Shown here piece by piece: positions 1 to 64,000 of a DNA stretch of 64,000 nt. The stretch lies in the NCBI GenBank assembly GCA_050253075.1, contig JBFWJS010000003.1:309458-373457 (forward strand). Direction: 5' to 3'. Every line of letters starts with the position of its first letter. The stretch's first letter is position 1. The position numbers and the translations under genes were made by a program. The notes under the pieces are model-generated. The model was not told the DNA's origin. It searched no databases and worked only from the letters and a program-made list of their open reading frames with translations. Source of the DNA: Deferribacterales bacterium (GTDB taxonomy: Bacteria > Chrysiogenota > Deferribacteres > Deferribacterales > Geovibrionaceae).

Positions 1-126
1 GACTTCATCCTCGGCATTTTGCTCGGCTATGATGTCACAAAGCAGTGCGAGAGATACATCGGTCTCTCCACACCGGAGAAATGCAAAGGGTGCAAAGTCC
101 CCGTTAAAAAGAATGTAAGTGCCTGA
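1..126 (+). CDS. C-terminal fragment of DUF2023-like protein (runs off window)
   Basis: Frame 1 reads DFILGILLGYDVTKQCERY...SA*, resembling the DFILG.LGYD...QC.RY motif of DUF2023. Confidence 0.55.
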   Translation, partial: DFILGILLGYDVTKQCERYIGLSTPEKCKGCKVPVKKNVSA

Positions 127-135
127 ATAGAGTGA

Positions 136-462
136 TTATTCTATTTCAAAACGGATATCTTTGACAGATACGGGCTCGATGTGTACGCTGGCGCATGTGG
201 ATTTCACCACATGGTTCACGCTTATCCTCAGGTCCGATACGCCCGCTTTGCTGAAAGAGATATCTATGCCGTCGGGCGTCATGACAAAGCCGTAATCTGC
301 GCCGTAGGGCTCGACTGATACGTTGTAAAAATCTCCCCCGCCTATCTTTCCTATCGGTATATCAAGGGCTATAGGGATGCGTTCGTTAACGTGTGCCCTG
401 ATGCTTTCGGCATTTGCCGTCAGTGCGGTCAGTGTAAGGAATATTACGATAAACTTTTTCAT
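136..462 (-). CDS. Hypothetical exported protein
   Basis: 108 aa with signal peptide MKKFIVIFLTLTALTANA; no recognisable family. Confidence 0.55.
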   Translation of the reverse strand: MKKFIVIFLTLTALTANAESIRAHVNERIPIALDIPIGKIGGGDFYNVSVEPYGADYGFVMTPDGIDISFSKAGVSDLRISVNHVVKSTCASVHIEPVSVKDIRFEIE

Positions 463-499
463 AAAAAGTGCCCGGGCATATCCGCATACACCCGGGCTT
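463..499 (-). terminator. Putative intrinsic terminator after the oxidoreductase operon
   Basis: Minus strand GCCCGGGTGTAT-gcgg-ATATGCCCGGGC followed by ACTTTTT. Confidence 0.5.
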
Positions 500-507
500 G
501 CTCCTTT

Positions 508-1083
508 TTAGTAGTCTTTTTTCGCCAGTACAAGCTTCGGAGCCGTGGGCTCGATGAATCTTGTGGACGGATTAAGCTCTGTGTGTTTCGGAAAACCTTT
601 CGGATACTGAACGGCTTTGTCGTCCTTCATCTCTGAAAGCTCGACAAGTGTCAGCGCCTTTGTCGGGCATCCCTGTACGCATGCGGGCATGAGCCCTGCG
701 TCTATTCTCTCCACGCACATGCTGCACTTCTCTGCTCTTTCAAGGGCTTCGTTTGCTTGTGGAGCGTGATAGCTGCATTCCTCTATACATGCACGGCAGA
801 ATATGCATTTATCTGCAGAGTGGACGACAATGCCGTCTTTCTCTCTTTTAACATGTGCACCGACAGGGCAGACCTCTGTGCAGACAGGGGTCGCACAATG
901 GTTGCATGCCAGGGAGTAGAATGCCCTGTCAGTGAATGGATAATCGTTTTCTGCGAGGGGTGTCAGGTTTCTCCAGACAACTCCTGCTTCCTGATGATAC
1001 TGGTTTTTGCACGCCATGGCGCATGTATAGCATCCGATGCATTTTTTAGAATTTACTTTAAAAGCAAGCTGCTTTTTCATCAT
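508..1083 (-). CDS. 4Fe-4S dicluster electron-transfer subunit (DmsB/NrfC-like)
   Basis: Cys clusters CIGCYTCAMAC, CNHC..PVC.EVCP, CIFCRACIEEC, KCSMC..R...G..PACVQGCP. Confidence 0.92.
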   Translation of the reverse strand: MMKKQLAFKVNSKKCIGCYTCAMACKNQYHQEAGVVWRNLTPLAENDYPFTDRAFYSLACNHCATPVCTEVCPVGAHVKREKDGIVVHSADKCIFCRACIEECSYHAPQANEALERAEKCSMCVERIDAGLMPACVQGCPTKALTLVELSEMKDDKAVQYPKGFPKHTELNPSTRFIEPTAPKLVLAKKDY

Positions 1084-1090
1084 TGCCTCC

Positions 1091-3349
1091 TTACGCCTTA
1101 GCGATGTTTGCGAACTGGTCGTGGATTGCTACGCCGGGTGCGCCTGTTTTGAATGTACCCATGTCGGATGATTCGTCGTCTACGACGTTCTGAACGTTGT
1201 AGTTGCCTTTTCTGAACCATGCCTCATACATAACGAGAACATCCTCTGCTACTATGTCGGACAGCTTCGCTTTCACAGTCACACTGCCCACCTTGTTGGA
1301 AACCTTCACCATGTCCCCCTCTTTGATGCCTTTAGCTTTGGCAGCTTTCGGGTTTATGTATATGTAGGGCTCTTTGTTGAAGTCTTCCATATAGTCGAGG
1401 TTTACAAACTGAGAGTGCAGTCCGAACTGTGTGTGCGGTGTGAGCACACGGAATTTATCATAAGGAACTCTGCGAGCCTTATATTCAGGCAGTTTGGTGT
1501 GTCCGTATTCTTCCGCCTGATCAGAGCTGAACTCATACTTGCCCGACGGTGTGCCGAACTTTCTTTCGTTCCATGCTGCGCTGCTTTCTGTCTTCGCTTT
1601 GCGTGGTCCATTTTTCAGGTCTTCCCATGATGATATGCCGAAGAAGTTATAGATGCCTGAGTTGAACTCTTTCTCCATCCAAACCTTTGTGTCGGTTATC
1701 TGAGGGAATGTGCAGGAGCCTTCTTCCAGCTCGTTCATCTTTTTAGAGAGCAGGGCAGCTATCTGCAGGTCGCTCTTTGCCTCGTACTGTTCAGGGATGG
1801 CCTTTTCATTCAGGCTGAGCCAGTAGTGCCAGTAGGATACGTTCACCGTATTTTCCTCAAAGAGAGTGGTGGAAGGGAGCACAATGTCTGCGTTCTGCAC
1901 TGTCTCGTTGAAGAACTGGTCTACGACGACGACCATCTCTAGCTTTTCAAATGCCTTGATCAGCTTCGGTCTGTCGAAGTCCTGCGCAAACGGGTTCTTG
2001 CAGGCTACCCAGAGGAGCCTTATCGGAGGCTCGTTTGTGGTGAGTATCGATTCCGCCAGTTTGTTTATGTTTATTGTTCTGTCGGAATAGCTTGTCTCTT
2101 TCTCATCATTGGCGAATTCGCTTTTGATCTTGTCCTTGCCTGTGTATCCGACAGCGCCCGCAGGCTTCTGCTGAACCATGGCGTTATAGTTAAATCCCCA
2201 TGTCTGGAGGTGTCCGTATCTGGCTCCTCCCCCCTCTATGCCTATATTTCCTGTCATGGCGACGATGGCGTCGATGGCACGTACGTTTGTACCGCCGTTT
2301 GTGTGGCGCTGCATGCCGTAGCCTATCCATATGGTCGCAGGGTCGGCCTGTGCGAATTCCTCCGCAAGCTGTCTGATGACATCTGCGGGCACGCCGCTCT
2401 GCTCTGCCGCCGCTTCTACTGTTATGTTTGTGTTAAGGTAATTTACATAGTCTTCAAAGCCCTTTGCATATTTTGTGACAAATTCTTTGTCGTACAGCTT
2501 TTTATCCACTATGTGCTTTGCGATACCGAGTGCCAGTGCGCCGTCCTGCGCTGTTTTCACTCGGATATACGTGTCGGCCTTTGCCGCTGTCTGTGTGAGG
2601 ATAGGGTCGATGACGACGAGCTTTGCGCCTCTCTCCTGTGCCTCATAGATGAACTTCATGGTGTGCACGGAGTTCCATGCGGGGTTTCCGCCCCAGATGA
2701 TGATATATTTAGATTTGACAAAGTCTTCGGGGTCGTTGCACCACATGTTGCCCATGTCGAAGTTCTGCGCGTCTATCCCCGCAGGCCAGCATGGTGTTCC
2801 GACGAACCTTGTGGTGTATCCCAGAGAACTGAACATCCCTTCCACGCCGTAGTGGGTGATGCCGAAGTTGCCTGAGTATTTGTCCAGTGCCATGCCGAGA
2901 AGGGAACCGTCCTTCTTTTTTATCTCCTGGATCTTGCCTGCGATCTCGCTCAGGGCTTCATCCCAGGATATGCGTTTCCAGTTTCCTGTTCCTCTGCCTA
3001 TCTGTTTCATAGGATATTTGACTCGGTCAGGACTATAGACCCTTCTCGGATAGCTGTACCCCTTTACACACAGAGCTCCGTCTGTGAATGTCGACTCCTG
3101 CGCGCCTTCGATGAACTCGAGCACGCCGTCTTTAACATACGATTTAATACTGCATGTGTCGTAACAGTTTCTGGGGCAGGCATTGCGAAATGTCTGATAG
3201 CCCCCTTCATATTTGGTTCTCTCCCATGCGTGTGCCTTTAAAATGCCTGCGGGCATTGAAGCGAGCGCACCTGCCGCTGCGACACCTTTCAGGAATGTAC
3301 GTCTGCTGAAAGGACAGCCGTTTTTCAATAAATCCTCTTTCCTGCTCAT
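1091..3349 (-). CDS. TAT-exported molybdopterin (bis-MGD) oxidoreductase catalytic subunit, substrate unknown
   Basis: Twin-arginine SRRTFLK, Fe-S motif CPRNCYDTC...LCVKG, WGGNP, ADIVLP and a C-terminal molybdopterin dinucleotide domain (INP..AKAKGIKEGD.VKV). Confidence 0.92.
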   Translation of the reverse strand: MSRKEDLLKNGCPFSRRTFLKGVAAAGALASMPAGILKAHAWERTKYEGGYQTFRNACPRNCYDTCSIKSYVKDGVLEFIEGAQESTFTDGALCVKGYSYPRRVYSPDRVKYPMKQIGRGTGNWKRISWDEALSEIAGKIQEIKKKDGSLLGMALDKYSGNFGITHYGVEGMFSSLGYTTRFVGTPCWPAGIDAQNFDMGNMWCNDPEDFVKSKYIIIWGGNPAWNSVHTMKFIYEAQERGAKLVVIDPILTQTAAKADTYIRVKTAQDGALALGIAKHIVDKKLYDKEFVTKYAKGFEDYVNYLNTNITVEAAAEQSGVPADVIRQLAEEFAQADPATIWIGYGMQRHTNGGTNVRAIDAIVAMTGNIGIEGGGARYGHLQTWGFNYNAMVQQKPAGAVGYTGKDKIKSEFANDEKETSYSDRTININKLAESILTTNEPPIRLLWVACKNPFAQDFDRPKLIKAFEKLEMVVVVDQFFNETVQNADIVLPSTTLFEENTVNVSYWHYWLSLNEKAIPEQYEAKSDLQIAALLSKKMNELEEGSCTFPQITDTKVWMEKEFNSGIYNFFGISSWEDLKNGPRKAKTESSAAWNERKFGTPSGKYEFSSDQAEEYGHTKLPEYKARRVPYDKFRVLTPHTQFGLHSQFVNLDYMEDFNKEPYIYINPKAAKAKGIKEGDMVKVSNKVGSVTVKAKLSDIVAEDVLVMYEAWFRKGNYNVQNVVDDESSDMGTFKTGAPGVAIHDQFANIAKA

Positions 3350-3894
3350 GACAACTCCTTATGTAATATTGTCTTTTCGGACTCAACAGAGATCCACTCT
3401 TCTAAAATGCCTAGGACATTCCTGATCGCCTTTGACGATTCACAGTTTTCCTTTGCTTTTTCGATGAAAAGCGGCAGCCACAGTGCGATATGCTCGTTTA
3501 TGAATGCGCGGTATATCTCCTCTGCTTCAGGGTGTGTGTCGGAAACGGAGAGGAGATATCTGCACGCATCAAGTTCAAATGCCAGGGAGTCTTCCGGCTC
3601 ACGCCCCTGTTCGGGAAGTGCGAGGCCGATAGATTGATAAAACTCGCGTATCTCTGCGGTTATTCTGTTTTGTATGAGGTTTTCCGGGTCGAGATAGACA
3701 GATGCCACTAAAGGAGCCTTCGGTGCGGCAGGGCCCACAAAGAGCCTGTTGAAGATAAACTCTTCCTGTTCCCAGTCTATGCCGTCCATAGGCAAGGAGG
3801 TTGTGTATGTCCCTAAGACGCCATAGGCTTTTTCAAGCTCTGCTTGTCTGCCGTCGTAAAAGAAGTCTCTGAAAGCTGTGATAAGTTCTACCAT
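3346..3894 (-). CDS. TorD/DmsD-family maturation chaperone
   Basis: FNRLFVGP, ASVYLD, EPEDSLAFEL and HIALWLP motifs; overlaps the start of the catalytic subunit. Confidence 0.85.
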   Translation of the reverse strand: MVELITAFRDFFYDGRQAELEKAYGVLGTYTTSLPMDGIDWEQEEFIFNRLFVGPAAPKAPLVASVYLDPENLIQNRITAEIREFYQSIGLALPEQGREPEDSLAFELDACRYLLSVSDTHPEAEEIYRAFINEHIALWLPLFIEKAKENCESSKAIRNVLGILEEWISVESEKTILHKELS

Positions 3895-3929
3895 GATATA
3901 TACCCCATACTTGTTATGTTTAAAACATA

Positions 3930-3995
3930 GTCGGGTATTTATAGGGTAGATATGGGGGTGATCAGGTAATTATCGGGTATAGACATATACCCGAT
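3930..3995. promoter_or_regulatory. Phased repeat array, likely LuxR/NarL-type operator of the oxidoreductase operon
   Basis: ATCGGGTA-like copies start at 3930, 3941, 3952, 3961 and 3972; perfect IR ATCGGGTATA-N4-TATACCCGAT at 3972-3995. Confidence 0.65.
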
Positions 3996-4004
3996 GTCTA
4001 AATA

Positions 4005-5657
4005 TTATTTGTTCAGATATGCAAAGAGGTTTACGTCTTTACCGCTGAGACCGAGCTTTTTACGTATATTCTTACGGTGGGTCTGCACGGTTTCAAAGGA
4101 GATGTTCATCGTCTCTGCTATGTCTTTGCTGGATGAACCGCTCTGTATCATCTGGCACACCTGTATCTCGGATTTCGTCAGTTTCATGATATCTTCGTTA
4201 TTCATGCTGCCTGTTGATTTGGTCAGCCCGGAGAGCTGGTCACGCACTATGTTCAGATACATCTGGCGTATCTCAGAGTTTGATTCGCCTGCGAGCTTCT
4301 GCACGGACGGGATGATGGTCGTCAGTACTTTCTGCGAGATTGAGAGCTCCAGCTCTTCCTTCTCTTTATCTATAGCTTTCATGACGTTACGCAGGGTCAC
4401 GTTCATCTCTTCGGCCTTTGTCTTTTCCTGTTTCAGGTATTCTTCCATAGATTTCTGCTGGGTGATGTTCCGCACGATGATATGCAGAAAGTCCTTACCG
4501 CCCAGCTTAAACTTGTTCACCGTTACGCTGGCGGGGAATATGTCTCCGCTCTTGGTGATGCTGTTTATCTCGCCGTGCCAGACCTCGCCCTCTTTGATGG
4601 AAGCGGCCAGCCTCAGGCTGTCTATGCTGGCGGGGTGTGTTATCATGATGCAGCTGACGCCCTCGAGTGTGGCGGTGGTCAGACCGTACATGTCGGCTGC
4701 CTTCTGGTTTGCCTGTACGACATTCAGCTCGGCGTCTGCCAGCATTATGCCTTCCCCTGCGGATGTGAAGAGGGAGCGGAAAATCTTTTCAGATTTGGTC
4801 AAGGCCTCTGTCCTCTCGGCAACGACCGCCTCGAGCTTCAGCCTTTGATCCACCATGCAGGTGATGTCGTTCAGGATGATGACATAGCCTGCCGATGCCA
4901 GCGAAACCTTTTTCAGCGGAACGACCACCATAGAGTATATGGCGGATATCTCAGGCACACGTATCTCGTGCTGTTCGCCGTATGGGAATGCTTTGAGGAA
5001 TTCGTCTATGCTGTATTCGGAGAGTCCGATGTATTTCAGTATGTTTTCTCCGACTATGTCGCCTTTGAACTGTTCGGTGGCTGCTTTGTTCAGCTCCAGC
5101 ACGGTTCCTTCGGCGTTTATGACTATTGCGATGTCGGATGTGACTTCAAATATGTTTTCGTATTTATTCTTGTCCAGCGTGAGCGCACGGTTCTTTTCCG
5201 CCAGAACAGATATGTATTCGCTGCCGTCCTGACTGTTCCAGTCGTTTATGACTATTGTCTCCATAGCGTCGAAGATACGGCGGAGTTCGATATAGCCTTT
5301 CAGCTTTGTGCTGTCGTCTGCGTCCATGCCGAGGATTATGTCCTCTACGGAGTGTATGAGCGTCTTGAAACAGCCGAAAAACATCTCTGCGCTGATGCCT
5401 CGTGATTTGTGCCTTTGGGCTGTCATGAGGACGCTGTCGGCGATGTTTCTGCTGTTTTTCAGTATGCTTGCGAAGTCGAGGGGGATCTTCTCAGACAGGT
5501 GCTGACGGATGGGGAATACAACTCCCTGAATGCTGAGTATGCAGTCCTCACGCTTTGCCGTTGTATGTTCCAGATACCCCGCTCCGCGCATATACATTGC
5601 CCAGTTTTCCAGAAAGGTTTCCATCTCGGTCAGTATTCTGTCTAATAAAATCTTCAT
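4005..5657 (-). CDS. PAS-PAS-LuxR transcriptional regulator with N-terminal helical sensor domain
   Basis: C-terminal LTKSEIQVCQMI..G.SSKDIAETMNISFETVQTHRKNIRKKL; two PAS-like segments (..N.AA..) joined by coiled coils. Confidence 0.88.
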   Translation of the reverse strand: MKILLDRILTEMETFLENWAMYMRGAGYLEHTTAKREDCILSIQGVVFPIRQHLSEKIPLDFASILKNSRNIADSVLMTAQRHKSRGISAEMFFGCFKTLIHSVEDIILGMDADDSTKLKGYIELRRIFDAMETIVINDWNSQDGSEYISVLAEKNRALTLDKNKYENIFEVTSDIAIVINAEGTVLELNKAATEQFKGDIVGENILKYIGLSEYSIDEFLKAFPYGEQHEIRVPEISAIYSMVVVPLKKVSLASAGYVIILNDITCMVDQRLKLEAVVAERTEALTKSEKIFRSLFTSAGEGIMLADAELNVVQANQKAADMYGLTTATLEGVSCIMITHPASIDSLRLAASIKEGEVWHGEINSITKSGDIFPASVTVNKFKLGGKDFLHIIVRNITQQKSMEEYLKQEKTKAEEMNVTLRNVMKAIDKEKEELELSISQKVLTTIIPSVQKLAGESNSEIRQMYLNIVRDQLSGLTKSTGSMNNEDIMKLTKSEIQVCQMIQSGSSSKDIAETMNISFETVQTHRKNIRKKLGLSGKDVNLFAYLNK

Positions 5658-5703
5658 ACGTTCCTCTTATGTAGAGGATAGTCGCAAGATTTAAATAGTC
5701 AAT

Positions 5704-5925
5704 TTAATTTTCAGTATAGACCATTGCATGCATGTATGAGGCAAAGGCATATATCATTGATGTGAAAGAGAGCAGGGCGCTGATCTTAAGAGAATCCATC
5801 CATTGCCCCGTATTTATACCATAGGCGAGTGCTCCGCACGCAATAATGGCGAAAAGAACGCAGAATTTGATCATTTCAGCTTTAAAAATAGAGATTTCGG
5901 CATTTTGGTCCTGATTGTTTGTCAT
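5704..5925 (-). CDS. Small two-TM membrane protein, divergent from LysR
   Basis: Two hydrophobic helices; AAGGAG RBS before the ATG at 5925. Confidence 0.55.
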   Translation of the reverse strand: MTNNQDQNAEISIFKAEMIKFCVLFAIIACGALAYGINTGQWMDSLKISALLSFTSMIYAFASYMHAMVYTEN

Positions 5926-6050
5926 TTTCAGACTCCTTTTAAACAATTCAGAAACCGGTTTCTGCGCTAAATATACAACCTTTAAATATATAATGAAAAT
6001 ATTATTTTTTTATTTATAATATAATAAATTTTTATATTTTGGAGATATGT

Positions 6051-6956
6051 ATGAGCCTCGATATATACAGGAATTTTATGGTGATAGTGGACGAGGGGAG
6101 CCTTACATCTGCGGCTAAGATACTGCACATAGCCCAGCCCGCACTGACAAATCAGATACGCATCTTAGAAGATAGATTCGGTGCAGAGCTCATACAGACG
6201 GGGCGGGGTATCCGCCAGATAAAAGTGACGGATGCGGGGCGTGTGCTTTATGAAAAGGCGAAATACCTCTGCGAGCTCGAGGACTCCGCCGTTAAAGAGA
6301 TAAACGACATAAACAGAGGTCTTTCGGGGGTGCTGAATATAGGTGTTGCGCCTTCGGTTTCAGAGCACGTGATAAACAACCTCTTGCTCGACTTTCAGCG
6401 TATATATAAGAATATTACGGTGGAGCTGTATGAGCTGGTGAGCGGTGATATCGGCGAGCTTCTCCTTGCGGGGGTTTGTGAGATAGGCATAATACGTGCG
6501 CCGCTCCCTTATCAGCATCTGCTGAACAGCTATATGATAGAAAATGAGGTGATGTCCGCCATTTTCCGAAAGGACAGCCAGTGGATCAAGAACCCCGGGG
6601 AAAGTCTGTCCATAAGCGACCTTTTAGGCGTGCCCATCTGCATGGACAGAACATTCCGTGACAGGATGAAGAGTGCTTTCGACGAGATAAATGCCTCGGC
6701 GAATATCGTCAGCACCTGCGTCCTCAGGCAGAGCTGTGTGACATTTGCGAAATCGGGCGATGCCGTCGCCCTTGTCTCCGCAGGCACCATAGACGAGATG
6801 GGTGATGACCTCTATTGTCTGCCTCTGCGCGGAGAGGTGCATAAGCTGAAGAAATCACTAATAACAGTGAAAAACAGAGGGCTCTCTGCTGTTGCATTAA
6901 ATTTTCTCAAATTCGCAGGTGAGCGGTTCGGACAGGAATGGGACATTCAGCAGTAA
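6051..6956 (+). CDS. LysR-family transcriptional regulator
   Basis: GSLTSAAKILHIAQPALTNQIRILE HTH followed by a substrate-binding domain. Confidence 0.93.
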   Translation: MSLDIYRNFMVIVDEGSLTSAAKILHIAQPALTNQIRILEDRFGAELIQTGRGIRQIKVTDAGRVLYEKAKYLCELEDSAVKEINDINRGLSGVLNIGVAPSVSEHVINNLLLDFQRIYKNITVELYELVSGDIGELLLAGVCEIGIIRAPLPYQHLLNSYMIENEVMSAIFRKDSQWIKNPGESLSISDLLGVPICMDRTFRDRMKSAFDEINASANIVSTCVLRQSCVTFAKSGDAVALVSAGTIDEMGDDLYCLPLRGEVHKLKKSLITVKNRGLSAVALNFLKFAGERFGQEWDIQQ

Positions 6957-7068
6957 AATAGCGGGCTTATTTGTTTGATATGACATTTTTCTAATATAGA
7001 TATAAGAATTCTTTTTCATCCTGACGGTATCATTTTCCAGTTTAGAGATTATTTAATTGGAGGACAGG

Positions 7069-8136
7069 ATGAAAATTTTAAAATTATTTGTTTTATCGCT
7101 GATCATGCTTTCTGTTACGTCGGCTAACCTTTATGCTCAGGATACTCTAAAGGTACTGACATGGGAAGGCTATGCCCCGAAAGCACTCGTGGAAAAGTTT
7201 GAAAAAGAAACAGGCATCAAGGTCGAGCTGACATATTCCAACAATGAGGAAATGATAACAAAGCTCAGAGCGACAAGAGGCGCAGGCTTCGACATCGCAC
7301 AGCCGTCACAGGACAGGATCAGCTCTGTTCAGGAAAAATACAATTTATACAAAGCCATAGATTATTCCAAGATCAACTCGGATGCGATAATCACATCTAT
7401 GCTCGACGCTGTGAAGAACAACACAAAGGTCGGCGGTGAATCCTTCGCAGTGCCGTTCTGCTACGGCACATCGGGCCTGATCGTTAATAAGAAGCTCGCT
7501 CCTTATGCAAAGGACTACAGCGACCTTCTCAACCCTGCATACGCAGGCAAGATATCCTACAGACTTAAGAGACCTACGCTAATCGCCCTCGCATTTGCCA
7601 GAGGCGACAATCCTTTCGCCAAATATGACAGCACAGAAGAGTACACAAAGCTCATGGAGCTCGTAGAAGCTGACCTAGTGAACGGCAAACCGCTGGTCAA
7701 AAACTACTGGGCAAACGGTGATGCACTCCTCGGAATGCTCAGAAGCGGTGAAGTTGTCGTCGCTATGGGATGGGACGGAGGCGGATGGAAGCTGCATAAA
7801 GAGAATGCAGACATAGACTTCGTAGCCCCTGCCAGCGGTGCTCTCGGCTGGATAGACACATTCGCTATCCCTGCAAAAGCTAAGAACATCGACGGAGCCT
7901 ACAAATGGATAAACTTCATGCTCGCTCCTGAGAACGCAGGCTATTTCACAAACGACAGCGGATACGGCACAGCATCTGCCGACGCAGCTAAATACCTCGA
8001 CGCTGAGAAGAAAGACAACTTTGAGCGTTCTTTCACAAAGGCAGATATAGACAACATCAAATGGTATCCGCCGGTTCCGGCAGCACTCGAAAAAGTAGAA
8101 GGCAAAATACTTGATAAAGTAAAAGCAGCACAATAA
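7069..8136 (+). CDS. ABC transporter substrate-binding protein, PotD/PotF family
   Basis: Signal peptide, TWEGY, FEKETGIKV, SNNEEM, W.D.FAIP..AKN...AYKWINF. Confidence 0.88.
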   Translation: MKILKLFVLSLIMLSVTSANLYAQDTLKVLTWEGYAPKALVEKFEKETGIKVELTYSNNEEMITKLRATRGAGFDIAQPSQDRISSVQEKYNLYKAIDYSKINSDAIITSMLDAVKNNTKVGGESFAVPFCYGTSGLIVNKKLAPYAKDYSDLLNPAYAGKISYRLKRPTLIALAFARGDNPFAKYDSTEEYTKLMELVEADLVNGKPLVKNYWANGDALLGMLRSGEVVVAMGWDGGGWKLHKENADIDFVAPASGALGWIDTFAIPAKAKNIDGAYKWINFMLAPENAGYFTNDSGYGTASADAAKYLDAEKKDNFERSFTKADIDNIKWYPPVPAALEKVEGKILDKVKAAQ

Positions 8137-8202
8137 GTTTCTTCGTTTTGGGGGCGGTCGGCTTTGTCTGTCCGCCCTTATTGTTTTACAGGTTTGGTAA
8201 TA

Positions 8203-9273
8203 ATGAATGACAGTTTAGAGATTTCTTCGATAAATAAAGCCTTCGGCGAGTTTAAAGCCGTCGACGGCGTTGATTTTTCAATATCAGACGGGAAGTTCTT
8301 TTCGATACTCGGTCCTTCGGGATGCGGTAAGACGACCCTTCTGCGCATGATAGCGGGCTTCCTTGAACCTACATCGGGGAGCATCAGGATAAGAGGCAGA
8401 GAGATGGTGGGTATCCCGCCGAATAAACGCCCGGTAAATCTCGTTTTTCAGAATCTGGCACTGTTTCCCATGATGAATGTTGGCGAGAATGTCGCATTCG
8501 GGCTGAAGCGTCAGGGGATAACAGGGAAGGAGATGCGACAGCGTGTCTCAGCCATTCTGGAAAAGGTGCATCTCGGCGGATTTGAGTCGAAAGACGTATC
8601 ACAGCTTTCAGGAGGGCAGAAGCAGAGGGTGGCGATAGCACGTTCCCTTGTGCTCGAGCCTTCGATACTCCTGCTGGACGAGCCGCTCGGTGCACTCGAT
8701 CTGAAACTGCGTGAACAGATGAAGATAGAGCTTAAAAAACTTCAGCATGAGGTCGGCACGACATTCATGTATATCACCCACGACCAGTCCGAAGCACTCG
8801 TTATGAGCGACATCGTGGCTGTGATGAACCGTGGGAAGTTCGAGCAGATAGACACTCCGCAGAATCTTTATGCAAACCCGAAGACGAGCTTTGTTGCGGA
8901 GTTTGTCGGCGAAACGAACAAGTTCGACATTCAGCTCACAAACGATGCAAAGACAGAGGCTGTGACATCCGCAGGGATTAATTTTAAGATAGACTGCATA
9001 GACTCCTGCCCGAACAGGAACGGGACTCTGTTCATCAGACCCGAGGCTGTGGTGCTTATGGCGGATAAGTCTGTGGACAATATGAATTTCTTCGAACTTG
9101 GCATTAAGACTGTCCTCTTCGACGGTTCTAATACTAAGGTCTTGGCCGAGATAAAAGGCACAGACCACGAGATGATGGTTGCTCTCCCGCAGAACCGCCA
9201 TTTTGCCCACATTCAGCCGGGCGATGTACTTCAGGCGGGTGTGGATATAAAGGACTGCCGCTGTTATGCTTAA
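8203..9273 (+). CDS. potA: ABC transporter ATPase, PotA family
   Basis: GPSGCGKTT, LSGGQKQRVA, LLLDEPLGALD, ITHDQSEAL. Confidence 0.88.
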   Translation: MNDSLEISSINKAFGEFKAVDGVDFSISDGKFFSILGPSGCGKTTLLRMIAGFLEPTSGSIRIRGREMVGIPPNKRPVNLVFQNLALFPMMNVGENVAFGLKRQGITGKEMRQRVSAILEKVHLGGFESKDVSQLSGGQKQRVAIARSLVLEPSILLLDEPLGALDLKLREQMKIELKKLQHEVGTTFMYITHDQSEALVMSDIVAVMNRGKFEQIDTPQNLYANPKTSFVAEFVGETNKFDIQLTNDAKTEAVTSAGINFKIDCIDSCPNRNGTLFIRPEAVVLMADKSVDNMNFFELGIKTVLFDGSNTKVLAEIKGTDHEMMVALPQNRHFAHIQPGDVLQAGVDIKDCRCYA

Positions 9274-10123
9274 AGGTGTCAGACTCGGATTCATAATATT
9301 CTTTACGCCTATATTCCTCTGGCTCTTTCTGCTGATAGTACTGCCGAATCTGGAGCTTCTGCTCATGTCGCTGAAGGCGGAGAACAGCGCAGGGGATATG
9401 GTCTGGTCGCTGGCTAACTATGCAGAGTTTTTCAACGAGCGTGTATACTGGCTGACATTTGTGCGGGTTGCCGTGTATTCGATACTTGTCACATTTCTTA
9501 CATTCATCGTGACGTTCCCCATAGCGTTTTACATTACTAAGATAGCATCGGTGAAGCATAAAGGATTCCTTATGATACTGCTCCTCATACCTTTCTGGGT
9601 TAGTGAGCTGGTGCGGGTTTACGGATGGATGATCCTTTTGAGAGAGAGCGGGGTGATAAACTATTTCCTCGTGAGCCTCGGTCTGCTGAGTAAACCTGTA
9701 GAGATGCTCTACAACGACGTCAGTATGATAATGGGGCTGGTCTACACATCCATGCTGTTTATGGTTGTCCCGCTGATATCGTCTCTGGACGGTATGGACG
9801 ACAGCTACATAGAGGCCGCCCACGACCTCGGCGCATCAAAGTGTGTCATATTCTTTAAGATAATCATCCCGTACACTGCCCCGGGGATAGTCTCGGGCTC
9901 GATAGTTGTTTTTATGCTCACACTGGGGAACTACCTCACGCCGAACCTGATGGGTGGGAAAAACTCGCTCTGGTTCACCGAGCAGATATATAACCAGTTC
10001 ATCGCCAGCTTCAACTGGAATCTGGGTGCGGCTTTCGGTTTCCTGCTCCTTGTGCTCTCTTCATTCATAATATGGCTCAGTCTGAAGCTGACAAGGCAGA
10101 GCCTCGCAAAGGCGCTGTCATGA
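9266..10123 (+). CDS. potB: ABC transporter permease, PotB family
   Basis: PFWVSELVRVYGW and EAAHDLGA (EAA loop). Confidence 0.85.
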   Translation: MLKGVRLGFIIFFTPIFLWLFLLIVLPNLELLLMSLKAENSAGDMVWSLANYAEFFNERVYWLTFVRVAVYSILVTFLTFIVTFPIAFYITKIASVKHKGFLMILLLIPFWVSELVRVYGWMILLRESGVINYFLVSLGLLSKPVEMLYNDVSMIMGLVYTSMLFMVVPLISSLDGMDDSYIEAAHDLGASKCVIFFKIIIPYTAPGIVSGSIVVFMLTLGNYLTPNLMGGKNSLWFTEQIYNQFIASFNWNLGAAFGFLLLVLSSFIIWLSLKLTRQSLAKALS

Positions 10124-10974
10124 TTCGCTCTCTGCCGAGATCAAAAACATACAGAGCAGGGTTTAAGCTGTATGTTATTCTGTTTTATATATTTTTGTTT
10201 GCACCTCTGGCTGTGACGTGCGTTCTCGCTTTTAATAATTCAGACTTCCCTTCACTCCCGTGGAACGGATTTTCCCTCGACTGGTTCTTCTCCGACGAAT
10301 CGCCGAGGATCGGTATTTTTCATAATACGACGATGCTCAGGAGCATCTGGATAAGTTTACAGACGGCATTTTTCGTTTCGATCTTTTCACTGGTCACGGG
10401 CACAATGGGTGCTTTCCTCTTCGAACAGGAGCAGTTCCGCTTTAAGCAGGCTTTGTATTTCTTCGCCCTTACGCCTCTGGTTATCCCGGGGGTTATTCTC
10501 GGCATATCACTGCTCTTGATGAGCAACAGCACAGGCATGTTTATCGAGGATAGGTTCGGCATAGATATTGGTTTTTTACGTCCCAGTTTCTGGCTGGTGG
10601 TGATAGGCCAGTTTTCATTTATTACTACTTTCGTCTTGCTGGTGGTATCGGCGAGGCTGAGGAAATTTGATAGATCGTTGGAAGAGGCCGCTCTGAACCT
10701 CGGTGCGAACAGGCTGGATGTCATCTGCCATATCACGTTGCCTTTTCTGCGTCCTGCGCTCATAGGTGCGGGGGCTGTGGCTTTCCTCATGAGCTTTGAG
10801 AATTTTAACACCACGCTGTTTCTCATCGGTTCGGATACTACACTGCCCATAAACCTCTATCTACAGGTGAGGGACGGCAGTTCGCCTATAATAAATTCCA
10901 TATCGTTTCTGCTGATATTATTTACATCGTTATTGGCGGTTGCTAAACTTTTCATATCCAGAAAAGGTGAGTAA
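10120..10974 (+). CDS. potC: ABC transporter permease, PotC family
   Basis: LEEAALNLGA EAA loop and TTLP; ATG overlaps the potB stop. Confidence 0.85.
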   Translation: MIRSLPRSKTYRAGFKLYVILFYIFLFAPLAVTCVLAFNNSDFPSLPWNGFSLDWFFSDESPRIGIFHNTTMLRSIWISLQTAFFVSIFSLVTGTMGAFLFEQEQFRFKQALYFFALTPLVIPGVILGISLLLMSNSTGMFIEDRFGIDIGFLRPSFWLVVIGQFSFITTFVLLVVSARLRKFDRSLEEAALNLGANRLDVICHITLPFLRPALIGAGAVAFLMSFENFNTTLFLIGSDTTLPINLYLQVRDGSSPIINSISFLLILFTSLLAVAKLFISRKGE

Positions 10975-11790
10975 ATGTTTTTCAAAAACTGCTTTAAAAA
11001 GGTGCATCTGGTCGCTGCCCATAGGGGCGTCAGTGCTCTCCGTGCGGAGAACACAATGGCTGCTTTCAGGCTTGCTTCGGGGCGGAATGATTTCGTAGAG
11101 CTGGATGTCGGTTTCAGCAGAGAGGGCGAGGCTGTGATAATCCACGACTCCACCCTTGAACGAACATCAAATGCAAAAGACCTCCCTTTGTTCACAACTC
11201 CTTATAATGTCACAGACTATACATTTGAAGAACTGCGCAGTCTGGATATCAGCTCTTGGTTTATAGCTTCCGACCCTTTCGGCACTATCGCATCAGGGCT
11301 TGTTTTTGCTGAGGAGCTCCGGAGCCAGCCTGTGGAGAGGATGCCGACACTGCGTGAGGCACTGGACTATTTTAAGCGTGTTCAGATGCCTGTGAATGTA
11401 GAGATAAAGGATATGTCGGGGACTGTATTTGGCGAGACTGCCGCTGAAAATGTTGTGAAGATAGTGCTGGATGCAGACTGCTCTGAGCAGGTGGTCATTT
11501 CATCTTTCAACCACGAATATCTGAAACAATGCCATAGACTTGCACCCGATATCTCAACTGCAGCACTTGTCGAGGGGGAGCACCCCGCAGACCTCACGGA
11601 TTATCTTTTATCCCTTTATGTCGATGCATATCACGCCGAAAGCAGTATGTTGGACAAGGCTGTCGTGGATGCCGTAATGAGCAAAGGTATGACGGTAAAT
11701 GCTTACACTGTGGACAGCATGGACGAGATGAACAGGCTGTTCCGAATGGGCGTTTGTGCCGCGTTTTCAAACATTCTTAAATCTGTGTAA
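10975..11790 (+). CDS. Glycerophosphodiester phosphodiesterase family protein
   Basis: AHRG...ENTMAAF, ELDV, IHD.TL.RT, NVEIK, ISSF. Confidence 0.9.
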   Translation: MFFKNCFKKVHLVAAHRGVSALRAENTMAAFRLASGRNDFVELDVGFSREGEAVIIHDSTLERTSNAKDLPLFTTPYNVTDYTFEELRSLDISSWFIASDPFGTIASGLVFAEELRSQPVERMPTLREALDYFKRVQMPVNVEIKDMSGTVFGETAAENVVKIVLDADCSEQVVISSFNHEYLKQCHRLAPDISTAALVEGEHPADLTDYLLSLYVDAYHAESSMLDKAVVDAVMSKGMTVNAYTVDSMDEMNRLFRMGVCAAFSNILKSV

Positions 11791-11850
11791 GATGTCTGTT
11801 AACCGTTTAATCTTTATATATTATTGTCGAAATTTGTGCTAGTATAGAGC

Positions 11851-12390
11851 ATGGTTATATGGAAGATAATTTTAAAAATCATTCAAATTTTGAACAGTGA
11901 GGAAACACCGAATCAGGTGGCACTAGGCTTTGCCCTTGGTTCTGTGATAGCTCTCACCCCGTTTTTCAGCCCGCATAATCTGCTGGTTCTGCTGATCATA
12001 ATGATCACACAGGTCAGCTTCCGCAGTGCTGTTCTGGGTTTTACCCTTCTATTTATACCTAGCTATGCGCTGTCACCCATAGCAAACGGCATCGGACTGT
12101 CTCTGCTTACAGATACGCCTGGGATGGTGCCTTTCTGGAGGTCATTCTTTGACCTGCCACTCATGGGCTTTTCCCGCTTGAATAATTCATACACACTGGG
12201 AAGCCTCGTGTTATCACTGATACTCTTTATACCTATATTCATAGGTGTGAGATATTTTGTATTCCGCTATAGAAAGGATCTTAAAGATAAAATAATTGCT
12301 TCGAAATGGTTCAAAGCCCTCTCGGCTACAAAAATTTTCATCTGGGTAAAAAAGGGATACGATATCCTCGGGAAGGGCGTCTATGAATAA
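11851..12390 (+). CDS. TIGR03546-like membrane protein
   Basis: LNSEETPNQVALGFALG and NN...LGSL motifs; paired with the next gene as is typical for this family. Confidence 0.75.
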   Translation: MVIWKIILKIIQILNSEETPNQVALGFALGSVIALTPFFSPHNLLVLLIIMITQVSFRSAVLGFTLLFIPSYALSPIANGIGLSLLTDTPGMVPFWRSFFDLPLMGFSRLNNSYTLGSLVLSLILFIPIFIGVRYFVFRYRKDLKDKIIASKWFKALSATKIFIWVKKGYDILGKGVYE

Positions 12391-14200
12391 GATTATAAGA
12401 ATTAAGGGACTGCTGATATGGGTGGCTGTTGTTGCTCTTATTGCAGCTTTTTTACTGATATTTCTGGATGTCATTCTGAAAAAGACATTTATCAGCACAT
12501 CTGAAACAATAAATAGGGCGAAGGTAGAGCTGAGCACTCTGGAAACAGGGCTCATGGATACCTCCGTAAGGTTAGACGGGCTGGAATGGTCTGACAGAGA
12601 GAAGCCAATGCGCAACCTCTTTGCCTTCGATACTGCTACTTTTGACCTTGACGCAGGACCGCTTCTCCGCAAAAGGCTCACTATAGACACTGTGTCTGTG
12701 GACGGGCTGCGCTTTGACACAGAGAGAAAGACGAGCGGTGCTATTTCGAAATATGAAAAGAAAGATAAATCCGAAAACAAAGAGGAAAAATCTGATACAG
12801 GCAAAAAACTTCTGGCAAATCTGAGCATAGATGTTTCAAAAGTTATCGACATTGAGAAAATTCCCGCTGTGCAGGAAGCCCGCAGGATGAAAAATCTTGC
12901 AGAAAAGAAAACTGAAGAGTGGAATCAGCGCATTAAAAAAGCCGCTGATACACAAGAGCTGCAAGTAAACTATGAAACTATACGGAAAATAGACGTTAAT
13001 TCCTATAAGTTTCCTGCTGACTTGATTAAAGCAAAGAACGACGCAGAAACTGTGCAGAAATTCATAAAACAGGTTCAGGCAAAAAAGGACGAGGCGGACA
13101 GCTTAGTCAAAAACTTTGAGGCCGAACAGCAGAATATAAGAAACGAGTACGCAAACCTGAAAAAAATGTCTCAGAAGGCTCCGAAGGAGCTCCTGATGTC
13201 TGCGGATTCCAGCCCGATAGACTCCAGAGCTATCATGGAAGAGCTGGTCGGTAAAAAGATGACTGAGACTGTGACCACCGCCGTCGCTCTATACAGGAAA
13301 TATCACCACATGATCCCTATGCCTGAGAAAAACGGTGACAAGCCCGAAACAGTGAAGCGTGTGGCGGAAAAGGGTACAAACGTATATTTCAAGACACCAG
13401 GCGAGACACCTAGGGTTTATATTAAAAACATGCACCTTAAGGGTCAGATGAAGAACGGCGATGTGCTTACAGGAGATATCAAAAACCTGAGCACCGACAT
13501 TTCGTTTAAACCTTATGAACTGGCGCTGAATCTGGCTAAAGGGGCAGACGGGAGAACATTTTTCACCCTTGACGGTCAGGTGGGCGTTGTGGAGGATTCT
13601 CTCAGCACTTATCTGCGTATAACTGCAGCAGGGTATCCCGTGGCAGAGATAATCAAACCTGAGGAAAACAGCTATCTGAAAGGTGTTTCAGGCAATTTAA
13701 ATATACAGGGGCAGATAAAGGGCACAGGCGAGAGCTTTAAGCTGGATATGCGCCTTACAAGCCCTGCTATGGGTATGGAAATAAACAGCGACGGAATGGA
13801 TAAAACTCTGGCGGGACTCCTTTCATCTGCACTCGGACGAGTGGAAGATTTCACTGCTGACCTTTCCGCCGAAGGTAAACTTGATGATTTCAGCGTGGCA
13901 ATATCCACAAACCTTCAGGACATCATCAGCAGAAATGTGAAAGGATACGTAAACGAACAGCTTAAGAAAGTAAACGACGAGATACAGAAACGCTACGCCG
14001 CAGAGCTTGACAAAGTTTTCTCATCGTCAGACGGCATCATAGGCGGCATGGCTCTGAACGACACCAGTAAAAACAGCCTGAAAGAACTCGCATCACTTAA
14101 CACCGGCGCAGCCGAAAAGAGCGACCTCATCAAAAAAGCGATCTCAGGTCAGTCCGGCTCCGGAGCACTGGACAAACTGAAAGGTAAACTTCCTTTTTAA
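12383..14200 (+). CDS. TIGR03545-like (AsmA-like) envelope protein
   Basis: N-terminal TM, AKVEL, PMRNLF, PLLRKRL.ID, T.RKTSGA. Confidence 0.7.
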   Translation: MNKIIRIKGLLIWVAVVALIAAFLLIFLDVILKKTFISTSETINRAKVELSTLETGLMDTSVRLDGLEWSDREKPMRNLFAFDTATFDLDAGPLLRKRLTIDTVSVDGLRFDTERKTSGAISKYEKKDKSENKEEKSDTGKKLLANLSIDVSKVIDIEKIPAVQEARRMKNLAEKKTEEWNQRIKKAADTQELQVNYETIRKIDVNSYKFPADLIKAKNDAETVQKFIKQVQAKKDEADSLVKNFEAEQQNIRNEYANLKKMSQKAPKELLMSADSSPIDSRAIMEELVGKKMTETVTTAVALYRKYHHMIPMPEKNGDKPETVKRVAEKGTNVYFKTPGETPRVYIKNMHLKGQMKNGDVLTGDIKNLSTDISFKPYELALNLAKGADGRTFFTLDGQVGVVEDSLSTYLRITAAGYPVAEIIKPEENSYLKGVSGNLNIQGQIKGTGESFKLDMRLTSPAMGMEINSDGMDKTLAGLLSSALGRVEDFTADLSAEGKLDDFSVAISTNLQDIISRNVKGYVNEQLKKVNDEIQKRYAAELDKVFSSSDGIIGGMALNDTSKNSLKELASLNTGAAEKSDLIKKAISGQSGSGALDKLKGKLPF

Positions 14201-14283
14201 TAAATAAATCTAATCTATGAGCCATGTGAACGGCTCTCTTCTGCTCTTTATACTATTTTCGCATGTTTCCGTTAATTCACCTG

Positions 14284-15957
14284 TTAATCTTTATCCGGCC
14301 ATATCTTCAATGTAGTATAGTATGTGTTTTTAGAGCACAAATTTAGTAAAGTACCGTACTGGGACTGGTCAGTATAATACTGTATGATCCTGTTATTTGG
14401 GATGTCGGCAACCATAAATGTCAGGCAAACCCAGCTTTTATCAGCTGGTTCTTTATAGTCGATCTTTCCAGTGTCAAGGTTTACAAGGGCGAGAAGGCTT
14501 TTTGTACTGCTAGAGAAGACGCTATGTTTTTTTGCATCATTATAGGATAAATAGCTGGTGTTAGTGCTATTATTTTGATAGCCGAATAAGTGATTGGTCA
14601 TTGCGTAAAGCACTTTTGACACTGCATGCATACCGGATGACCATCTGCTCGCCCCACCGCCATAATAAAATCTGCTGTCGGCTGCCGATTTGTCTGTTGC
14701 ATTCTTATATTCATAGTTGATGTACTGAGACTCATAATCCAGCACGGTTGCTGCCTGCTGCATCGCAGCTCCTATAGCGGCTCCTTTTGCTATACGGTCT
14801 GTTATAGGGTAGAAATCACCGGCTTTCCAGATCACTCCGTTTGTTTCGGTATTATAAAGAATGGAGCTTCTTATACTGTTAATAAGTAGATTGCCTTTGT
14901 AATTTATCGGAACAGTATTAGCGTATCTGTAGTCGGTATACTTGTCCATGATGGTTTCTGAGCCATTTGCAGTGTTAAAACTCACTAGGTGGTTATAATA
15001 ACCCCAGAATAGCTTGTTTTTTATTAATGCAAATGTTTGCCAATACTGGGGATGCTCTATTTCTCCTTTTCTGCGTTCCCACATTAATTTCCCACGCTTA
15101 AAATCGTATGCCATCAATGTTGGGATCAGACCTTGATTTACTAGTATATAAAAAGCTTTATCATCACTTTCCAGATGCAGAACCTGATCAAACTGTGACA
15201 TTTTCAGCTCTGTTGTCATTTTTTCTTCTGGAATTAACAGCATCCCATCTTTGGTGCTGATAAAAAGCTTATTATTATTGTGGAATATTTTATTAATATT
15301 CTCATTCCTGACTATTTTTGAATTTGCTATGACGATAGTGCCTAAGTCTTTGCCGGTAATTGTGTCTATGGTATAAATACGATTGCTGTTAAAATAAAAG
15401 GCCCTATTATCTGCAAGAAAGAGGGTATCGTCATCAATGTTTTTCATCGGATAATCTTTTGTCCATGTGATTTTGCCTGTTTTTACATCCAGTCCTGAAA
15501 GTTTGACATGGTCTTGATTTAGATAATTAAGGACAACAGTTCGTGTCGTTTTGTCATAAAAATAGAAGTATTTGTCTGTTAAATTGAGCTCCCATGCTCT
15601 TTCCGCATTATTATTGAAGCTGACTAACTGCCGTATATTATTGTCTTTGTGAACTTCATAAAAGACCGGCTGATCACCGCCAAACAGAGGTGCCATAGCG
15701 ATCTGATTATCTTGGGAATTGTGATGTATGGTTTTGCCGCTTTTTGTAATAACGAAAACTTGACCTTGGTTAAAGTGTAAGTCTAATCTTGCTAAGTTGG
15801 TGTCAATAATAACTCCCCTCATAACCTGCTGTCTTTTACCTAGATTTTCTTCTGCTATAATGTCTGATTGGTTTAATGACATAGTTACCTGCTTAGTGGC
15901 AGCGCATCCCATCATCATAAAACTGCAGCAAAGTGCTACTATTCCCAAATATCTCAT
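14284..15957 (-). CDS. Lipoprotein with PQQ-type beta-propeller repeats
   Basis: Lipobox MMMGC; repeated (L/Y)D.KTGK..W blades; AT-rich DNA. Confidence 0.7.
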   Translation of the reverse strand: MRYLGIVALCCSFMMMGCAATKQVTMSLNQSDIIAEENLGKRQQVMRGVIIDTNLARLDLHFNQGQVFVITKSGKTIHHNSQDNQIAMAPLFGGDQPVFYEVHKDNNIRQLVSFNNNAERAWELNLTDKYFYFYDKTTRTVVLNYLNQDHVKLSGLDVKTGKITWTKDYPMKNIDDDTLFLADNRAFYFNSNRIYTIDTITGKDLGTIVIANSKIVRNENINKIFHNNNKLFISTKDGMLLIPEEKMTTELKMSQFDQVLHLESDDKAFYILVNQGLIPTLMAYDFKRGKLMWERRKGEIEHPQYWQTFALIKNKLFWGYYNHLVSFNTANGSETIMDKYTDYRYANTVPINYKGNLLINSIRSSILYNTETNGVIWKAGDFYPITDRIAKGAAIGAAMQQAATVLDYESQYINYEYKNATDKSAADSRFYYGGGASRWSSGMHAVSKVLYAMTNHLFGYQNNSTNTSYLSYNDAKKHSVFSSSTKSLLALVNLDTGKIDYKEPADKSWVCLTFMVADIPNNRIIQYYTDQSQYGTLLNLCSKNTYYTTLKIWPDKD

Positions 15958-16162
15958 GATCGAGCTCCTGCAAAAAATAACTCATTGATATTACTAATGT
16001 ATTAATAATATCTGTATAGACGCTGAGTCTAGATTTTTACAATTAAATAATTATGTTATTTAATTGTAACCTGTTTAATACTTAGATGGCTACTAAACTA
16101 TTTAATGTGCTGGATGTGTAATGAATGTTTTCGACTGTTTTAGCCGTTTTGTTTTGAAAAAT

Positions 16163-16194
16163 AAAAAACGGATGCAGCTTTAAACTACATCCGT
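16163..16194 (-). terminator. Original tRNA-Leu terminator, displaced by the island
   Basis: Minus strand ACGGATGTAG-tttaaag-CTGCATCCGT-TTTTT, just beyond the duplicated tRNA 3' end. Confidence 0.75.
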
Positions 16195-16198
16195 CTTA

Positions 16199-16225
16199 TT
16201 AGAGTGCCGAGAGGGGGACTCGAAC
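16199..16225. repeat. att core (distal copy): displaced 3' end of tRNA-Leu
   Basis: TTAGAGTGCCGAGAGGGGGACTCGAAC is identical to 48604-48630. Confidence 0.95.
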
Positions 16226-16328
16226 TGAAAAACGTATAGGGAACAGCGGGAAATAGAAGGGGCAAAAGTGAATAACTACAAACACTTTACTCGACATGCT
16301 ATTTCCCGCATATTCCCGCTAATTCCAT

Positions 16329-16353
16329 CAATCTGTCAGAATTCTGTCAGAAT
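16329..16353. repeat. Tandem integrase arm-type site (left)
   Basis: CAATCTGTCAGAATTCTGTCAGAAT, 24/25 identical to 48538-48562. Confidence 0.8.
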
Positions 16354-16407
16354 GAAATTCAATATGTTATGATTTAATAAATATCATTTTTGATTTATGA
16401 GGCTTGA

Positions 16408-19400
16408 GTGGGAAAAGTTAGCAAGAAATTAATTGAACATTTAAATAAGATTAAATATGCAATAGACAATAATCAGTTGATTTTATTTGTTGGTGCGGGC
16501 GTTTCAAAAAATTCAGGGATACCTGATTGGAATGAATTAACATTAAAATTAGCAGAGGAATTAAACTATTCTAAGAGAGCAGAGTTACAAGAATCATATA
16601 TTGCAGCAAAATTAGAGAGTTATGATCCTTCGTTATTAGAAAACTACAATAAATTACAGGGTTTTGATCCTGATGAGTATTTGAAAATACCACAATATTA
16701 TTATTTGAATTTTGGTAAGAAAAAATACAATGAAAAGTTACAATCAGTTTTAGATATCAAATGTGAACCAAATGCAATTAACCATATAATTTTTGAATTA
16801 AACCCTCAGCATATAATTACTACGAATTACGATGACTTAATTGAAAAGGCTATGGATATAGAGAAAGAAAATTTTTCTGTTATAACTACTGATAAAGAGT
16901 TAGCCAAAGCAGAAAATAAAAAACTTCTTATAAAAATGCATGGCGATTTTAAAAACAATGTATTGAAAGAAAGTGACTATGACACATATTCTGAAAATTT
17001 TACATTAGTTGAAACATTTATTAAAGGCCTATTGGTAACACACACGTTGTTATTTATTGGATTCTCTGCTGATGATCCAAATGTAAGAAAAATATTTAGA
17101 TGGATCAAAAATATACTTGGCAAGGAGTACAATTCGGCATATTTGTTAGATGTCAGTAGCCAAAAGGATATGTCGGCATCGAGACGTAAAATTCTAAATA
17201 AATATCTTAGTTCTTTTGGCATAAATTGTGTATATCACTATCAATTTGCTAATATGTATTCAACATTCAATATCGATGAACAAGTTAAACTATATTACGA
17301 TCGAAATACATCCCTTGGACAGCTTGAGCACGATAAAGGAAGAAAGTTATTTGATTCTTTAATATTTCTTAGAGAATATAATCAGAATTCGACTTATAGT
17401 AATTACTCATTATTTAATATCATTTCTTATAATTTTCTGGGTTTGAGTATTAGTGCTGTTAAAGAACTGGAAAATGAGTCAATAAATACGGAAGGGAGTT
17501 TACAAGGTCAATATATTGCTAAGCTGATTACTGGGAATCAAAAGATTCAAACATTCATTAAAGATAATGACTATATTTATAATAGCCATCTGAGTGACTT
17601 ACTGATGTTTAATTATGCTGCTATTAAAAATAGTTTAAATGGCTTAGAAGATGAATTATCAAATTCATGTAACATAAATTCATTCGAAAAGACTTACTTA
17701 CTATATAAAAATTGTGATTATTTAGAAGCATATGAAGAGCAGAAAACTTTATCTAATAATGCGTATAAATCTAATAATTATTTAGCTTACTGTCTTTCAG
17801 AATTTCAAAGAAAGTTATTAAGTATAGTTATAAATATTGAGTATTTTCCTCATGATGCACAAGTTGAATCGATAGTTGCAGAAGGCTCAAATATAGATTT
17901 AGATTTTCTATCAGATAAGTTTGTTCATAAGGACAATAAAGACGTTTTTAAGAAGTTATTTAACTTTGAATATGTCAACAATATCCATTCTAAATTATCT
18001 AAGACTCTAGATGAAATACATAAAACAAAAGAGTATTTTAATCGTGGAGGTAGTGCAACAAATAGTGCACTCGCTGATTTGTATAGTTCCTTTTTTGAGA
18101 TATGGAACTTTTGTAATCATAATTTTTTGATTCTAGATTATTTTAATGAAATACGAGAATGTGCTGCAAAATTTATAGAAGGACTTATCGTAAGCTATAC
18201 TATAGATGATAAGAATGTTAATACATTAAACCAATTATATTTTCCCGCTGATAAACTTAACTATTTTGATTATTTCCATTTTTATGTAATGATTGAGTAT
18301 GTAGATAAAAAGGGATTGGAAAGTCTGTTCTGGAAGCATCTTGAAAAAGTTGATATTTTAAAGACAAGCTCAGGTGTTATAGATCAACTTATTGAGGGAT
18401 ATTGCAACTTAATTGATTCTGCAATAAAGCATCATGTCGTTAACAGGCTAGACCACAAGATAAGTAATTTTTTACTCATATTTGCAAAGCTTGAACTGTC
18501 TAGTGATCAATTGGAGAAAATATTATTAAAATATTCTGAATTGACAAAATGTAATCTTAGTAGCTCTATTCATGCTATAAACTTTCGAAATAATAAATAT
18601 GAAATATTAACTAATTTCCTATTTCGTACATATAATAACCTACTTAGTAATAAGGCTTACTTATCAACGATATATATTACTGGTTTGATAGATGAGATAA
18701 TCGATAATATTAAATTCTGGCAATTCCCATATTACCAAGCTTCAAAAGTGATCCAATTGTTTAAGATTATTTCATTAATTAATAAAAAAAATTCAATTGA
18801 TAATGAGTTTTTGTTAGATAATGCAATCTATAGCAAGATATGCCAGATAAATGATTTAGAAATTAGGAATAATGTGTTTATTGTATTCTTTAATTTGTTC
18901 TCACATGAAAATCAAAAAGAAATCAGAAAGATTTTGTTAACAACTATAGATAACCTTACTCAGGATTATGATTATTTATCATTCATCTATGAACTGATTA
19001 CCACTGATATCATAGATATTTCTTTAGTGGTTGAAAAACGAACTTTGCAAATACTCAATGGAGCGATTAAAGATCGCAGGAAATCTTTTCAGGGTATTTC
19101 AAGTAAAGACTTATTGCGACTATCACTTACTGTCATCGTTGACTTTTTGATAACCGATAAGTGGATAGGTGTTGATATACTGAGAGCTCAATTGCCGGAT
19201 TTGAAAAAATTACAGAATGATTATGACGCATTTACAGAAACTCATCATGATAAGCATTACCTTGATTATTTAAATGAGCTCACTGAATGTATACGAATAA
19301 TCGAAGTTTATGTTTCAATAGACAACTTTGATTTTGATTCATTTGTTCCAAGTGATATCCAGTACTATAGTGATGAGTTAATTGATAAAATTAGAGTGTT

Positions 19401-19524
19401 AATCAATACAGATGTTAACCTTAAGAAAATCCTAGTCCAAAAGTTTAGAGACAGAGATTTTATGAAACTAGTTGCGGATAAAAAGAGAATTCAGGATAAG
19501 TTCTATCGCTTGTTGATAGCTTAG
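16408..19524 (+). CDS. Large SIR2-domain protein (DSR-like putative anti-phage NADase)
   Basis: FVGAGVS..SG.PDW, ITTNYDDLIE, KMHGD, FIGFS..DPN in the N-terminal ~270 aa, then a long helical region; 1038 aa. Confidence 0.85.
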   Translation: MGKVSKKLIEHLNKIKYAIDNNQLILFVGAGVSKNSGIPDWNELTLKLAEELNYSKRAELQESYIAAKLESYDPSLLENYNKLQGFDPDEYLKIPQYYYLNFGKKKYNEKLQSVLDIKCEPNAINHIIFELNPQHIITTNYDDLIEKAMDIEKENFSVITTDKELAKAENKKLLIKMHGDFKNNVLKESDYDTYSENFTLVETFIKGLLVTHTLLFIGFSADDPNVRKIFRWIKNILGKEYNSAYLLDVSSQKDMSASRRKILNKYLSSFGINCVYHYQFANMYSTFNIDEQVKLYYDRNTSLGQLEHDKGRKLFDSLIFLREYNQNSTYSNYSLFNIISYNFLGLSISAVKELENESINTEGSLQGQYIAKLITGNQKIQTFIKDNDYIYNSHLSDLLMFNYAAIKNSLNGLEDELSNSCNINSFEKTYLLYKNCDYLEAYEEQKTLSNNAYKSNNYLAYCLSEFQRKLLSIVINIEYFPHDAQVESIVAEGSNIDLDFLSDKFVHKDNKDVFKKLFNFEYVNNIHSKLSKTLDEIHKTKEYFNRGGSATNSALADLYSSFFEIWNFCNHNFLILDYFNEIRECAAKFIEGLIVSYTIDDKNVNTLNQLYFPADKLNYFDYFHFYVMIEYVDKKGLESLFWKHLEKVDILKTSSGVIDQLIEGYCNLIDSAIKHHVVNRLDHKISNFLLIFAKLELSSDQLEKILLKYSELTKCNLSSSIHAINFRNNKYEILTNFLFRTYNNLLSNKAYLSTIYITGLIDEIIDNIKFWQFPYYQASKVIQLFKIISLINKKNSIDNEFLLDNAIYSKICQINDLEIRNNVFIVFFNLFSHENQKEIRKILLTTIDNLTQDYDYLSFIYELITTDIIDISLVVEKRTLQILNGAIKDRRKSFQGISSKDLLRLSLTVIVDFLITDKWIGVDILRAQLPDLKKLQNDYDAFTETHHDKHYLDYLNELTECIRIIEVYVSIDNFDFDSFVPSDIQYYSDELIDKIRVLINTDVNLKKILVQKFRDRDFMKLVADKKRIQDKFYRLLIA

Positions 19525-19594
19525 TGCCTTTCCATTAAACTGAATAGAATTTAGGGCGATATCCACTATGGCTTTGGATGTCTATGGCTTGAAT

Positions 19595-19648
19595 TATCCT
19601 TGCGTAAAAGGATATAAAAAGCTATATTTATCCTTATGAGAAAGGATA
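19595..19648 (+). promoter_or_regulatory. Sigma70-type promoter with two palindromic operators
   Basis: TATCCTT-N6-AAGGATA at 19595-19614 and 19629-19648; TTGCGT(19600)-17bp-TATATT(19623). Confidence 0.75.
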
Positions 19649-19651
19649 GGT

Positions 19652-20953
19652 ATGCGAGAGACATTTAAGACTTTAATCACAGACTTTCAGGAAAGGAAGT
19701 TAAACGGCATAGTTCCCAGAGAATATAATATTCCTGTGGACAGTGACAAGATAATATCTTTGATCGGTGTCAGGCGTTGCGGTAAGACATATATACTCTT
19801 TGATGTTATCAACAAGCTCAGAGAAACCATTCAGCCGGAAAATATAATCTACATAAACTTTGAAGATGACCGTCTCTTTCCGATAGAGTCAAAAGACCTT
19901 GATGCTCTTATGGAAGGGTACTATGAAATGTATCCAGATAAGCGTGATGAATTGATTTATCTGTTTCTTGATGAAGTCCAAAATATACCTGAATGGGAAA
20001 GATACGTCCGCAGGATATACGACACTCTAAATGTCAGAATATTTGTAACAGGCTCATCCTCAAAGCTTCTCAGTAAAGAGATAGCAACCTCTCTGCGTGG
20101 CAGAACTCTTACTTATGAAATATTTCCTTACTCTTTTGCTGACTTCCTGAAAGCGAAAGATATAAAAGTGAATGTTAATAGTTCCTCCTCAGTAAGTCAT
20201 ATAAAGAATGCCCTCAATGAATTTATCACTGACGGCAGCTTTCCGGAAACTTTGTCACAATCTCCAGACATAAAAAGGCGAATACTCAGGGACTATCTTG
20301 ACCTGATAGTCTACAAAGACATAGTTGAAAGGTATGGTGTGAAAAACAACAGCCTCTTGAAGCACATCATAAAATACAGCTTCTGCAACATCGGAACGCT
20401 CGTCAGCCTCAACAAACTATACAATGAATTTAAGTCTCAGGGCTATAAAGTCGGTAAAGATACTGTCTTCGATTATTACTCATACCTTGAAGATGCCTAT
20501 GCGGTTTTCAGTACCCCTATATTCAGAAATAACATCAGGGAAGAGAACCGTAACCCAAGAAAGATATATTCGGTCGATAACGGCTTTAAAGGCGTGTATG
20601 ACGCATTTGTAACTAATGACTACAGCAAGCTTTATGAAAATGCAGTATTCCTGCATCTGAGACGCCAGACATCGGAAGTTTACTATTATAGCGGTAAGCA
20701 GGAAGTAGACTTCTATTGCCGGATAGATGGCAGACAGCTTTTGGTTAATGTCAGCTACAGGATAGACAGCCAAAGCACCAAAGAGCGTGAAATAAACGGC
20801 CTCATTGAAGCTATGGAATATTTCAAAATGAAAGAAGCCTACCTCATAACTGAAGATCACGAAGAAACTATATCTATAGGAGACAATAAAATATTTGTTC
20901 TCCCTCTTTGGAAATGGCTCATAGGTGGCAAAATGTTTTTGGAAATGAAATAA
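19652..20953 (+). CDS. AAA_14 ATPase with DUF4143 (wHTH + PD-(D/E)xK-like) C-terminus
   Basis: GVRRCGKT, YINFEDDR, FLDEVQ, VTGSSS, LRGR, K.Y.VDNG, YEN.V, EVDF. Confidence 0.88.
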   Translation: MRETFKTLITDFQERKLNGIVPREYNIPVDSDKIISLIGVRRCGKTYILFDVINKLRETIQPENIIYINFEDDRLFPIESKDLDALMEGYYEMYPDKRDELIYLFLDEVQNIPEWERYVRRIYDTLNVRIFVTGSSSKLLSKEIATSLRGRTLTYEIFPYSFADFLKAKDIKVNVNSSSSVSHIKNALNEFITDGSFPETLSQSPDIKRRILRDYLDLIVYKDIVERYGVKNNSLLKHIIKYSFCNIGTLVSLNKLYNEFKSQGYKVGKDTVFDYYSYLEDAYAVFSTPIFRNNIREENRNPRKIYSVDNGFKGVYDAFVTNDYSKLYENAVFLHLRRQTSEVYYYSGKQEVDFYCRIDGRQLLVNVSYRIDSQSTKEREINGLIEAMEYFKMKEAYLITEDHEETISIGDNKIFVLPLWKWLIGGKMFLEMK

Positions 20954-20963
20954 GTGAAGCACT

Positions 20964-21950
20964 ATGAAAGAAACAGTAACCTTGGAGGACTTACAAAAAG
21001 TTTCATATCTCAATATTAATGAGCTAGATTCTCGTTTTGTTATGCTGCAGCCATGCCACCATTCAAACGGGAAATGGGAGCAATGGGTTCCAACAAGTGA
21101 AGGCTTAATAAAATTAAAGACTATAGATTTTATTAGTGGTTGTTATTTTGCGAAGCAGCCAGCTGGACACAAAGATGTATATATCTATTTTATTGAATTC
21201 CTGATTAAGAAAGCTCTTTATAAAGGCTCTGTTCATTATTTTAAAGGTATTTTAGAAGACATATATAATTTATCGGCATGTATAAATAAGTTGAATGTAT
21301 TTCATAGTGTTTGGCTTGAAGATGAGAATATGGTTACTAACCAGTTTGTGACTTCTGAACTTGAGTATCTAGTTAAAGTGTCTCGTAGTATGTATGATTT
21401 GCTACAGGAAATTATTGTTTCAACTTGGTCTAATATAAAATTCAATGATGCCAGTTTAGGGCATAAAAAACTACCTAAGTCATTTGCAAAGATGGTTTAT
21501 AAAAATAATCAACTTTCTAGTGCTCCTGAAATAGCTGAAAGGTACTCACTACCAGCATTGTTAGCCGAGTTTTACTATAGAAATGGCACTTTCTTTGATT
21601 GGCTTAAACATTTTAGAGATAATATAATTCATGGTGGGAACAATATCGATTATATTTTTATGACAAACGAAGGTTTTGCGTTATCAATTGAAAAAAATCC
21701 ATTTAAAGATTTGCATATTTGGGAAGTCACGAATGTTAAACCAAATGGACTTGGCTCAGTAAGAGCATTAATGGCTTATATAATATTAAATACAATAAAT
21801 TCACTTGAAGATTTTGCTAATGTCATCCAACACATTATTCAATTTCCACCGGATATAGCACCAGATTATCATGTGTTTATTCGAGGCGAGAATATAGGTG
21901 TGTTAAATGAACTGTATGCTTATTTCTATGGTGACGAGTGGGTAAAATGA
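20964..21950 (+). CDS. Hypothetical protein with HEPN-like RxxxxH motif
   Basis: FFDWLKHFRDNIIHG preceded by the helical motif SRSMYDLL; AT-rich. HEPN call is motif-based only. Confidence 0.6.
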   Translation: MKETVTLEDLQKVSYLNINELDSRFVMLQPCHHSNGKWEQWVPTSEGLIKLKTIDFISGCYFAKQPAGHKDVYIYFIEFLIKKALYKGSVHYFKGILEDIYNLSACINKLNVFHSVWLEDENMVTNQFVTSELEYLVKVSRSMYDLLQEIIVSTWSNIKFNDASLGHKKLPKSFAKMVYKNNQLSSAPEIAERYSLPALLAEFYYRNGTFFDWLKHFRDNIIHGGNNIDYIFMTNEGFALSIEKNPFKDLHIWEVTNVKPNGLGSVRALMAYIILNTINSLEDFANVIQHIIQFPPDIAPDYHVFIRGENIGVLNELYAYFYGDEWVK

Positions 21951-21953
21951 ATT

Positions 21954-23399
21954 ATGAAAAATATAATTGAAATCTCTTTATTGGCTGATAAAGCTATTCT
22001 GGAGAAAAATGGCCTTGTAATCAATGAACTGATCCAAGGCATCAATAATATACTTCCAAGCTTGAGTGGTGATGATAAGTTTCAAGGTTATTATACGCTT
22101 GCAAATTTATATTCTGAATACGGTCAATTAAACAGTGAAAGTATTTATGGGTGGATGGATGATGAATACCCCAAAAACTTAGTGCTGAGTATGAACTCTT
22201 ACCGAGAGTGCCTTTTGCAAAATAACAATGAATTAATAGAACCTATCGTAAATTATGCGAATGCATTGAATAAGTTTTGTCGTACTGTTGAAGCCGTAAA
22301 ATATTGGAAATGCGATTTTTCTTTGGTTGGTGACCCAGCCCCTGTTTCATTTTTATCTATGGGAGACTCATTAGGATGGCTGTCGCAATTCCTAGACGAT
22401 AAGGGACACGAGCTAGAATTTCAGCTTCAAGCCTATCAATTACTAAAAGAGCTACAGCAAAATATTAATAAGGTTGAACATGTAGGGATAGTCCTGACCG
22501 TAAAGGAAGACGAAAGGATAAATAGATTTCTTGCTTACGGGGACAAGCACTTTGCAGATTTAAATTCATCAATTGATACATTTGCTAAACCGAATTATTC
22601 AGCAGATGAAGAGGGCTATAGGAAATGGGTTTTGAATAATAATCTTTTTGCTAACCCTATGAATATTATTACAAAAGAATGGGTGGCTGCAAATGATATT
22701 CTTCAGTTTCCAAGCCATACTGTTAAAGTTTCGGAAGGGCCATATTATATGGCTGCATTTTCATCAATTAAGAGAGAGTATTGCTTTGCTCGACACTTGC
22801 TGTATGAAGGGATACACGGATTCCACCCTAAATATGAAAATGATGATCTTTATTTAACCGACACTCTTGATTATGTTTCATATGATGGCAGTATAGAAAA
22901 AATAAAGGCCTCTTTTCGCATTATTTTTAGCATTTTTGATAGCCTGTATAAACTTCTATATGAATATTTTGGTGCAAACAGTAGCAGTGTTGAAAAAGTT
23001 TATTTTTATCCCAGTCATTTCAGGAAACACTTTTCTTCTTTTGCTAAGAATCCTTTTGTGAATGCTTTGTTTTGGCTTTCATGTGATCTGACAGATAACG
23101 ATCGAATGAAAGACTGGAAAGCTCCTAACCCTAATGGTAAAGATTTTAGAAAAATTAGAAATGCTTTGGAACACAACTGGTTAAGAGTTGCTGATTCAAA
23201 ATCCTTTTATTCTGGAGAGATTGATTATGCATTTAAAATATCCAGAGAGAGTTTGACTGACAAAACATTGGAGCTTATTAGGTTAGCAAGGGCAGCATTG
23301 TTTTATACTGCTTTCGCAGTTAGATGTAATGAAATGCATAACAAGAAAGATGAGTCTAAGATAGTTCAAAACCCTATTAATCTTTACAGACCAATTTGA
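21954..23399 (+). CDS. LA2681-like HEPN-domain protein with N-terminal TPR-like helices
   Basis: IKREYCFARHLLYEG, DTLDY, KASFR..FSIFD, IRNALEH (RxxxxH), ARAALFY. Confidence 0.75.
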   Translation: MKNIIEISLLADKAILEKNGLVINELIQGINNILPSLSGDDKFQGYYTLANLYSEYGQLNSESIYGWMDDEYPKNLVLSMNSYRECLLQNNNELIEPIVNYANALNKFCRTVEAVKYWKCDFSLVGDPAPVSFLSMGDSLGWLSQFLDDKGHELEFQLQAYQLLKELQQNINKVEHVGIVLTVKEDERINRFLAYGDKHFADLNSSIDTFAKPNYSADEEGYRKWVLNNNLFANPMNIITKEWVAANDILQFPSHTVKVSEGPYYMAAFSSIKREYCFARHLLYEGIHGFHPKYENDDLYLTDTLDYVSYDGSIEKIKASFRIIFSIFDSLYKLLYEYFGANSSSVEKVYFYPSHFRKHFSSFAKNPFVNALFWLSCDLTDNDRMKDWKAPNPNGKDFRKIRNALEHNWLRVADSKSFYSGEIDYAFKISRESLTDKTLELIRLARAALFYTAFAVRCNEMHNKKDESKIVQNPINLYRPI

Positions 23400-23423
23400 T
23401 TGTTATCAGAAGATATAGTTTAT

Positions 23424-24608
23424 CTATATAAACAACCCCGGTAACCAGAATTCTTTTGCTTCTTCGCTTATTCCAAGGCTGACGGGGGCTTTTTTATCTT
23501 TGGAAACAAGTAATCCTCTTTTGAGAAGTTCGGATAAAGCTTGGCTGGCGACAGTACGGCTTTGGATGCCCATGATATCGGCTGCCTCACCACGTCTGAA
23601 CTCGCCTTCTTTGACTGCGTAGGCCACAAGTTTGAATGACTTAGGATGTAAGCCTTCTTTGTTGATTAAGAGGCTTATATGGGCTTCTATGCGGTCAAGT
23701 AATCCTTGCTGGTCTATTAGCTTGCCCATGAACTCTACTTGGTCTATACAGCATTTCAGGAAGAATATGCAGAAGTCCTGAAGACCAGAAAGTGACAGGC
23801 TTCCTCTACCGTCCAAATCACCTAATCTTTCAGCGTCACCTTTTGCCAACATCTGTTTGTATAGATCTGACTCTCTGGCAAGTCCTCTGGATACAGACCA
23901 TAAATCACTGCCTATTCCGATAGCTTTTAAATATGCATGGCTGAATAAGCGTGCAACACGTCCGTTACCATCAAGGAAAGGGTGAATCCATAGTAGTCTA
24001 TGGTGTGAGGCTGCTGCTGCTGCCATTTGTTCGTGTTTGCCCAGTTTGCTGATTTCATAAGTTTTACAGAATTTCGCTATGAAGTCTGATATTGACTCGT
24101 GCTGTACACCTACATGACGGCCTACAACTACATCTCTGCTTCTGAATTGGCCGGATTCAACCTCGAACTTGCTACCTTTATCATCTGTAACAAATTTCAA
24201 ACTGTCCGGAAGCTCTTTATAGAACTCTAGATGTATCCACCTTATGAAGCCTTCAGAAACTATTTCATCAAAGCCATGTGTGCCGTAGTCAATTTGCCTT
24301 TGAACTTCTATGTGTGCTTTTGCTTCAAGTTGTAAGTCTCTGGTTTCGGAGTTGTCAGAGAAATCACCGTTCAAAGCATCCTGAATGTCTTTAGGTTTGG
24401 TAGGGTGACCTTCAATGAGGTTGCTGTAATAGCAATTCATGAGGCGTACTTGATCACCGATAAGTGACAGCACTTTAGGGTGCAGTTTACTTGTGAGCAG
24501 TACTGACTGCTCACGCAGGTCTGCAATAAGGTTGTCAATTTCACGCCTTTTCTCAGGAGTCTTGCCATCCTGAAGAGGCATCATTGGTTCCATATATGTT
24601 GGCTTCAT
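23424..24608 (-). CDS. Fic-domain protein (class II, autoinhibited) with C-terminal wHTH
   Basis: HPFLDGNGRVAR active site; inhibitory SNLIEG motif N-terminal to it. Confidence 0.92.
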   Translation of the reverse strand: MKPTYMEPMMPLQDGKTPEKRREIDNLIADLREQSVLLTSKLHPKVLSLIGDQVRLMNCYYSNLIEGHPTKPKDIQDALNGDFSDNSETRDLQLEAKAHIEVQRQIDYGTHGFDEIVSEGFIRWIHLEFYKELPDSLKFVTDDKGSKFEVESGQFRSRDVVVGRHVGVQHESISDFIAKFCKTYEISKLGKHEQMAAAAASHHRLLWIHPFLDGNGRVARLFSHAYLKAIGIGSDLWSVSRGLARESDLYKQMLAKGDAERLGDLDGRGSLSLSGLQDFCIFFLKCCIDQVEFMGKLIDQQGLLDRIEAHISLLINKEGLHPKSFKLVAYAVKEGEFRRGEAADIMGIQSRTVASQALSELLKRGLLVSKDKKAPVSLGISEEAKEFWLPGLFI

Positions 24609-25139
24609 ACGAACAATATAACGAACACAAAAACAAAATGCAATCTAAATGAAAATAACATTTAAAATAAATAAATTAGGAAATATATCTTATGTCAATC
24701 GAACATAAAAACGAACATAAATATGAAAATGTATTACTGTATATGAGAGCTGCATTTATTTGCCTGGCAGTACAGGTAACTGTGTTGAGTGCCACCGTGC
24801 ATTTTTTGAGAAGACACGTCACTTCTTTCGGTCGCCTCATCATATTTTTGCAAACACAAGAAACACGATGTCCATTGCTCAACAGAACAACAGCCGGCAA
24901 TTTATTCTTTTGCACCGAAAGAACAGAAACGGAAGCGGAGAAAACCGCACACTACGATTAATCGAATATCAATTAAAAAATATATAAAATCTTACCATTC
25001 TTATTAAGTATTTGTCAATGTCTTGTGTAAATTTTACCTGTTTAGATTATGGGAATAATAAATAGTATTGACAGATGTATATTGATTATATTATACAGTA
25101 TAAAATACAATAAAAAATAATAATAAAATACATTAAGGA

Positions 25140-25664
25140 GTGAAGTATATGATACAGGTGATGATACATCCATTGTTTGTGGCTTTGGCAGGAGTTACGG
25201 TGCTGGCAATAGTGTTTTGTTTTTTCTTTTGGAGTGCTGCAAGTTTGAGAAAAAATCGTCTAGTTGAGCTAAGAAAGAAGCTCAAAGAGCAGGAAGATGA
25301 TACCAACTTTCGATCATCAATGAGGAATGAATTCATTGAAAAACTGACCATAGCTAAGGATAAGTACGGTGCTGAAGCACATAAATGGAAAGAGCAGTAC
25401 GAAAACATGGAAAGCACGGCGCATGCTATCACTGAAAAGCTTGAGGAAAACATTGAGAACTACAAAGAAGAAATCAAAGGGCTGAAGTATAAAAATGAGG
25501 TTTTAACAGTTTTGACCTCAGACCTAATTGCTGCGTATAAAATCAAGCGACCAAAAATCACGGCTATTTTGAACAATTTGCCTGAAAGGCTACATGACCC
25601 CAAAAAGCTAGAAAGGGTAGTGTCTGCAATACTGAAGGAGGCAAATCACGATGAGAGATTTTGA
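25140..25664 (+). CDS. Hypothetical membrane-anchored coiled-coil protein
   Basis: N-terminal TM helix then a heptad-rich region; AAGGAG upstream; first of three closely packed genes. Confidence 0.6.
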   Translation: MKYMIQVMIHPLFVALAGVTVLAIVFCFFFWSAASLRKNRLVELRKKLKEQEDDTNFRSSMRNEFIEKLTIAKDKYGAEAHKWKEQYENMESTAHAITEKLEENIENYKEEIKGLKYKNEVLTVLTSDLIAAYKIKRPKITAILNNLPERLHDPKKLERVVSAILKEANHDERF

Positions 25665-26181
25665 CAGCCATCTTCCGGTGCCTCTGGTGCAATACGAGGA
25701 TTACATTCAGGATATTCCTGATGATGAAGAGTATCGAAAAGAGCGTGTAATACAGGTCTGTGATGAGCTGGTTGCCTTGATAGACGAGAGGGCTCGTTAT
25801 AACGATAAGAAGATATTTGGTAAGAGTGGGAATTACTATAAGCCGAGTGATATCGTTGTTACAACCACAAGAATACGTCCGCAGTTCCTTGGGTTGTTTC
25901 ACGATGCAGATTTTTACATTGCTCCTAATTACAGGTTCAAGCCTCTTGATGCTGTTGAGCTTATGGCTGTTCTGGATAGTTTTGTAAGCAATAATATAAA
26001 CGTCGAAAGGGTATACAGGCGGAGAGCGTTCTCATTCAAAGTTGTTAAGCGTGATGACGGCATCGTCTTATGTATTGACTATGGCGAAGACCTTAAGAAG
26101 TCATATTTGGATAAATGCTATTGCAGAATAACTGCCGGCGTTCTGAGAACCATACTTTCTAATTGCGACTACTGGTTATAG
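25651..26181 (+). CDS. Hypothetical protein
   Basis: 176 aa; GGAGG RBS; overlaps the upstream gene. Confidence 0.6.
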   Translation: MRDFDSHLPVPLVQYEDYIQDIPDDEEYRKERVIQVCDELVALIDERARYNDKKIFGKSGNYYKPSDIVVTTTRIRPQFLGLFHDADFYIAPNYRFKPLDAVELMAVLDSFVSNNINVERVYRRRAFSFKVVKRDDGIVLCIDYGEDLKKSYLDKCYCRITAGVLRTILSNCDYWL

Positions 26182-26183
26182 CT

Positions 26184-26786
26184 ATGGCAGTATATGCGTA
26201 TATTAGAGTCTCTACAGACAAGCAAGATGCGAAGAATCAGACATATACGGTGTCTTCTTATGTATCTGACAATGGTATTGGAGCTGTTCAGTATGTGGAA
26301 GAAACCGTATCAGGCAAAAAATCGTGGAAGCAGCGGAAGCTGGCTGATGTGATAGAGAGGCTGGAGGCCGGTGACAAGCTAGTAGTTACTGAGATGTCTC
26401 GACTTGGCAGATCCATGCTGGAGGTCTTTGAGATATTTTCAATCTGTATCTCTAAGGATGTTGAAGTCCACATTGTCAAAAGTAACCATGTGCTTAAAAA
26501 CGACATCAACTCGAAAGTACTGACATTCGCCTTCTCTCTTGCTTCCGAGCTGGAGCGTGAGCTTATCTCCTCCAGGACAAAGGAGGCTCTAGCCAGAAAG
26601 AAAGCGGAGGGTGTAAAACTTGGCCGACCAAAAGGTAGCCAGTCCAGTAAGTTAGATTCGAAGATTGACGAAATCCGCATACTTCACAATAAAGGTGTAA
26701 ACACGACCTCTATCGCTAAAATATTCGACGTTAGCCAAACGGCAATGAGACATTTTATGAAATCAAGAGGGTTATATGTAAACTGA
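26184..26786 (+). CDS. Serine recombinase (resolvase/invertase) with C-terminal HTH
   Basis: YAYIRVSTDKQ, GDKLVVTEMSRLGRS, ERELISSRTKEAL...G..LGRP. Confidence 0.92.
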   Translation: MAVYAYIRVSTDKQDAKNQTYTVSSYVSDNGIGAVQYVEETVSGKKSWKQRKLADVIERLEAGDKLVVTEMSRLGRSMLEVFEIFSICISKDVEVHIVKSNHVLKNDINSKVLTFAFSLASELERELISSRTKEALARKKAEGVKLGRPKGSQSSKLDSKIDEIRILHNKGVNTTSIAKIFDVSQTAMRHFMKSRGLYVN

Positions 26787-26876
26787 CTTTACAAATAGTA
26801 ATGATTATGGCGTAATGTCAACTAGGTGCGTTGATTGATAATTTAGGTCTGATATTGTTTGCGTGAGAGGTCGTAT

Positions 26877-27845
26877 ATGTATAAATATTTAATATTATTG
26901 GTTATTGCTGTAGTATGTTTTTCCTGTGGGACTCATCAGAAAACTGACACTCTATTACTAAATGCACAAGAAGGAGACGCCTTAGCACAGTACAAAGTTG
27001 GATACAAGTATTACCATGGGAACAATGTAAATCAAAGTTATGCAGAAGCACTTAAGTGGTTTCGTCTAGCTGCTGAACAAGGCCTGAGTGATGCACAAAA
27101 AGATTTGGGATATATGTACACCTATGGACAAGGTGTTGAGAGAGATGTTCATAAGGGAGTAGTATGGTACCAAAAGGCTGCTGAGCAAGGTAACTCCAAT
27201 GCACAGAATAATTTGGGATATGCATATTATTCTGGCAGAGGTGTAGTGCAAAATTTCAGGACTGCGCTTATGTGGTATAAAAAATCAGCTGACCAAGGTA
27301 ATGAAACTGCTCAATTAAGTCTTGGTAATATGCTTTTTAAAGGAGAAGGAGTAGAAAGAAATTACGAAGAAGCATTTAAGTGGTACGAGAAATCTGCTAT
27401 TCAAGGTAATAAAGACGCTCAGGCTAGTTTAGGATTGATGTATTTAAAAGGATACATATCTATGACCGATAAAGCATCACAATACGAAGAAGCTTTTAAA
27501 TGGTTTAAAGCTGCAGCTATGGGCGGTAATGCATATGCTCAAAAATACCTAGGTGACATGTATTATGACGGCTATGGATGTGGTAAGGATCGTACAGAAT
27601 CATTTAAATGGTATAAATTATCGGCCGAGCAAGGCAATAAGGATGCGCAATATAACTTAGGTGGTTTGTATTTAAATGCAATGAATTATCAGGATGCCTA
27701 TACTATGTTTCTTCTATCAAATCTAAATGGTAGGCAGCTTGATTCTTTGGCTGTATATTCAGCCACAAAACACCTGAACGATTATCAAATTAGTGCTGCT
27801 AAACGTAAGGCTAAAGAACTATATAGTACATGGCGTACTAAATAA
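26877..27845 (+). CDS. Sel1-repeat lipoprotein
   Basis: Lipobox-like CFSC; repeated AQ..LG.MY..G.GV....A.KWY..AA.QG. Confidence 0.9.
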   Translation: MYKYLILLVIAVVCFSCGTHQKTDTLLLNAQEGDALAQYKVGYKYYHGNNVNQSYAEALKWFRLAAEQGLSDAQKDLGYMYTYGQGVERDVHKGVVWYQKAAEQGNSNAQNNLGYAYYSGRGVVQNFRTALMWYKKSADQGNETAQLSLGNMLFKGEGVERNYEEAFKWYEKSAIQGNKDAQASLGLMYLKGYISMTDKASQYEEAFKWFKAAAMGGNAYAQKYLGDMYYDGYGCGKDRTESFKWYKLSAEQGNKDAQYNLGGLYLNAMNYQDAYTMFLLSNLNGRQLDSLAVYSATKHLNDYQISAAKRKAKELYSTWRTK

Positions 27846-27856
27846 GTAGTCGGTTG

Positions 27857-28789
27857 TTACGTTTTAAATTTAAGGTAGTGCTCAGTGATATCAGCTCGTT
27901 CGTGTCCCATCTCCTGGCTGACAATGACTAGCCCCTGCTCATGGACTTTGCCGGATTTCTGGAGTTCCTGCATGCGGTTCTGGGCGAAGTTCCAGCGTAG
28001 ACCGTGTGAGGCGTTGTATGGCTGACATGTTTCTTCTGAAGCTATTTTGAGGTGGTAAAGGTATTTGCCTTTATCAAATTTGAAATTGCCATCTTTTGCC
28101 AATATATCCGAAAGCTCTTTATAGTCTTCAGGATTGATCAGCAGGTCTCTGATTTTTCCGCCTTTACCTTTCACAGTTACACGGCTATCTCCCTTTAAAG
28201 ATGAAGGCATAATGCCGTAGACCTCATCTATGCGTGCTCCGCCAATATATTGAATAGATGCTATTAGCCGATGCGTAGGGTCTTCTAGCTTGGAGATGAG
28301 CTCTTCTGGATTATCGTATGACCTCACACCATCGAACCTCTGGAGAGCTTTATGAGCCTTTTGACGTGCGACTTCTATGGATTCGCCGAAATTGTACTCG
28401 TTACCTGTTTTGTGCGCCTCTGCGTACAGACTTAAAGCCACTGCTAACTTCTCTATGGCTGATGCGTATTGCATAAAAGTCGCATGCTTAACTGAATCAT
28501 CGATTTTTTTCATCAAGAATGATTGCATGTGTTCGCCTGTGAGAACCTCAATGTCTTTGATACCGAAGTGGGCTTTGGCATGCCTGAATGCAGATATCCA
28601 TATCTCACGATAGTCATCAGCGGTAGAGTATGAATATATCCCTGTATTTTGCCCTATGTCGTGCCATGTAACTTTTTGATCTGTGCTGTTTCTGAAGGCT
28701 TCTTTATCAGTGTGCTTTGACTTGCCTATCCTGTTGATTCCTGATGTCTTGAATAATGTCTGAACTTGGTATATTATGCTTCCTCTCAT
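27857..28789 (-). CDS. Tyrosine-recombinase-fold protein (possible MobK/MpsA-type relaxase)
   Basis: GARIDE, GKGGKIR, HGLRWNFAQ, VSQEMGHERADITEHY; start placed at MRGSIIYQ from the promoter geometry. Confidence 0.75.
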   Translation of the reverse strand: MRGSIIYQVQTLFKTSGINRIGKSKHTDKEAFRNSTDQKVTWHDIGQNTGIYSYSTADDYREIWISAFRHAKAHFGIKDIEVLTGEHMQSFLMKKIDDSVKHATFMQYASAIEKLAVALSLYAEAHKTGNEYNFGESIEVARQKAHKALQRFDGVRSYDNPEELISKLEDPTHRLIASIQYIGGARIDEVYGIMPSSLKGDSRVTVKGKGGKIRDLLINPEDYKELSDILAKDGNFKFDKGKYLYHLKIASEETCQPYNASHGLRWNFAQNRMQELQKSGKVHEQGLVIVSQEMGHERADITEHYLKFKT

Positions 28790-28919
28790 AAGTGTATAAT
28801 AACATTGTATTGATTTTGATTCAATAATGTATAATATACATTGACGAAAAGTTGATGGTCTATTAGATGTACCATCAGAGAGACCATCTAGGAAACACTT
28901 TGTTAAAGGTTTGGTAAAC

Positions 28920-29432
28920 ATGTATAAATACGATACTGAATATATAAAGGAACTAACGGGAATCAGCACTGCTGAGGCGAATTCTCTTGTGAAATACTAT
29001 TCAAAGCTGCCTGAGAATGTTCGTATCGAGTCGTTTAAACTGCAAACAGACCTGGCCAGACAAAACAAAGACGGGTTTGATAAAGAGAAAGCGTCAGAGT
29101 ATTACTACGGCATGCACCTACTAGCTTTGCGTGCTATGAAGCGTATAGAGACAGCTCAGGCCACAAAAGATTCGCTCACCGAAGAAGAGGCTATGAGGCT
29201 GCATAAGCTTCGCATAGAGCGTATCAAGGCCGGCAGAGGAAAGAAAGATAGCAAGAAAGCAAGGCTTATCAAAGAAACATTATTTCAGGAAATCAAAGAT
29301 ATGCACTTCAACGAGGGATTGTCCTGGAGGGAGATTGCAGACTACTTAGCAAAGTACCGCAAAGTGAGAATTTCTCACGGATACCTGCAACAGAAATTTA
29401 ATGAGGCGATGTTGTATGAGCAGGAAGATTAA
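28920..29432 (+). CDS. Hypothetical basic protein with C-terminal HTH-like motif
   Basis: GLSWREIADYLAKYRKVRISHGYL; divergent from the recombinase-fold gene; followed by hairpin GAGCAGGAA-N6-TTCCTGCTC-TTT. Confidence 0.65.
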   Translation: MYKYDTEYIKELTGISTAEANSLVKYYSKLPENVRIESFKLQTDLARQNKDGFDKEKASEYYYGMHLLALRAMKRIETAQATKDSLTEEEAMRLHKLRIERIKAGRGKKDSKKARLIKETLFQEIKDMHFNEGLSWREIADYLAKYRKVRISHGYLQQKFNEAMLYEQED

Positions 29433-29527
29433 TTCCTGCTCTTTATTTTGTGTTCAATTACCACGCCTGTGATTGCGATCAAAGCCATTCCGATTGTCAG
29501 CGATACGATAAATGTTCCGTATGTCAT
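29429..29527 (-). CDS. 32-aa single-TM peptide (absent from ORF track)
   Basis: MTYGTFIVSLTIGMALIAITGVVIEHKIKSRN*; AAGGAG 6 nt before the ATG. Confidence 0.55.
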   Translation of the reverse strand: MTYGTFIVSLTIGMALIAITGVVIEHKIKSRN

Positions 29528-29530
29528 TTC

Positions 29531-29719
29531 TTACTCCTTATGATTTTTTACTATACCATGTTTTTTAAGGTTTTGCTCTAAGGTCTTCTCCATATCTACA
29601 GCCATCTCTGTAGGATCAATAGGTAGCTCCAGCGTCTTGCAAAGAGCCTGGGCAAGCCTAGACAGGCTATCCAAATTGTTTATTCTTCTTTCAAATTCAA
29701 GTTCTTCAAACGCATTCAT
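29531..29719 (-). CDS. Small hypothetical protein (62 aa)
   Basis: AGGTG RBS; middle gene of a tight three-gene run. Confidence 0.55.
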   Translation of the reverse strand: MNAFEELEFERRINNLDSLSRLAQALCKTLELPIDPTEMAVDMEKTLEQNLKKHGIVKNHKE

Positions 29720-29726
29720 AATTCAC

Positions 29727-29942
29727 CTAGAAATATGAAACTTTCACACAATATATAAAGGCTGCAGCAAGCATAAAACCGACAAAATATGGGATATACT
29801 TTGCCCATGCTGGCGAGAAATCTTCAATCATATTCCCGCAAATAGGGCAATATGTTGCGATTGGTTGTCCGTGTTCGATATGCATTCTTGGTATTATGGA
29901 GCTACCGCATCCCGGACACTGTATTGTTGTTCTGTATGACAT
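29727..29942 (-). CDS. Small zinc-ribbon plus TM protein (71 aa)
   Basis: CPGCG...CPICG then a hydrophobic C-terminal helix; GGAGG RBS. Confidence 0.65.
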   Translation of the reverse strand: MSYRTTIQCPGCGSSIIPRMHIEHGQPIATYCPICGNMIEDFSPAWAKYIPYFVGFMLAAAFIYCVKVSYF

Positions 29943-30073
29943 ATAACCTCCTGTATAATATACATTATAGTATATTATACAAATACAAAATACAAGTGAA
30001 AGTTGCTGATTATATTTAAGTTGCCTTTATTCGAGAGCTGTAGCAGACTATATGAAAAGCCTTTGGGGATAAT

Positions 30074-30634
30074 ATGCTGCACTTTAATCTAAGCAAAAAC
30101 ATGTATGAGACTTTGTCGAAAGCTAAGGCAGATATGACTCATAATAAACCAAATAATGCATGGGATTGGCATGCTAAGATTATTAAGTTCGGAAGAGTTA
30201 ATTGCGTCATCGCCGTTGAGGAAGACACAAGATATGCAATATTCCTATGTGACCTCAAAAAGGCTGACTTCAAGATGTTTCACTATGCTTTCATGGATCA
30301 GTTTGAAAATCACATAGTAGACTTGTTTGGAGATACTTCTGTAGAGACGCAGAAGATTATATTTGATCTGGTTCTTCGGCTTAGGGGCAGTTGTTCTTAC
30401 TCAAAGCCAATGTCAAATAGTGTTATTTCCCATATGACACAGATGCAGTATGAGATTGAAGATTTTTGCCATAGAGACCTAGGCGGCTATCTGCCAGCAA
30501 CAAATCATCATTTACTTTCTCTCGGGCATCGCCTTAATGACAATATACGAACTCATAAAAACATAAAGACAGAGTGCATTGTGCCAATAAGAGAGTTTAA
30601 AGCTAAGATATTATCCATGCTCAATATAGACTAA
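30074..30634 (+). CDS. DUF6933-like hypothetical protein
   Basis: WDWHA...GRVNCVIAVEEDTRY..F and NSVISHM motifs. Confidence 0.6.
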   Translation: MLHFNLSKNMYETLSKAKADMTHNKPNNAWDWHAKIIKFGRVNCVIAVEEDTRYAIFLCDLKKADFKMFHYAFMDQFENHIVDLFGDTSVETQKIIFDLVLRLRGSCSYSKPMSNSVISHMTQMQYEIEDFCHRDLGGYLPATNHHLLSLGHRLNDNIRTHKNIKTECIVPIREFKAKILSMLNID

Positions 30635-31554
30635 TTTTTGTTAAAACATATTGCACCCTCAAGGGTTTCGGTAAAGTAGCCTCTAACCGCTCCTGGTGAG
30701 ATGATTTTGATATATGGGAGCCATGGGAGGCAAAGCTTGACGCATTCGATGTGGGACCCAGCCTGAAACTCTATGATGATGTCTCCGTTGTTGTGTTCGT
30801 CAACGATGCTCTGTTCTGGAAAAAATTCCTTTCGACGAATGTAGCCAGCCATCTGCTCTTTCAGCAGACATCTAACTTTTATCTTTTTCTCTGGATCGAA
30901 AAAGATATTATTGGCTTTTGATATCTCTTCATTCAGGACGTCATGCCCCATATCAAAGGACTCCCCAGTAGCTTTAATTTCATCCATTAAGTCGAGGCCA
31001 AATTTGCGGAGAGAGTCTTGTTCGTTAAGTGCAGCCAGGTACCAGAATCCGTCATTATATAAAAGCCGGTAAGGTTTAACTGTGTATGCTTTATCGTTTT
31101 TCTGATAATTGAATGAGATCACTTTTCTTTCTATGATATATTTCTCCAGGAGAGTGAAGTTTTCTGCAATCTTATCAAATCCCACCGAATCGGCCTTCAT
31201 AAATTGTATGACATTTTGTCTATTGGATGCGGATACGATCTTCTTTCTGAGCTTTGACAGCATGCCGGAATATTCGTCCTTCAGAATGTTCTCTGCATAA
31301 TCAAAAAGACCGGAGAGGACTGCCAGCTCATCCTGCTTTAAATAGCTCTCCTGAAGCCCGTAGTGCTCTGTCAGATACCAGTGATGCTTTTCATCGCTGT
31401 AGCATACTCCAGGGAGATAACTCATGTCAGAGAGATATCTCTGGGCAGTACGCAGGCTGACACCTAGTTCATCAGCAACCATGCTTGATGTGACATACCT
31501 ATTCTCATTCAGCAGTTTTATTAGTTTTAAGGCTATATATAGCTTATTCATCAA
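30631..31554 (-). CDS. HTH-WYL-WCX transcriptional regulator (YafY/PafC-like)
   Basis: VADELGVSLRTAQRYL HTH; VKPYRL...GFWYL...RKF.LD; C-terminal IKIISP. Confidence 0.92.
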   Translation of the reverse strand: MMNKLYIALKLIKLLNENRYVTSSMVADELGVSLRTAQRYLSDMSYLPGVCYSDEKHHWYLTEHYGLQESYLKQDELAVLSGLFDYAENILKDEYSGMLSKLRKKIVSASNRQNVIQFMKADSVGFDKIAENFTLLEKYIIERKVISFNYQKNDKAYTVKPYRLLYNDGFWYLAALNEQDSLRKFGLDLMDEIKATGESFDMGHDVLNEEISKANNIFFDPEKKIKVRCLLKEQMAGYIRRKEFFPEQSIVDEHNNGDIIIEFQAGSHIECVKLCLPWLPYIKIISPGAVRGYFTETLEGAICFNKN

Positions 31555-31558
31555 TAGC

Positions 31559-34500
31559 CTACTGTTTTTGTAACATCAGGACATTATTTTCGTTTCTTAT
31601 CTGATTTGAGGTCGCAAGGCAATTAATATTATCTCTTATCCTGTCTGCGATATTCTCAGTAGTTCTGGCAAATCCCAGTAAATTCGAAGTTTTCAAAACA
31701 GCTTCTTCGGAAGGGATAGAGAATGCATTTTGTATGATAAGCTTTAAAGCTTCCATGATTTCTTCGTCACAGATAAATTCAATTTTCTTTTCTTGGTTCT
31801 CCAACCCAGACCTATCTCGAACAATAGGAATTTCCATATTCTGATCCCATACGAAATCATTTCTGAATCTGAAATCGCCATTTTCGCTTCCAACTATGCA
31901 GGCGGAGTATACTGCAGTCTGGATTCTGGATCCTGATTTTTGTATGCCTGCTGATAGGCGAAGCCTTTTGGTGAGTTCATCCACATGTATGGGCGATTCT
32001 GTTTTTGCTACTTCTACGATGTATGGGATTAGCTCCCCTGTATATAATTCATGGAAGTTTCTTCCGAACAGAGAGACTTCTACATCTGATTTCATATATT
32101 CTTGAGCTTTGAAAAATTCAGGCACAGAAACTGTTTCACGCTCAATTGTCTTGGGCTTGATGGACTCATTTTTTATACTTCTAGCTTCTTCATCGAATTG
32201 TTTCTCCGCAGCGTCCTTCATTGCCTGTAATACTTTTTCAAGCTCTTTTTCCGGAGAACGATACCAGTCAGTACTCCATATCCGGTGAATATTCCACCCG
32301 AGACCTTCCAGGACTTCCTGCCTGAGTCGGTCTCTGTCTCTGGCTGCTTTTGCACTGTGATATGTTGCGCCGTCACACTCGATTCCTAGTAGATATCTGC
32401 CCGGGAAATCATTATGTTTAATACCTATGTCGATCCGATATCCTGCTGTGCCTACCTGTGGCTCTGTCTCTATGCCTCTGTCGAAGAGAGCGTTAATAAC
32501 AGCGTCCTCAAAAGGAGAGTCTGTATCTTTACCAGTAGAATAAGGCTGCTGAATTTTCTTAGTTTCGGAATATTCCAGAAAGTATCTCAGAGCATGTGAA
32601 CCTACAGATGTTGAGTTTCGTAAATCCATTTCGGCAGCTCTGAAGTTACTGAAAACAACCATACTTAGTTTTGCTCTGGAAATAAGTACATTAAGCCTTC
32701 TTTCACCGCCATTCTTTGTTAACGGACCAAAATTCATCGAAAGCTGTCCCTCGGCAGTTTTCCCATACCCGATGCTTATAAAAATAGTGTCTCTTTCATC
32801 ACCCTGAACATTCTCAAGGTTTTTAATAAAGAAGCTTTCGTATTTATCTCTTGCGAAAAAGTCCTCGAAGCTATCATCTTTTGAGCGTAAATACTCCAGA
32901 TGAGCTTCAATAGCATCTCTCTGCTCCATGCTGAAGGCAACAACTCCGAGAGAGCGTTCCGGTTGAGTTTTTATATGTTCGATGACTGCCTGAGCAACGA
33001 TTTCAGCCTCTTTCTGATTGGTTCGAGATTTTCCTTTGTCATAGACAGTTTGAGGGCTATATCTGAGGGATAGTCCTCTTCCTTCTAAGTCAAAATGAGG
33101 AGATGGGAAGACAATGAGCCTATTGTCATAGAATTTATAATTGGAAACTGCAATCAGAGAATCGTGTCTGCTTCTGTAATGCCACTGGAGCATTCTTTCG
33201 AGCGCACCCTTCGCAGTAAACAGGCTAAGGATGCTTTCCATGTCTCCGACATTGTTATAGTCATCTTCATCTTCTGATTCTCCGCCTATCTTACCGAAGA
33301 AGTTTGTTGGCGGAAGCTGTTTGCTGTCTCCGACTACAATCGTCTGCTTTCCTCTAAGGATTGCGCCAAAAGCATCTATAGGTTTCACTTGGCTAGCCTC
33401 GTCAAAAACAACAAGATCGAACTGCAGTGAGCCAAGGGGCAGGTATGTTGCTATAGACATAGGGCTCATCATGAAAACAGGTTTAATTGCCTGTATTGCA
33501 TGACCGGCAGTCTCTATGAGTTTTCTAATAGGCATATGTTTTCTTTTCTTAGAGATTTCGTTTCTGATGGTAGCCATCTCGCCATCGAAACCTTTCGGAA
33601 TGTTTGACCAGTGCTGAAGGGCTATTTTCTCGCAGTTCTTAGCCATAAGCTTTTTGTCTATTTCAGAAAAAGACATGATCTTAGTTTTGTGACCAACGCA
33701 GTTAAAGTTTGCTATTTCAGGTGTATTCCTATAGGTCATATCTGTTATTTCTTTGTACCAGAAGAAGTCATACGCATTTAGATAGTCAGCCGCAGAGTGT
33801 TTCCACTCAAAAGCTATGTCTGCCAGTTCACTTTTTCCGTGCTCTTTCAGACGTTTCTTGAGTGAGTTGAAATATACGATATCATCTAGTTTATCAATAT
33901 TTTCTAGCCAGTTATGGAGTTTATTGCTCTTTGTAGCCAAATCCGTATTCTCAGTAATCTCGATCATGATAATTTCTTTCAGGTTATTCTGCAGTCCAGC
34001 TGTTTCCTCTAATAACCCGACATTCTGTTTGCATTTCTCATATATCTCAGAGGTTTTTGGGTTGCTGACCAAGTCGAGAGCACATGGTAATAGCTCGCCA
34101 TTTTGTATCGCTGCATGTTTATCACACATCCAGTCTAATATAGATTTTATCCTGTCCCAATCTGTGCTGCTTATTGTTAGATTTTCTTCTATCAGCTGCT
34201 GCAAAAGCGGCAAAGTCTTTTCTGTCTCCGGTAAGTTCTTCCTAACATAAATGACAGAGTCGAGCATCTTGACGACGGTGCCAGCTTTAAAATCAAAACT
34301 ACCTTTTATATACCCTTTAACAGACCTTGCGGCTTTCCGGTAGTCTCCAGACAGGAATCGCCACCATTTATCACCGACAGAAGCGATCACCTTTCTTTCA
34401 TTAAGGAAGTCAGTCTCCCATGCCTCTTCAATAAGTACTGATTGATAATCATTATAAGAGGATTGTACCTGCTGGACATTGGCTATAGTGTTTCTGATTG

Positions 34501-36211
34501 CATCTGGGCTGCTTGTCCACTTTTCAGAATGCTTATCGACGCTCGAAATATCCGGAGCATCCTTGATTTGCTCAATTGTTTGAATTAAGTGCGCCATCTC
34601 TTCAACAGTAGGGGAGAATGATGCTTTTATATCGGAAGCCATTTCATTTGTTGAGGATGTAACCTTAGATATATTATCAAGTGCTTGTTTGATGATTTTT
34701 ACAGTATTTGACTTGTCATCAGGAGGCAGCATGCTGATGCTGCTTGCGGCAAATGGGTTCTCGCTGGGTGTACCATATTCTTTAAGATAGTCAGCGATCT
34801 CTGTGATGATATTTCTTATTTTCTGGTATTCTTCCTGATTTAAATTAAGCTGTGGATATTTTTCGCCATCTTCCAGTGGGTTTTTAATTTTGCTCAGCTG
34901 ACCGATAGCGTATATAAAACTGAAATCGGTACCGGCAATTTTCTTATTAACGGCTTCACAGTAGCTGTTTAACCTGTCACGTGCTGCGAGGTAGTCCTGC
35001 ACATCGTATCTGTCGTCATTTATCTTTGGTTTTCCGCTTATCATTACTCTTTCGAGCTCTGCCAGAAAGTTCTTTTTATTCGTTTTAAAGCTATGCAGCT
35101 CAAGGACAGCATCACCGATACCAGCCTGATCCAGCCTGTTTTTAACAACATCCAGGGCGGCCATTTTTTCGGAGACAAAGAGTATCTTCTTACCTCTGGC
35201 GATATTCTCAGCAATTATATTTGTAATGGTTTGTGATTTTCCTGTACCGGGAGGACCCTGTATAACAAGGCTCTTGCCTGAGCAGGCATCCAGTATGGCA
35301 AGCATCTGTGTTCTGTCAGCGTCCTTAATCAGGTGGCTGTTTTCTGGACTTACCATATCATCGATATTATCGTCATCAGAATACTCACTGATGTTATCTC
35401 TGAATCCTTCGTTAAGCAAAGCATCAAGGACAGCGGACTCTTCGTTCTTCCATTTCTCAGCTTCCAGATCTTTATACATAAGAAATTTACCGAATGAGAA
35501 GAATCCCAGTGTTATATCATCCCTTTCCACATGCCAGTTATTCATCCCGCTGACAGTTTGCTCCACATCGCTGAAATAGCTGTTTATATCAAAGTCTTCG
35601 ATATCATTAATCGCTGGCAGTGTTATGGCGAATTCTGATCTGAGCTTTTCTGCTAATGAAAGGTTTTCGCCTATGTCGTCGCTATTGTATTCAATGCTGA
35701 AACGGTCTCTTGCGCTTTTTCTGGAAATAGTTACAGGGATCAAAACCAGAGGCGCACGCCTCATTTGACTGGAGCTTTCAGACTCATGCCAGTGGAGGAA
35801 CCCAAGAGCCAGATAAAGTATATTTACCCCCTGTTCCTCAAGGTATGTTTTGGCATCATTATGTATGGATAAAAGTTTCTTCTGAAGCTTATCAGAAGAC
35901 ATCTTGGTTTGCAGCTTGCTGTCATAGTGTCTGTCAGCGTAACCTCTTGCATCGATGATTTCTTCGGGTTGTTCCAGTAAAAGTCCAATGTCAGTTTCGC
36001 CATTTTCGTCATCAATCAACTCTTCCGGCAAAGGTATAAAGGACATCTTTTTCCCATGAGCAACCATAATATCAAAAATGCTGTCAGACTTTTCGTCAAC
36101 AATTTCGATCTGTTTTCTTTTTCTGCTGTAGTTAATCAGGGTATTCCTTAAGGAAAGGTCTAAGAGTTCTTTTCGGCTTTTCTCAAGCGTTACAAGTGTT
36201 TCTGTGATCAT
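31559..36211 (-). CDS. DUF4011-SF1 helicase-Vsr-like nuclease-DUF3320 protein (Hhe-like defence protein)
   Basis: LLDLSLRNTLIN, QGPPGTGKSQTI, FDEASQ, VGDSKQLPP, HYRS, ENVQGDERD, RRLNVLISRA, SPFE, GIECDGATYH..RDRDRLRQ. Confidence 0.88.
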   Translation of the reverse strand: MITETLVTLEKSRKELLDLSLRNTLINYSRKRKQIEIVDEKSDSIFDIMVAHGKKMSFIPLPEELIDDENGETDIGLLLEQPEEIIDARGYADRHYDSKLQTKMSSDKLQKKLLSIHNDAKTYLEEQGVNILYLALGFLHWHESESSSQMRRAPLVLIPVTISRKSARDRFSIEYNSDDIGENLSLAEKLRSEFAITLPAINDIEDFDINSYFSDVEQTVSGMNNWHVERDDITLGFFSFGKFLMYKDLEAEKWKNEESAVLDALLNEGFRDNISEYSDDDNIDDMVSPENSHLIKDADRTQMLAILDACSGKSLVIQGPPGTGKSQTITNIIAENIARGKKILFVSEKMAALDVVKNRLDQAGIGDAVLELHSFKTNKKNFLAELERVMISGKPKINDDRYDVQDYLAARDRLNSYCEAVNKKIAGTDFSFIYAIGQLSKIKNPLEDGEKYPQLNLNQEEYQKIRNIITEIADYLKEYGTPSENPFAASSISMLPPDDKSNTVKIIKQALDNISKVTSSTNEMASDIKASFSPTVEEMAHLIQTIEQIKDAPDISSVDKHSEKWTSSPDAIRNTIANVQQVQSSYNDYQSVLIEEAWETDFLNERKVIASVGDKWWRFLSGDYRKAARSVKGYIKGSFDFKAGTVVKMLDSVIYVRKNLPETEKTLPLLQQLIEENLTISSTDWDRIKSILDWMCDKHAAIQNGELLPCALDLVSNPKTSEIYEKCKQNVGLLEETAGLQNNLKEIIMIEITENTDLATKSNKLHNWLENIDKLDDIVYFNSLKKRLKEHGKSELADIAFEWKHSAADYLNAYDFFWYKEITDMTYRNTPEIANFNCVGHKTKIMSFSEIDKKLMAKNCEKIALQHWSNIPKGFDGEMATIRNEISKKRKHMPIRKLIETAGHAIQAIKPVFMMSPMSIATYLPLGSLQFDLVVFDEASQVKPIDAFGAILRGKQTIVVGDSKQLPPTNFFGKIGGESEDEDDYNNVGDMESILSLFTAKGALERMLQWHYRSRHDSLIAVSNYKFYDNRLIVFPSPHFDLEGRGLSLRYSPQTVYDKGKSRTNQKEAEIVAQAVIEHIKTQPERSLGVVAFSMEQRDAIEAHLEYLRSKDDSFEDFFARDKYESFFIKNLENVQGDERDTIFISIGYGKTAEGQLSMNFGPLTKNGGERRLNVLISRAKLSMVVFSNFRAAEMDLRNSTSVGSHALRYFLEYSETKKIQQPYSTGKDTDSPFEDAVINALFDRGIETEPQVGTAGYRIDIGIKHNDFPGRYLLGIECDGATYHSAKAARDRDRLRQEVLEGLGWNIHRIWSTDWYRSPEKELEKVLQAMKDAAEKQFDEEARSIKNESIKPKTIERETVSVPEFFKAQEYMKSDVEVSLFGRNFHELYTGELIPYIVEVAKTESPIHVDELTKRLRLSAGIQKSGSRIQTAVYSACIVGSENGDFRFRNDFVWDQNMEIPIVRDRSGLENQEKKIEFICDEEIMEALKLIIQNAFSIPSEEAVLKTSNLLGFARTTENIADRIRDNINCLATSNQIRNENNVLMLQKQ

Positions 36212-36297
36212 ATCAAAACCTGCGATTAAAATTATACAATATAATATTTTGCACTCTATATAGTAGATTTACAATACGAAATTATAATGACTTTGAA

Positions 36298-36329
36298 CGA
36301 CAAGATCTGTCGCTTGCCTGGTTTATTCT
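36298..36329 (+). promoter_or_regulatory. Putative WYL-activator site and -10 box for the lipoprotein gene
   Basis: Palindrome CGACA-N5-TGTCG (36298-36312); TGTCGC-N10-TATTCT. Confidence 0.65.
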
Positions 36330-36349
36330 GATAAAAACAGGAGGCGGCA

Positions 36350-36757
36350 ATGTTTAAAAAAATTGTAGTGGTTCTGGTTATTGTATCGTTTTGCTTCAGT
36401 TGTGCCAAAAGACAGCCTAATACGATAATGGCGTATCAGCCAGGGGATGAAAACAGAAGCTGTCAGTCGATCCTAAGTGAAATCTCCTATTATCACAACA
36501 AAATCAATGAAAAGTCCGGTGAGGTAAACAGCAGGACAGGTAAGAATGTTGCTCTAGGAGTCACAGGAGCTTTCCTGATAGTTCCTCTTTTCTTCATGGA
36601 TCTCAGCGGAGCGGAAAAAACAGAGCTTGAGTCCTATAAAATGCGTATTGAGCGTCTTCAGCTCATCGCTATGGAGAAGAGCTGCTCTTTCACACCGATT
36701 AAGTTTGAGGACAAAAAAGAAGAAACCCCAACACAAGAGGAGCAGACCACAGAGTAG
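36350..36757 (+). CDS. Small lipoprotein with internal hydrophobic segment
   Basis: Lipobox-like CFSC, GGAGG RBS, two further Cys, segment VALGVTGAFLIVPLFF. Confidence 0.8.
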   Translation: MFKKIVVVLVIVSFCFSCAKRQPNTIMAYQPGDENRSCQSILSEISYYHNKINEKSGEVNSRTGKNVALGVTGAFLIVPLFFMDLSGAEKTELESYKMRIERLQLIAMEKSCSFTPIKFEDKKEETPTQEEQTTE

Positions 36758-36760
36758 CCT

Positions 36761-36790
36761 AGTGCCCTCTTTGCAGGGCACTTTTCTTTT
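36761..36790 (+). terminator. Intrinsic terminator after the lipoprotein gene
   Basis: AGTGCCCT-N6-AGGGCACT-TTTCTTTT. Confidence 0.75.
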
Positions 36791-36855
36791 ACAAAGTATT
36801 CCGATTTTACAAAGCCTTGTGTTATATTATTCACAGTACATGAGAGAGGTAACAA

Positions 36856-38397
36856 ATGACCCTGACACTTGAAACACTGGAGAGCTGGCTGTGGGGAGCT
36901 GCGGACATTCTGCGTGGCAATACAGACAGCTCAGACTATAAAAACTATATATTCGGACTGCTCTTTTTAAAGCGGGCAAATGATGTTTTCTTCGAAGAGG
37001 TGGAGAGAGCAAAACAGGAAGGCTACACCCGTGACGAAGCGATAGAGGACGATGACCTCCACCAGTTTGTCCTGCCGGAGAGTGCCTTCTGGAGTACACT
37101 CACCAAAAAGACTGAGAAAATTGGCGAAGCGATAGACAAAGCCTTTGCCGAGATAGAAGAGCGGAACAAATCGCTGGCTGGCGTTATGACAGCCGTACAT
37201 TTCGGAGACAAAGAGAAGCTGACAGACGCCACCCTTATGCGTCTGCTCGGTCATTTCAATAAATACTCACTGGCTAATGACGACCTCTATACCCCAGACC
37301 TCTTGGGTCAGGCGTATGAATACCTGATAAAGCAGTTTGCTGACGATGCCGGAAAGAAAGGGGGCGAATTCTATACCCCGAAGGGCGTTGTAAAGCTGAT
37401 AGTAAACCTTATCAGACCGGAAGCGGGCAACACTGTCTACGACCCTACATGCGGCTCCGGCGGTATGCTCATCGAGTCCGCCAGATACATAGCCGAAGGC
37501 GGCGGCAAGACACCCACAGGGAAGGTAAACACAACTCTCTATGGACAGGAGCGTAACCTCGGCACATGGGCTATATGTAAGCTGAACATGATCCTGCACG
37601 GATATATGGACGCAAACATTGCCAAAGGCGACACTCTGGGCGACCCGAAACACAGAGACAGCGACGACACTGTTAAAACATTCGACAGAGTTATAGCCAA
37701 TCCGCCGTTCAGTATGGACGGCTGGTGGGATGCGGAGGAAGTATCCGCAGAGGCACAGGGAGCAAAGCCTAACTATACCAAAAATGTTAATGACGGTTTC
37801 GGACGTTTCACATACGGAGTTCCGCCACGCAGCTATGGTGACCTCGCATTTGCCCAGCATATGATAGCATCTCTTCGTCAGGATGGGCGCATGGGCGTTG
37901 TTCTGCCTCATGGTGTGCTTTTCAGAGGGAGCGCAGAGGGGAAGATTCGCACAGGTATGCTGAAGGACGACATTATAGAGGCTGTGGTAGGTCTCCCCAG
38001 CAAACTATTCTATAACACAGGCATACCCGCATGTGTGCTTATCATAAACAAGAGTAAGCCCGCCGAGCTGAAAGGCAAGGTTATCTTCATAGATGCATCA
38101 GCAGAGTTTAAAGCAGGCTCAAACATGAACATGCTGGAGCAGGAACACATCGACAAGGTTGTGCAGGCGTATAGCGCTGGCGAAGATGTTGATAAATTTA
38201 TGCGTATAGTGCCGATGGCTGAGATAAAAGATAACGACCACAACCTGAACATCGCCAGATACATCGACACCAGCGAAGAGGAAGAGCCAGTAGACATCGA
38301 AGCTACTTTAAAAGAGATAGCCGAGCTGGAACAGGCAGAAGAACAGATAGACACCAAATTGAAAACCTACCTTCAGGAGCTTGGCTATGAGTCATAA
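36856..38397 (+). CDS. hsdM: Type I RM methyltransferase subunit
   Basis: LW.AADILRG, GEFYTP, YDPTCGSGGML, ANPPF, HGVLFRG. Confidence 0.96.
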   Translation: MTLTLETLESWLWGAADILRGNTDSSDYKNYIFGLLFLKRANDVFFEEVERAKQEGYTRDEAIEDDDLHQFVLPESAFWSTLTKKTEKIGEAIDKAFAEIEERNKSLAGVMTAVHFGDKEKLTDATLMRLLGHFNKYSLANDDLYTPDLLGQAYEYLIKQFADDAGKKGGEFYTPKGVVKLIVNLIRPEAGNTVYDPTCGSGGMLIESARYIAEGGGKTPTGKVNTTLYGQERNLGTWAICKLNMILHGYMDANIAKGDTLGDPKHRDSDDTVKTFDRVIANPPFSMDGWWDAEEVSAEAQGAKPNYTKNVNDGFGRFTYGVPPRSYGDLAFAQHMIASLRQDGRMGVVLPHGVLFRGSAEGKIRTGMLKDDIIEAVVGLPSKLFYNTGIPACVLIINKSKPAELKGKVIFIDASAEFKAGSNMNMLEQEHIDKVVQAYSAGEDVDKFMRIVPMAEIKDNDHNLNIARYIDTSEEEEPVDIEATLKEIAELEQAEEQIDTKLKTYLQELGYES

Positions 38398-39646
38398 ACT
38401 GCCTGATGGGTGGAGAGAGGAAAGCTTATCAAATATTACAAACATCATAGTAAGTAATGTAGATAAGAAGTCGTCTTCTACAGAAATACCAGTGACTCTT
38501 TGTAATTATATGGATGTTTATAACAACTCATATATAGATAAATCTCTTAATTTTATGACTGCGACAGCTACAAAAGAGGAGATAAATAAATTTTCTCTTA
38601 AAGTTGACGATGTCTTAATCACTAAGGATTCTGAAACCCCTGAAGATATTGCTATTCCAGCCGTAGTTTCTGAAATTTTTGATAACTTTGTTTGTGGTTA
38701 CCATCTAGCGATATTGAGACCGAAAAACGGTCTTGCGGGACGTTTTCTTAATAATATTTTGATGTCAAAAAAAGTACATAATCATTTTGTACGTTTTGCA
38801 AATGGGGCAACAAGATTTGGTTTAACATTAGATGCAATAAAAAAAGCTAAAATTCCACTCCCCCCAATAGAAGAGCAGAGGAAGATTGCGGAGATACTGG
38901 GCACTGTGGATGAGAAGATAAGCAACATAGACCAGCAGATATCCGCCACAGAAACCCTGAAAAAAGGACTGATGCAAAAACTCTTCACCGAAGGCATCGG
39001 ACACACCGAATTCAAATCCACCGAAATCGGCACCCTCCCCAAATCATGGGAGGTTAGGTCAATTGAAAATATTGCTGATGTTTCATCAAGTAAAAGGATT
39101 ATGAAGTCTGAATATGTTAATGAAGGAATTCCTTTTTATCGCTCTAAAGAAATTATTTTAAAATCTAGAAGGCATAAGCTCGCAGATGTAATATATATCT
39201 CGAATGAAAGATTTATTAGTCTAAAAGAAAAATTTGGCGCACCTGTAACTGGAGATATCCTGATAACAGCAGTAGGCACAATTGGGGTTTGTTATGTTGT
39301 ACAGGAAGAAGAGTTTTACTTTAAGGATGGTAATTTACTTTGGATGAGAAATATTTCAGATAACTTAAACTCTGATTTCTTAATTTATTATTTTCAAACG
39401 AGAAATTTTAAGAAATCAATTGAGGATGTTAGTGGTGGCTCAAATCAGCATGCTTTAACGATCATTAAATTTAATAATGTATGCCTTCCTTTACCACCCA
39501 TTGAAGAACAGCAAAAAATTGCATCTATACTGACAGAGGTGGATAACAAGATAGAATCCCTGAAAAAGAAAAAAGAGAAATACACCACCCTGAAAACAGG
39601 ACTTATGCAGCAACTCCTCACCGGACAAAAGCGAGTCGAGATATGA
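38387..39646 (+). CDS. hsdS: Type I RM specificity subunit
   Basis: LPDGW and LPKSW starts, two TRDs each ending PLPPIEEQ.KIA, LMQQLLTG. Confidence 0.95.
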   Translation: MSHKLPDGWREESLSNITNIIVSNVDKKSSSTEIPVTLCNYMDVYNNSYIDKSLNFMTATATKEEINKFSLKVDDVLITKDSETPEDIAIPAVVSEIFDNFVCGYHLAILRPKNGLAGRFLNNILMSKKVHNHFVRFANGATRFGLTLDAIKKAKIPLPPIEEQRKIAEILGTVDEKISNIDQQISATETLKKGLMQKLFTEGIGHTEFKSTEIGTLPKSWEVRSIENIADVSSSKRIMKSEYVNEGIPFYRSKEIILKSRRHKLADVIYISNERFISLKEKFGAPVTGDILITAVGTIGVCYVVQEEEFYFKDGNLLWMRNISDNLNSDFLIYYFQTRNFKKSIEDVSGGSNQHALTIIKFNNVCLPLPPIEEQQKIASILTEVDNKIESLKKKKEKYTTLKTGLMQQLLTGQKRVEI

Positions 39647-40833
39647 GTGAACTTGAGAAAGTTAAAAAATTACATGAAGAAGGAAAAATCGGATATGTAA
39701 CTATAGATACGTCGATACTAGAAAAATATATACATGAGCCAACTTCTGGAATGTGTAGACTACTGAGTAAGTTTAAGCTTCACGGTATAACGTTGACCCT
39801 ATCATCCATTGTGAGAAATGAGTTGATTAAGCATAAAGTTGATGAATATGAGGAGAAAAGAGAGAAAGCTAAGAGTGGGTTAAACGCTGTTAAAAAATTT
39901 ATAAATATTCAGCCATATCCATATGATGATTTAATAGATAAAATTGAATCTCAAGATACGCTTAAGCAGGCTTCTGCTTTATTAGAAGATTTTGAAGATA
40001 TTACAGAATGCGAGACCCTTGGTTTGGAGAGCGTTCAAACCGATGAAATTTATGATAAATATTTTCAACAGAAGCCCCCTTTTGGTAAGAAACAAGATAA
40101 AAAACACGAGTTTCCAGATGCTGCTGCATTAATATCTTTTAGAAACCTTGCAGATAAAGAAGGTAAATATATTGTTGTGGTAGCAAAAGATAATGACTGG
40201 AAAGGTTTTTGTGAAGAAAATGAATGCTTGATATATATTGATGACTTGGATGGCTTGCTGACGTTATTTGATGATCAAGATGCACTAAAGCATATGGAGA
40301 GCTACATTGATAATAGGCTCGATAATTTGAGTGATAAAGCATTTCTTGAGAGGTCAATACGCCAATATGTTTCTGAAAGAGTAGAAGAAATGAAACCCAT
40401 CTCAGACTCTTGTCTTTCATATAGGTATGAAATTTTAGATAATTCAATTGTTTTAGATGATTTTAACATAATACAACAAATCCAATCTCTTTCATTGGAG
40501 AGCGGGTTGTATACATTTGAAATTGAACTTGAGATTTTTGTAAATGCTACAGCATTATTTTATTTCTTTGTTAGAGATAATGAGATGCGTGAAGATACTA
40601 TTACGAAAGACTCTCACATTCATACAACTACATCTGGTGCTGCTGTTATTTCTATAGATGTTAGCGACTTTGTGCACTATGAAAATAATAAACCGTGTAT
40701 AAATACCAATTCTCTTGCAGGTGCAAATTTTACAGGTATAGAGATTGTTGATATAAGTGTTTATATCAGCGGTTTTTCACCAAGTTATGATGAAGTAGAG
40801 AGAACCTGGCTACCAGATTCTGATACATATTAA
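39643..40833 (+). CDS. PIN-like domain protein (DUF4935/PIN_12-like)
   Basis: IDTSIL, IVRNE, YF..KPPFG..KKHEFPDA, KDNDW acidic motifs; ATGA overlap with hsdS. Confidence 0.75.
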   Translation: MSELEKVKKLHEEGKIGYVTIDTSILEKYIHEPTSGMCRLLSKFKLHGITLTLSSIVRNELIKHKVDEYEEKREKAKSGLNAVKKFINIQPYPYDDLIDKIESQDTLKQASALLEDFEDITECETLGLESVQTDEIYDKYFQQKPPFGKKQDKKHEFPDAAALISFRNLADKEGKYIVVVAKDNDWKGFCEENECLIYIDDLDGLLTLFDDQDALKHMESYIDNRLDNLSDKAFLERSIRQYVSERVEEMKPISDSCLSYRYEILDNSIVLDDFNIIQQIQSLSLESGLYTFEIELEIFVNATALFYFFVRDNEMREDTITKDSHIHTTTSGAAVISIDVSDFVHYENNKPCINTNSLAGANFTGIEIVDISVYISGFSPSYDEVERTWLPDSDTY

Positions 40834-40848
40834 GACTGTAGTGAGAGG

Positions 40849-40874
40849 TATTTCATATTTCAAAATATGAAATA
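40849..40874. promoter_or_regulatory. Perfect 12-bp inverted repeat, likely operator of the HTH/nucleotidyltransferase pair
   Basis: TATTTCATATTT-CA-AAATATGAAATA; half-site AATATGAAAT recurs at 40929. Confidence 0.6.
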
Positions 40875-40924
40875 AGCTTTACGTGCATAAGTATATGTGG
40901 TTATATTGAGTTAATAATCACATT

Positions 40925-41458
40925 ATGGAATATGAAATGAAATCTATCAGTGTATATGTTCTTGCAAGTTTAATAGTTAAGAGAGAGCGTTCCGGTTCTT
41001 ATGAAAACTGGGCCAATGAAATTGGTTTGCCAGTGGCGACACTGTTCCGCAGTGTTAAAACTCTTCGTCAGGTAAAACTGATCACAGAGACTGTGGATGG
41101 AGACGTACCGAATTATCAGAATGCAGAAAAGTTTTTGCTGTATGGTTTTCCATTCTGCTTTCATGCAGAGAAGGGAAAGCTGGTACGTGGGTTTAAAACT
41201 GGTGTGGATGCTACTTCTCTTAGGAATGAGTTTGCAGAAGTCGATTATCCTGCCGTATGGCCTCATCACAAGGGCGATGTAAAAGGGTTTGGTATAAAAC
41301 CATTGCATCCTAGTATCCCTGAGCAGGTTGCCGAAGGCAAGATGGATAAGAACCTTTACGAGCTCCTTGCTCTGCTGGATACTGTTTGTGTCGGGCAGGC
41401 TAGAGAGGTTAAGGCCGCTCAGGAAAAGATAAAGGAAATATTGAACGATCATGAATAA
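40925..41458 (+). CDS. wHTH-containing protein (AbiEi-like antitoxin candidate)
   Basis: WANEIGLPVATLFRSVKTLRQVKLI HTH; VWP...G...PLHPS; overlaps the next gene. Confidence 0.65.
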   Translation: MEYEMKSISVYVLASLIVKRERSGSYENWANEIGLPVATLFRSVKTLRQVKLITETVDGDVPNYQNAEKFLLYGFPFCFHAEKGKLVRGFKTGVDATSLRNEFAEVDYPAVWPHHKGDVKGFGIKPLHPSIPEQVAEGKMDKNLYELLALLDTVCVGQAREVKAAQEKIKEILNDHE

Positions 41459-42137
41459 CAGAGACCTGCTCATAAGAATGGCGACAGCACTGAAACCGAT
41501 GCTGGATAAATTCGTTTTTGTCGGCGGCTGCGCTGTTGACCTGCTGGTGACAAGTGAAGCTGTAAACGATGTGCGGATAACTAATGATGTGGATGTCATC
41601 GCTGAGATAGCCACACAGCATCAGTATTACGAGCTTATAGACCAGTTGAAAGAACTGGGCTTTAATGAAAAGATGCCGACACCGGACGATAACTCTCCCA
41701 TATGCAGGCTTATAAAGGAAGGCATGCTGCTGGATGTGATGCCTACGGATGAAAGTGTTCTAGGTTTTTCAAATATCTGGTATCTGCCAGCCCTGAAAAA
41801 TGCGAGAAAGGTCAGCCTTACAGAAGATATTACAGTAAAGGTTGTTACCTCTGCGTATTTCATTGCCACAAAGCTGATGGCTTTCCGCACCAGAGGCGAA
41901 AGCGACTATTACTGCCACGATATGGAAGACATAATCACTGTCTTCAACGGAAATGATAACATAGTGGAAGATATCAGAAACGCTGAGGATGATGTCAGAG
42001 AATATATCAAAAAAGAATTTAGCGAGCTTATGACGGACAGACTGTTTAAAATTAACTGTCTGCCTGCGCATCTGGCCACGGAAAGCCCGAAGCGTGCAGA
42101 GCTTGTTTACGAAAGGATAAAGGACGCCGTTTCATAA
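41451..42137 (+). CDS. Pol-beta-like nucleotidyltransferase (AbiEii-like toxin candidate)
   Basis: FVGGCAV...R.TNDVD, LDVMP, ATKL.AF..RG, HDMEDI. Confidence 0.72.
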   Translation: MNNRDLLIRMATALKPMLDKFVFVGGCAVDLLVTSEAVNDVRITNDVDVIAEIATQHQYYELIDQLKELGFNEKMPTPDDNSPICRLIKEGMLLDVMPTDESVLGFSNIWYLPALKNARKVSLTEDITVKVVTSAYFIATKLMAFRTRGESDYYCHDMEDIITVFNGNDNIVEDIRNAEDDVREYIKKEFSELMTDRLFKINCLPAHLATESPKRAELVYERIKDAVS

Positions 42138-42205
42138 TATATGCACTATGCCAGAACATATGGCACAGTGCAGAAAATCTGGAACGATCCTGCCGGAGAA
42201 GATAG

Positions 42206-45196
42206 ATGTCTGAATATAAAACGTCGGAACTGCCGGCGATAGAGCTTTTGCAAAAGATGGGTTATGAATACTTTGACGCTTCAAAGAGCGACCCCAGAGG
42301 CAGCATACACGAGGTTGTGCTGACTGACAGACTGGAGACCGCCATCCGCAGGCTGAACCCCTGGATGGATGACAACGGCATAAACAAGTGCCTGCATAAG
42401 CTGACAAAGGTAACCGCCGACAGCCTGATGAGTGCGAATAATAACATTCATAAGCTGATCACAGCATCTGCCATCTCAGACTTTTCCATACCAGACCCAG
42501 AAACCAAGCATCACAAGACTCCGATCTTCATAGATTTCCAGAATCCTGAGAATAATGACTTCCTCGCCGTGAACCAGATGAAATATTACGGCAGCAAGGT
42601 GAACTCCATACCGGATATAGTGCTGTATGTGAACGGTCTGCCTCTGGCTGTTATCGAGTGCAAATCACCGACCAATAGGAACGCCATTGAGGAATCTGTT
42701 AGCGACCTGATCTATTATCAGGAGAACAGTCCGGAGCTTTTCCATTATAACCAGATATGTGCCGGAATATACGAAGTCGGCGGCAGGTACGGAAGCATAG
42801 GGGCAAAGAGCACGCATTACAGCGAGTTCAAATCTGAGGATAATTCCGAACTGGAAACCCTGACTGGTAAACAGCCGACCAAGCAGGATGTGCTTTTATA
42901 TAACCTTTTCCGCAAAGATAAGTTTCTGGATGTGATCCGTGACTTTGTAATCTATGAGACAGAAGAAGGACGGACTATAAAGAAGCTCCCACGCTATCAG
43001 CAGCTGAGGGCTGTGCATAAAACACTGCATAAACTGCAGACAGACAAAGAGGGCGGCGTTGTCTGGCATACGCAAGGGAGTGGAAAGTCCATCACCATGC
43101 TTTACCTCGCCATTAAGCTGAAGCGTGAAGAGAGCGGATTCGACAACCCGACTATTATCATTCTCACCGATAGGGTTGACCTAGATAAGCAGATATCAGA
43201 CACCTTTAAAAGGTGCAGCCTGCCGAATGTTATCCGTGCAAAGTCTGTCAGAGACCTAAAGGATAAGCTGAAAGACAGCTACGGAAAAACTATCACCACC
43301 ACCATACACAAGTTTGACGAAGAGATGCCGGACGACATTGAGAACGTCCAGCCGCTTTCTGAGGCTGAGAACCTTTTTGTTATGGTGGATGAGGCGCACA
43401 GAAGCCAGTATGGGCTCTTCGCTGCTTATATGAGAAAACTCCTGCCCAATGCTAAATATATCGCCTTTACAGGCACTCCTATAGATAAAGAGACCAAGAG
43501 CACCCTGAACACCTTTTACGGTGGAAAATACATAGATAAATACACTATCAAGCAGTCTGTGGAAGACGGAGCGACACTGCCTATACTTTATGACATAGGC
43601 ATACCTGAGCTGTTTCTGGAAAAGGAGCAGATGAATAAGCGGTTTGATGATTACTTCGGTGATGAATCCGAAGAGAAAAAGAAACTGCTGAAACAGAAAG
43701 CCACAGGAATGGGCAGCCTGCAAAATGCCAGAGAGCGGATCAAGCGTATTGCTGAGCATATCGTCAAACACTATGGGGAAAAGATTTATCCTAGCGGCCA
43801 CAAGGCAATGCTCGTCTGCTACAGCAGGCAGGCGGCTGTCGAATATAAGAAAGCACTGGATGATGTTGTGGGCAATACTTTTGAGAGCAGAGTCATCCTC
43901 AGTCAGAACACTAAGAAAGATCCGCAGGAGTTCTCAAACTATATTACTCCTGAAAATGACGTTGATAAGGTTATAACTGAATATAAGCTCCCTTTTGGTG
44001 ACGAATCAGAGGTTCGCAAGGACGGCAAAAAGCAGTATAGCAATATCGCATTCCTGATTGTCTGTGACATGCTCCTGACGGGTTATGATGCCCCCATTGC
44101 TCAGGTGATGTATCTTGACAAGCCTATAAAGGAGCATAGCCTCCTGCAGGCTATTGCTAGAGTGAACCGGACGAGAGCCGGAAAGGCGTATGGTCTGATA
44201 GTTGACTTCTGTGGTATTACGCAGTTTCTGGTTGAGGCTCTTGATGCCTTTAGTGGGGACCTCGAGCCATCAGACGTTATGACAGACCTGAATGCCGAAA
44301 AGCCAAAGCTGGACGCTAACCATAATAAGCTGGTGAAGTTTTTTAAAACCGTCAAGGTTGACCCACGAAGCGATAGAGAGGGTTATATTAATGCCTGCGT
44401 GCAGATGCTGGAACCGGAGGATATTCGGGATGAGTTCAAGGTTCTGCTGAAGGCTTTTAACAGGTCTATGGATATAGTCCTGCCTGATGATTATGCGGCA
44501 CAGTATGGATATGACTTTAAGCTGTATAACGACATACGTAATAAGGCAGCGAACACCTATGTAGATAATTCCCTGCATCTCTCCAGCGAGGACTATAAGA
44601 AGCTGAAAAAGCTTATGGATGAGCATCTGCGGGCAAGCGGTGTCTCACATCTGCTGGATGAGCCTGTCGCTATTACCGACCGCAAAAAGTTTCAGGAAGA
44701 GCTGAGTAAGGTCAGCGACCTGAAGACCAGAGCCCTCACCATTGAAAACAGAATAAAGCATAAAATTACGGTAGAGATAGATAAGAACCCTGAGTTTTAT
44801 AAACCGATAGCCGAACTGCTTCAGGAGTTGATAGAGAAGCGGAAAGCAGGAATTATGTCTGTTGCAGATTTGCTGGAAGAGTATGAGAAGATGATGGAAA
44901 GAATTTCTAAGCATGGCAACGGAGGCTTTGAGACTGAGCAAGAGTTTGCGGTCTTTAAAACGCTTGAGAAGCACGTTAACGGTAGAGCTGCGGGGCTTAC
45001 ACCAGAGCTGTTAAAAATTGCTTACGAACAGATTACAGACAGCACAGGCAAAGTTATTTCTGACTGGCATACCAAAGAATATGAAATGAAAGAGATGCGC
45101 AATGCCATCAAGATGAGGATGAAGGACGAACTTGGTATGAAAGCGGCGGCCACACTTGCGCAGGATGTTGTCGAGATACTCAGGAAAAACGCATGA
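42206..45196 (+). CDS. hsdR: Type I RM restriction subunit
   Basis: PDIVLYVNGLPLAVIECK, WHTQGSGKS, DEAHRSQY, FTGTP, MLLTGYD, QAIARVNR. Confidence 0.96.
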   Translation: MSEYKTSELPAIELLQKMGYEYFDASKSDPRGSIHEVVLTDRLETAIRRLNPWMDDNGINKCLHKLTKVTADSLMSANNNIHKLITASAISDFSIPDPETKHHKTPIFIDFQNPENNDFLAVNQMKYYGSKVNSIPDIVLYVNGLPLAVIECKSPTNRNAIEESVSDLIYYQENSPELFHYNQICAGIYEVGGRYGSIGAKSTHYSEFKSEDNSELETLTGKQPTKQDVLLYNLFRKDKFLDVIRDFVIYETEEGRTIKKLPRYQQLRAVHKTLHKLQTDKEGGVVWHTQGSGKSITMLYLAIKLKREESGFDNPTIIILTDRVDLDKQISDTFKRCSLPNVIRAKSVRDLKDKLKDSYGKTITTTIHKFDEEMPDDIENVQPLSEAENLFVMVDEAHRSQYGLFAAYMRKLLPNAKYIAFTGTPIDKETKSTLNTFYGGKYIDKYTIKQSVEDGATLPILYDIGIPELFLEKEQMNKRFDDYFGDESEEKKKLLKQKATGMGSLQNARERIKRIAEHIVKHYGEKIYPSGHKAMLVCYSRQAAVEYKKALDDVVGNTFESRVILSQNTKKDPQEFSNYITPENDVDKVITEYKLPFGDESEVRKDGKKQYSNIAFLIVCDMLLTGYDAPIAQVMYLDKPIKEHSLLQAIARVNRTRAGKAYGLIVDFCGITQFLVEALDAFSGDLEPSDVMTDLNAEKPKLDANHNKLVKFFKTVKVDPRSDREGYINACVQMLEPEDIRDEFKVLLKAFNRSMDIVLPDDYAAQYGYDFKLYNDIRNKAANTYVDNSLHLSSEDYKKLKKLMDEHLRASGVSHLLDEPVAITDRKKFQEELSKVSDLKTRALTIENRIKHKITVEIDKNPEFYKPIAELLQELIEKRKAGIMSVADLLEEYEKMMERISKHGNGGFETEQEFAVFKTLEKHVNGRAAGLTPELLKIAYEQITDSTGKVISDWHTKEYEMKEMRNAIKMRMKDELGMKAAATLAQDVVEILRKNA

Positions 45197-45891
45197 TGAT
45201 CAAATACGGGAACTCCGAAATAGAGTTCACCCATATCATAAAACCAAAGTTGAAAAGGATGTATATCAGTGTCGATTCTAAAAACGGCGTAGTGGTGAAA
45301 ACGCCGGATGTGCCGGAGTCGAAAGTTATAGAACTGGTGCATAAAAAAGCCGGCTGGATTCTTAAGAAGAAGGCTTTGGTTCAGGAGAGCCTCACCGATT
45401 TCGAGTTTGAGACTGGTTCCAGACTACCGTATCTCGGCAAAAGATATTATCTGAAGCTGGAAGAAGACAAGACTGCCGGAGTCGGCAAAGCATATCTGAC
45501 ATTCAATCATTCAAAGTTTACCCTGCGGTATAACCCTTACCTGATGAAAGAAGAATATATGCATAAGGCCCTGGATGAGTTTTATAGGGAGAAGGCGAAG
45601 GAGCGTATTACCTCTTTGGCTAGCCAGTGGGCTAAGGTAATGGGGCTCGTCTACACAAAGATCACCTTTAAGAAGGTTGCTAAAAGGTGGGGGAGCTGCT
45701 CATCCAGGGGGAACATCATGTTCAACTATGAGGCCATCAAGCTGCCGATAGATTGTGTCGAGTATATTGTGGTTCACGAAATCGCCCATCTGAAGCACCA
45801 TGATCACAGCAAAGAATTTTGGAAGCTTGTTGAAAAGTACCTGCCAAACTATAAAGACCAGCACGATAAAATGCGTGGCTTTGGCCTCTAA
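45193..45891 (+). CDS. YgjP/DUF45 (M48-like) zinc metallohydrolase
   Basis: RWGSCS and YIVVHEIAHL...HS.EFW; overlaps the hsdR stop. Confidence 0.9.
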   Translation: MMIKYGNSEIEFTHIIKPKLKRMYISVDSKNGVVVKTPDVPESKVIELVHKKAGWILKKKALVQESLTDFEFETGSRLPYLGKRYYLKLEEDKTAGVGKAYLTFNHSKFTLRYNPYLMKEEYMHKALDEFYREKAKERITSLASQWAKVMGLVYTKITFKKVAKRWGSCSSRGNIMFNYEAIKLPIDCVEYIVVHEIAHLKHHDHSKEFWKLVEKYLPNYKDQHDKMRGFGL

Positions 45892-46103
45892 AACTAACAA
45901 AAGGTCTAATAGCTATATTTTAGAGAATAGGTCTTCAAATAAATCAGATTAAACTAATTCATAAATAACAACTAAAACGACCGTTTTAAGTTGTAGTAAT
46001 GATAAAAATGTAGTAAAAATTTAACATATGCTATTTACCCTTTTAAGGGTTTGAAAGAAGTATGTGATATTCACATTATGCATTAGTTACCCCTTCAGGG
46101 GCG

Positions 46104-46133
46104 AGGCCTGCCATTTTACTTGGTGGGCCTTTT
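46104..46133 (+). terminator. Putative intrinsic terminator
   Basis: AGGCCTGCCA-N7-TGGTGGGCCT-TTT. Confidence 0.55.
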
Positions 46134-46434
46134 ATATTTAAAATTTAAATCATAGCTTATTTTGCTTTGTTAACTTATTATGTCATGTTTTACAATTAAT
46201 TAGCTCTAATTATTCTGTATGGGTTCATTGTTGCGCATCTTTGAAAAAAATATTTAATAGCGTGAAATTCAAAAAGTAACCTTTTATCAATAATCTATAA
46301 AGTTATGCCTAAGTATGTGGCGGTGGTAGAAATCCTCTTATTTAACAAGTAATTATGCGTTGACAATAGGGTTAAGGGAAGCTAGGTTTTAGAAAATGAG
46401 ATTGAGATAAAATGAATGATTCAAGGAGTCTTTG

Positions 46435-47115
46435 ATGGCGAGACCTAGGCGAACAAATGCCGATTTTTTTGGTCATGATGCTCATATGCGAAATAATAGA
46501 AAAGTGAAAGCTTTGCGATCGAAACATGGCATTGAAGGCTATGGGGTCTACATAATGTTTTTAGAGAGCCTAACTAGTTCTGATCATTATCGTATTCTTA
46601 TAGATGATGGAGAGCTTGAGCTCATTGCTGGAGATTTTGATGTGCCATCATCAAGATTAAAAGAGTTAATAGATTATATGATTTTTTTGAAGTTGCTTCA
46701 AAAGGATGGGCAGCTAATTTATTCAGATGATCTTTTGAAAATATTAGAGCCTCTTTTTGAGAAACGCAGAAGGGATTTGGATTATCGACGTCGAAAAACT
46801 GACGATTCAGCAGATATCGATGACGAAAATACACAAAGGAAAGAAGAGAATAGTAAAGCAAATAAAAGAAAAGAAGAGATTGACGACGTGATTTCGTCTG
46901 ATGATTTATTGATGTATATCGTTATGGACTCTAGTGAGACTTCATATGTTAACAAGCAAGAACTTGTTAACGTTATAAACGAATTAAGAGAAAATGGGAT
47001 ATGTGATGATGAAATATTTACTTTTGTCAAAACTAAAACTCCTAAAACATTAACAACAAAGAATCTATTCTTAAATGACTGGCATAAAGAGGTGCAACAT
47101 GCAAAAACGAAATAA
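46435..47115 (+). CDS. DUF4373-like (phage replisome-organiser/initiator-type) protein
   Basis: FF.HD...RN..KVKALR.KHG.EGYG.Y...LE.L; AAGGAG RBS; TTGACA(46360)-17bp-TAGGTT promoter. Confidence 0.72.
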   Translation: MARPRRTNADFFGHDAHMRNNRKVKALRSKHGIEGYGVYIMFLESLTSSDHYRILIDDGELELIAGDFDVPSSRLKELIDYMIFLKLLQKDGQLIYSDDLLKILEPLFEKRRRDLDYRRRKTDDSADIDDENTQRKEENSKANKRKEEIDDVISSDDLLMYIVMDSSETSYVNKQELVNVINELRENGICDDEIFTFVKTKTPKTLTTKNLFLNDWHKEVQHAKTK

Positions 47116-47317
47116 TATTATTGTTGATGAAGAACTTTTGACTTATGAGGAAATGTCATTAATTCTGAAAGTTTCCCCAAAAACTCTCATGAATTGGAAG
47201 TGTCAGGGACTTTTTTGCCCAGGCAAAGATTTTATAAAAATGGGATCATCGAAGCGTTCAGCTATACGTTTTAAAAAGTCTGCCATCATGTCAAAGATTA
47301 AGAACAACTCCCTGTGA
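47099..47317 (+). CDS. Excisionase-like HTH protein
   Basis: LLTYEEMSLILKVSPKTLMNW...FIKMG...IRF; directly upstream of the integrase. Confidence 0.8.
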   Translation: MQKRNNIIVDEELLTYEEMSLILKVSPKTLMNWKCQGLFCPGKDFIKMGSSKRSAIRFKKSAIMSKIKNNSL

Positions 47318-47350
47318 TTTTGAGATATAATCACAGATAAGGAGGTGTAA

Positions 47351-48586
47351 ATGGCACAAGTTAAAACGAAAACTGTGCGAGTACGAAAAGACAAGAACAG
47401 GCTGTTGCTAGACTTCTATTACCGGGACGTAAGGTGCCGAGAGTATTTGTCAGTGACTGCCAACAAAGAAGGCAGAAGGTATGCAGAAAGGCAGGCAAAG
47501 TTGCTGGAACAGCAGATTTTAGACGGTGACTTTGAATACGCCGCATGGTTTCCGAATTCTAAGAAGTGCAGATTGTTCAACTCCGTGGCTGATAAAGCCA
47601 ACAAGACCTTTGCGGAGGTTGCGGATGAGTGGAGAGAGCAAGTTGAGCGTTTACACAAAGCAGGGGAGCTTAAGCGGACAACTCTCAGGAACTATATGAA
47701 CTCTCTGAAGTCTATTAATCAGTATTTTGCAAATTACGAGATGCAGAATATCACAAAATCTTTGGTGGATGATTATAAGTTTGAGTTGTTAGATAAGCCT
47801 TTGAGCAAAAAGAGCATCAACAACAAGCTCACCCCCTTAAGGCGTATCTTTGATTATGCCTATGAGCAGGGCTATATTGAGCATAATGTCATGGACAGGG
47901 TTAAAAACTTCACTCTGGAACTGCCGGAGATCGAGCCGTTCAACCAGTTAGAGGTTCAGGCTATCCTTAATCATCTTCAGAAGAACAATCCTAAGTTTCA
48001 TGCAATGTTCACGATCTTGTTCCATACGGGAATGCGAATCGGTGAAGTGTTGGCGATGAAATGGAAAAACTTTGATGAGATGTTCTGTTCTTACCACGTC
48101 AAAGAACACTTCACAGAGAAGCGTTTGGATACTCCTAAGACTAAAGCGTCTAAAAGGATAGTTCCACTCACTGACGAGGCAATGAACGCTCTCAGAAACC
48201 ACAAGCAGTATACCTTTATGAAGTCTGACTTCATCTTTTGCAACCAGTACGGTGATCCGTGGGTATCATCTGACAATATCATGAAGCAAGTATGGGAACC
48301 TATGCTGAAGAAGCTGGGCATTGCTTACCGCATCATTTACCAATGCAGACACACCCACGCAAGTCTGTCTATTCTGGCTGGCGATAACCTCGCACATATC
48401 GCTGAAAGGATGGGACACAAGAACGTCGGGACACTGATAACCCGATACGCAAAATACGTTAAATCAGTACAATTTCAACAGCCGAAAATCGGCTCATTCC
48501 TCTCAAATTCGGGGCATGATTTACAGTCTGGCGGGCACAATCTGTCAGAATACTGTCAGAATCAAGAAAGCCCCATCACTAACTAA
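47351..48586 (+). CDS. int: Tyrosine integrase with N-terminal arm-binding domain
   Basis: L.LDFYYR.VRCRE arm domain, TGMRIGE, PKT, YQCRHT, MGH, RY; abuts att/tRNA. Confidence 0.95.
   Translation: MAQVKTKTVRVRKDKNRLLLDFYYRDVRCREYLSVTANKEGRRYAERQAKLLEQQILDGDFEYAAWFPNSKKCRLFNSVADKANKTFAEVADEWREQVERLHKAGELKRTTLRNYMNSLKSINQYFANYEMQNITKSLVDDYKFELLDKPLSKKSINNKLTPLRRIFDYAYEQGYIEHNVMDRVKNFTLELPEIEPFNQLEVQAILNHLQKNNPKFHAMFTILFHTGMRIGEVLAMKWKNFDEMFCSYHVKEHFTEKRLDTPKTKASKRIVPLTDEAMNALRNHKQYTFMKSDFIFCNQYGDPWVSSDNIMKQVWEPMLKKLGIAYRIIYQCRHTHASLSILAGDNLAHIAERMGHKNVGTLITRYAKYVKSVQFQQPKIGSFLSNSGHDLQSGGHNLSEYCQNQESPITN
48538..48562. repeat. Tandem integrase arm-type site (right)
   Basis: CAATCTGTCAGAATACTGTCAGAAT, matches 16329-16353. 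Confidence 0.8.
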
Positions 48587-48600
48587 TTAGTAATAGGGCT
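48569..48600 (-). terminator. Element-supplied replacement terminator for tRNA-Leu
   Basis: Minus strand AGCCCTATTACTAA-ttag-TTAGTGATGGGGCT then TTCTT; G:U pairs favour the minus strand. Confidence 0.65.
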
Positions 48601-48603
48601 CTT

Positions 48604-48630
48604 TTAGAGTGCCGAGAGGGGGACTCGAAC
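48604..48630. repeat. att core (tRNA-overlapping copy)
   Basis: Identical to 16199-16225; runs from the T-loop to 6 nt past the discriminator. Confidence 0.95.
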
Positions 48631-48694
48631 CCCCACACTGTTATCCAGCACATGAACCTGAATCATGCGTGTCTACCAATTCCACCACCTCGGC
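48610..48694 (-). tRNA. tRNA-Leu(CAG), CCA not encoded
   Basis: GCCGAGG acceptor stem, GGAATTGGTAGAC D-arm, CATGA-TTCAGGT-TCATG anticodon arm, long variable arm, GTTCGAGTC T-loop. Confidence 0.96.
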
Positions 48695-48720
48695 AATACC
48701 GTTAAAATGTGGTAAAGGGG

Positions 48721-48749
48721 TTTATACAGCTATAAGAATGATATGTCAA
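48721..48749 (-). promoter_or_regulatory. Sigma70 promoter of tRNA-Leu
   Basis: TTGACA-17bp-TATAAA on the minus strand. Confidence 0.75.
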
Positions 48750-48786
48750 GAAAGATATATGATTTCGGATGTGAGAATTGCGGGGT

Positions 48787-49641
48787 TTAGTCCAAAGTTT
48801 TGAGCAGTGAGTGCCAGTCGAAATTTATCTTATGAAAACTTGTGATACTGCAGTCTTTTATCCTGTTTGGAGATATCCCGCCTGAGCTGGTGGAAAGCAG
48901 CACGGATGCTATTTTTTCCTTTGTTTCTTTCGGCAGGCTGCCTCTGACCATCATAAAAAGTCCGGGGACGCTTTGTGTTTCGTAAATGATTTTGAGCTCT
49001 TCTTTTTCAAAGTTTGGCACAGTGTTAGGGTCGCCCCAGCTGGATGAGCATATTGCCGCGGCATCTGTCTTTTTCAGGTAGACCTGGCTGACGGACTTTG
49101 CCTTATCTTTTGTAACTGTGTAGCCAATGGTATTTTTCTCGACATTGCTTTCGGGCGAGTCGATCTTTGTCATCTTTATGCCTGTTTTGGCGAAAGAACT
49201 TTTTATAAGGTGATAGGTACTTGTGGCATTTTCGTTTGGTATGGATATGGTCTTTCCGTTCAGGTCTTTAAGTGATGAGATTTCGGAATCCTTCCTTACC
49301 AGAATGATGCCTTTGACAAAGACGCTGCCGTTCCTGCTGATCAACAGGAGCGGCTGCATGTCTGTATGTTTTTCGGCGTATGCCGCCGTGTGTATTGATT
49401 CGATCACGATATCGACATTTTCTCTATCTATCATTCTGACAAAGTTATCGATGTCTTCCGTCGGTTCGGTAATTATCTCGTAAGAGTCAAATTCGGGCAT
49501 TTCGCTGATGATGAGCTCGGCGATACGTTTAAGGTTTTGCATCCCCTGAAGGCGATCTTCCACCAGCTTGCCTATTTTGAGCGGTCTGGCGTATGCGCTG
49601 AAGCTCAGTAATATCGTCAGTAAAACAACCGCAAGGCGCAT
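48787..49641 (-). CDS. PhnD-like phosphate/phosphonate-family substrate-binding protein
   Basis: Signal peptide, ILVRKDSEISSLKDLNGKTI, STY, DAAA, LKIIYET..VP. Confidence 0.75.
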   Translation of the reverse strand: MRLAVVLLTILLSFSAYARPLKIGKLVEDRLQGMQNLKRIAELIISEMPEFDSYEIITEPTEDIDNFVRMIDRENVDIVIESIHTAAYAEKHTDMQPLLLISRNGSVFVKGIILVRKDSEISSLKDLNGKTISIPNENATSTYHLIKSSFAKTGIKMTKIDSPESNVEKNTIGYTVTKDKAKSVSQVYLKKTDAAAICSSSWGDPNTVPNFEKEELKIIYETQSVPGLFMMVRGSLPKETKEKIASVLLSTSSGGISPNRIKDCSITSFHKINFDWHSLLKTLD

Positions 49642-49644
49642 CGA

Positions 49645-50064
49645 TTATTCGCCGGCGAGCCCGAGCCTGAGGTATTCTTTGAATATGCATTTATCCTGAA
49701 CATAAGGGATGCCTGTAACATTTGCTATCTGCGCACCCTCGATGGATTCAACGCCTTCCTGCAGCCAGATGAGCTTCGCATTCTTACCTGCTGCTGCTCT
49801 GACGATCTCTGCTGCAAATGCACTCTGTCTGAAAACGTCCACTATGTCCGGATCGAATGGAATGTCCTCTACGGAGTCGTATGTCGGCACACCGAGAACC
49901 TCTTTTTCGATAGGATTCACGGGTGTAACGTCGTATCCGTTCTTCATAAGGAACTTCATGATGCCGTTGCTGGCTCTTTCAGGTTTATTAGAAGCGCCGA
50001 CTATAACAACAGTCTTCGCGTTTTTTAAAAGTTCTTTCAGTTTCTCGTCGCTTAAATTTTGCAT
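49645..50064 (-). CDS. CoA-binding protein (YccU-like)
   Basis: VGASNKPERAS, PVNP, DIVDVFR, IWLQEG; GGAGG RBS. Confidence 0.9.
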   Translation of the reverse strand: MQNLSDEKLKELLKNAKTVVIVGASNKPERASNGIMKFLMKNGYDVTPVNPIEKEVLGVPTYDSVEDIPFDPDIVDVFRQSAFAAEIVRAAAGKNAKLIWLQEGVESIEGAQIANVTGIPYVQDKCIFKEYLRLGLAGE

Positions 50065-50109
50065 TGAATTCCTCCGTATTTGTCGCATATATTATAGCAG
50101 GAGCGTGAA

Positions 50110-50739
50110 ATGATAGATGGTTTAAACAACAGCGCTAACGCCATAAATGTTTATAATACTTCACTTGCCGTTACTGCTAATAATATTGCCAATATAAACA
50201 CACCTTACTACAAAAGCAATACCCTACAGCTCCATGATCTGAAACAGGGCGGTGTGGCTATATCCTCCATCAGGCAGAACCAGTCGCTCTCATACACCAT
50301 CCAGTCCGGTCGAAACCTCGACTTTGTAATAGAAGGAAAGGGTAACTTTAAGCTGAATGACAACGGTACGGCATATTTCACAAGGAACGGGTCTTTCTAT
50401 CTGGACGGGCAGGGCGACATTGTCGACAGTAAGGGGAGAACCCTTTTGGAAGATGTTGTCCAGCCGGGCGAGACCATCGAGGATTTCTCCATATCCGACA
50501 ACGGTGAGATAACCGTAAACGAGCAGTACAGAGGCACCATAGAGATATACGACAGCTACGGTAATAAGATGCCTGAGGATCTTTATGCTCTGAAGAGCGG
50601 TCAGCTCGAGGTTTCAGATGTGGATTATGCCAGAGAGGTCGTTAATATGATGGTGACACAGCACGCCACAAGCGCAAATGTCGCAACAGTCAGAACCTAT
50701 GACGAAATGCTGGGGCTTATTGTGAATCTTGTTGCCTGA
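50110..50739 (+). CDS. Flagellar hook/basal-body rod family protein (FlgE/F/G-like, short)
   Basis: ANNIANINT..YK, LDFVIEGKGNF, FTRNGSF, LE.SDVD.AREVVNMM. Confidence 0.82.
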   Translation: MIDGLNNSANAINVYNTSLAVTANNIANINTPYYKSNTLQLHDLKQGGVAISSIRQNQSLSYTIQSGRNLDFVIEGKGNFKLNDNGTAYFTRNGSFYLDGQGDIVDSKGRTLLEDVVQPGETIEDFSISDNGEITVNEQYRGTIEIYDSYGNKMPEDLYALKSGQLEVSDVDYAREVVNMMVTQHATSANVATVRTYDEMLGLIVNLVA

Positions 50740-51817
50740 TGGGCAGCTCAATGAAAAACGTCGTACCTTCATCCTCTATACTAGTGAAATAGATACTCCC
50801 TTTCAGATACCTTTCGGTGAGCAGTCTCATGCTGTAAGTGCCGAGCCCTCTGCCTTCCCCTTTGGTTGAAAACGATCTTTTGAATATAGATTTACTGATG
50901 TGTTCGGGCATTACGGAAGGGTTATGCACGGATATAGTCAGGTTTTCGTCGCCCAGCTCGTAGTCTATGGTGACGGTCTGCCCCTCGGCAGATGCTTCAC
51001 AGGCGTTCTTTATCATGTTCACCAGCACTCTTTTGATGAGCACAAGGTCGGTGTCTATGCAGAGCTCCTGCTCGGTGATGTTGTTAACTATCGTGATGTG
51101 TGAATCAGCCACCGCAGGTTTGAAAAAGCGTACGACATTGTCCAGCACGGAGGCTACACATGTCTTTGCTATCCTGACCTTCAGCTCGTCCTTTTCTGCC
51201 ATTGTGATGATGCGCTGTGAGTCTATCTCAGACTTAAGCGAGTCTATGGCAGAGCGGAGCAGGCCGAGGTTGTTTATATTATCAGGGTTTTTGGTGTCGC
51301 AGTTATCGGCGAGCATTTCGCAAAGCATGCTTACGCCGCCGACGATATTATTTACGTCGTGGAAGAATATCTTTTCCAGTGTTTTCTTTCTGGTTTCGGA
51401 GCTGATGTCCATTATGCAGTAGAGGGTTACGTCTGTGCCTCTGAGGTTGAGCGGAGATGCGGATACTTTAAGGTTATAAGATTTACCGCTGGTGGCGACT
51501 ATCTGGCATTCGCTCTGGCTGGATTCGCCCTTCAGGCTCTTTTCGATGGAGCTGTTCCCCCCGCAGTATCTGCAGAAGTCGGTTGTGCCGCACATTTCAT
51601 CGCCCTCGACGGCACGTATGCAGTTAAAAGCGTTTCCCGGTTTGATCCCTTTTTCTCTATTCAGACCGTGTCTTAGGGCAAATTCATCATATTTTTTGTT
51701 AAAGTAGATGATGTTTCGGTCAAAATCGAGAATGATGGCGATCTCGTGCAGAGTATCCAGTGTTGTAGTTAATATCGGATGCTGAACCCTAAAGTCAGCA
51801 AACTGATCCTCGGACAT
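50717..51817 (-). CDS. Cytoplasmic sensor histidine kinase
   Basis: FFHDVNN H-box, NMIKNACEA, FSTKGEGRGLGTY, GTTF; Cys-rich PAS-like N-terminus. Confidence 0.88.
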   Translation of the reverse strand: MSEDQFADFRVQHPILTTTLDTLHEIAIILDFDRNIIYFNKKYDEFALRHGLNREKGIKPGNAFNCIRAVEGDEMCGTTDFCRYCGGNSSIEKSLKGESSQSECQIVATSGKSYNLKVSASPLNLRGTDVTLYCIMDISSETRKKTLEKIFFHDVNNIVGGVSMLCEMLADNCDTKNPDNINNLGLLRSAIDSLKSEIDSQRIITMAEKDELKVRIAKTCVASVLDNVVRFFKPAVADSHITIVNNITEQELCIDTDLVLIKRVLVNMIKNACEASAEGQTVTIDYELGDENLTISVHNPSVMPEHISKSIFKRSFSTKGEGRGLGTYSMRLLTERYLKGSIYFTSIEDEGTTFFIELPIRQQDSQ

Positions 51818-51959
51818 AAACTCCCCAAACAAATAAGTTAATTAGGTTACCCATTATAATAAGCGCAGGTTTAACCAGATGCAACTTAAATTATCTAAAT
51901 GGTTGAATTAGATATTTTAAACTGATAATATTGGCGCATATATCAGTCGGAGGTTTCAG

Positions 51960-53609
51960 TTGAAACAGATTCTTCAGTCACTCATAGATAAAGCATTGGA
52001 AGATATGATAAAAGAGAGCGGAGCGGAAGCTGCTCTCCCCGAATATACAATAGAGACGCCAAATAATCCCGATCACGGCGATTTTGCAGCGAATGCAGCT
52101 ATGAAATCTGCAAAGATATTCCGCAGTAAGCCTATGGATATCGCCGAGAAGCTCGTGGGTAAGCTGAATCACCCTATGATAAAGAGCGCAGAGGCTGTTA
52201 TGCCTGGCTTTATCAATTTCTTTATAGATAACGGTTTTTACCACGAGATAGTGAAACAGGCAGCGACAGACGACGCCTTTTTCACCAGCGATCTGGGTAA
52301 AAACAGAAAGACAATGGTTGAATTCGTAAGCGCAAACCCCACAGGCCCGCTTCATGTCGGTCACGGACGTAATGCCGCATACGGAGACAGCCTTGCGAAG
52401 ATAATGAAAGCCGCAGGATACGATGTCCACACAGAATACTATGTGAACGACGCAGGAAACCAGATGAACAATTTGGGCAAGAGTATCTATGTGCGCTATA
52501 TGGAAATAGCGGGTAAGGAGATGCCGTTCCCCGAGGACGGATATCACGGACAATATATCAGAGACATCGCACAGGACCTTTATAACGAGCACGGCACAAA
52601 GATAGCCGAAATGCCCGAGAATGAAGGCACTGAAGTATGCTTTCAGAAAGGTCTGCAGGTTATAACAGACAACATCGCAAACACTCTTAAGATATTCAAC
52701 GTAACTATGGAAGAGTATTTCAGCGAGAAATCTCTCTATGAGAAAGGCGATGTGCCTGCCAGCCTTGAATACCTGAAAGAGAGAGGCTTCATTTATGAGA
52801 AAGACGGCGCTCTCTGGTTTAAATCAACAGATTTCGGCGACGACAAGGACCGTGTGGTGAAGAGAAGCAACGGTGAATACACTTACTTCGCTTCCGACAT
52901 CGCATATCATAAGAATAAGTTCGACAGAGGATTCCAGACCACAATAGACGTCTGGGGTGCTGACCACCACGGATACGTGAAGCGTCTCAGCTCTGCCATC
53001 GAGGCTATCGGCTATGAGGATAAAGAATTCGCAGTGAGCCTTATCCAGATGGTAAACCTTGTGAACGCTGGCGAGCGTGTGTCTATGTCTACCCGTGGGG
53101 GTACATTTATCGAGCTCGACGAACTGATAGCAGACGTAGGCAGTGATGCAGCCAGATATTTCTACACCATGAGAGACTACGAGGCTCAGTTCGACTTCGA
53201 CATCGCTCTGGCAAAGAAGCGTGAGTCCGATAACCCTGTTTTCTACATACAGTACGGACATGCGAGAGTACAGTCTGTCCTGCGCAAAGCAGACGAAGAG
53301 GGTATCGCTTACGAACTGTGCAGCGGGCTGGATAAATTAAATTCTAAAGAAGAGCTTGAGTTAATAAAGAAAATTTACGATTATATAAATGTGCTGGAGC
53401 AGGCCGCCAGAAACAGACAGCCTCACAGAATAGGCTATTATCTGCAGGAACTGGCTTCAATGTTCCATAGCTACTACTTCAATAACAAGATGTTAAACGA
53501 AGAAGACAAAGACCTCACCTCTGCGAGACTTACACTGGCAAAGGCTGTAGGTAACACCATCAGAAACGGACTAGCTCTCCTCGGCGTGAGCGCACCTGAC
53601 AGGATGTAA
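51960..53609 (+). CDS. argS: Arginine--tRNA ligase
   Basis: EFVSANPTGPLHVGHGR, YYVNDAGNQ, WGADHHGY, MSTR, YIQYGHAR. Confidence 0.97.
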   Translation: MKQILQSLIDKALEDMIKESGAEAALPEYTIETPNNPDHGDFAANAAMKSAKIFRSKPMDIAEKLVGKLNHPMIKSAEAVMPGFINFFIDNGFYHEIVKQAATDDAFFTSDLGKNRKTMVEFVSANPTGPLHVGHGRNAAYGDSLAKIMKAAGYDVHTEYYVNDAGNQMNNLGKSIYVRYMEIAGKEMPFPEDGYHGQYIRDIAQDLYNEHGTKIAEMPENEGTEVCFQKGLQVITDNIANTLKIFNVTMEEYFSEKSLYEKGDVPASLEYLKERGFIYEKDGALWFKSTDFGDDKDRVVKRSNGEYTYFASDIAYHKNKFDRGFQTTIDVWGADHHGYVKRLSSAIEAIGYEDKEFAVSLIQMVNLVNAGERVSMSTRGGTFIELDELIADVGSDAARYFYTMRDYEAQFDFDIALAKKRESDNPVFYIQYGHARVQSVLRKADEEGIAYELCSGLDKLNSKEELELIKKIYDYINVLEQAARNRQPHRIGYYLQELASMFHSYYFNNKMLNEEDKDLTSARLTLAKAVGNTIRNGLALLGVSAPDRM

Positions 53610-53611
53610 AT

Positions 53612-54406
53612 GTGTTTGGTAAAAAGAAAGGCGAAGGCGAAAACGAAGTAAAAGAACAGGTCGGGCAGCTCGATGCCAAACCTGCTGGCGGTAAAACGCC
53701 GAAAGTAAGCAAAGGATTCGGTAATACCATTATCCTTTTCATTGTATTTTTTATAGTGTTCACCGTCATAGTGACAGGCGTGGCATTCTTTGCGGATAAG
53801 CTGGACTTCTCCGGTAATAAGAATGAAAAGTCTCTCGAAGACCTCGTCCCGCAGGAAAAGGTCACTAACCCTGACGCAGGTGAAAGCAAAGAATACGTCA
53901 TGGATGAAAAGGGCAATATCGACGTGAAGACCGAGGAAGAGAAGGCTGACGAAGAGCTCAAGATACCTGCTGCCACTGGCACACAGGCGGCTCTCCCCGC
54001 TCCTAAGCCTGCGCCTCTGCCTCCGGTGACTGTGAAACCAGAGGTAAAACCTGAGCCGAAACCTGCAGCTAAACCTGCGGCGAAGCCCGCACCAAAGCCG
54101 GAGCCTAAACCGGTGGCGAAGTCGGAGACATCCACAGACCCGCTCGGCGTGCTGAACAAAAAAGTGACAACAGGCGACTATGTGGTGCAGATCGCATCAT
54201 TTAAAAAGCAGGAATATGCTGACGGCGAACGTGATAAACTGAAAAAGATCATCCCCGATGTATTCGTTGTGAGGGCAGACCTCGGCGAAAAGGGCGTATG
54301 GTACAGAGTGCGCTGTTTCAACGGTATAAACTATCAGGAAGCAAAAGCGAAAGCGGCCTCCATCGCAGCGAGAACATCGCATAAACCTTACCCAATGAAA
54401 AAATAA
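53612..54406 (+). CDS. SPOR-domain cell division protein (FtsN-like)
   Basis: TM helix, Pro/Lys-rich linker, YVVQIASF...G.WYRVR; follows argS. Confidence 0.85.
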   Translation: MFGKKKGEGENEVKEQVGQLDAKPAGGKTPKVSKGFGNTIILFIVFFIVFTVIVTGVAFFADKLDFSGNKNEKSLEDLVPQEKVTNPDAGESKEYVMDEKGNIDVKTEEEKADEELKIPAATGTQAALPAPKPAPLPPVTVKPEVKPEPKPAAKPAAKPAPKPEPKPVAKSETSTDPLGVLNKKVTTGDYVVQIASFKKQEYADGERDKLKKIIPDVFVVRADLGEKGVWYRVRCFNGINYQEAKAKAASIAARTSHKPYPMKK

Positions 54407-55557
54407 TGTTTAAAAAACTTTTGATATTTATGACCCTGCTCATCGTGGCAGGGTCTTCTTTTGCCCAGAGCTACCCTGCGCTGAATGGTGTGCAGGTGTT
54501 TGTGCTCGATGAAAAATACGACGGAAATATAGACGAGCTTTTCACAGGGCTCAAAGACCACGGGGTAGACTCCGTGTTTATCCGTGTTTTTCATAACGGC
54601 ATCGACAGATACCACTACAGAGACGTAAACGAAGACTGCAAATCAGGGGTCTACTTTAAGACAGACTCTGCATGTATGGTGCGTGACGTGCTGGGCGAGG
54701 CTGTGACATCAGCCAGAAAGCACGGCATGAAGATATTCGCATGGATGGCGACAAGGTCGCTGACATTCCTGAAAACCCCAGAATATATGGAGAAAGAATT
54801 CCGTAAAGAAGGATTAGCGGACGGATACGGCATGTCTATCTTTAATGAAGAGGCATCGGAGACCGTCAGACAGCTTTTCCGTGATCTGGCGAAGTACGAC
54901 ATAGACGGCATACTCTTTCAGGACGATTTCATCCTGCGCTATCGTGAGGGAGCGTCGGATTATGCACTGAATGCCTATAGGGCCGATACGGGGATAGACC
55001 TTAGCTTTGACAAGCTGTTCGGGTGCACGGGCGGACTGGGCGAGACAAAAGTGCCTGGCGGATGCCCGGACACATTCATCCCCTGGACAGAGTGGAAAAA
55101 CGGCAAAATGATGGAGTTCTACCAGAGTCTAAAGATAGCTGCCATGCAGGAGAATCCTGACCTTGTGATAGCGGGTAATGTGTATTACGAAACTCCGCTG
55201 GAGGAGACAAAAGGGATGAGCTGGTATGCCCAGAGCATAAGCTCTATGCTGGCTTACGGGTTTGATTATCTCGCTGTTATGGGCTATCACGACCAGATAG
55301 CAGGCGAGCTGAACCTGAACCGTGAGCAGGCTTTGAAAATGGTGGAGCAGATAGCCGACAACCTAAAAAAGACCGTAGAGCCCACAACAAGGATACTGAT
55401 GAAGGTGCAGCGCATCTCTTTCAGCAACTCCGGCAAGCTGGGCGACGAACATATAGAATCAATATGCGACATGCTGGCAAAGTATATATGTATCAGCCGT
55501 GTAGTCGTACCTGTGAACAGGGTGGAAGACCTTTCTGGAACTTGTCTGGGCAATTAA
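54406..55557 (+). CDS. Exported glycoside hydrolase, PgaB C-terminal-domain-like
   Basis: Signal peptide, IFAWM, DLAKY.IDGILFQDD, WYAQS, DYLAVMGY. Confidence 0.7.
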   Translation: MFKKLLIFMTLLIVAGSSFAQSYPALNGVQVFVLDEKYDGNIDELFTGLKDHGVDSVFIRVFHNGIDRYHYRDVNEDCKSGVYFKTDSACMVRDVLGEAVTSARKHGMKIFAWMATRSLTFLKTPEYMEKEFRKEGLADGYGMSIFNEEASETVRQLFRDLAKYDIDGILFQDDFILRYREGASDYALNAYRADTGIDLSFDKLFGCTGGLGETKVPGGCPDTFIPWTEWKNGKMMEFYQSLKIAAMQENPDLVIAGNVYYETPLEETKGMSWYAQSISSMLAYGFDYLAVMGYHDQIAGELNLNREQALKMVEQIADNLKKTVEPTTRILMKVQRISFSNSGKLGDEHIESICDMLAKYICISRVVVPVNRVEDLSGTCLGN

Positions 55558-55624
55558 ATTTGCGCCTGATTCCTTCAACTGATAAAATCTATATACAGCT
55601 AAAATATGAAATCGAGGTGCATTC

Positions 55625-56287
55625 ATGGCTAAGATAGGTGTTGTATTAAGCGGATGCGGCGTTTTTGACGGCGCAGAGATACACGAAGCGGTTCTTACCC
55701 TCTATTTCCTGCAAAAGGCAGGGGCAGAGGTTCTTATAATGGCTCCGAATGTCGAACAGATGCATGTGGTAAACCACCTGAAGGGTGAGCCCGCAGAGGG
55801 CGAGACCAGAAACGTGCTGGTGGAATCGGCGAGGATAGCCAGAGGCGACATAAAAGACATGGCGGATGTTACGGCTGCGGATTTCGACGGATTATGCTTT
55901 CCGGGCGGGTTCGGCGCAGCTAAAAACCTTACGACTTTCGCAGTGGACGGTCCCGACTGTCAGATAAACCCTGACGTGCTCCGTCTGGTAAAGGAAACTC
56001 TGCAGGCGAAAAAGCCCCTTGCTGCGATATGCATTGCTCCTGTGATAGTTGCCAAAGCTCTCGAAGGGACAGGGATAAAATCAGCCATCACGATAGGTAC
56101 GGAAGCCGCCGTGGCAGCAGGCATAAATAAGCTAGGTGCAGAGCACATCAACTGCCCTGTGAAGGAATATGTTGTCGACGGCGAGAATAAGATTGTCACA
56201 ACCCCTGCGTATATGCTGGGGCAAAACATCGTAGAGGTGGCCGAAGGGATCGAAAAGACCTGTCGGGAACTTCTTAAGATGGTCTAA
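55625..56287 (+). CDS. elbB: ElbB/ES1-family glyoxalase (DJ-1 superfamily)
   Basis: LSGCGVFDGAEIHE, RNVLVESARIARG, PGGFGAAKNL, CIAP, TTPAYM. Confidence 0.93.
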   Translation: MAKIGVVLSGCGVFDGAEIHEAVLTLYFLQKAGAEVLIMAPNVEQMHVVNHLKGEPAEGETRNVLVESARIARGDIKDMADVTAADFDGLCFPGGFGAAKNLTTFAVDGPDCQINPDVLRLVKETLQAKKPLAAICIAPVIVAKALEGTGIKSAITIGTEAAVAAGINKLGAEHINCPVKEYVVDGENKIVTTPAYMLGQNIVEVAEGIEKTCRELLKMV

Positions 56288-56298
56288 ACTTATATAAT

Positions 56299-56333
56299 AA
56301 AATCCCCGATCTTTAAAAGATTGGGGATTTTTT
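56299..56333 (+). terminator. Intrinsic terminator after elbB
   Basis: AAAATCCCCGATCT-ttaaa-AGATTGGGGATTTTTT. Confidence 0.8.
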
Positions 56334-56353
56334 GTTTCAAGAAGATTTTTAAT

Positions 56354-56534
56354 AGTCATTCTGAGCCTGTATGCAGGCGTAAGAGTCTAAAGCTATTGCT
56401 CATCAAACTTCTAACGTCACGGTGGCTATAAGTTCTTGCTTATCAAAAGATATGAGACTCTCACGTCGCTAATACTCATCAACTGCTTATTTATGGATTC
56501 GTTCAGCCTTTGGCTGGCACTCCTCAGAGTGACT
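56354..56534. repeat. ~180-bp REP/MITE-like element with nested inverted repeats
   Basis: AGTCATTCTGAG...CTCAGAGTGACT ends (1 mismatch); inner AGAGTCT(56382)/AGACTCT(56455). Confidence 0.5.
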
Positions 56535-56580
56535 GCAACCATCGGCATGTATTTTCCTTTTTTTTATGTCTTTATCCTGC

Positions 56581-56647
56581 TGGTTATCAAATAATCATCA
56601 TGCTGATTAAAAAAGCATCATTTAGCAAAGTGATTAAAAAATTATCA
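56581..56647. promoter_or_regulatory. Three 17-bp putative enhancer-binding-protein sites upstream of amt
   Basis: TG(A/G)T-N9-ATCA at 56581, 56604 and 56631. Confidence 0.6.
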
Positions 56648-56726
56648 ATTTAAGCTCTTTTGAGTATTTCTTATAATTAGTTAGTATTTAATAACTAAGT
56701 CACATTTCTGCCATATAACGTTGTTT

Positions 56727-56742
56727 TGGCACTTTTTTTGCA
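56727..56742 (+). promoter_or_regulatory. Sigma-54 promoter of amt
   Basis: TGGCACTTTTTTTGCA with exact GG-N10-GC spacing. Confidence 0.85.
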
Positions 56743-56785
56743 TACATCTTAAAGTTTTAAAAATTGTCATTATTGGGGGTGACAT

Positions 56786-58036
56786 GTGATTAAATTATTA
56801 GCAGTGTTCGCACTGCTGCCGATATCCGTATGGGCGGGTGAAGCAGCGGTGATAGACAAAACGGACACACTCTGGGTGCTGATATCAGCTACCTTAGTTC
56901 TCTTTATGCTGCCCGGACTTGCGATATTTTATGCAGGTATGGCCAGCAGTAAAAATACTCTGTCGACGATGCTTTACAGTATGGTCTCTATATTCGTAGT
57001 GGGGCTTCTATGGGTGTTCTTCGGGCACTCGATAGCATTTGCTCCGGGCGGAAACGCTTTTATCGGAGGCACGGAGTATCTCTTTTTCAACAATGTGATG
57101 ACGGCTGTCAGAGGCAGTATACCCGAGCCTATATTCGCTATGTTTCAGGGGATGTTCGCCATCATTACATGCGCTCTCCTCAGCGGTTCTATCGTAGAGA
57201 GGGTAAAGTTTAATGCTTTCGTCGTTTTCATCGCTGTATGGTCTTTGCTCGTTTATGCTCCTCTGGCGCACTGGGTATGGGGCGGAGGCTTCCTCGGGAG
57301 CTGGGGCGCACTCGATTTCGCAGGGGGGATAGTGGTTCACTTCTCTTCTGCCGTGGCTGCATTTGTTTTTATCAAAATGCTCGGCAACAGAAACGGCTTC
57401 CCTAGAACTCAGTTCCTTCCGCACAACCTTATGCTGACAGTTTTCGGCACGGGGCTTCTGTGGTTTGGCTGGTTCGGCTTTAATGCGGGGAGCGCACTCG
57501 CAGTGAATGACGTGGCTTTCACGGCATTCGTGAACACGTTCATCGCAGGATGCGCAGGCGGTCTGGCGTGGACATTGATGGAGTATAAGGGCGGAAAGCC
57601 CACGGCTCTCGGTATATCCTCGGGTATCATCGCAGGTCTCGCATCCATCACAAACGCCGCAGGTTTTGTAACACCGCCCATCGCTCTGCTCATAGGCTTA
57701 GGCGGCGGGGTGTTTTGTTATCTGGCTGTCTTTTTAAAGTTTAAGCTGAAGTACGACGACTCCCTCGATGTTATCGGTATCCACGGTGTGGGCGGTGTCT
57801 GGGGTGCTCTGGCTACTGGACTTTTCGCTTCGATAGGCGGAACAGGGCTCTTCTACGGCAATTTTAATCAGCTTGTGGTTCAGCTCGGCTCACTCGGTGT
57901 TACTCTTGTTTACACTGTCGTGGTGACTGTTGTGATACTGAAGGTGATAGACTCTGTCATCGGACTGAGAGTGGCTCAGGACGAGGAGAGACAGGGGCTC
58001 GACCTTTCCCAGCACGGCGAATCTGCATATAACTGA
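56786..58036 (+). CDS. amt: Ammonium transporter
   Basis: FQGMFAIIT, HWVWGGG, DFAGGIVVH, LLWFGWFGFNAGS, DDSLDV..IHG. Confidence 0.96.
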   Translation: MIKLLAVFALLPISVWAGEAAVIDKTDTLWVLISATLVLFMLPGLAIFYAGMASSKNTLSTMLYSMVSIFVVGLLWVFFGHSIAFAPGGNAFIGGTEYLFFNNVMTAVRGSIPEPIFAMFQGMFAIITCALLSGSIVERVKFNAFVVFIAVWSLLVYAPLAHWVWGGGFLGSWGALDFAGGIVVHFSSAVAAFVFIKMLGNRNGFPRTQFLPHNLMLTVFGTGLLWFGWFGFNAGSALAVNDVAFTAFVNTFIAGCAGGLAWTLMEYKGGKPTALGISSGIIAGLASITNAAGFVTPPIALLIGLGGGVFCYLAVFLKFKLKYDDSLDVIGIHGVGGVWGALATGLFASIGGTGLFYGNFNQLVVQLGSLGVTLVYTVVVTVVILKVIDSVIGLRVAQDEERQGLDLSQHGESAYN

Positions 58037-58048
58037 TATTTCTGATCT

Positions 58049-58078
58049 AAAGCCCTGCGGAAATCCTGCGGGGCTTTT
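58049..58078 (+). terminator. Intrinsic terminator after amt
   Basis: AAAGCCCTGCGG-aaat-CCTGCGGGGCTTTT. Confidence 0.75.
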
Positions 58079-58191
58079 CTATTTTTTATTTCATAAAACT
58101 GACAAATCTCTTAAAAAATATGCCCATAATAATATAAGTTTGTCCGTTGATTATAATCTGTATTTAAGCTAAATTACTATGGGGTTTAGAT

Positions 58192-58962
58192 ATGAAAATT
58201 TTGCTGGCTAACGACGACGGTATTTATTCCGAAGGAATTTACGCACTTTATAAAGAACTGAGCAAGATAGCCGAGGTTACGGTTGTCGCTCCTATTACGG
58301 AGCAGTCTGCCGTGGGGCATGCTATCACGATAGCCGACCCTCTCAGGGTCACAGAGTTTTATAAATTCGGCGAATTCTTCGGCTACGGCATAAAGGGTAC
58401 ACCCGCCGACTGTGTGAAGATAGCCGTCAGCGACATCATGAAGGATAAGCCAGACCTTGTTGTTTCGGGGATAAATCACGGAGCAAACCTTGCTTCGAAT
58501 GTGATATATTCAGGTACGGTCTCTGCCGCCACAGAGGGAGCCATGCTCGGCGTTCGCTCGATAGCTGTCAGTCTCTGTACGAAAGAGAAGTTCGACTTTA
58601 CACCTTCTGCCCATGTAGGCAGATATTTTGCGGATTATTTGTACAGGTCGGCACTGCCGAACAATACTGTACTGAACATAAACGTTCCTGCTTTGTCTAA
58701 AGAAGAGATAAAGGGATGGCGCTTTGCCAAGCAGGGGAGCAGCCGATTCCTTGACACCTTTGCCAAACGTGAGGATCCCAGAGGGGGCAGCTATTACTGG
58801 CTCGTCGGGGAAAAGAGGGAAAACGGCGAGATATCTCCGGAAAGTGATGAATTCATGCTGGAGCACGGATTTGTCAGCGTTACGCCTCTTATGTTTGATA
58901 TGACGGATCATGGGATGTATGATCAATTAAAAGACACGGAGGGTAAGGGTGAGTTTGTTTAG
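58192..58962 (+). CDS. surE: 5'/3'-nucleotidase SurE
   Basis: LLANDDG, VVAP..EQSA, GTPADCV, SGINHG.N, YSGTVSAA.EG. Confidence 0.96.
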   Translation: MKILLANDDGIYSEGIYALYKELSKIAEVTVVAPITEQSAVGHAITIADPLRVTEFYKFGEFFGYGIKGTPADCVKIAVSDIMKDKPDLVVSGINHGANLASNVIYSGTVSAATEGAMLGVRSIAVSLCTKEKFDFTPSAHVGRYFADYLYRSALPNNTVLNINVPALSKEEIKGWRFAKQGSSRFLDTFAKREDPRGGSYYWLVGEKRENGEISPESDEFMLEHGFVSVTPLMFDMTDHGMYDQLKDTEGKGEFV

Positions 58963-59077
58963 AAAATTCATACTTGCTGTTCTTGTTGTGTCAGCATTCA
59001 GCGGTATCGTTGGATGCGAGGGCGGCTGCTCAGACAGCAACCCGACATCACCGGAACAGACTGAGTCAGCAGAATAA
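58949..59077 (+). CDS. 42-aa small lipoprotein (absent from ORF track)
   Basis: MSLFRKFILAVLVVSAFSGIVGCEGGCSDSNPTSPEQTESAE*; GGAGG before the GTG start; fills the surE-TPR gap. Confidence 0.55.
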   Translation: MSLFRKFILAVLVVSAFSGIVGCEGGCSDSNPTSPEQTESAE

Positions 59078-59083
59078 TATACT

Positions 59084-61738
59084 ATGAAGAAAATCTTAAC
59101 GTTTTTACTTGTTGTTTTACTTGTTTCCACTGCATTTGCAGAGGTGAAGGTCCCCGGGTTTGCCTTTACCGGTAAAGAGATATCTGATTTCAGCATCAGA
59201 CCTTCTTTCAGGAATATCTCTGTGTCTTTCAATGTGCGGTCAGATTTCGACACATATCTCCGCCAGCAGAGCTTTCAGCTCAATGCGGGCGAGACGAAAG
59301 ACTATAAGAGCGAAGACCCGGGCGGTGCATACTCAGGCAGTTTCGGAACATCGATATCTTCCGTCTTTGTCGGGGACAAGGCATACCGCAACAACATTGT
59401 AAAAGCGTATCTGGATAAGAGATATCTGGATGTCATCAACTCTTATAATAAATATTATGAGCGTAAGATTAAGGGCACGTCATTTGAGGAAGAGGTAAGG
59501 CTGGTTTATGCTTTTGCCCTTCTTCAGACAGGCTCTATCAGCATATCTATGGACATACTGAAAGATACGGCGATAAACGGCAAAAGCTATAAGACTGTTG
59601 CCTCCGACCGTGTGGTTCAGTATCTCATGGACATCAAAGCCTTTGAGGAGCTCGATATATTCATCGGTTCCCTCGACAGGCTGACACCATACACTCTTTA
59701 CGGATGGCTCTACGGTCTGCTCCAGCTCAACAGATACGACAGACTGGTCAAAGTTTTCGACAAGCATTCCGACATCACAGAGAAAGACAGCCGTTTCTAC
59801 GACTTTTACATCACTGCCAGATACTCTCAGGGCGGGATGGACGACGTAATAAACTCGTCATCCAAAAGCACCGAGAACACAGTCTCCCTCGTGGCTGATG
59901 CATACCTTTTACGAGGCGACGGCAAAGCAGCGGGCGCACTGATATCGGGCATGAAGGAAAGCCCTGTGAAGACAGTGCTGAGGGCTAAATCTGCCGTGCT
60001 GAAGAAAGACCTCGTCCATGCGGGCGAGCTCCTCAGCGAGCTTAGAAACGACGACGATAAGCTGAATCTTTTCTATTACTACGTGGGCAGGACATTTCCG
60101 AAGATGAATCTGGAGTTCCTTTCACAGTTTCGCTTTGAAAACAGGATAAATGCCGATAATCTGAAGTTTTATACAGGCGTGTATTACCTCGCATCCGGCG
60201 ACAGCAAGAGCGCAGTGAGATACCTCGACGCCGTAATATTCAATACAGAGCTGGCAGAGACAGCATACTATTACCGTGGGCTTGCCTATGCCACATTTGA
60301 CATGAAGCGTGCGGAGAGATATTTCCTCAAATATATCGAATCCAGCTCCGATGAAGAGAAGATAACGATAAGCAGATATATGCTAGCGCAGATGGCATAC
60401 ATCGCAGGTAATTATGACGATGCGCTGATGCTCATCACCACATGCAGCACAGACTACTGCAAGCTGTTAAAGTCCAGAATATTCCTTGATAAAGGCGAAT
60501 ACGAGCTCGCATGGAACAATGTGGACGGAGTAAAAGGGGACGATGCCGCCCTTGTACGTGCCACTGTTCTCTTTCATAAAAAATACTATGACAATGCCAT
60601 AGAGCAGATAAAGCTGATGAAGACAAAGAGCAGGGATGCCGACCATCTGCTGATGATCTGCTGGCTGAAAAAAGATAAATTCTATGAGGCGGAAGCCGTC
60701 TTCAGTAAATATAAGAACGACCCTGAATTCGTAAGCACATACCTAGAGCACCTTTTCCTCAGCGGAAAGTACAACGAAGTGCTTAAGCTGACCGAAGGGA
60801 AGCCTGAATACAGCCTGATAAGGGCAAAGTCGCTCTTCTCTCTCGGGCGTTATGTCGACGCTGCGAAGCTGTACGAGGCTATCATATCGGCTGGGCAGCA
60901 CAGCTTTGACGCTTGGAACGGTCTCCTCAGCGTTTATGTTGCCATGAAGGACGATAATAAATTTGCCGACACCGCAAGGCGTATGACAGAGGTTAAGGCG
61001 AACTTTGATAAAAAAGATTTCCTTGTATATCAGACAGCAGTGCAGGCTCTGGATGTTAAAAAAACAAAGCTCGCAACAGTGCTTTTGAATTACTTTTTCG
61101 ATACATTCATGACATCGGCTTATAAGAACGATGCCTATCTTTTGCGCGGTAAGCTCTTCCGTGATACAGGGCGCATACAGCAGTGTCTGAACGATGCGGA
61201 GATCATGCTCGCAGAGGGAAAAAGCGACGACGCACTCTTCCTGAAAGGCGAGTGCCTGCAGTCTACAAAACCAAAGGAAGCCCTGAAGATATTCGAAGGG
61301 ATGACAGAGACATCGGGACGTTTCCGTGACCTAGGCTACAGCAAGCTGATAGAGCTGTATACCGCCCCTAAGGACATACTGAAAGCCGTTAACTATTTCA
61401 AAGGCAAAGACACCGAGAGATACTATGAAGGTATGGATAAATACCTCGCCAGCCTGAGCAAAAAGACTCTGGCGGAGAACAGAACACTGCTCGATCAGAT
61501 GATAGCCGACAGACACCCTGCGGGGCTCGCTGCGGCATATTTCTACATCGGCGTAATACAGTTTAACGAAGAAAAATTTGAGGATGCTGCCATCACGTTC
61601 ATGAAGAGCCACTATCTCTTCCCTACGTCGAAATACAGCGATAAATCCTTAAAGATGACAATAGAATGCTACAAGAAGCTGGGACGTACGGACGACATCC
61701 CTATACTTGAAAAGAAACTCAAAGCAATGAAGAGATAA
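59084..61738 (+). CDS. Large exported TPR-repeat protein
   Basis: Signal peptide; repeats such as AYYYRGLAY and AYFYIGVI; CpoB-like C-terminus (FP.SKY..KSL). Confidence 0.8.
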   Translation: MKKILTFLLVVLLVSTAFAEVKVPGFAFTGKEISDFSIRPSFRNISVSFNVRSDFDTYLRQQSFQLNAGETKDYKSEDPGGAYSGSFGTSISSVFVGDKAYRNNIVKAYLDKRYLDVINSYNKYYERKIKGTSFEEEVRLVYAFALLQTGSISISMDILKDTAINGKSYKTVASDRVVQYLMDIKAFEELDIFIGSLDRLTPYTLYGWLYGLLQLNRYDRLVKVFDKHSDITEKDSRFYDFYITARYSQGGMDDVINSSSKSTENTVSLVADAYLLRGDGKAAGALISGMKESPVKTVLRAKSAVLKKDLVHAGELLSELRNDDDKLNLFYYYVGRTFPKMNLEFLSQFRFENRINADNLKFYTGVYYLASGDSKSAVRYLDAVIFNTELAETAYYYRGLAYATFDMKRAERYFLKYIESSSDEEKITISRYMLAQMAYIAGNYDDALMLITTCSTDYCKLLKSRIFLDKGEYELAWNNVDGVKGDDAALVRATVLFHKKYYDNAIEQIKLMKTKSRDADHLLMICWLKKDKFYEAEAVFSKYKNDPEFVSTYLEHLFLSGKYNEVLKLTEGKPEYSLIRAKSLFSLGRYVDAAKLYEAIISAGQHSFDAWNGLLSVYVAMKDDNKFADTARRMTEVKANFDKKDFLVYQTAVQALDVKKTKLATVLLNYFFDTFMTSAYKNDAYLLRGKLFRDTGRIQQCLNDAEIMLAEGKSDDALFLKGECLQSTKPKEALKIFEGMTETSGRFRDLGYSKLIELYTAPKDILKAVNYFKGKDTERYYEGMDKYLASLSKKTLAENRTLLDQMIADRHPAGLAAAYFYIGVIQFNEEKFEDAAITFMKSHYLFPTSKYSDKSLKMTIECYKKLGRTDDIPILEKKLKAMKR

Positions 61739-61754
61739 GAATAGGAGGATCTTT

Positions 61755-62372
61755 ATGCTTGAATTCAATATGGAGCTGATAGAAAAAGGCGGGGTGCTTA
61801 TGTATCCTATCATCATTCTGTCTGTGCTCTCACTTGCTATATTCCTCGAGAGGCTGGTGACGCTGCGCACCCAGAGATATGCCCCTCATGACTTCGCCGA
61901 AAAGGTGAAAAATGCCCTTAAGGCAAAAGACACCACAGAGGCTATATCCCTTTGTGAACTGAACGAATCCGCACTTGCGAAAGTATGCGGAGACATACTG
62001 AAAAACCTCGACCTGCCGCTTCAGAGACTGATGGAGACAGCAGAGGAATCAGGCAGATATCAGGCTAACAAGCTCACACGTTTTCTTCCGTCGCTTCAGG
62101 CGATAGCGAGCATTGCGCCCCTTATGGGTCTGCTCGGTACCGTTATCGGTATGATCAAGACATTCGTTGTCATCGGACAGCAGGGTGTCGGTAATGCACA
62201 GGCTCTCGCTGGCGGTATATCCGAAGCACTCATCACGACTGCTGCGGGTCTTTCCGTTGCGATACCTACCGTCGTGTTTTACTACATCATACGCTTCCGC
62301 TCCCAGAGAGTGACAATAGAGCTGGAAAAGGCTGCTACAGATATCATCAACCAGATATTCAAAGAGGCTTAA
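61755..62372 (+). CDS. MotA/TolQ/ExbB proton channel
   Basis: GG.LMYPI, IAPLMGLLGTVIGMI, GGISEALITTAAGL.VAIP. Confidence 0.93.
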   Translation: MLEFNMELIEKGGVLMYPIIILSVLSLAIFLERLVTLRTQRYAPHDFAEKVKNALKAKDTTEAISLCELNESALAKVCGDILKNLDLPLQRLMETAEESGRYQANKLTRFLPSLQAIASIAPLMGLLGTVIGMIKTFVVIGQQGVGNAQALAGGISEALITTAAGLSVAIPTVVFYYIIRFRSQRVTIELEKAATDIINQIFKEA

Positions 62373-62774
62373 ATGAGATTTTCTGCCAAGGAAGACAAAG
62401 AGAACATAGAGGTAAACCTTACGCCTCTTATCGACGTGGTTTTCCTCCTTTTGATCTTTTTCATGGTGTCCACCACATTCATCTATTCAAACTCGATAGA
62501 TGTTAACCTGCCCGCTGCAAAGGGTGACGAGACAAGCGTGAGTGAAAACATACGTGTCATCCTCACACAGAGCGGAGCGATAAACATCGACGGAACACAG
62601 TTTGCAGAGAATCAGGTGGAAGCTCAGCTCGCTGAGATGAAAAAGAACAAACCTGAAAGCACCGTCATAATAGAAGCTGATAAAAACGTGACCCACGGCA
62701 GGGTCGTTTTTGTCATGGATGCCAGCCGAAAGGCAGGCTTTGAAAAGTTTGCAATAGCTGTCGAAGAGGAATAG
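62373..62774 (+). CDS. ExbD/TolR family protein
   Basis: NLTPLIDVVFLLLIFFMV, VNLP.A, IEADK...VMD...AG. Confidence 0.93.
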   Translation: MRFSAKEDKENIEVNLTPLIDVVFLLLIFFMVSTTFIYSNSIDVNLPAAKGDETSVSENIRVILTQSGAINIDGTQFAENQVEAQLAEMKKNKPESTVIIEADKNVTHGRVVFVMDASRKAGFEKFAIAVEEE

Positions 62775-63491
62775 ATGCTGCTTAGATTTTTGCCTGCACT
62801 GATCATATCTCTCGCCGCGCATTTTCTGCTTCTGGGGAGCATCCCCGGATTTGACCTTATCCTTAAGCCCAGAAAGCGCACGGTAGAGGTGGAGATAGTA
62901 AAGTCCTCCATAAGGGAGCTTCCTCCTGCTCCTGTTACAAAGACGGGCTCCAGCGCAGTCAGCAAAAATGCAGATACAAACATTGCGACAGCTCCGGCAT
63001 TGACCATGCCTGAGATAGATATCCCCGACTTCAGCTCTACATCAGAGCTGGACGTCAAAGTGCCCGAACTGAACGTCAGCAGGCTCGAAAACACCAGCAG
63101 GCTGAAGCCCGATGAAGAGCTCCTGAAAGAGCTTAAATCGTCCTCGGACGAATTTCAGAAGGCGAACAGAGCGGGGGAAGGTATCGAATCAGACGTTACG
63201 GGGAATGACACAAATGCGAAAGACTTCTTCGTCATCAAAAATCTGAACCGCAACAGACGCCTTGCAAACAGTCCGGAGAAGCCGACATTCTCCCTCACCA
63301 CGGACACATCTGTCAGGCTCGGCTTTAAGGTCGACCGTGAGGGGAACACGTACTCTATCATCCTGTTGAACAGCACGGACTCAAAGATAGAGCGTCTTGC
63401 CATTGACTTTGTGAAGAAATTGAAGTTTAATGCCGTTCTGTCGGACGAACCGGAGTCTGCAGAGATAATATTAAATTTCAGAGTTAGATAG
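62775..63491 (+). CDS. TonB/TolA-like energy transducer
   Basis: TM with SxxxH (SLAAH), Pro-rich linker, TonB_C-like C-terminus. Confidence 0.7.
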   Translation: MLLRFLPALIISLAAHFLLLGSIPGFDLILKPRKRTVEVEIVKSSIRELPPAPVTKTGSSAVSKNADTNIATAPALTMPEIDIPDFSSTSELDVKVPELNVSRLENTSRLKPDEELLKELKSSSDEFQKANRAGEGIESDVTGNDTNAKDFFVIKNLNRNRRLANSPEKPTFSLTTDTSVRLGFKVDREGNTYSIILLNSTDSKIERLAIDFVKKLKFNAVLSDEPESAEIILNFRVR

Positions 63492-64000
63492 TGGATAAAA
63501 ACTTAGATAATACATTAGAAAAATACGTCGAACAGCTTATAGAAGAAAGAGGGCAGATCACATTTGCCGAATTCATGGATTTAGCCCTTTATAAAGAGGG
63601 GCTCGGGTATTATCAAAAGCAGAATCCATTCGGACAGCAGGGGAGCTTTTATACATCCGTAAATGCATCCGAATCCTTCGGGCGAACCCTTGCGCGTTCT
63701 TTCATATATATAACAGAGCTTTTGGGGCTGGAGCATCATTTCTGTGAAATGGGCGCAGGCTCAGGTATGCTCGCAAACGATATACTGAACTATGTGAAAG
63801 AGAAAGACCCCGCATTTTACGACACACTCCAATACCATATAATAGAAAAGAGCGGATACCTCATAAACCGTCAGAAAGAGCTGATAGAAAAGGAACACCC
63901 GAATAAGGTGACATGGATACCTTTTGAAGAGCTGAACGATTTCCGAGGCGTATTCTACTCAAATGAGCTGGTGGACGCTTTCCCTGTGCACCGTGTTATC
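63491..64000 (+). CDS. MidA/NDUFAF7-family SAM methyltransferase (N-terminal part, runs off window)
   Basis: ITFAEFMDLALY..GLGYY, FYTS, EMGAGSG, SNELVDAFPVH. Confidence 0.85.
   Translation, partial: MDKNLDNTLEKYVEQLIEERGQITFAEFMDLALYKEGLGYYQKQNPFGQQGSFYTSVNASESFGRTLARSFIYITELLGLEHHFCEMGAGSGMLANDILNYVKEKDPAFYDTLQYHIIEKSGYLINRQKELIEKEHPNKVTWIPFEELNDFRGVFYSNELVDAFPVHRVI

Follow-up and report, generated by a model that had tools for sequence, protein, structure and literature searches.

We identified a palindromic box in a Deferribacterales defence island that lies between the gene for a small lipoprotein and an oppositely oriented operon for a helicase and a WYL-domain regulator. The DNA analysed, called the window below, is the whole stretch of 64,000 nucleotides. 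We consider it rather likely that a signal of damaged or foreign DNA would lead a dimer of the WYL regulator to recruit RNA polymerase at this box and so induce the lipoprotein, probably together with the helicase-WYL operon. Binding, polymerase recruitment and the single-stranded DNA (ssDNA) signal are carried over in this reading from the regulators DriD of Caulobacter crescentus and DdaA of Moraxellaceae.

Palindromic box and flanking promoter elements

The box, of the DriD/DdaA type RCGWCA-N5-TGWCGY, occupies positions 36297..36313, is assigned to neither strand and is likely used in both directions. It reads ACGACA-N5-TGTCGC (36297-36313), within which CGAC-N7-GTCG spans 36298-36312. Its right half-site TGTCGC (36308-36313) is followed after a 10-nt spacer by TATTCT (36324..36329, + strand), the predicted -10 element toward the lipoprotein; a related genome (G031) and a metagenome locus (L120) have TAATAT at this offset. 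On the other side, a perfect TATAAT (36281..36286, - strand) lies exactly 10 nt past the box and is the predicted -10 toward the helicase-WYL operon, while a second TATAAT (36231..36236, - strand), read from the sequence 20 nt before the helicase start codon, is possibly the basal promoter of that operon. No match to the -35 consensus was found at the lipoprotein promoter, where the -35 position coincides with the box centre. The box would be centred near -31; DdaA boxes are reported about 50 bp upstream of start sites (PMC12392091), a difference that counts against the activator reading. A ribosome-binding site AGGAGG (36339..36344, + strand) precedes the lipoprotein gene (36350..36757, + strand), and a hairpin with a T-tract resembling an intrinsic terminator follows it (36761..36790, + strand; hairpin 36761-36782). 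Because this terminator-like hairpin is succeeded by an extended -10-like TGnTATATT (36820-36828, + strand) before hsdM, the lipoprotein gene is likely monocistronic. The elements listed in the preliminary description, namely the palindrome CGAC-N7-GTCG, TGTCGC-N10-TATTCT with no obvious -35, the ribosome-binding site, the 135-aa lipoprotein and the terminator, were all located in the sequence.

The core CGACA-N5-TGTCG occurs once exactly in the window, and four sites with at most one mismatch stand against 0.90 expected. The host genome (G000, 3.04 Mb) contains two exact copies; for the thirty 5-N5-5 palindromes obtained by permuting its letters the counts are 0-17, and the raw genome count, falling within this range, was rejected as evidence. 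What is non-random in G000 is the placement of the box rather than its count. The second exact copy precedes a WYL paralogue by 35 nt and is part of a conjugative element on the contig that also holds the window, and all four exact RCGWCA-N5-TGWCGY boxes of this genome are intergenic and within two mobile elements that carry the WYL family. The half-site TGTCG[CG]-N10-TA-N3-T alone matches G000 53 times, in nearly every case within an ORF, and is hardly informative unless the palindrome accompanies it.

Box distribution and link to the WYL family

WYL orthologues were found in 32 of the 63 genomes of the host's order, many of them with RCGWCA-N5-TGWCGY just upstream. The motif was derived from these upstream regions and turned into a matrix of 21 sites from which the window's own site was left out. 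The four top-ranked sites in G000, all intergenic, are the promoter of the WYL paralogue, a DEDDh exonuclease just after it, the window locus and another lipoprotein gene, unrelated to the first, of the conjugative element. By a hand tally of the 63 genomes, an exact box is present in 31/32 WYL-positive and 6/31 WYL-negative genomes, a co-occurrence that is partly circular, as the pattern came from the same genomes, and that involves relatives which are not independent. The four g2 genomes, which lack the WYL family, have no box, compared with 5-8 matches to controls in each. An outside check on the derived motif comes from DdaA: the box matches its published motif CGWCA-N5-TGWCG, and recA, I-F cas and type I restriction-modification (RM) genes are among the DdaA targets (PMC12392091). 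The window palindrome is thus well supported, as a prediction, as a DriD-type site matching the DdaA motif, that is, a WYL-activator box. Identity as a LexA box was rejected: LexA is present both in G000 and in the box-free g2 genomes, and neither lexA nor recA of G000 has a box. Three distant plasmid WYL homologues (24-26% identity) had no box at up to two mismatches within 200 nt.

The conjugative element of the host genome (G000:C3:26879-27866; L003, L215) carries a WYL protein 89% identical to that of the window, and its gene has a box and, on each strand, TGnTAGAAT. Another box precedes the DEDDh exonuclease gene, and a divergent multi-gene cassette has, by eye, the look of a DUF499-type defence system; its partial first gene had no PADLOC match. 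A third WYL protein of the genome, YafY-like (G000:C1:714074-715100; L001), has TGACA-N6-TGTCA upstream and is divergent from what appears by eye to be a small gene of the pyridoxamine-oxidase family.

Spacing between box and -10 element

We analysed 97 distinct boxes out of 158 in the 63 genomes and L120; 79 were called intergenic and 18 were set aside as inside long ORFs, some of them probably wrongly. TA-N3-T starts 10 nt past the box on 42 of 158 intergenic box sides, compared with 1-13 sides at other offsets, except for offsets 4 and 5 (15 and 25 sides), which are the layout of WYL's own promoter. After de-duplication, 22 of 60 gene-facing sides have the 10-nt spacing, against a mean of 2.9 and a maximum of 11 in 5000 shuffles. 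Mycobacterial PafBC reportedly activates TGTCGG-N10-TA-N3-T promoters; as the 10-nt spacing follows from DriD alone, the PafBC analogy is not needed. In the cryo-EM work on DriD, the oligo of its activated didA promoter reads TGTCGC, 10 nt, CAATCT, with an optimised -35 placed inside the box, the assignment of CAATCT as -10 being our own reading of the oligos (PMC13004042). Activation of the lipoprotein by WYL is therefore a well-supported prediction, given the DdaA motif, the tracking of the box with the WYL family and the spacing shared with didA.

When TA-N3-T is strictly required at 10 nt on each side, only 3 of 79 boxes are two-sided. The two-way site of DriD itself is active in a single direction (PMC13004042); equal use of both directions is therefore not assured here. 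By this analogy, one of the two promoters flanking the window's box may be silent. The preliminary description had made the lipoprotein the one gene activated by WYL. An activator box with activator geometry stands at this gene, as that account supposed; the lipoprotein is, however, not the sole target, as the box faces two ways and G000 has three further boxes.

Genes with the 10-nt spacing include recA (8 sites), type I-F cas1 (3 sites), DEDDh exonucleases, an hsdM-like gene (assigned by eye) and small membrane proteins. Four lipoprotein families occur among 30 target families, compared with 3% lipoproteins among G000 ORFs by a crude heuristic (binomial p 0.012). The recA genes with a box belong to genera g4 and g18 (L184, L185, L240, L242, L250, L227-L229, L262), with LexA present in most of these genomes; the boxes possibly mark a regulon take-over in progress. 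The cas1 sites come from three g4 genomes (L188, L189, L217). In other g4 loci (L093-L099), the WYL start codon lies about 6 nt past a TGn-extended -10, so the WYL mRNA is probably leaderless, and a 47-48-aa membrane peptide is encoded divergently from the core WYL gene under a box. An unrelated lipoprotein family that starts with Cys-poly-Gly also has the box with 10-nt spacing (G000:C3:58854; L191, L196, L182), its genes lying opposite an SSB-like gene or opposite WYL itself. In L087 (about 15520-15740) and L120 (1137-1364), the box has a membrane ORF of 62-75 aa on its other side. That of L087 is convergent with a traG-like gene, the position of eex in SXT elements.

The WYL regulator

The regulator, a 306-aa wHTH-WYL-WCX protein (30631..31551, - strand), starts 7 nt after the helicase stop codon, and its closest solved relative is DriD. 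WYL scores above the profile cut-off, with WCX (23.1 vs 23.9) and HTH_11 (22 vs 25) just below. DriD was the top full-length profile match (E 6e-13), and BrxR/CapW did not appear among the profile matches at E<=0.01. A fold search with the structure model (pLDDT 72, pTM 0.38) likewise placed DriD first (E 1e-15), compared with 2e-9 to 9e-7 for CapW/BrxR, and PafBC also ranked above CapW/BrxR; with DriD and PafBC ahead by profile and fold, BrxR/CapW was rejected as the closest kin. No named DdaA occurred among the 120 matches listed for WYL, and one DdaA supplement file contains no Deferribacterota names.

The two base-reading arginines of the recognition helix (R34, R38) and the two sensing tyrosines (Y149, Y171), equivalent to DriD R37, R41, Y168 and Y192, are invariant in 24/24 members of the WYL family. 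The equivalents of DriD R178, R207 and R210 are Tyr156, Gly185 and Leu, with no arginine at any of the three in any member, and the family therefore falls outside the strict DriD type with its ssDNA-contact arginines R178 and R207. The position of DriD R176 is K/R in 22/24 members and that of R204 is R/K in 24/24. In DriD, R207A impairs and R176A-R178A abolishes activation (PMC9186387); together with the replaced arginines, this means that the ligand of the WYL protein, or its affinity, may differ from that of DriD, and a family without the three sensor arginines may read a different nucleic-acid signal. DdaA, too, has lost the first of the two sensing arginines, but its tyrosines still mediate a response to damage, and its residues aligned with the DNA-binding arginines and sensing tyrosines of DriD are required in vivo (PMC13010146); by this analogy, ssDNA sensing by the WYL family is plausible. 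A DUF6933 (PDC-S63) gene lies convergent with and downstream of WYL (window 30074-30634); in the conjugative element and in another genome, G018, it is one gene farther downstream.

The lipoprotein and its homologues

The 135-aa lipoprotein belongs to family phrog_13472, a membership shared by 48/48 aligned members. The lipobox Cys18 is a cysteine in 46 of 48 aligned homologues, and Cys38 and Cys112 are invariant. In the structure model, the protein forms a helical hairpin (38-71, 78-109), probably disulfide-clamped, with a hydrophobic tip at about 67-85 (mean hydropathy 2.1 over 19 aa). It had no match in Pfam, NCBIfam or PADLOC, only unnamed lipoprotein clusters in the ESM Atlas, and only generic helical hairpins without a stand-out in a fold search (best Z 8.6). 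The family is spread mainly in Proteobacteria. A literature search, with most subscription journals outside it, found no paper on this family or on the regulator in Deferribacterota.

Within the order, the lipoprotein occurs in 3 of 63 genomes. G031 and L120 keep the box and the -10 upstream of it, with the flank further upstream diverging and neither WYL nor helicase beside them; the WYL gene of G031 is on another contig. The homologue in G019, 70% identical, has no box. The idea that lipoprotein homologues stand next to WYL genes with the same motif was not borne out: the WYL profile was found in 0/154 homologue loci (positive controls found; only 67 loci with 3 kb on both sides), and the box in 1/148 other loci with enough upstream sequence, namely L120.

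The gene heads a type I RM cassette in the window, an SNF2-type III RM cassette in G031, where it follows a traG-like gene by eye, BREX brxAB in L120, and PDC-S11-Gabija in L027, where it follows trbL. In a scan of the neighbours of distant homologues (107 of 140 extracted flanking genes), most genes had housekeeping roles or no assignment and a smaller share coded for integrase, resolvase, transposase, TrbL, Mrr, Fic or HicB, and the family as a whole is accordingly not defence-linked. Relatives of the lipoprotein do recur at defence hotspots and in prophages. Among 13 viral loci, the gene stands directly after a DNA-transfer gene and before the tailspike in three, is flanked by a virion protein gene and a tail gene in two and belongs to a cI cassette in one, and in Kagunavirus (11 phage records) the homologue is an antisense insert among head genes. 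The slot after ejection genes is the sieA site, such slots being used for accessory and exclusion genes, and Cor, Llp and TrbK are entry-exclusion lipoproteins. SieA itself was rejected as an identity for the lipoprotein: it spans the inner membrane three times and lacks a signal peptide (PMC10883804), in contrast to a lipobox and a single hydrophobic hairpin.

The island, the helicase and the RM cassette

The defence island (about 32 kb, 16194..48694, no strand assigned) is inserted at tRNA-Leu(CAG) (48609-48694) and is marked by a 32-bp att copy (16194-16225) and an integrase gene (47351-48586). Close homologues carry Denitrovibrio and Seleniivibrio names. The helicase gene (31559..36211, - strand) encodes a 1550-aa protein of the architecture DUF4011-SF1 helicase-REase_MTES_1575-DUF3320. 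Its best match is PADLOC PDC-S37, at 1814 bits and end to end (8-1545 of 1550). NCBIfam ProA (NF058533) reached 1449 bits against a cut-off of 1500, with the first 359 profile positions uncovered. The name Hhe (NF042953), used in the preliminary description, had to be given up at 1060 bits against a cut-off of 2000, as PDC-S37 and ProA fit better. The helicase was found in 4 of 63 genomes of the order (E<=1e-60).

The type I RM cassette headed by the lipoprotein (36856..45891, + strand) comprises hsdM, hsdS, a PIN-domain gene, the PDC-M21A/B pair, hsdR and a YgjP-like gene; the PIN-domain gene and the AbiEii-like PDC-M21A/B pair are inserted between hsdS and hsdR (39643-42137). At the low-GC left end of the island, positions 16408-19524 encode a 1038-aa protein whose N-terminal domain is of the SIR2 type (ThsA/Dsr2 profile matches). 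A segment at 28703-29996 is 80% identical to G000:C1:676442-677741, which suggests a related element elsewhere in the genome.

Discussion

In the mechanism we favour, damaged or foreign ssDNA would be the signal on which WYL, or its 89%-identical paralogue, binds the box as a dimer. Lying over the -35 position, the dimer would recruit sigma70 polymerase to the -10 elements 10 nt away and so activate back-to-back promoters that have no -35, the lipoprotein on one side and the defence helicase with WYL itself on the other. The lipoprotein would then belong to the interchangeable targets of a small regulon rather than to a fixed system, its gene heading defence hotspots in mobile elements, and the hydrophobic tip of its lipid-anchored hairpin would dip into a membrane or bind a DNA-entry channel. 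From gene position only, the likeliest role of the lipoprotein, though one to which we would not give even odds, is to keep phage or conjugative DNA from entering at the envelope. A broader proposal is less probable still: phrog_13472 could be an undescribed DNA-entry exclusion lipoprotein common to prophages and conjugative islands, coupled in Deferribacterales elements to an activator of the DriD type, which in G031 would be the core copy of the host acting in trans, so as to form an inducible envelope gate that closes after the first hit of foreign or damaged DNA.

A WYL-activated lipoprotein could instead act as a damage-induced growth or division checkpoint, or as a membrane-disturbing abortive effector, in the manner of DidA or AciT. 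DriD and DdaA activate small membrane division inhibitors (PMC10853764, PMC13010146), the regulon described here has several small membrane proteins, including the 47-aa one divergent from the core WYL of g4, and the hairpin tip is strongly hydrophobic. However, many genomes have homologues amid housekeeping genes and one homologue lies in the cI cassette of a prophage, as would be expected of a protein that is tolerated, and the lipoprotein has no Pfam, NCBIfam or PADLOC match; we regard this role as rather unlikely.

The box might also work mainly leftward, for the helicase-nuclease and WYL, with the lipoprotein weakly expressed or neutral cargo. TATAAT is a better -10 match than TATTCT, the two-way site of DriD is one-directional (PMC13004042) and most lipoprotein homologues have no box. 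Yet it is the box and the lipoprotein-facing -10 that G031 and L120 keep, with no helicase adjoining, and the one close helicase orthologue inspected, in G026, lacks a box upstream, so we consider this arrangement unlikely.

Distinctly less probable is a BrxR/CapW-style repressor operator, in which a sigma70-like TTTGCA-16-TACAAT upstream of the box (36248-36275, + strand) would transcribe the lipoprotein, WYL bound at about +15 to +31 would block it and damage would relieve the block. That promoter-like sequence matches the consensus at 9/12 positions, WYL repressors do control defence islands that include type I RM (PMC9122601), and the promoters of the WYL genes themselves have a TGn-extended -10 at 4-5 nt past the box, a layout that suggests autorepression. 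Sigma70-like matches in the box region are nevertheless at chance level (14 observed vs 14.8 expected), this one is not kept in G031, the 10-nt spacing peak needs activator geometry and DriD ranks well above BrxR/CapW. A dedicated three-gene defence system of helicase, WYL and lipoprotein, proposed earlier as an Hhe-WYL-lipoprotein system, is very improbable and as a conserved unit largely refuted: all three genes flank one box in the island and could be co-induced, but the combination does not recur, helicase and lipoprotein occurring together only in G000 of the 63 genomes, WYL being absent from the lipoprotein loci surveyed and the G026 helicase lying, by eye, between an upstream Fic-like and a downstream KdpD-like gene.

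Both the motif and the mode of activation are already in print for DriD and DdaA. With DdaA (PMC12392091, PMC13010146), the system shares the motif, the wHTH-WYL-WCX architecture, boxes at recA, I-F cas1 and RM genes, the loss of the first sensor arginine and coexistence with LexA, as in basal DdaA lineages; early DdaA copies were described as regulators of neighbouring genes. The differences are that the host belongs to another phylum, the second arginine is also lost, the G000 WYL and all four boxes are confined to mobile elements with recA and lexA left without a box, and the targets include lipoproteins, a word absent from the main texts of both articles. With DriD (PDB 8TP8, 9PFQ; PMC9186387, PMC10853764, PMC13004042), it shares a CGAC-N7-GTCG box that covers the -35 position, a spacing of 10 nt up to the -10, a two-way site adjoining the regulator gene, and the conserved HTH arginines and WYL tyrosines. 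It differs in having about 20% identity, replacements at R178, R207 and R210, a mobile and defence context, and a -10 at activator spacing in both directions. BrxR/CapW resembles it as a WYL regulator with an inverted repeat heading BREX or RM cassettes in mobile elements, whereas BrxR/CapW repress and rank structurally below DriD and PafBC (PMC9122601). The helicase is like PDC-S37, ProA and Hhe in its DUF4011-helicase-REase-DUF3320 architecture, and the lipoprotein resembles P22 SieA and the entry-exclusion lipoproteins in that phrog_13472 homologues follow ejection genes, trbL or traG-like genes.

These findings, largely predictions from genome comparison, would extend the DriD/DdaA activator logic to another phylum, and they allow two states to be compared: in G000 and G018 the regulon stays within mobile elements, and in g4 and g18 the box is at recA, in g4 also at cas1. 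The two states resemble the take-over route proposed for DdaA. Furthermore, finding a WYL gene in a defence island does not by itself imply a repressor of the BrxR kind, and the box offers a starting point for experiments on a lipoprotein family that is widespread and unannotated and takes exclusion-type positions in phages and islands. In one phage record (PQ436005.1, 3001-3306; L268), the lipoprotein homologue is unannotated and antisense ORFs are called over it.
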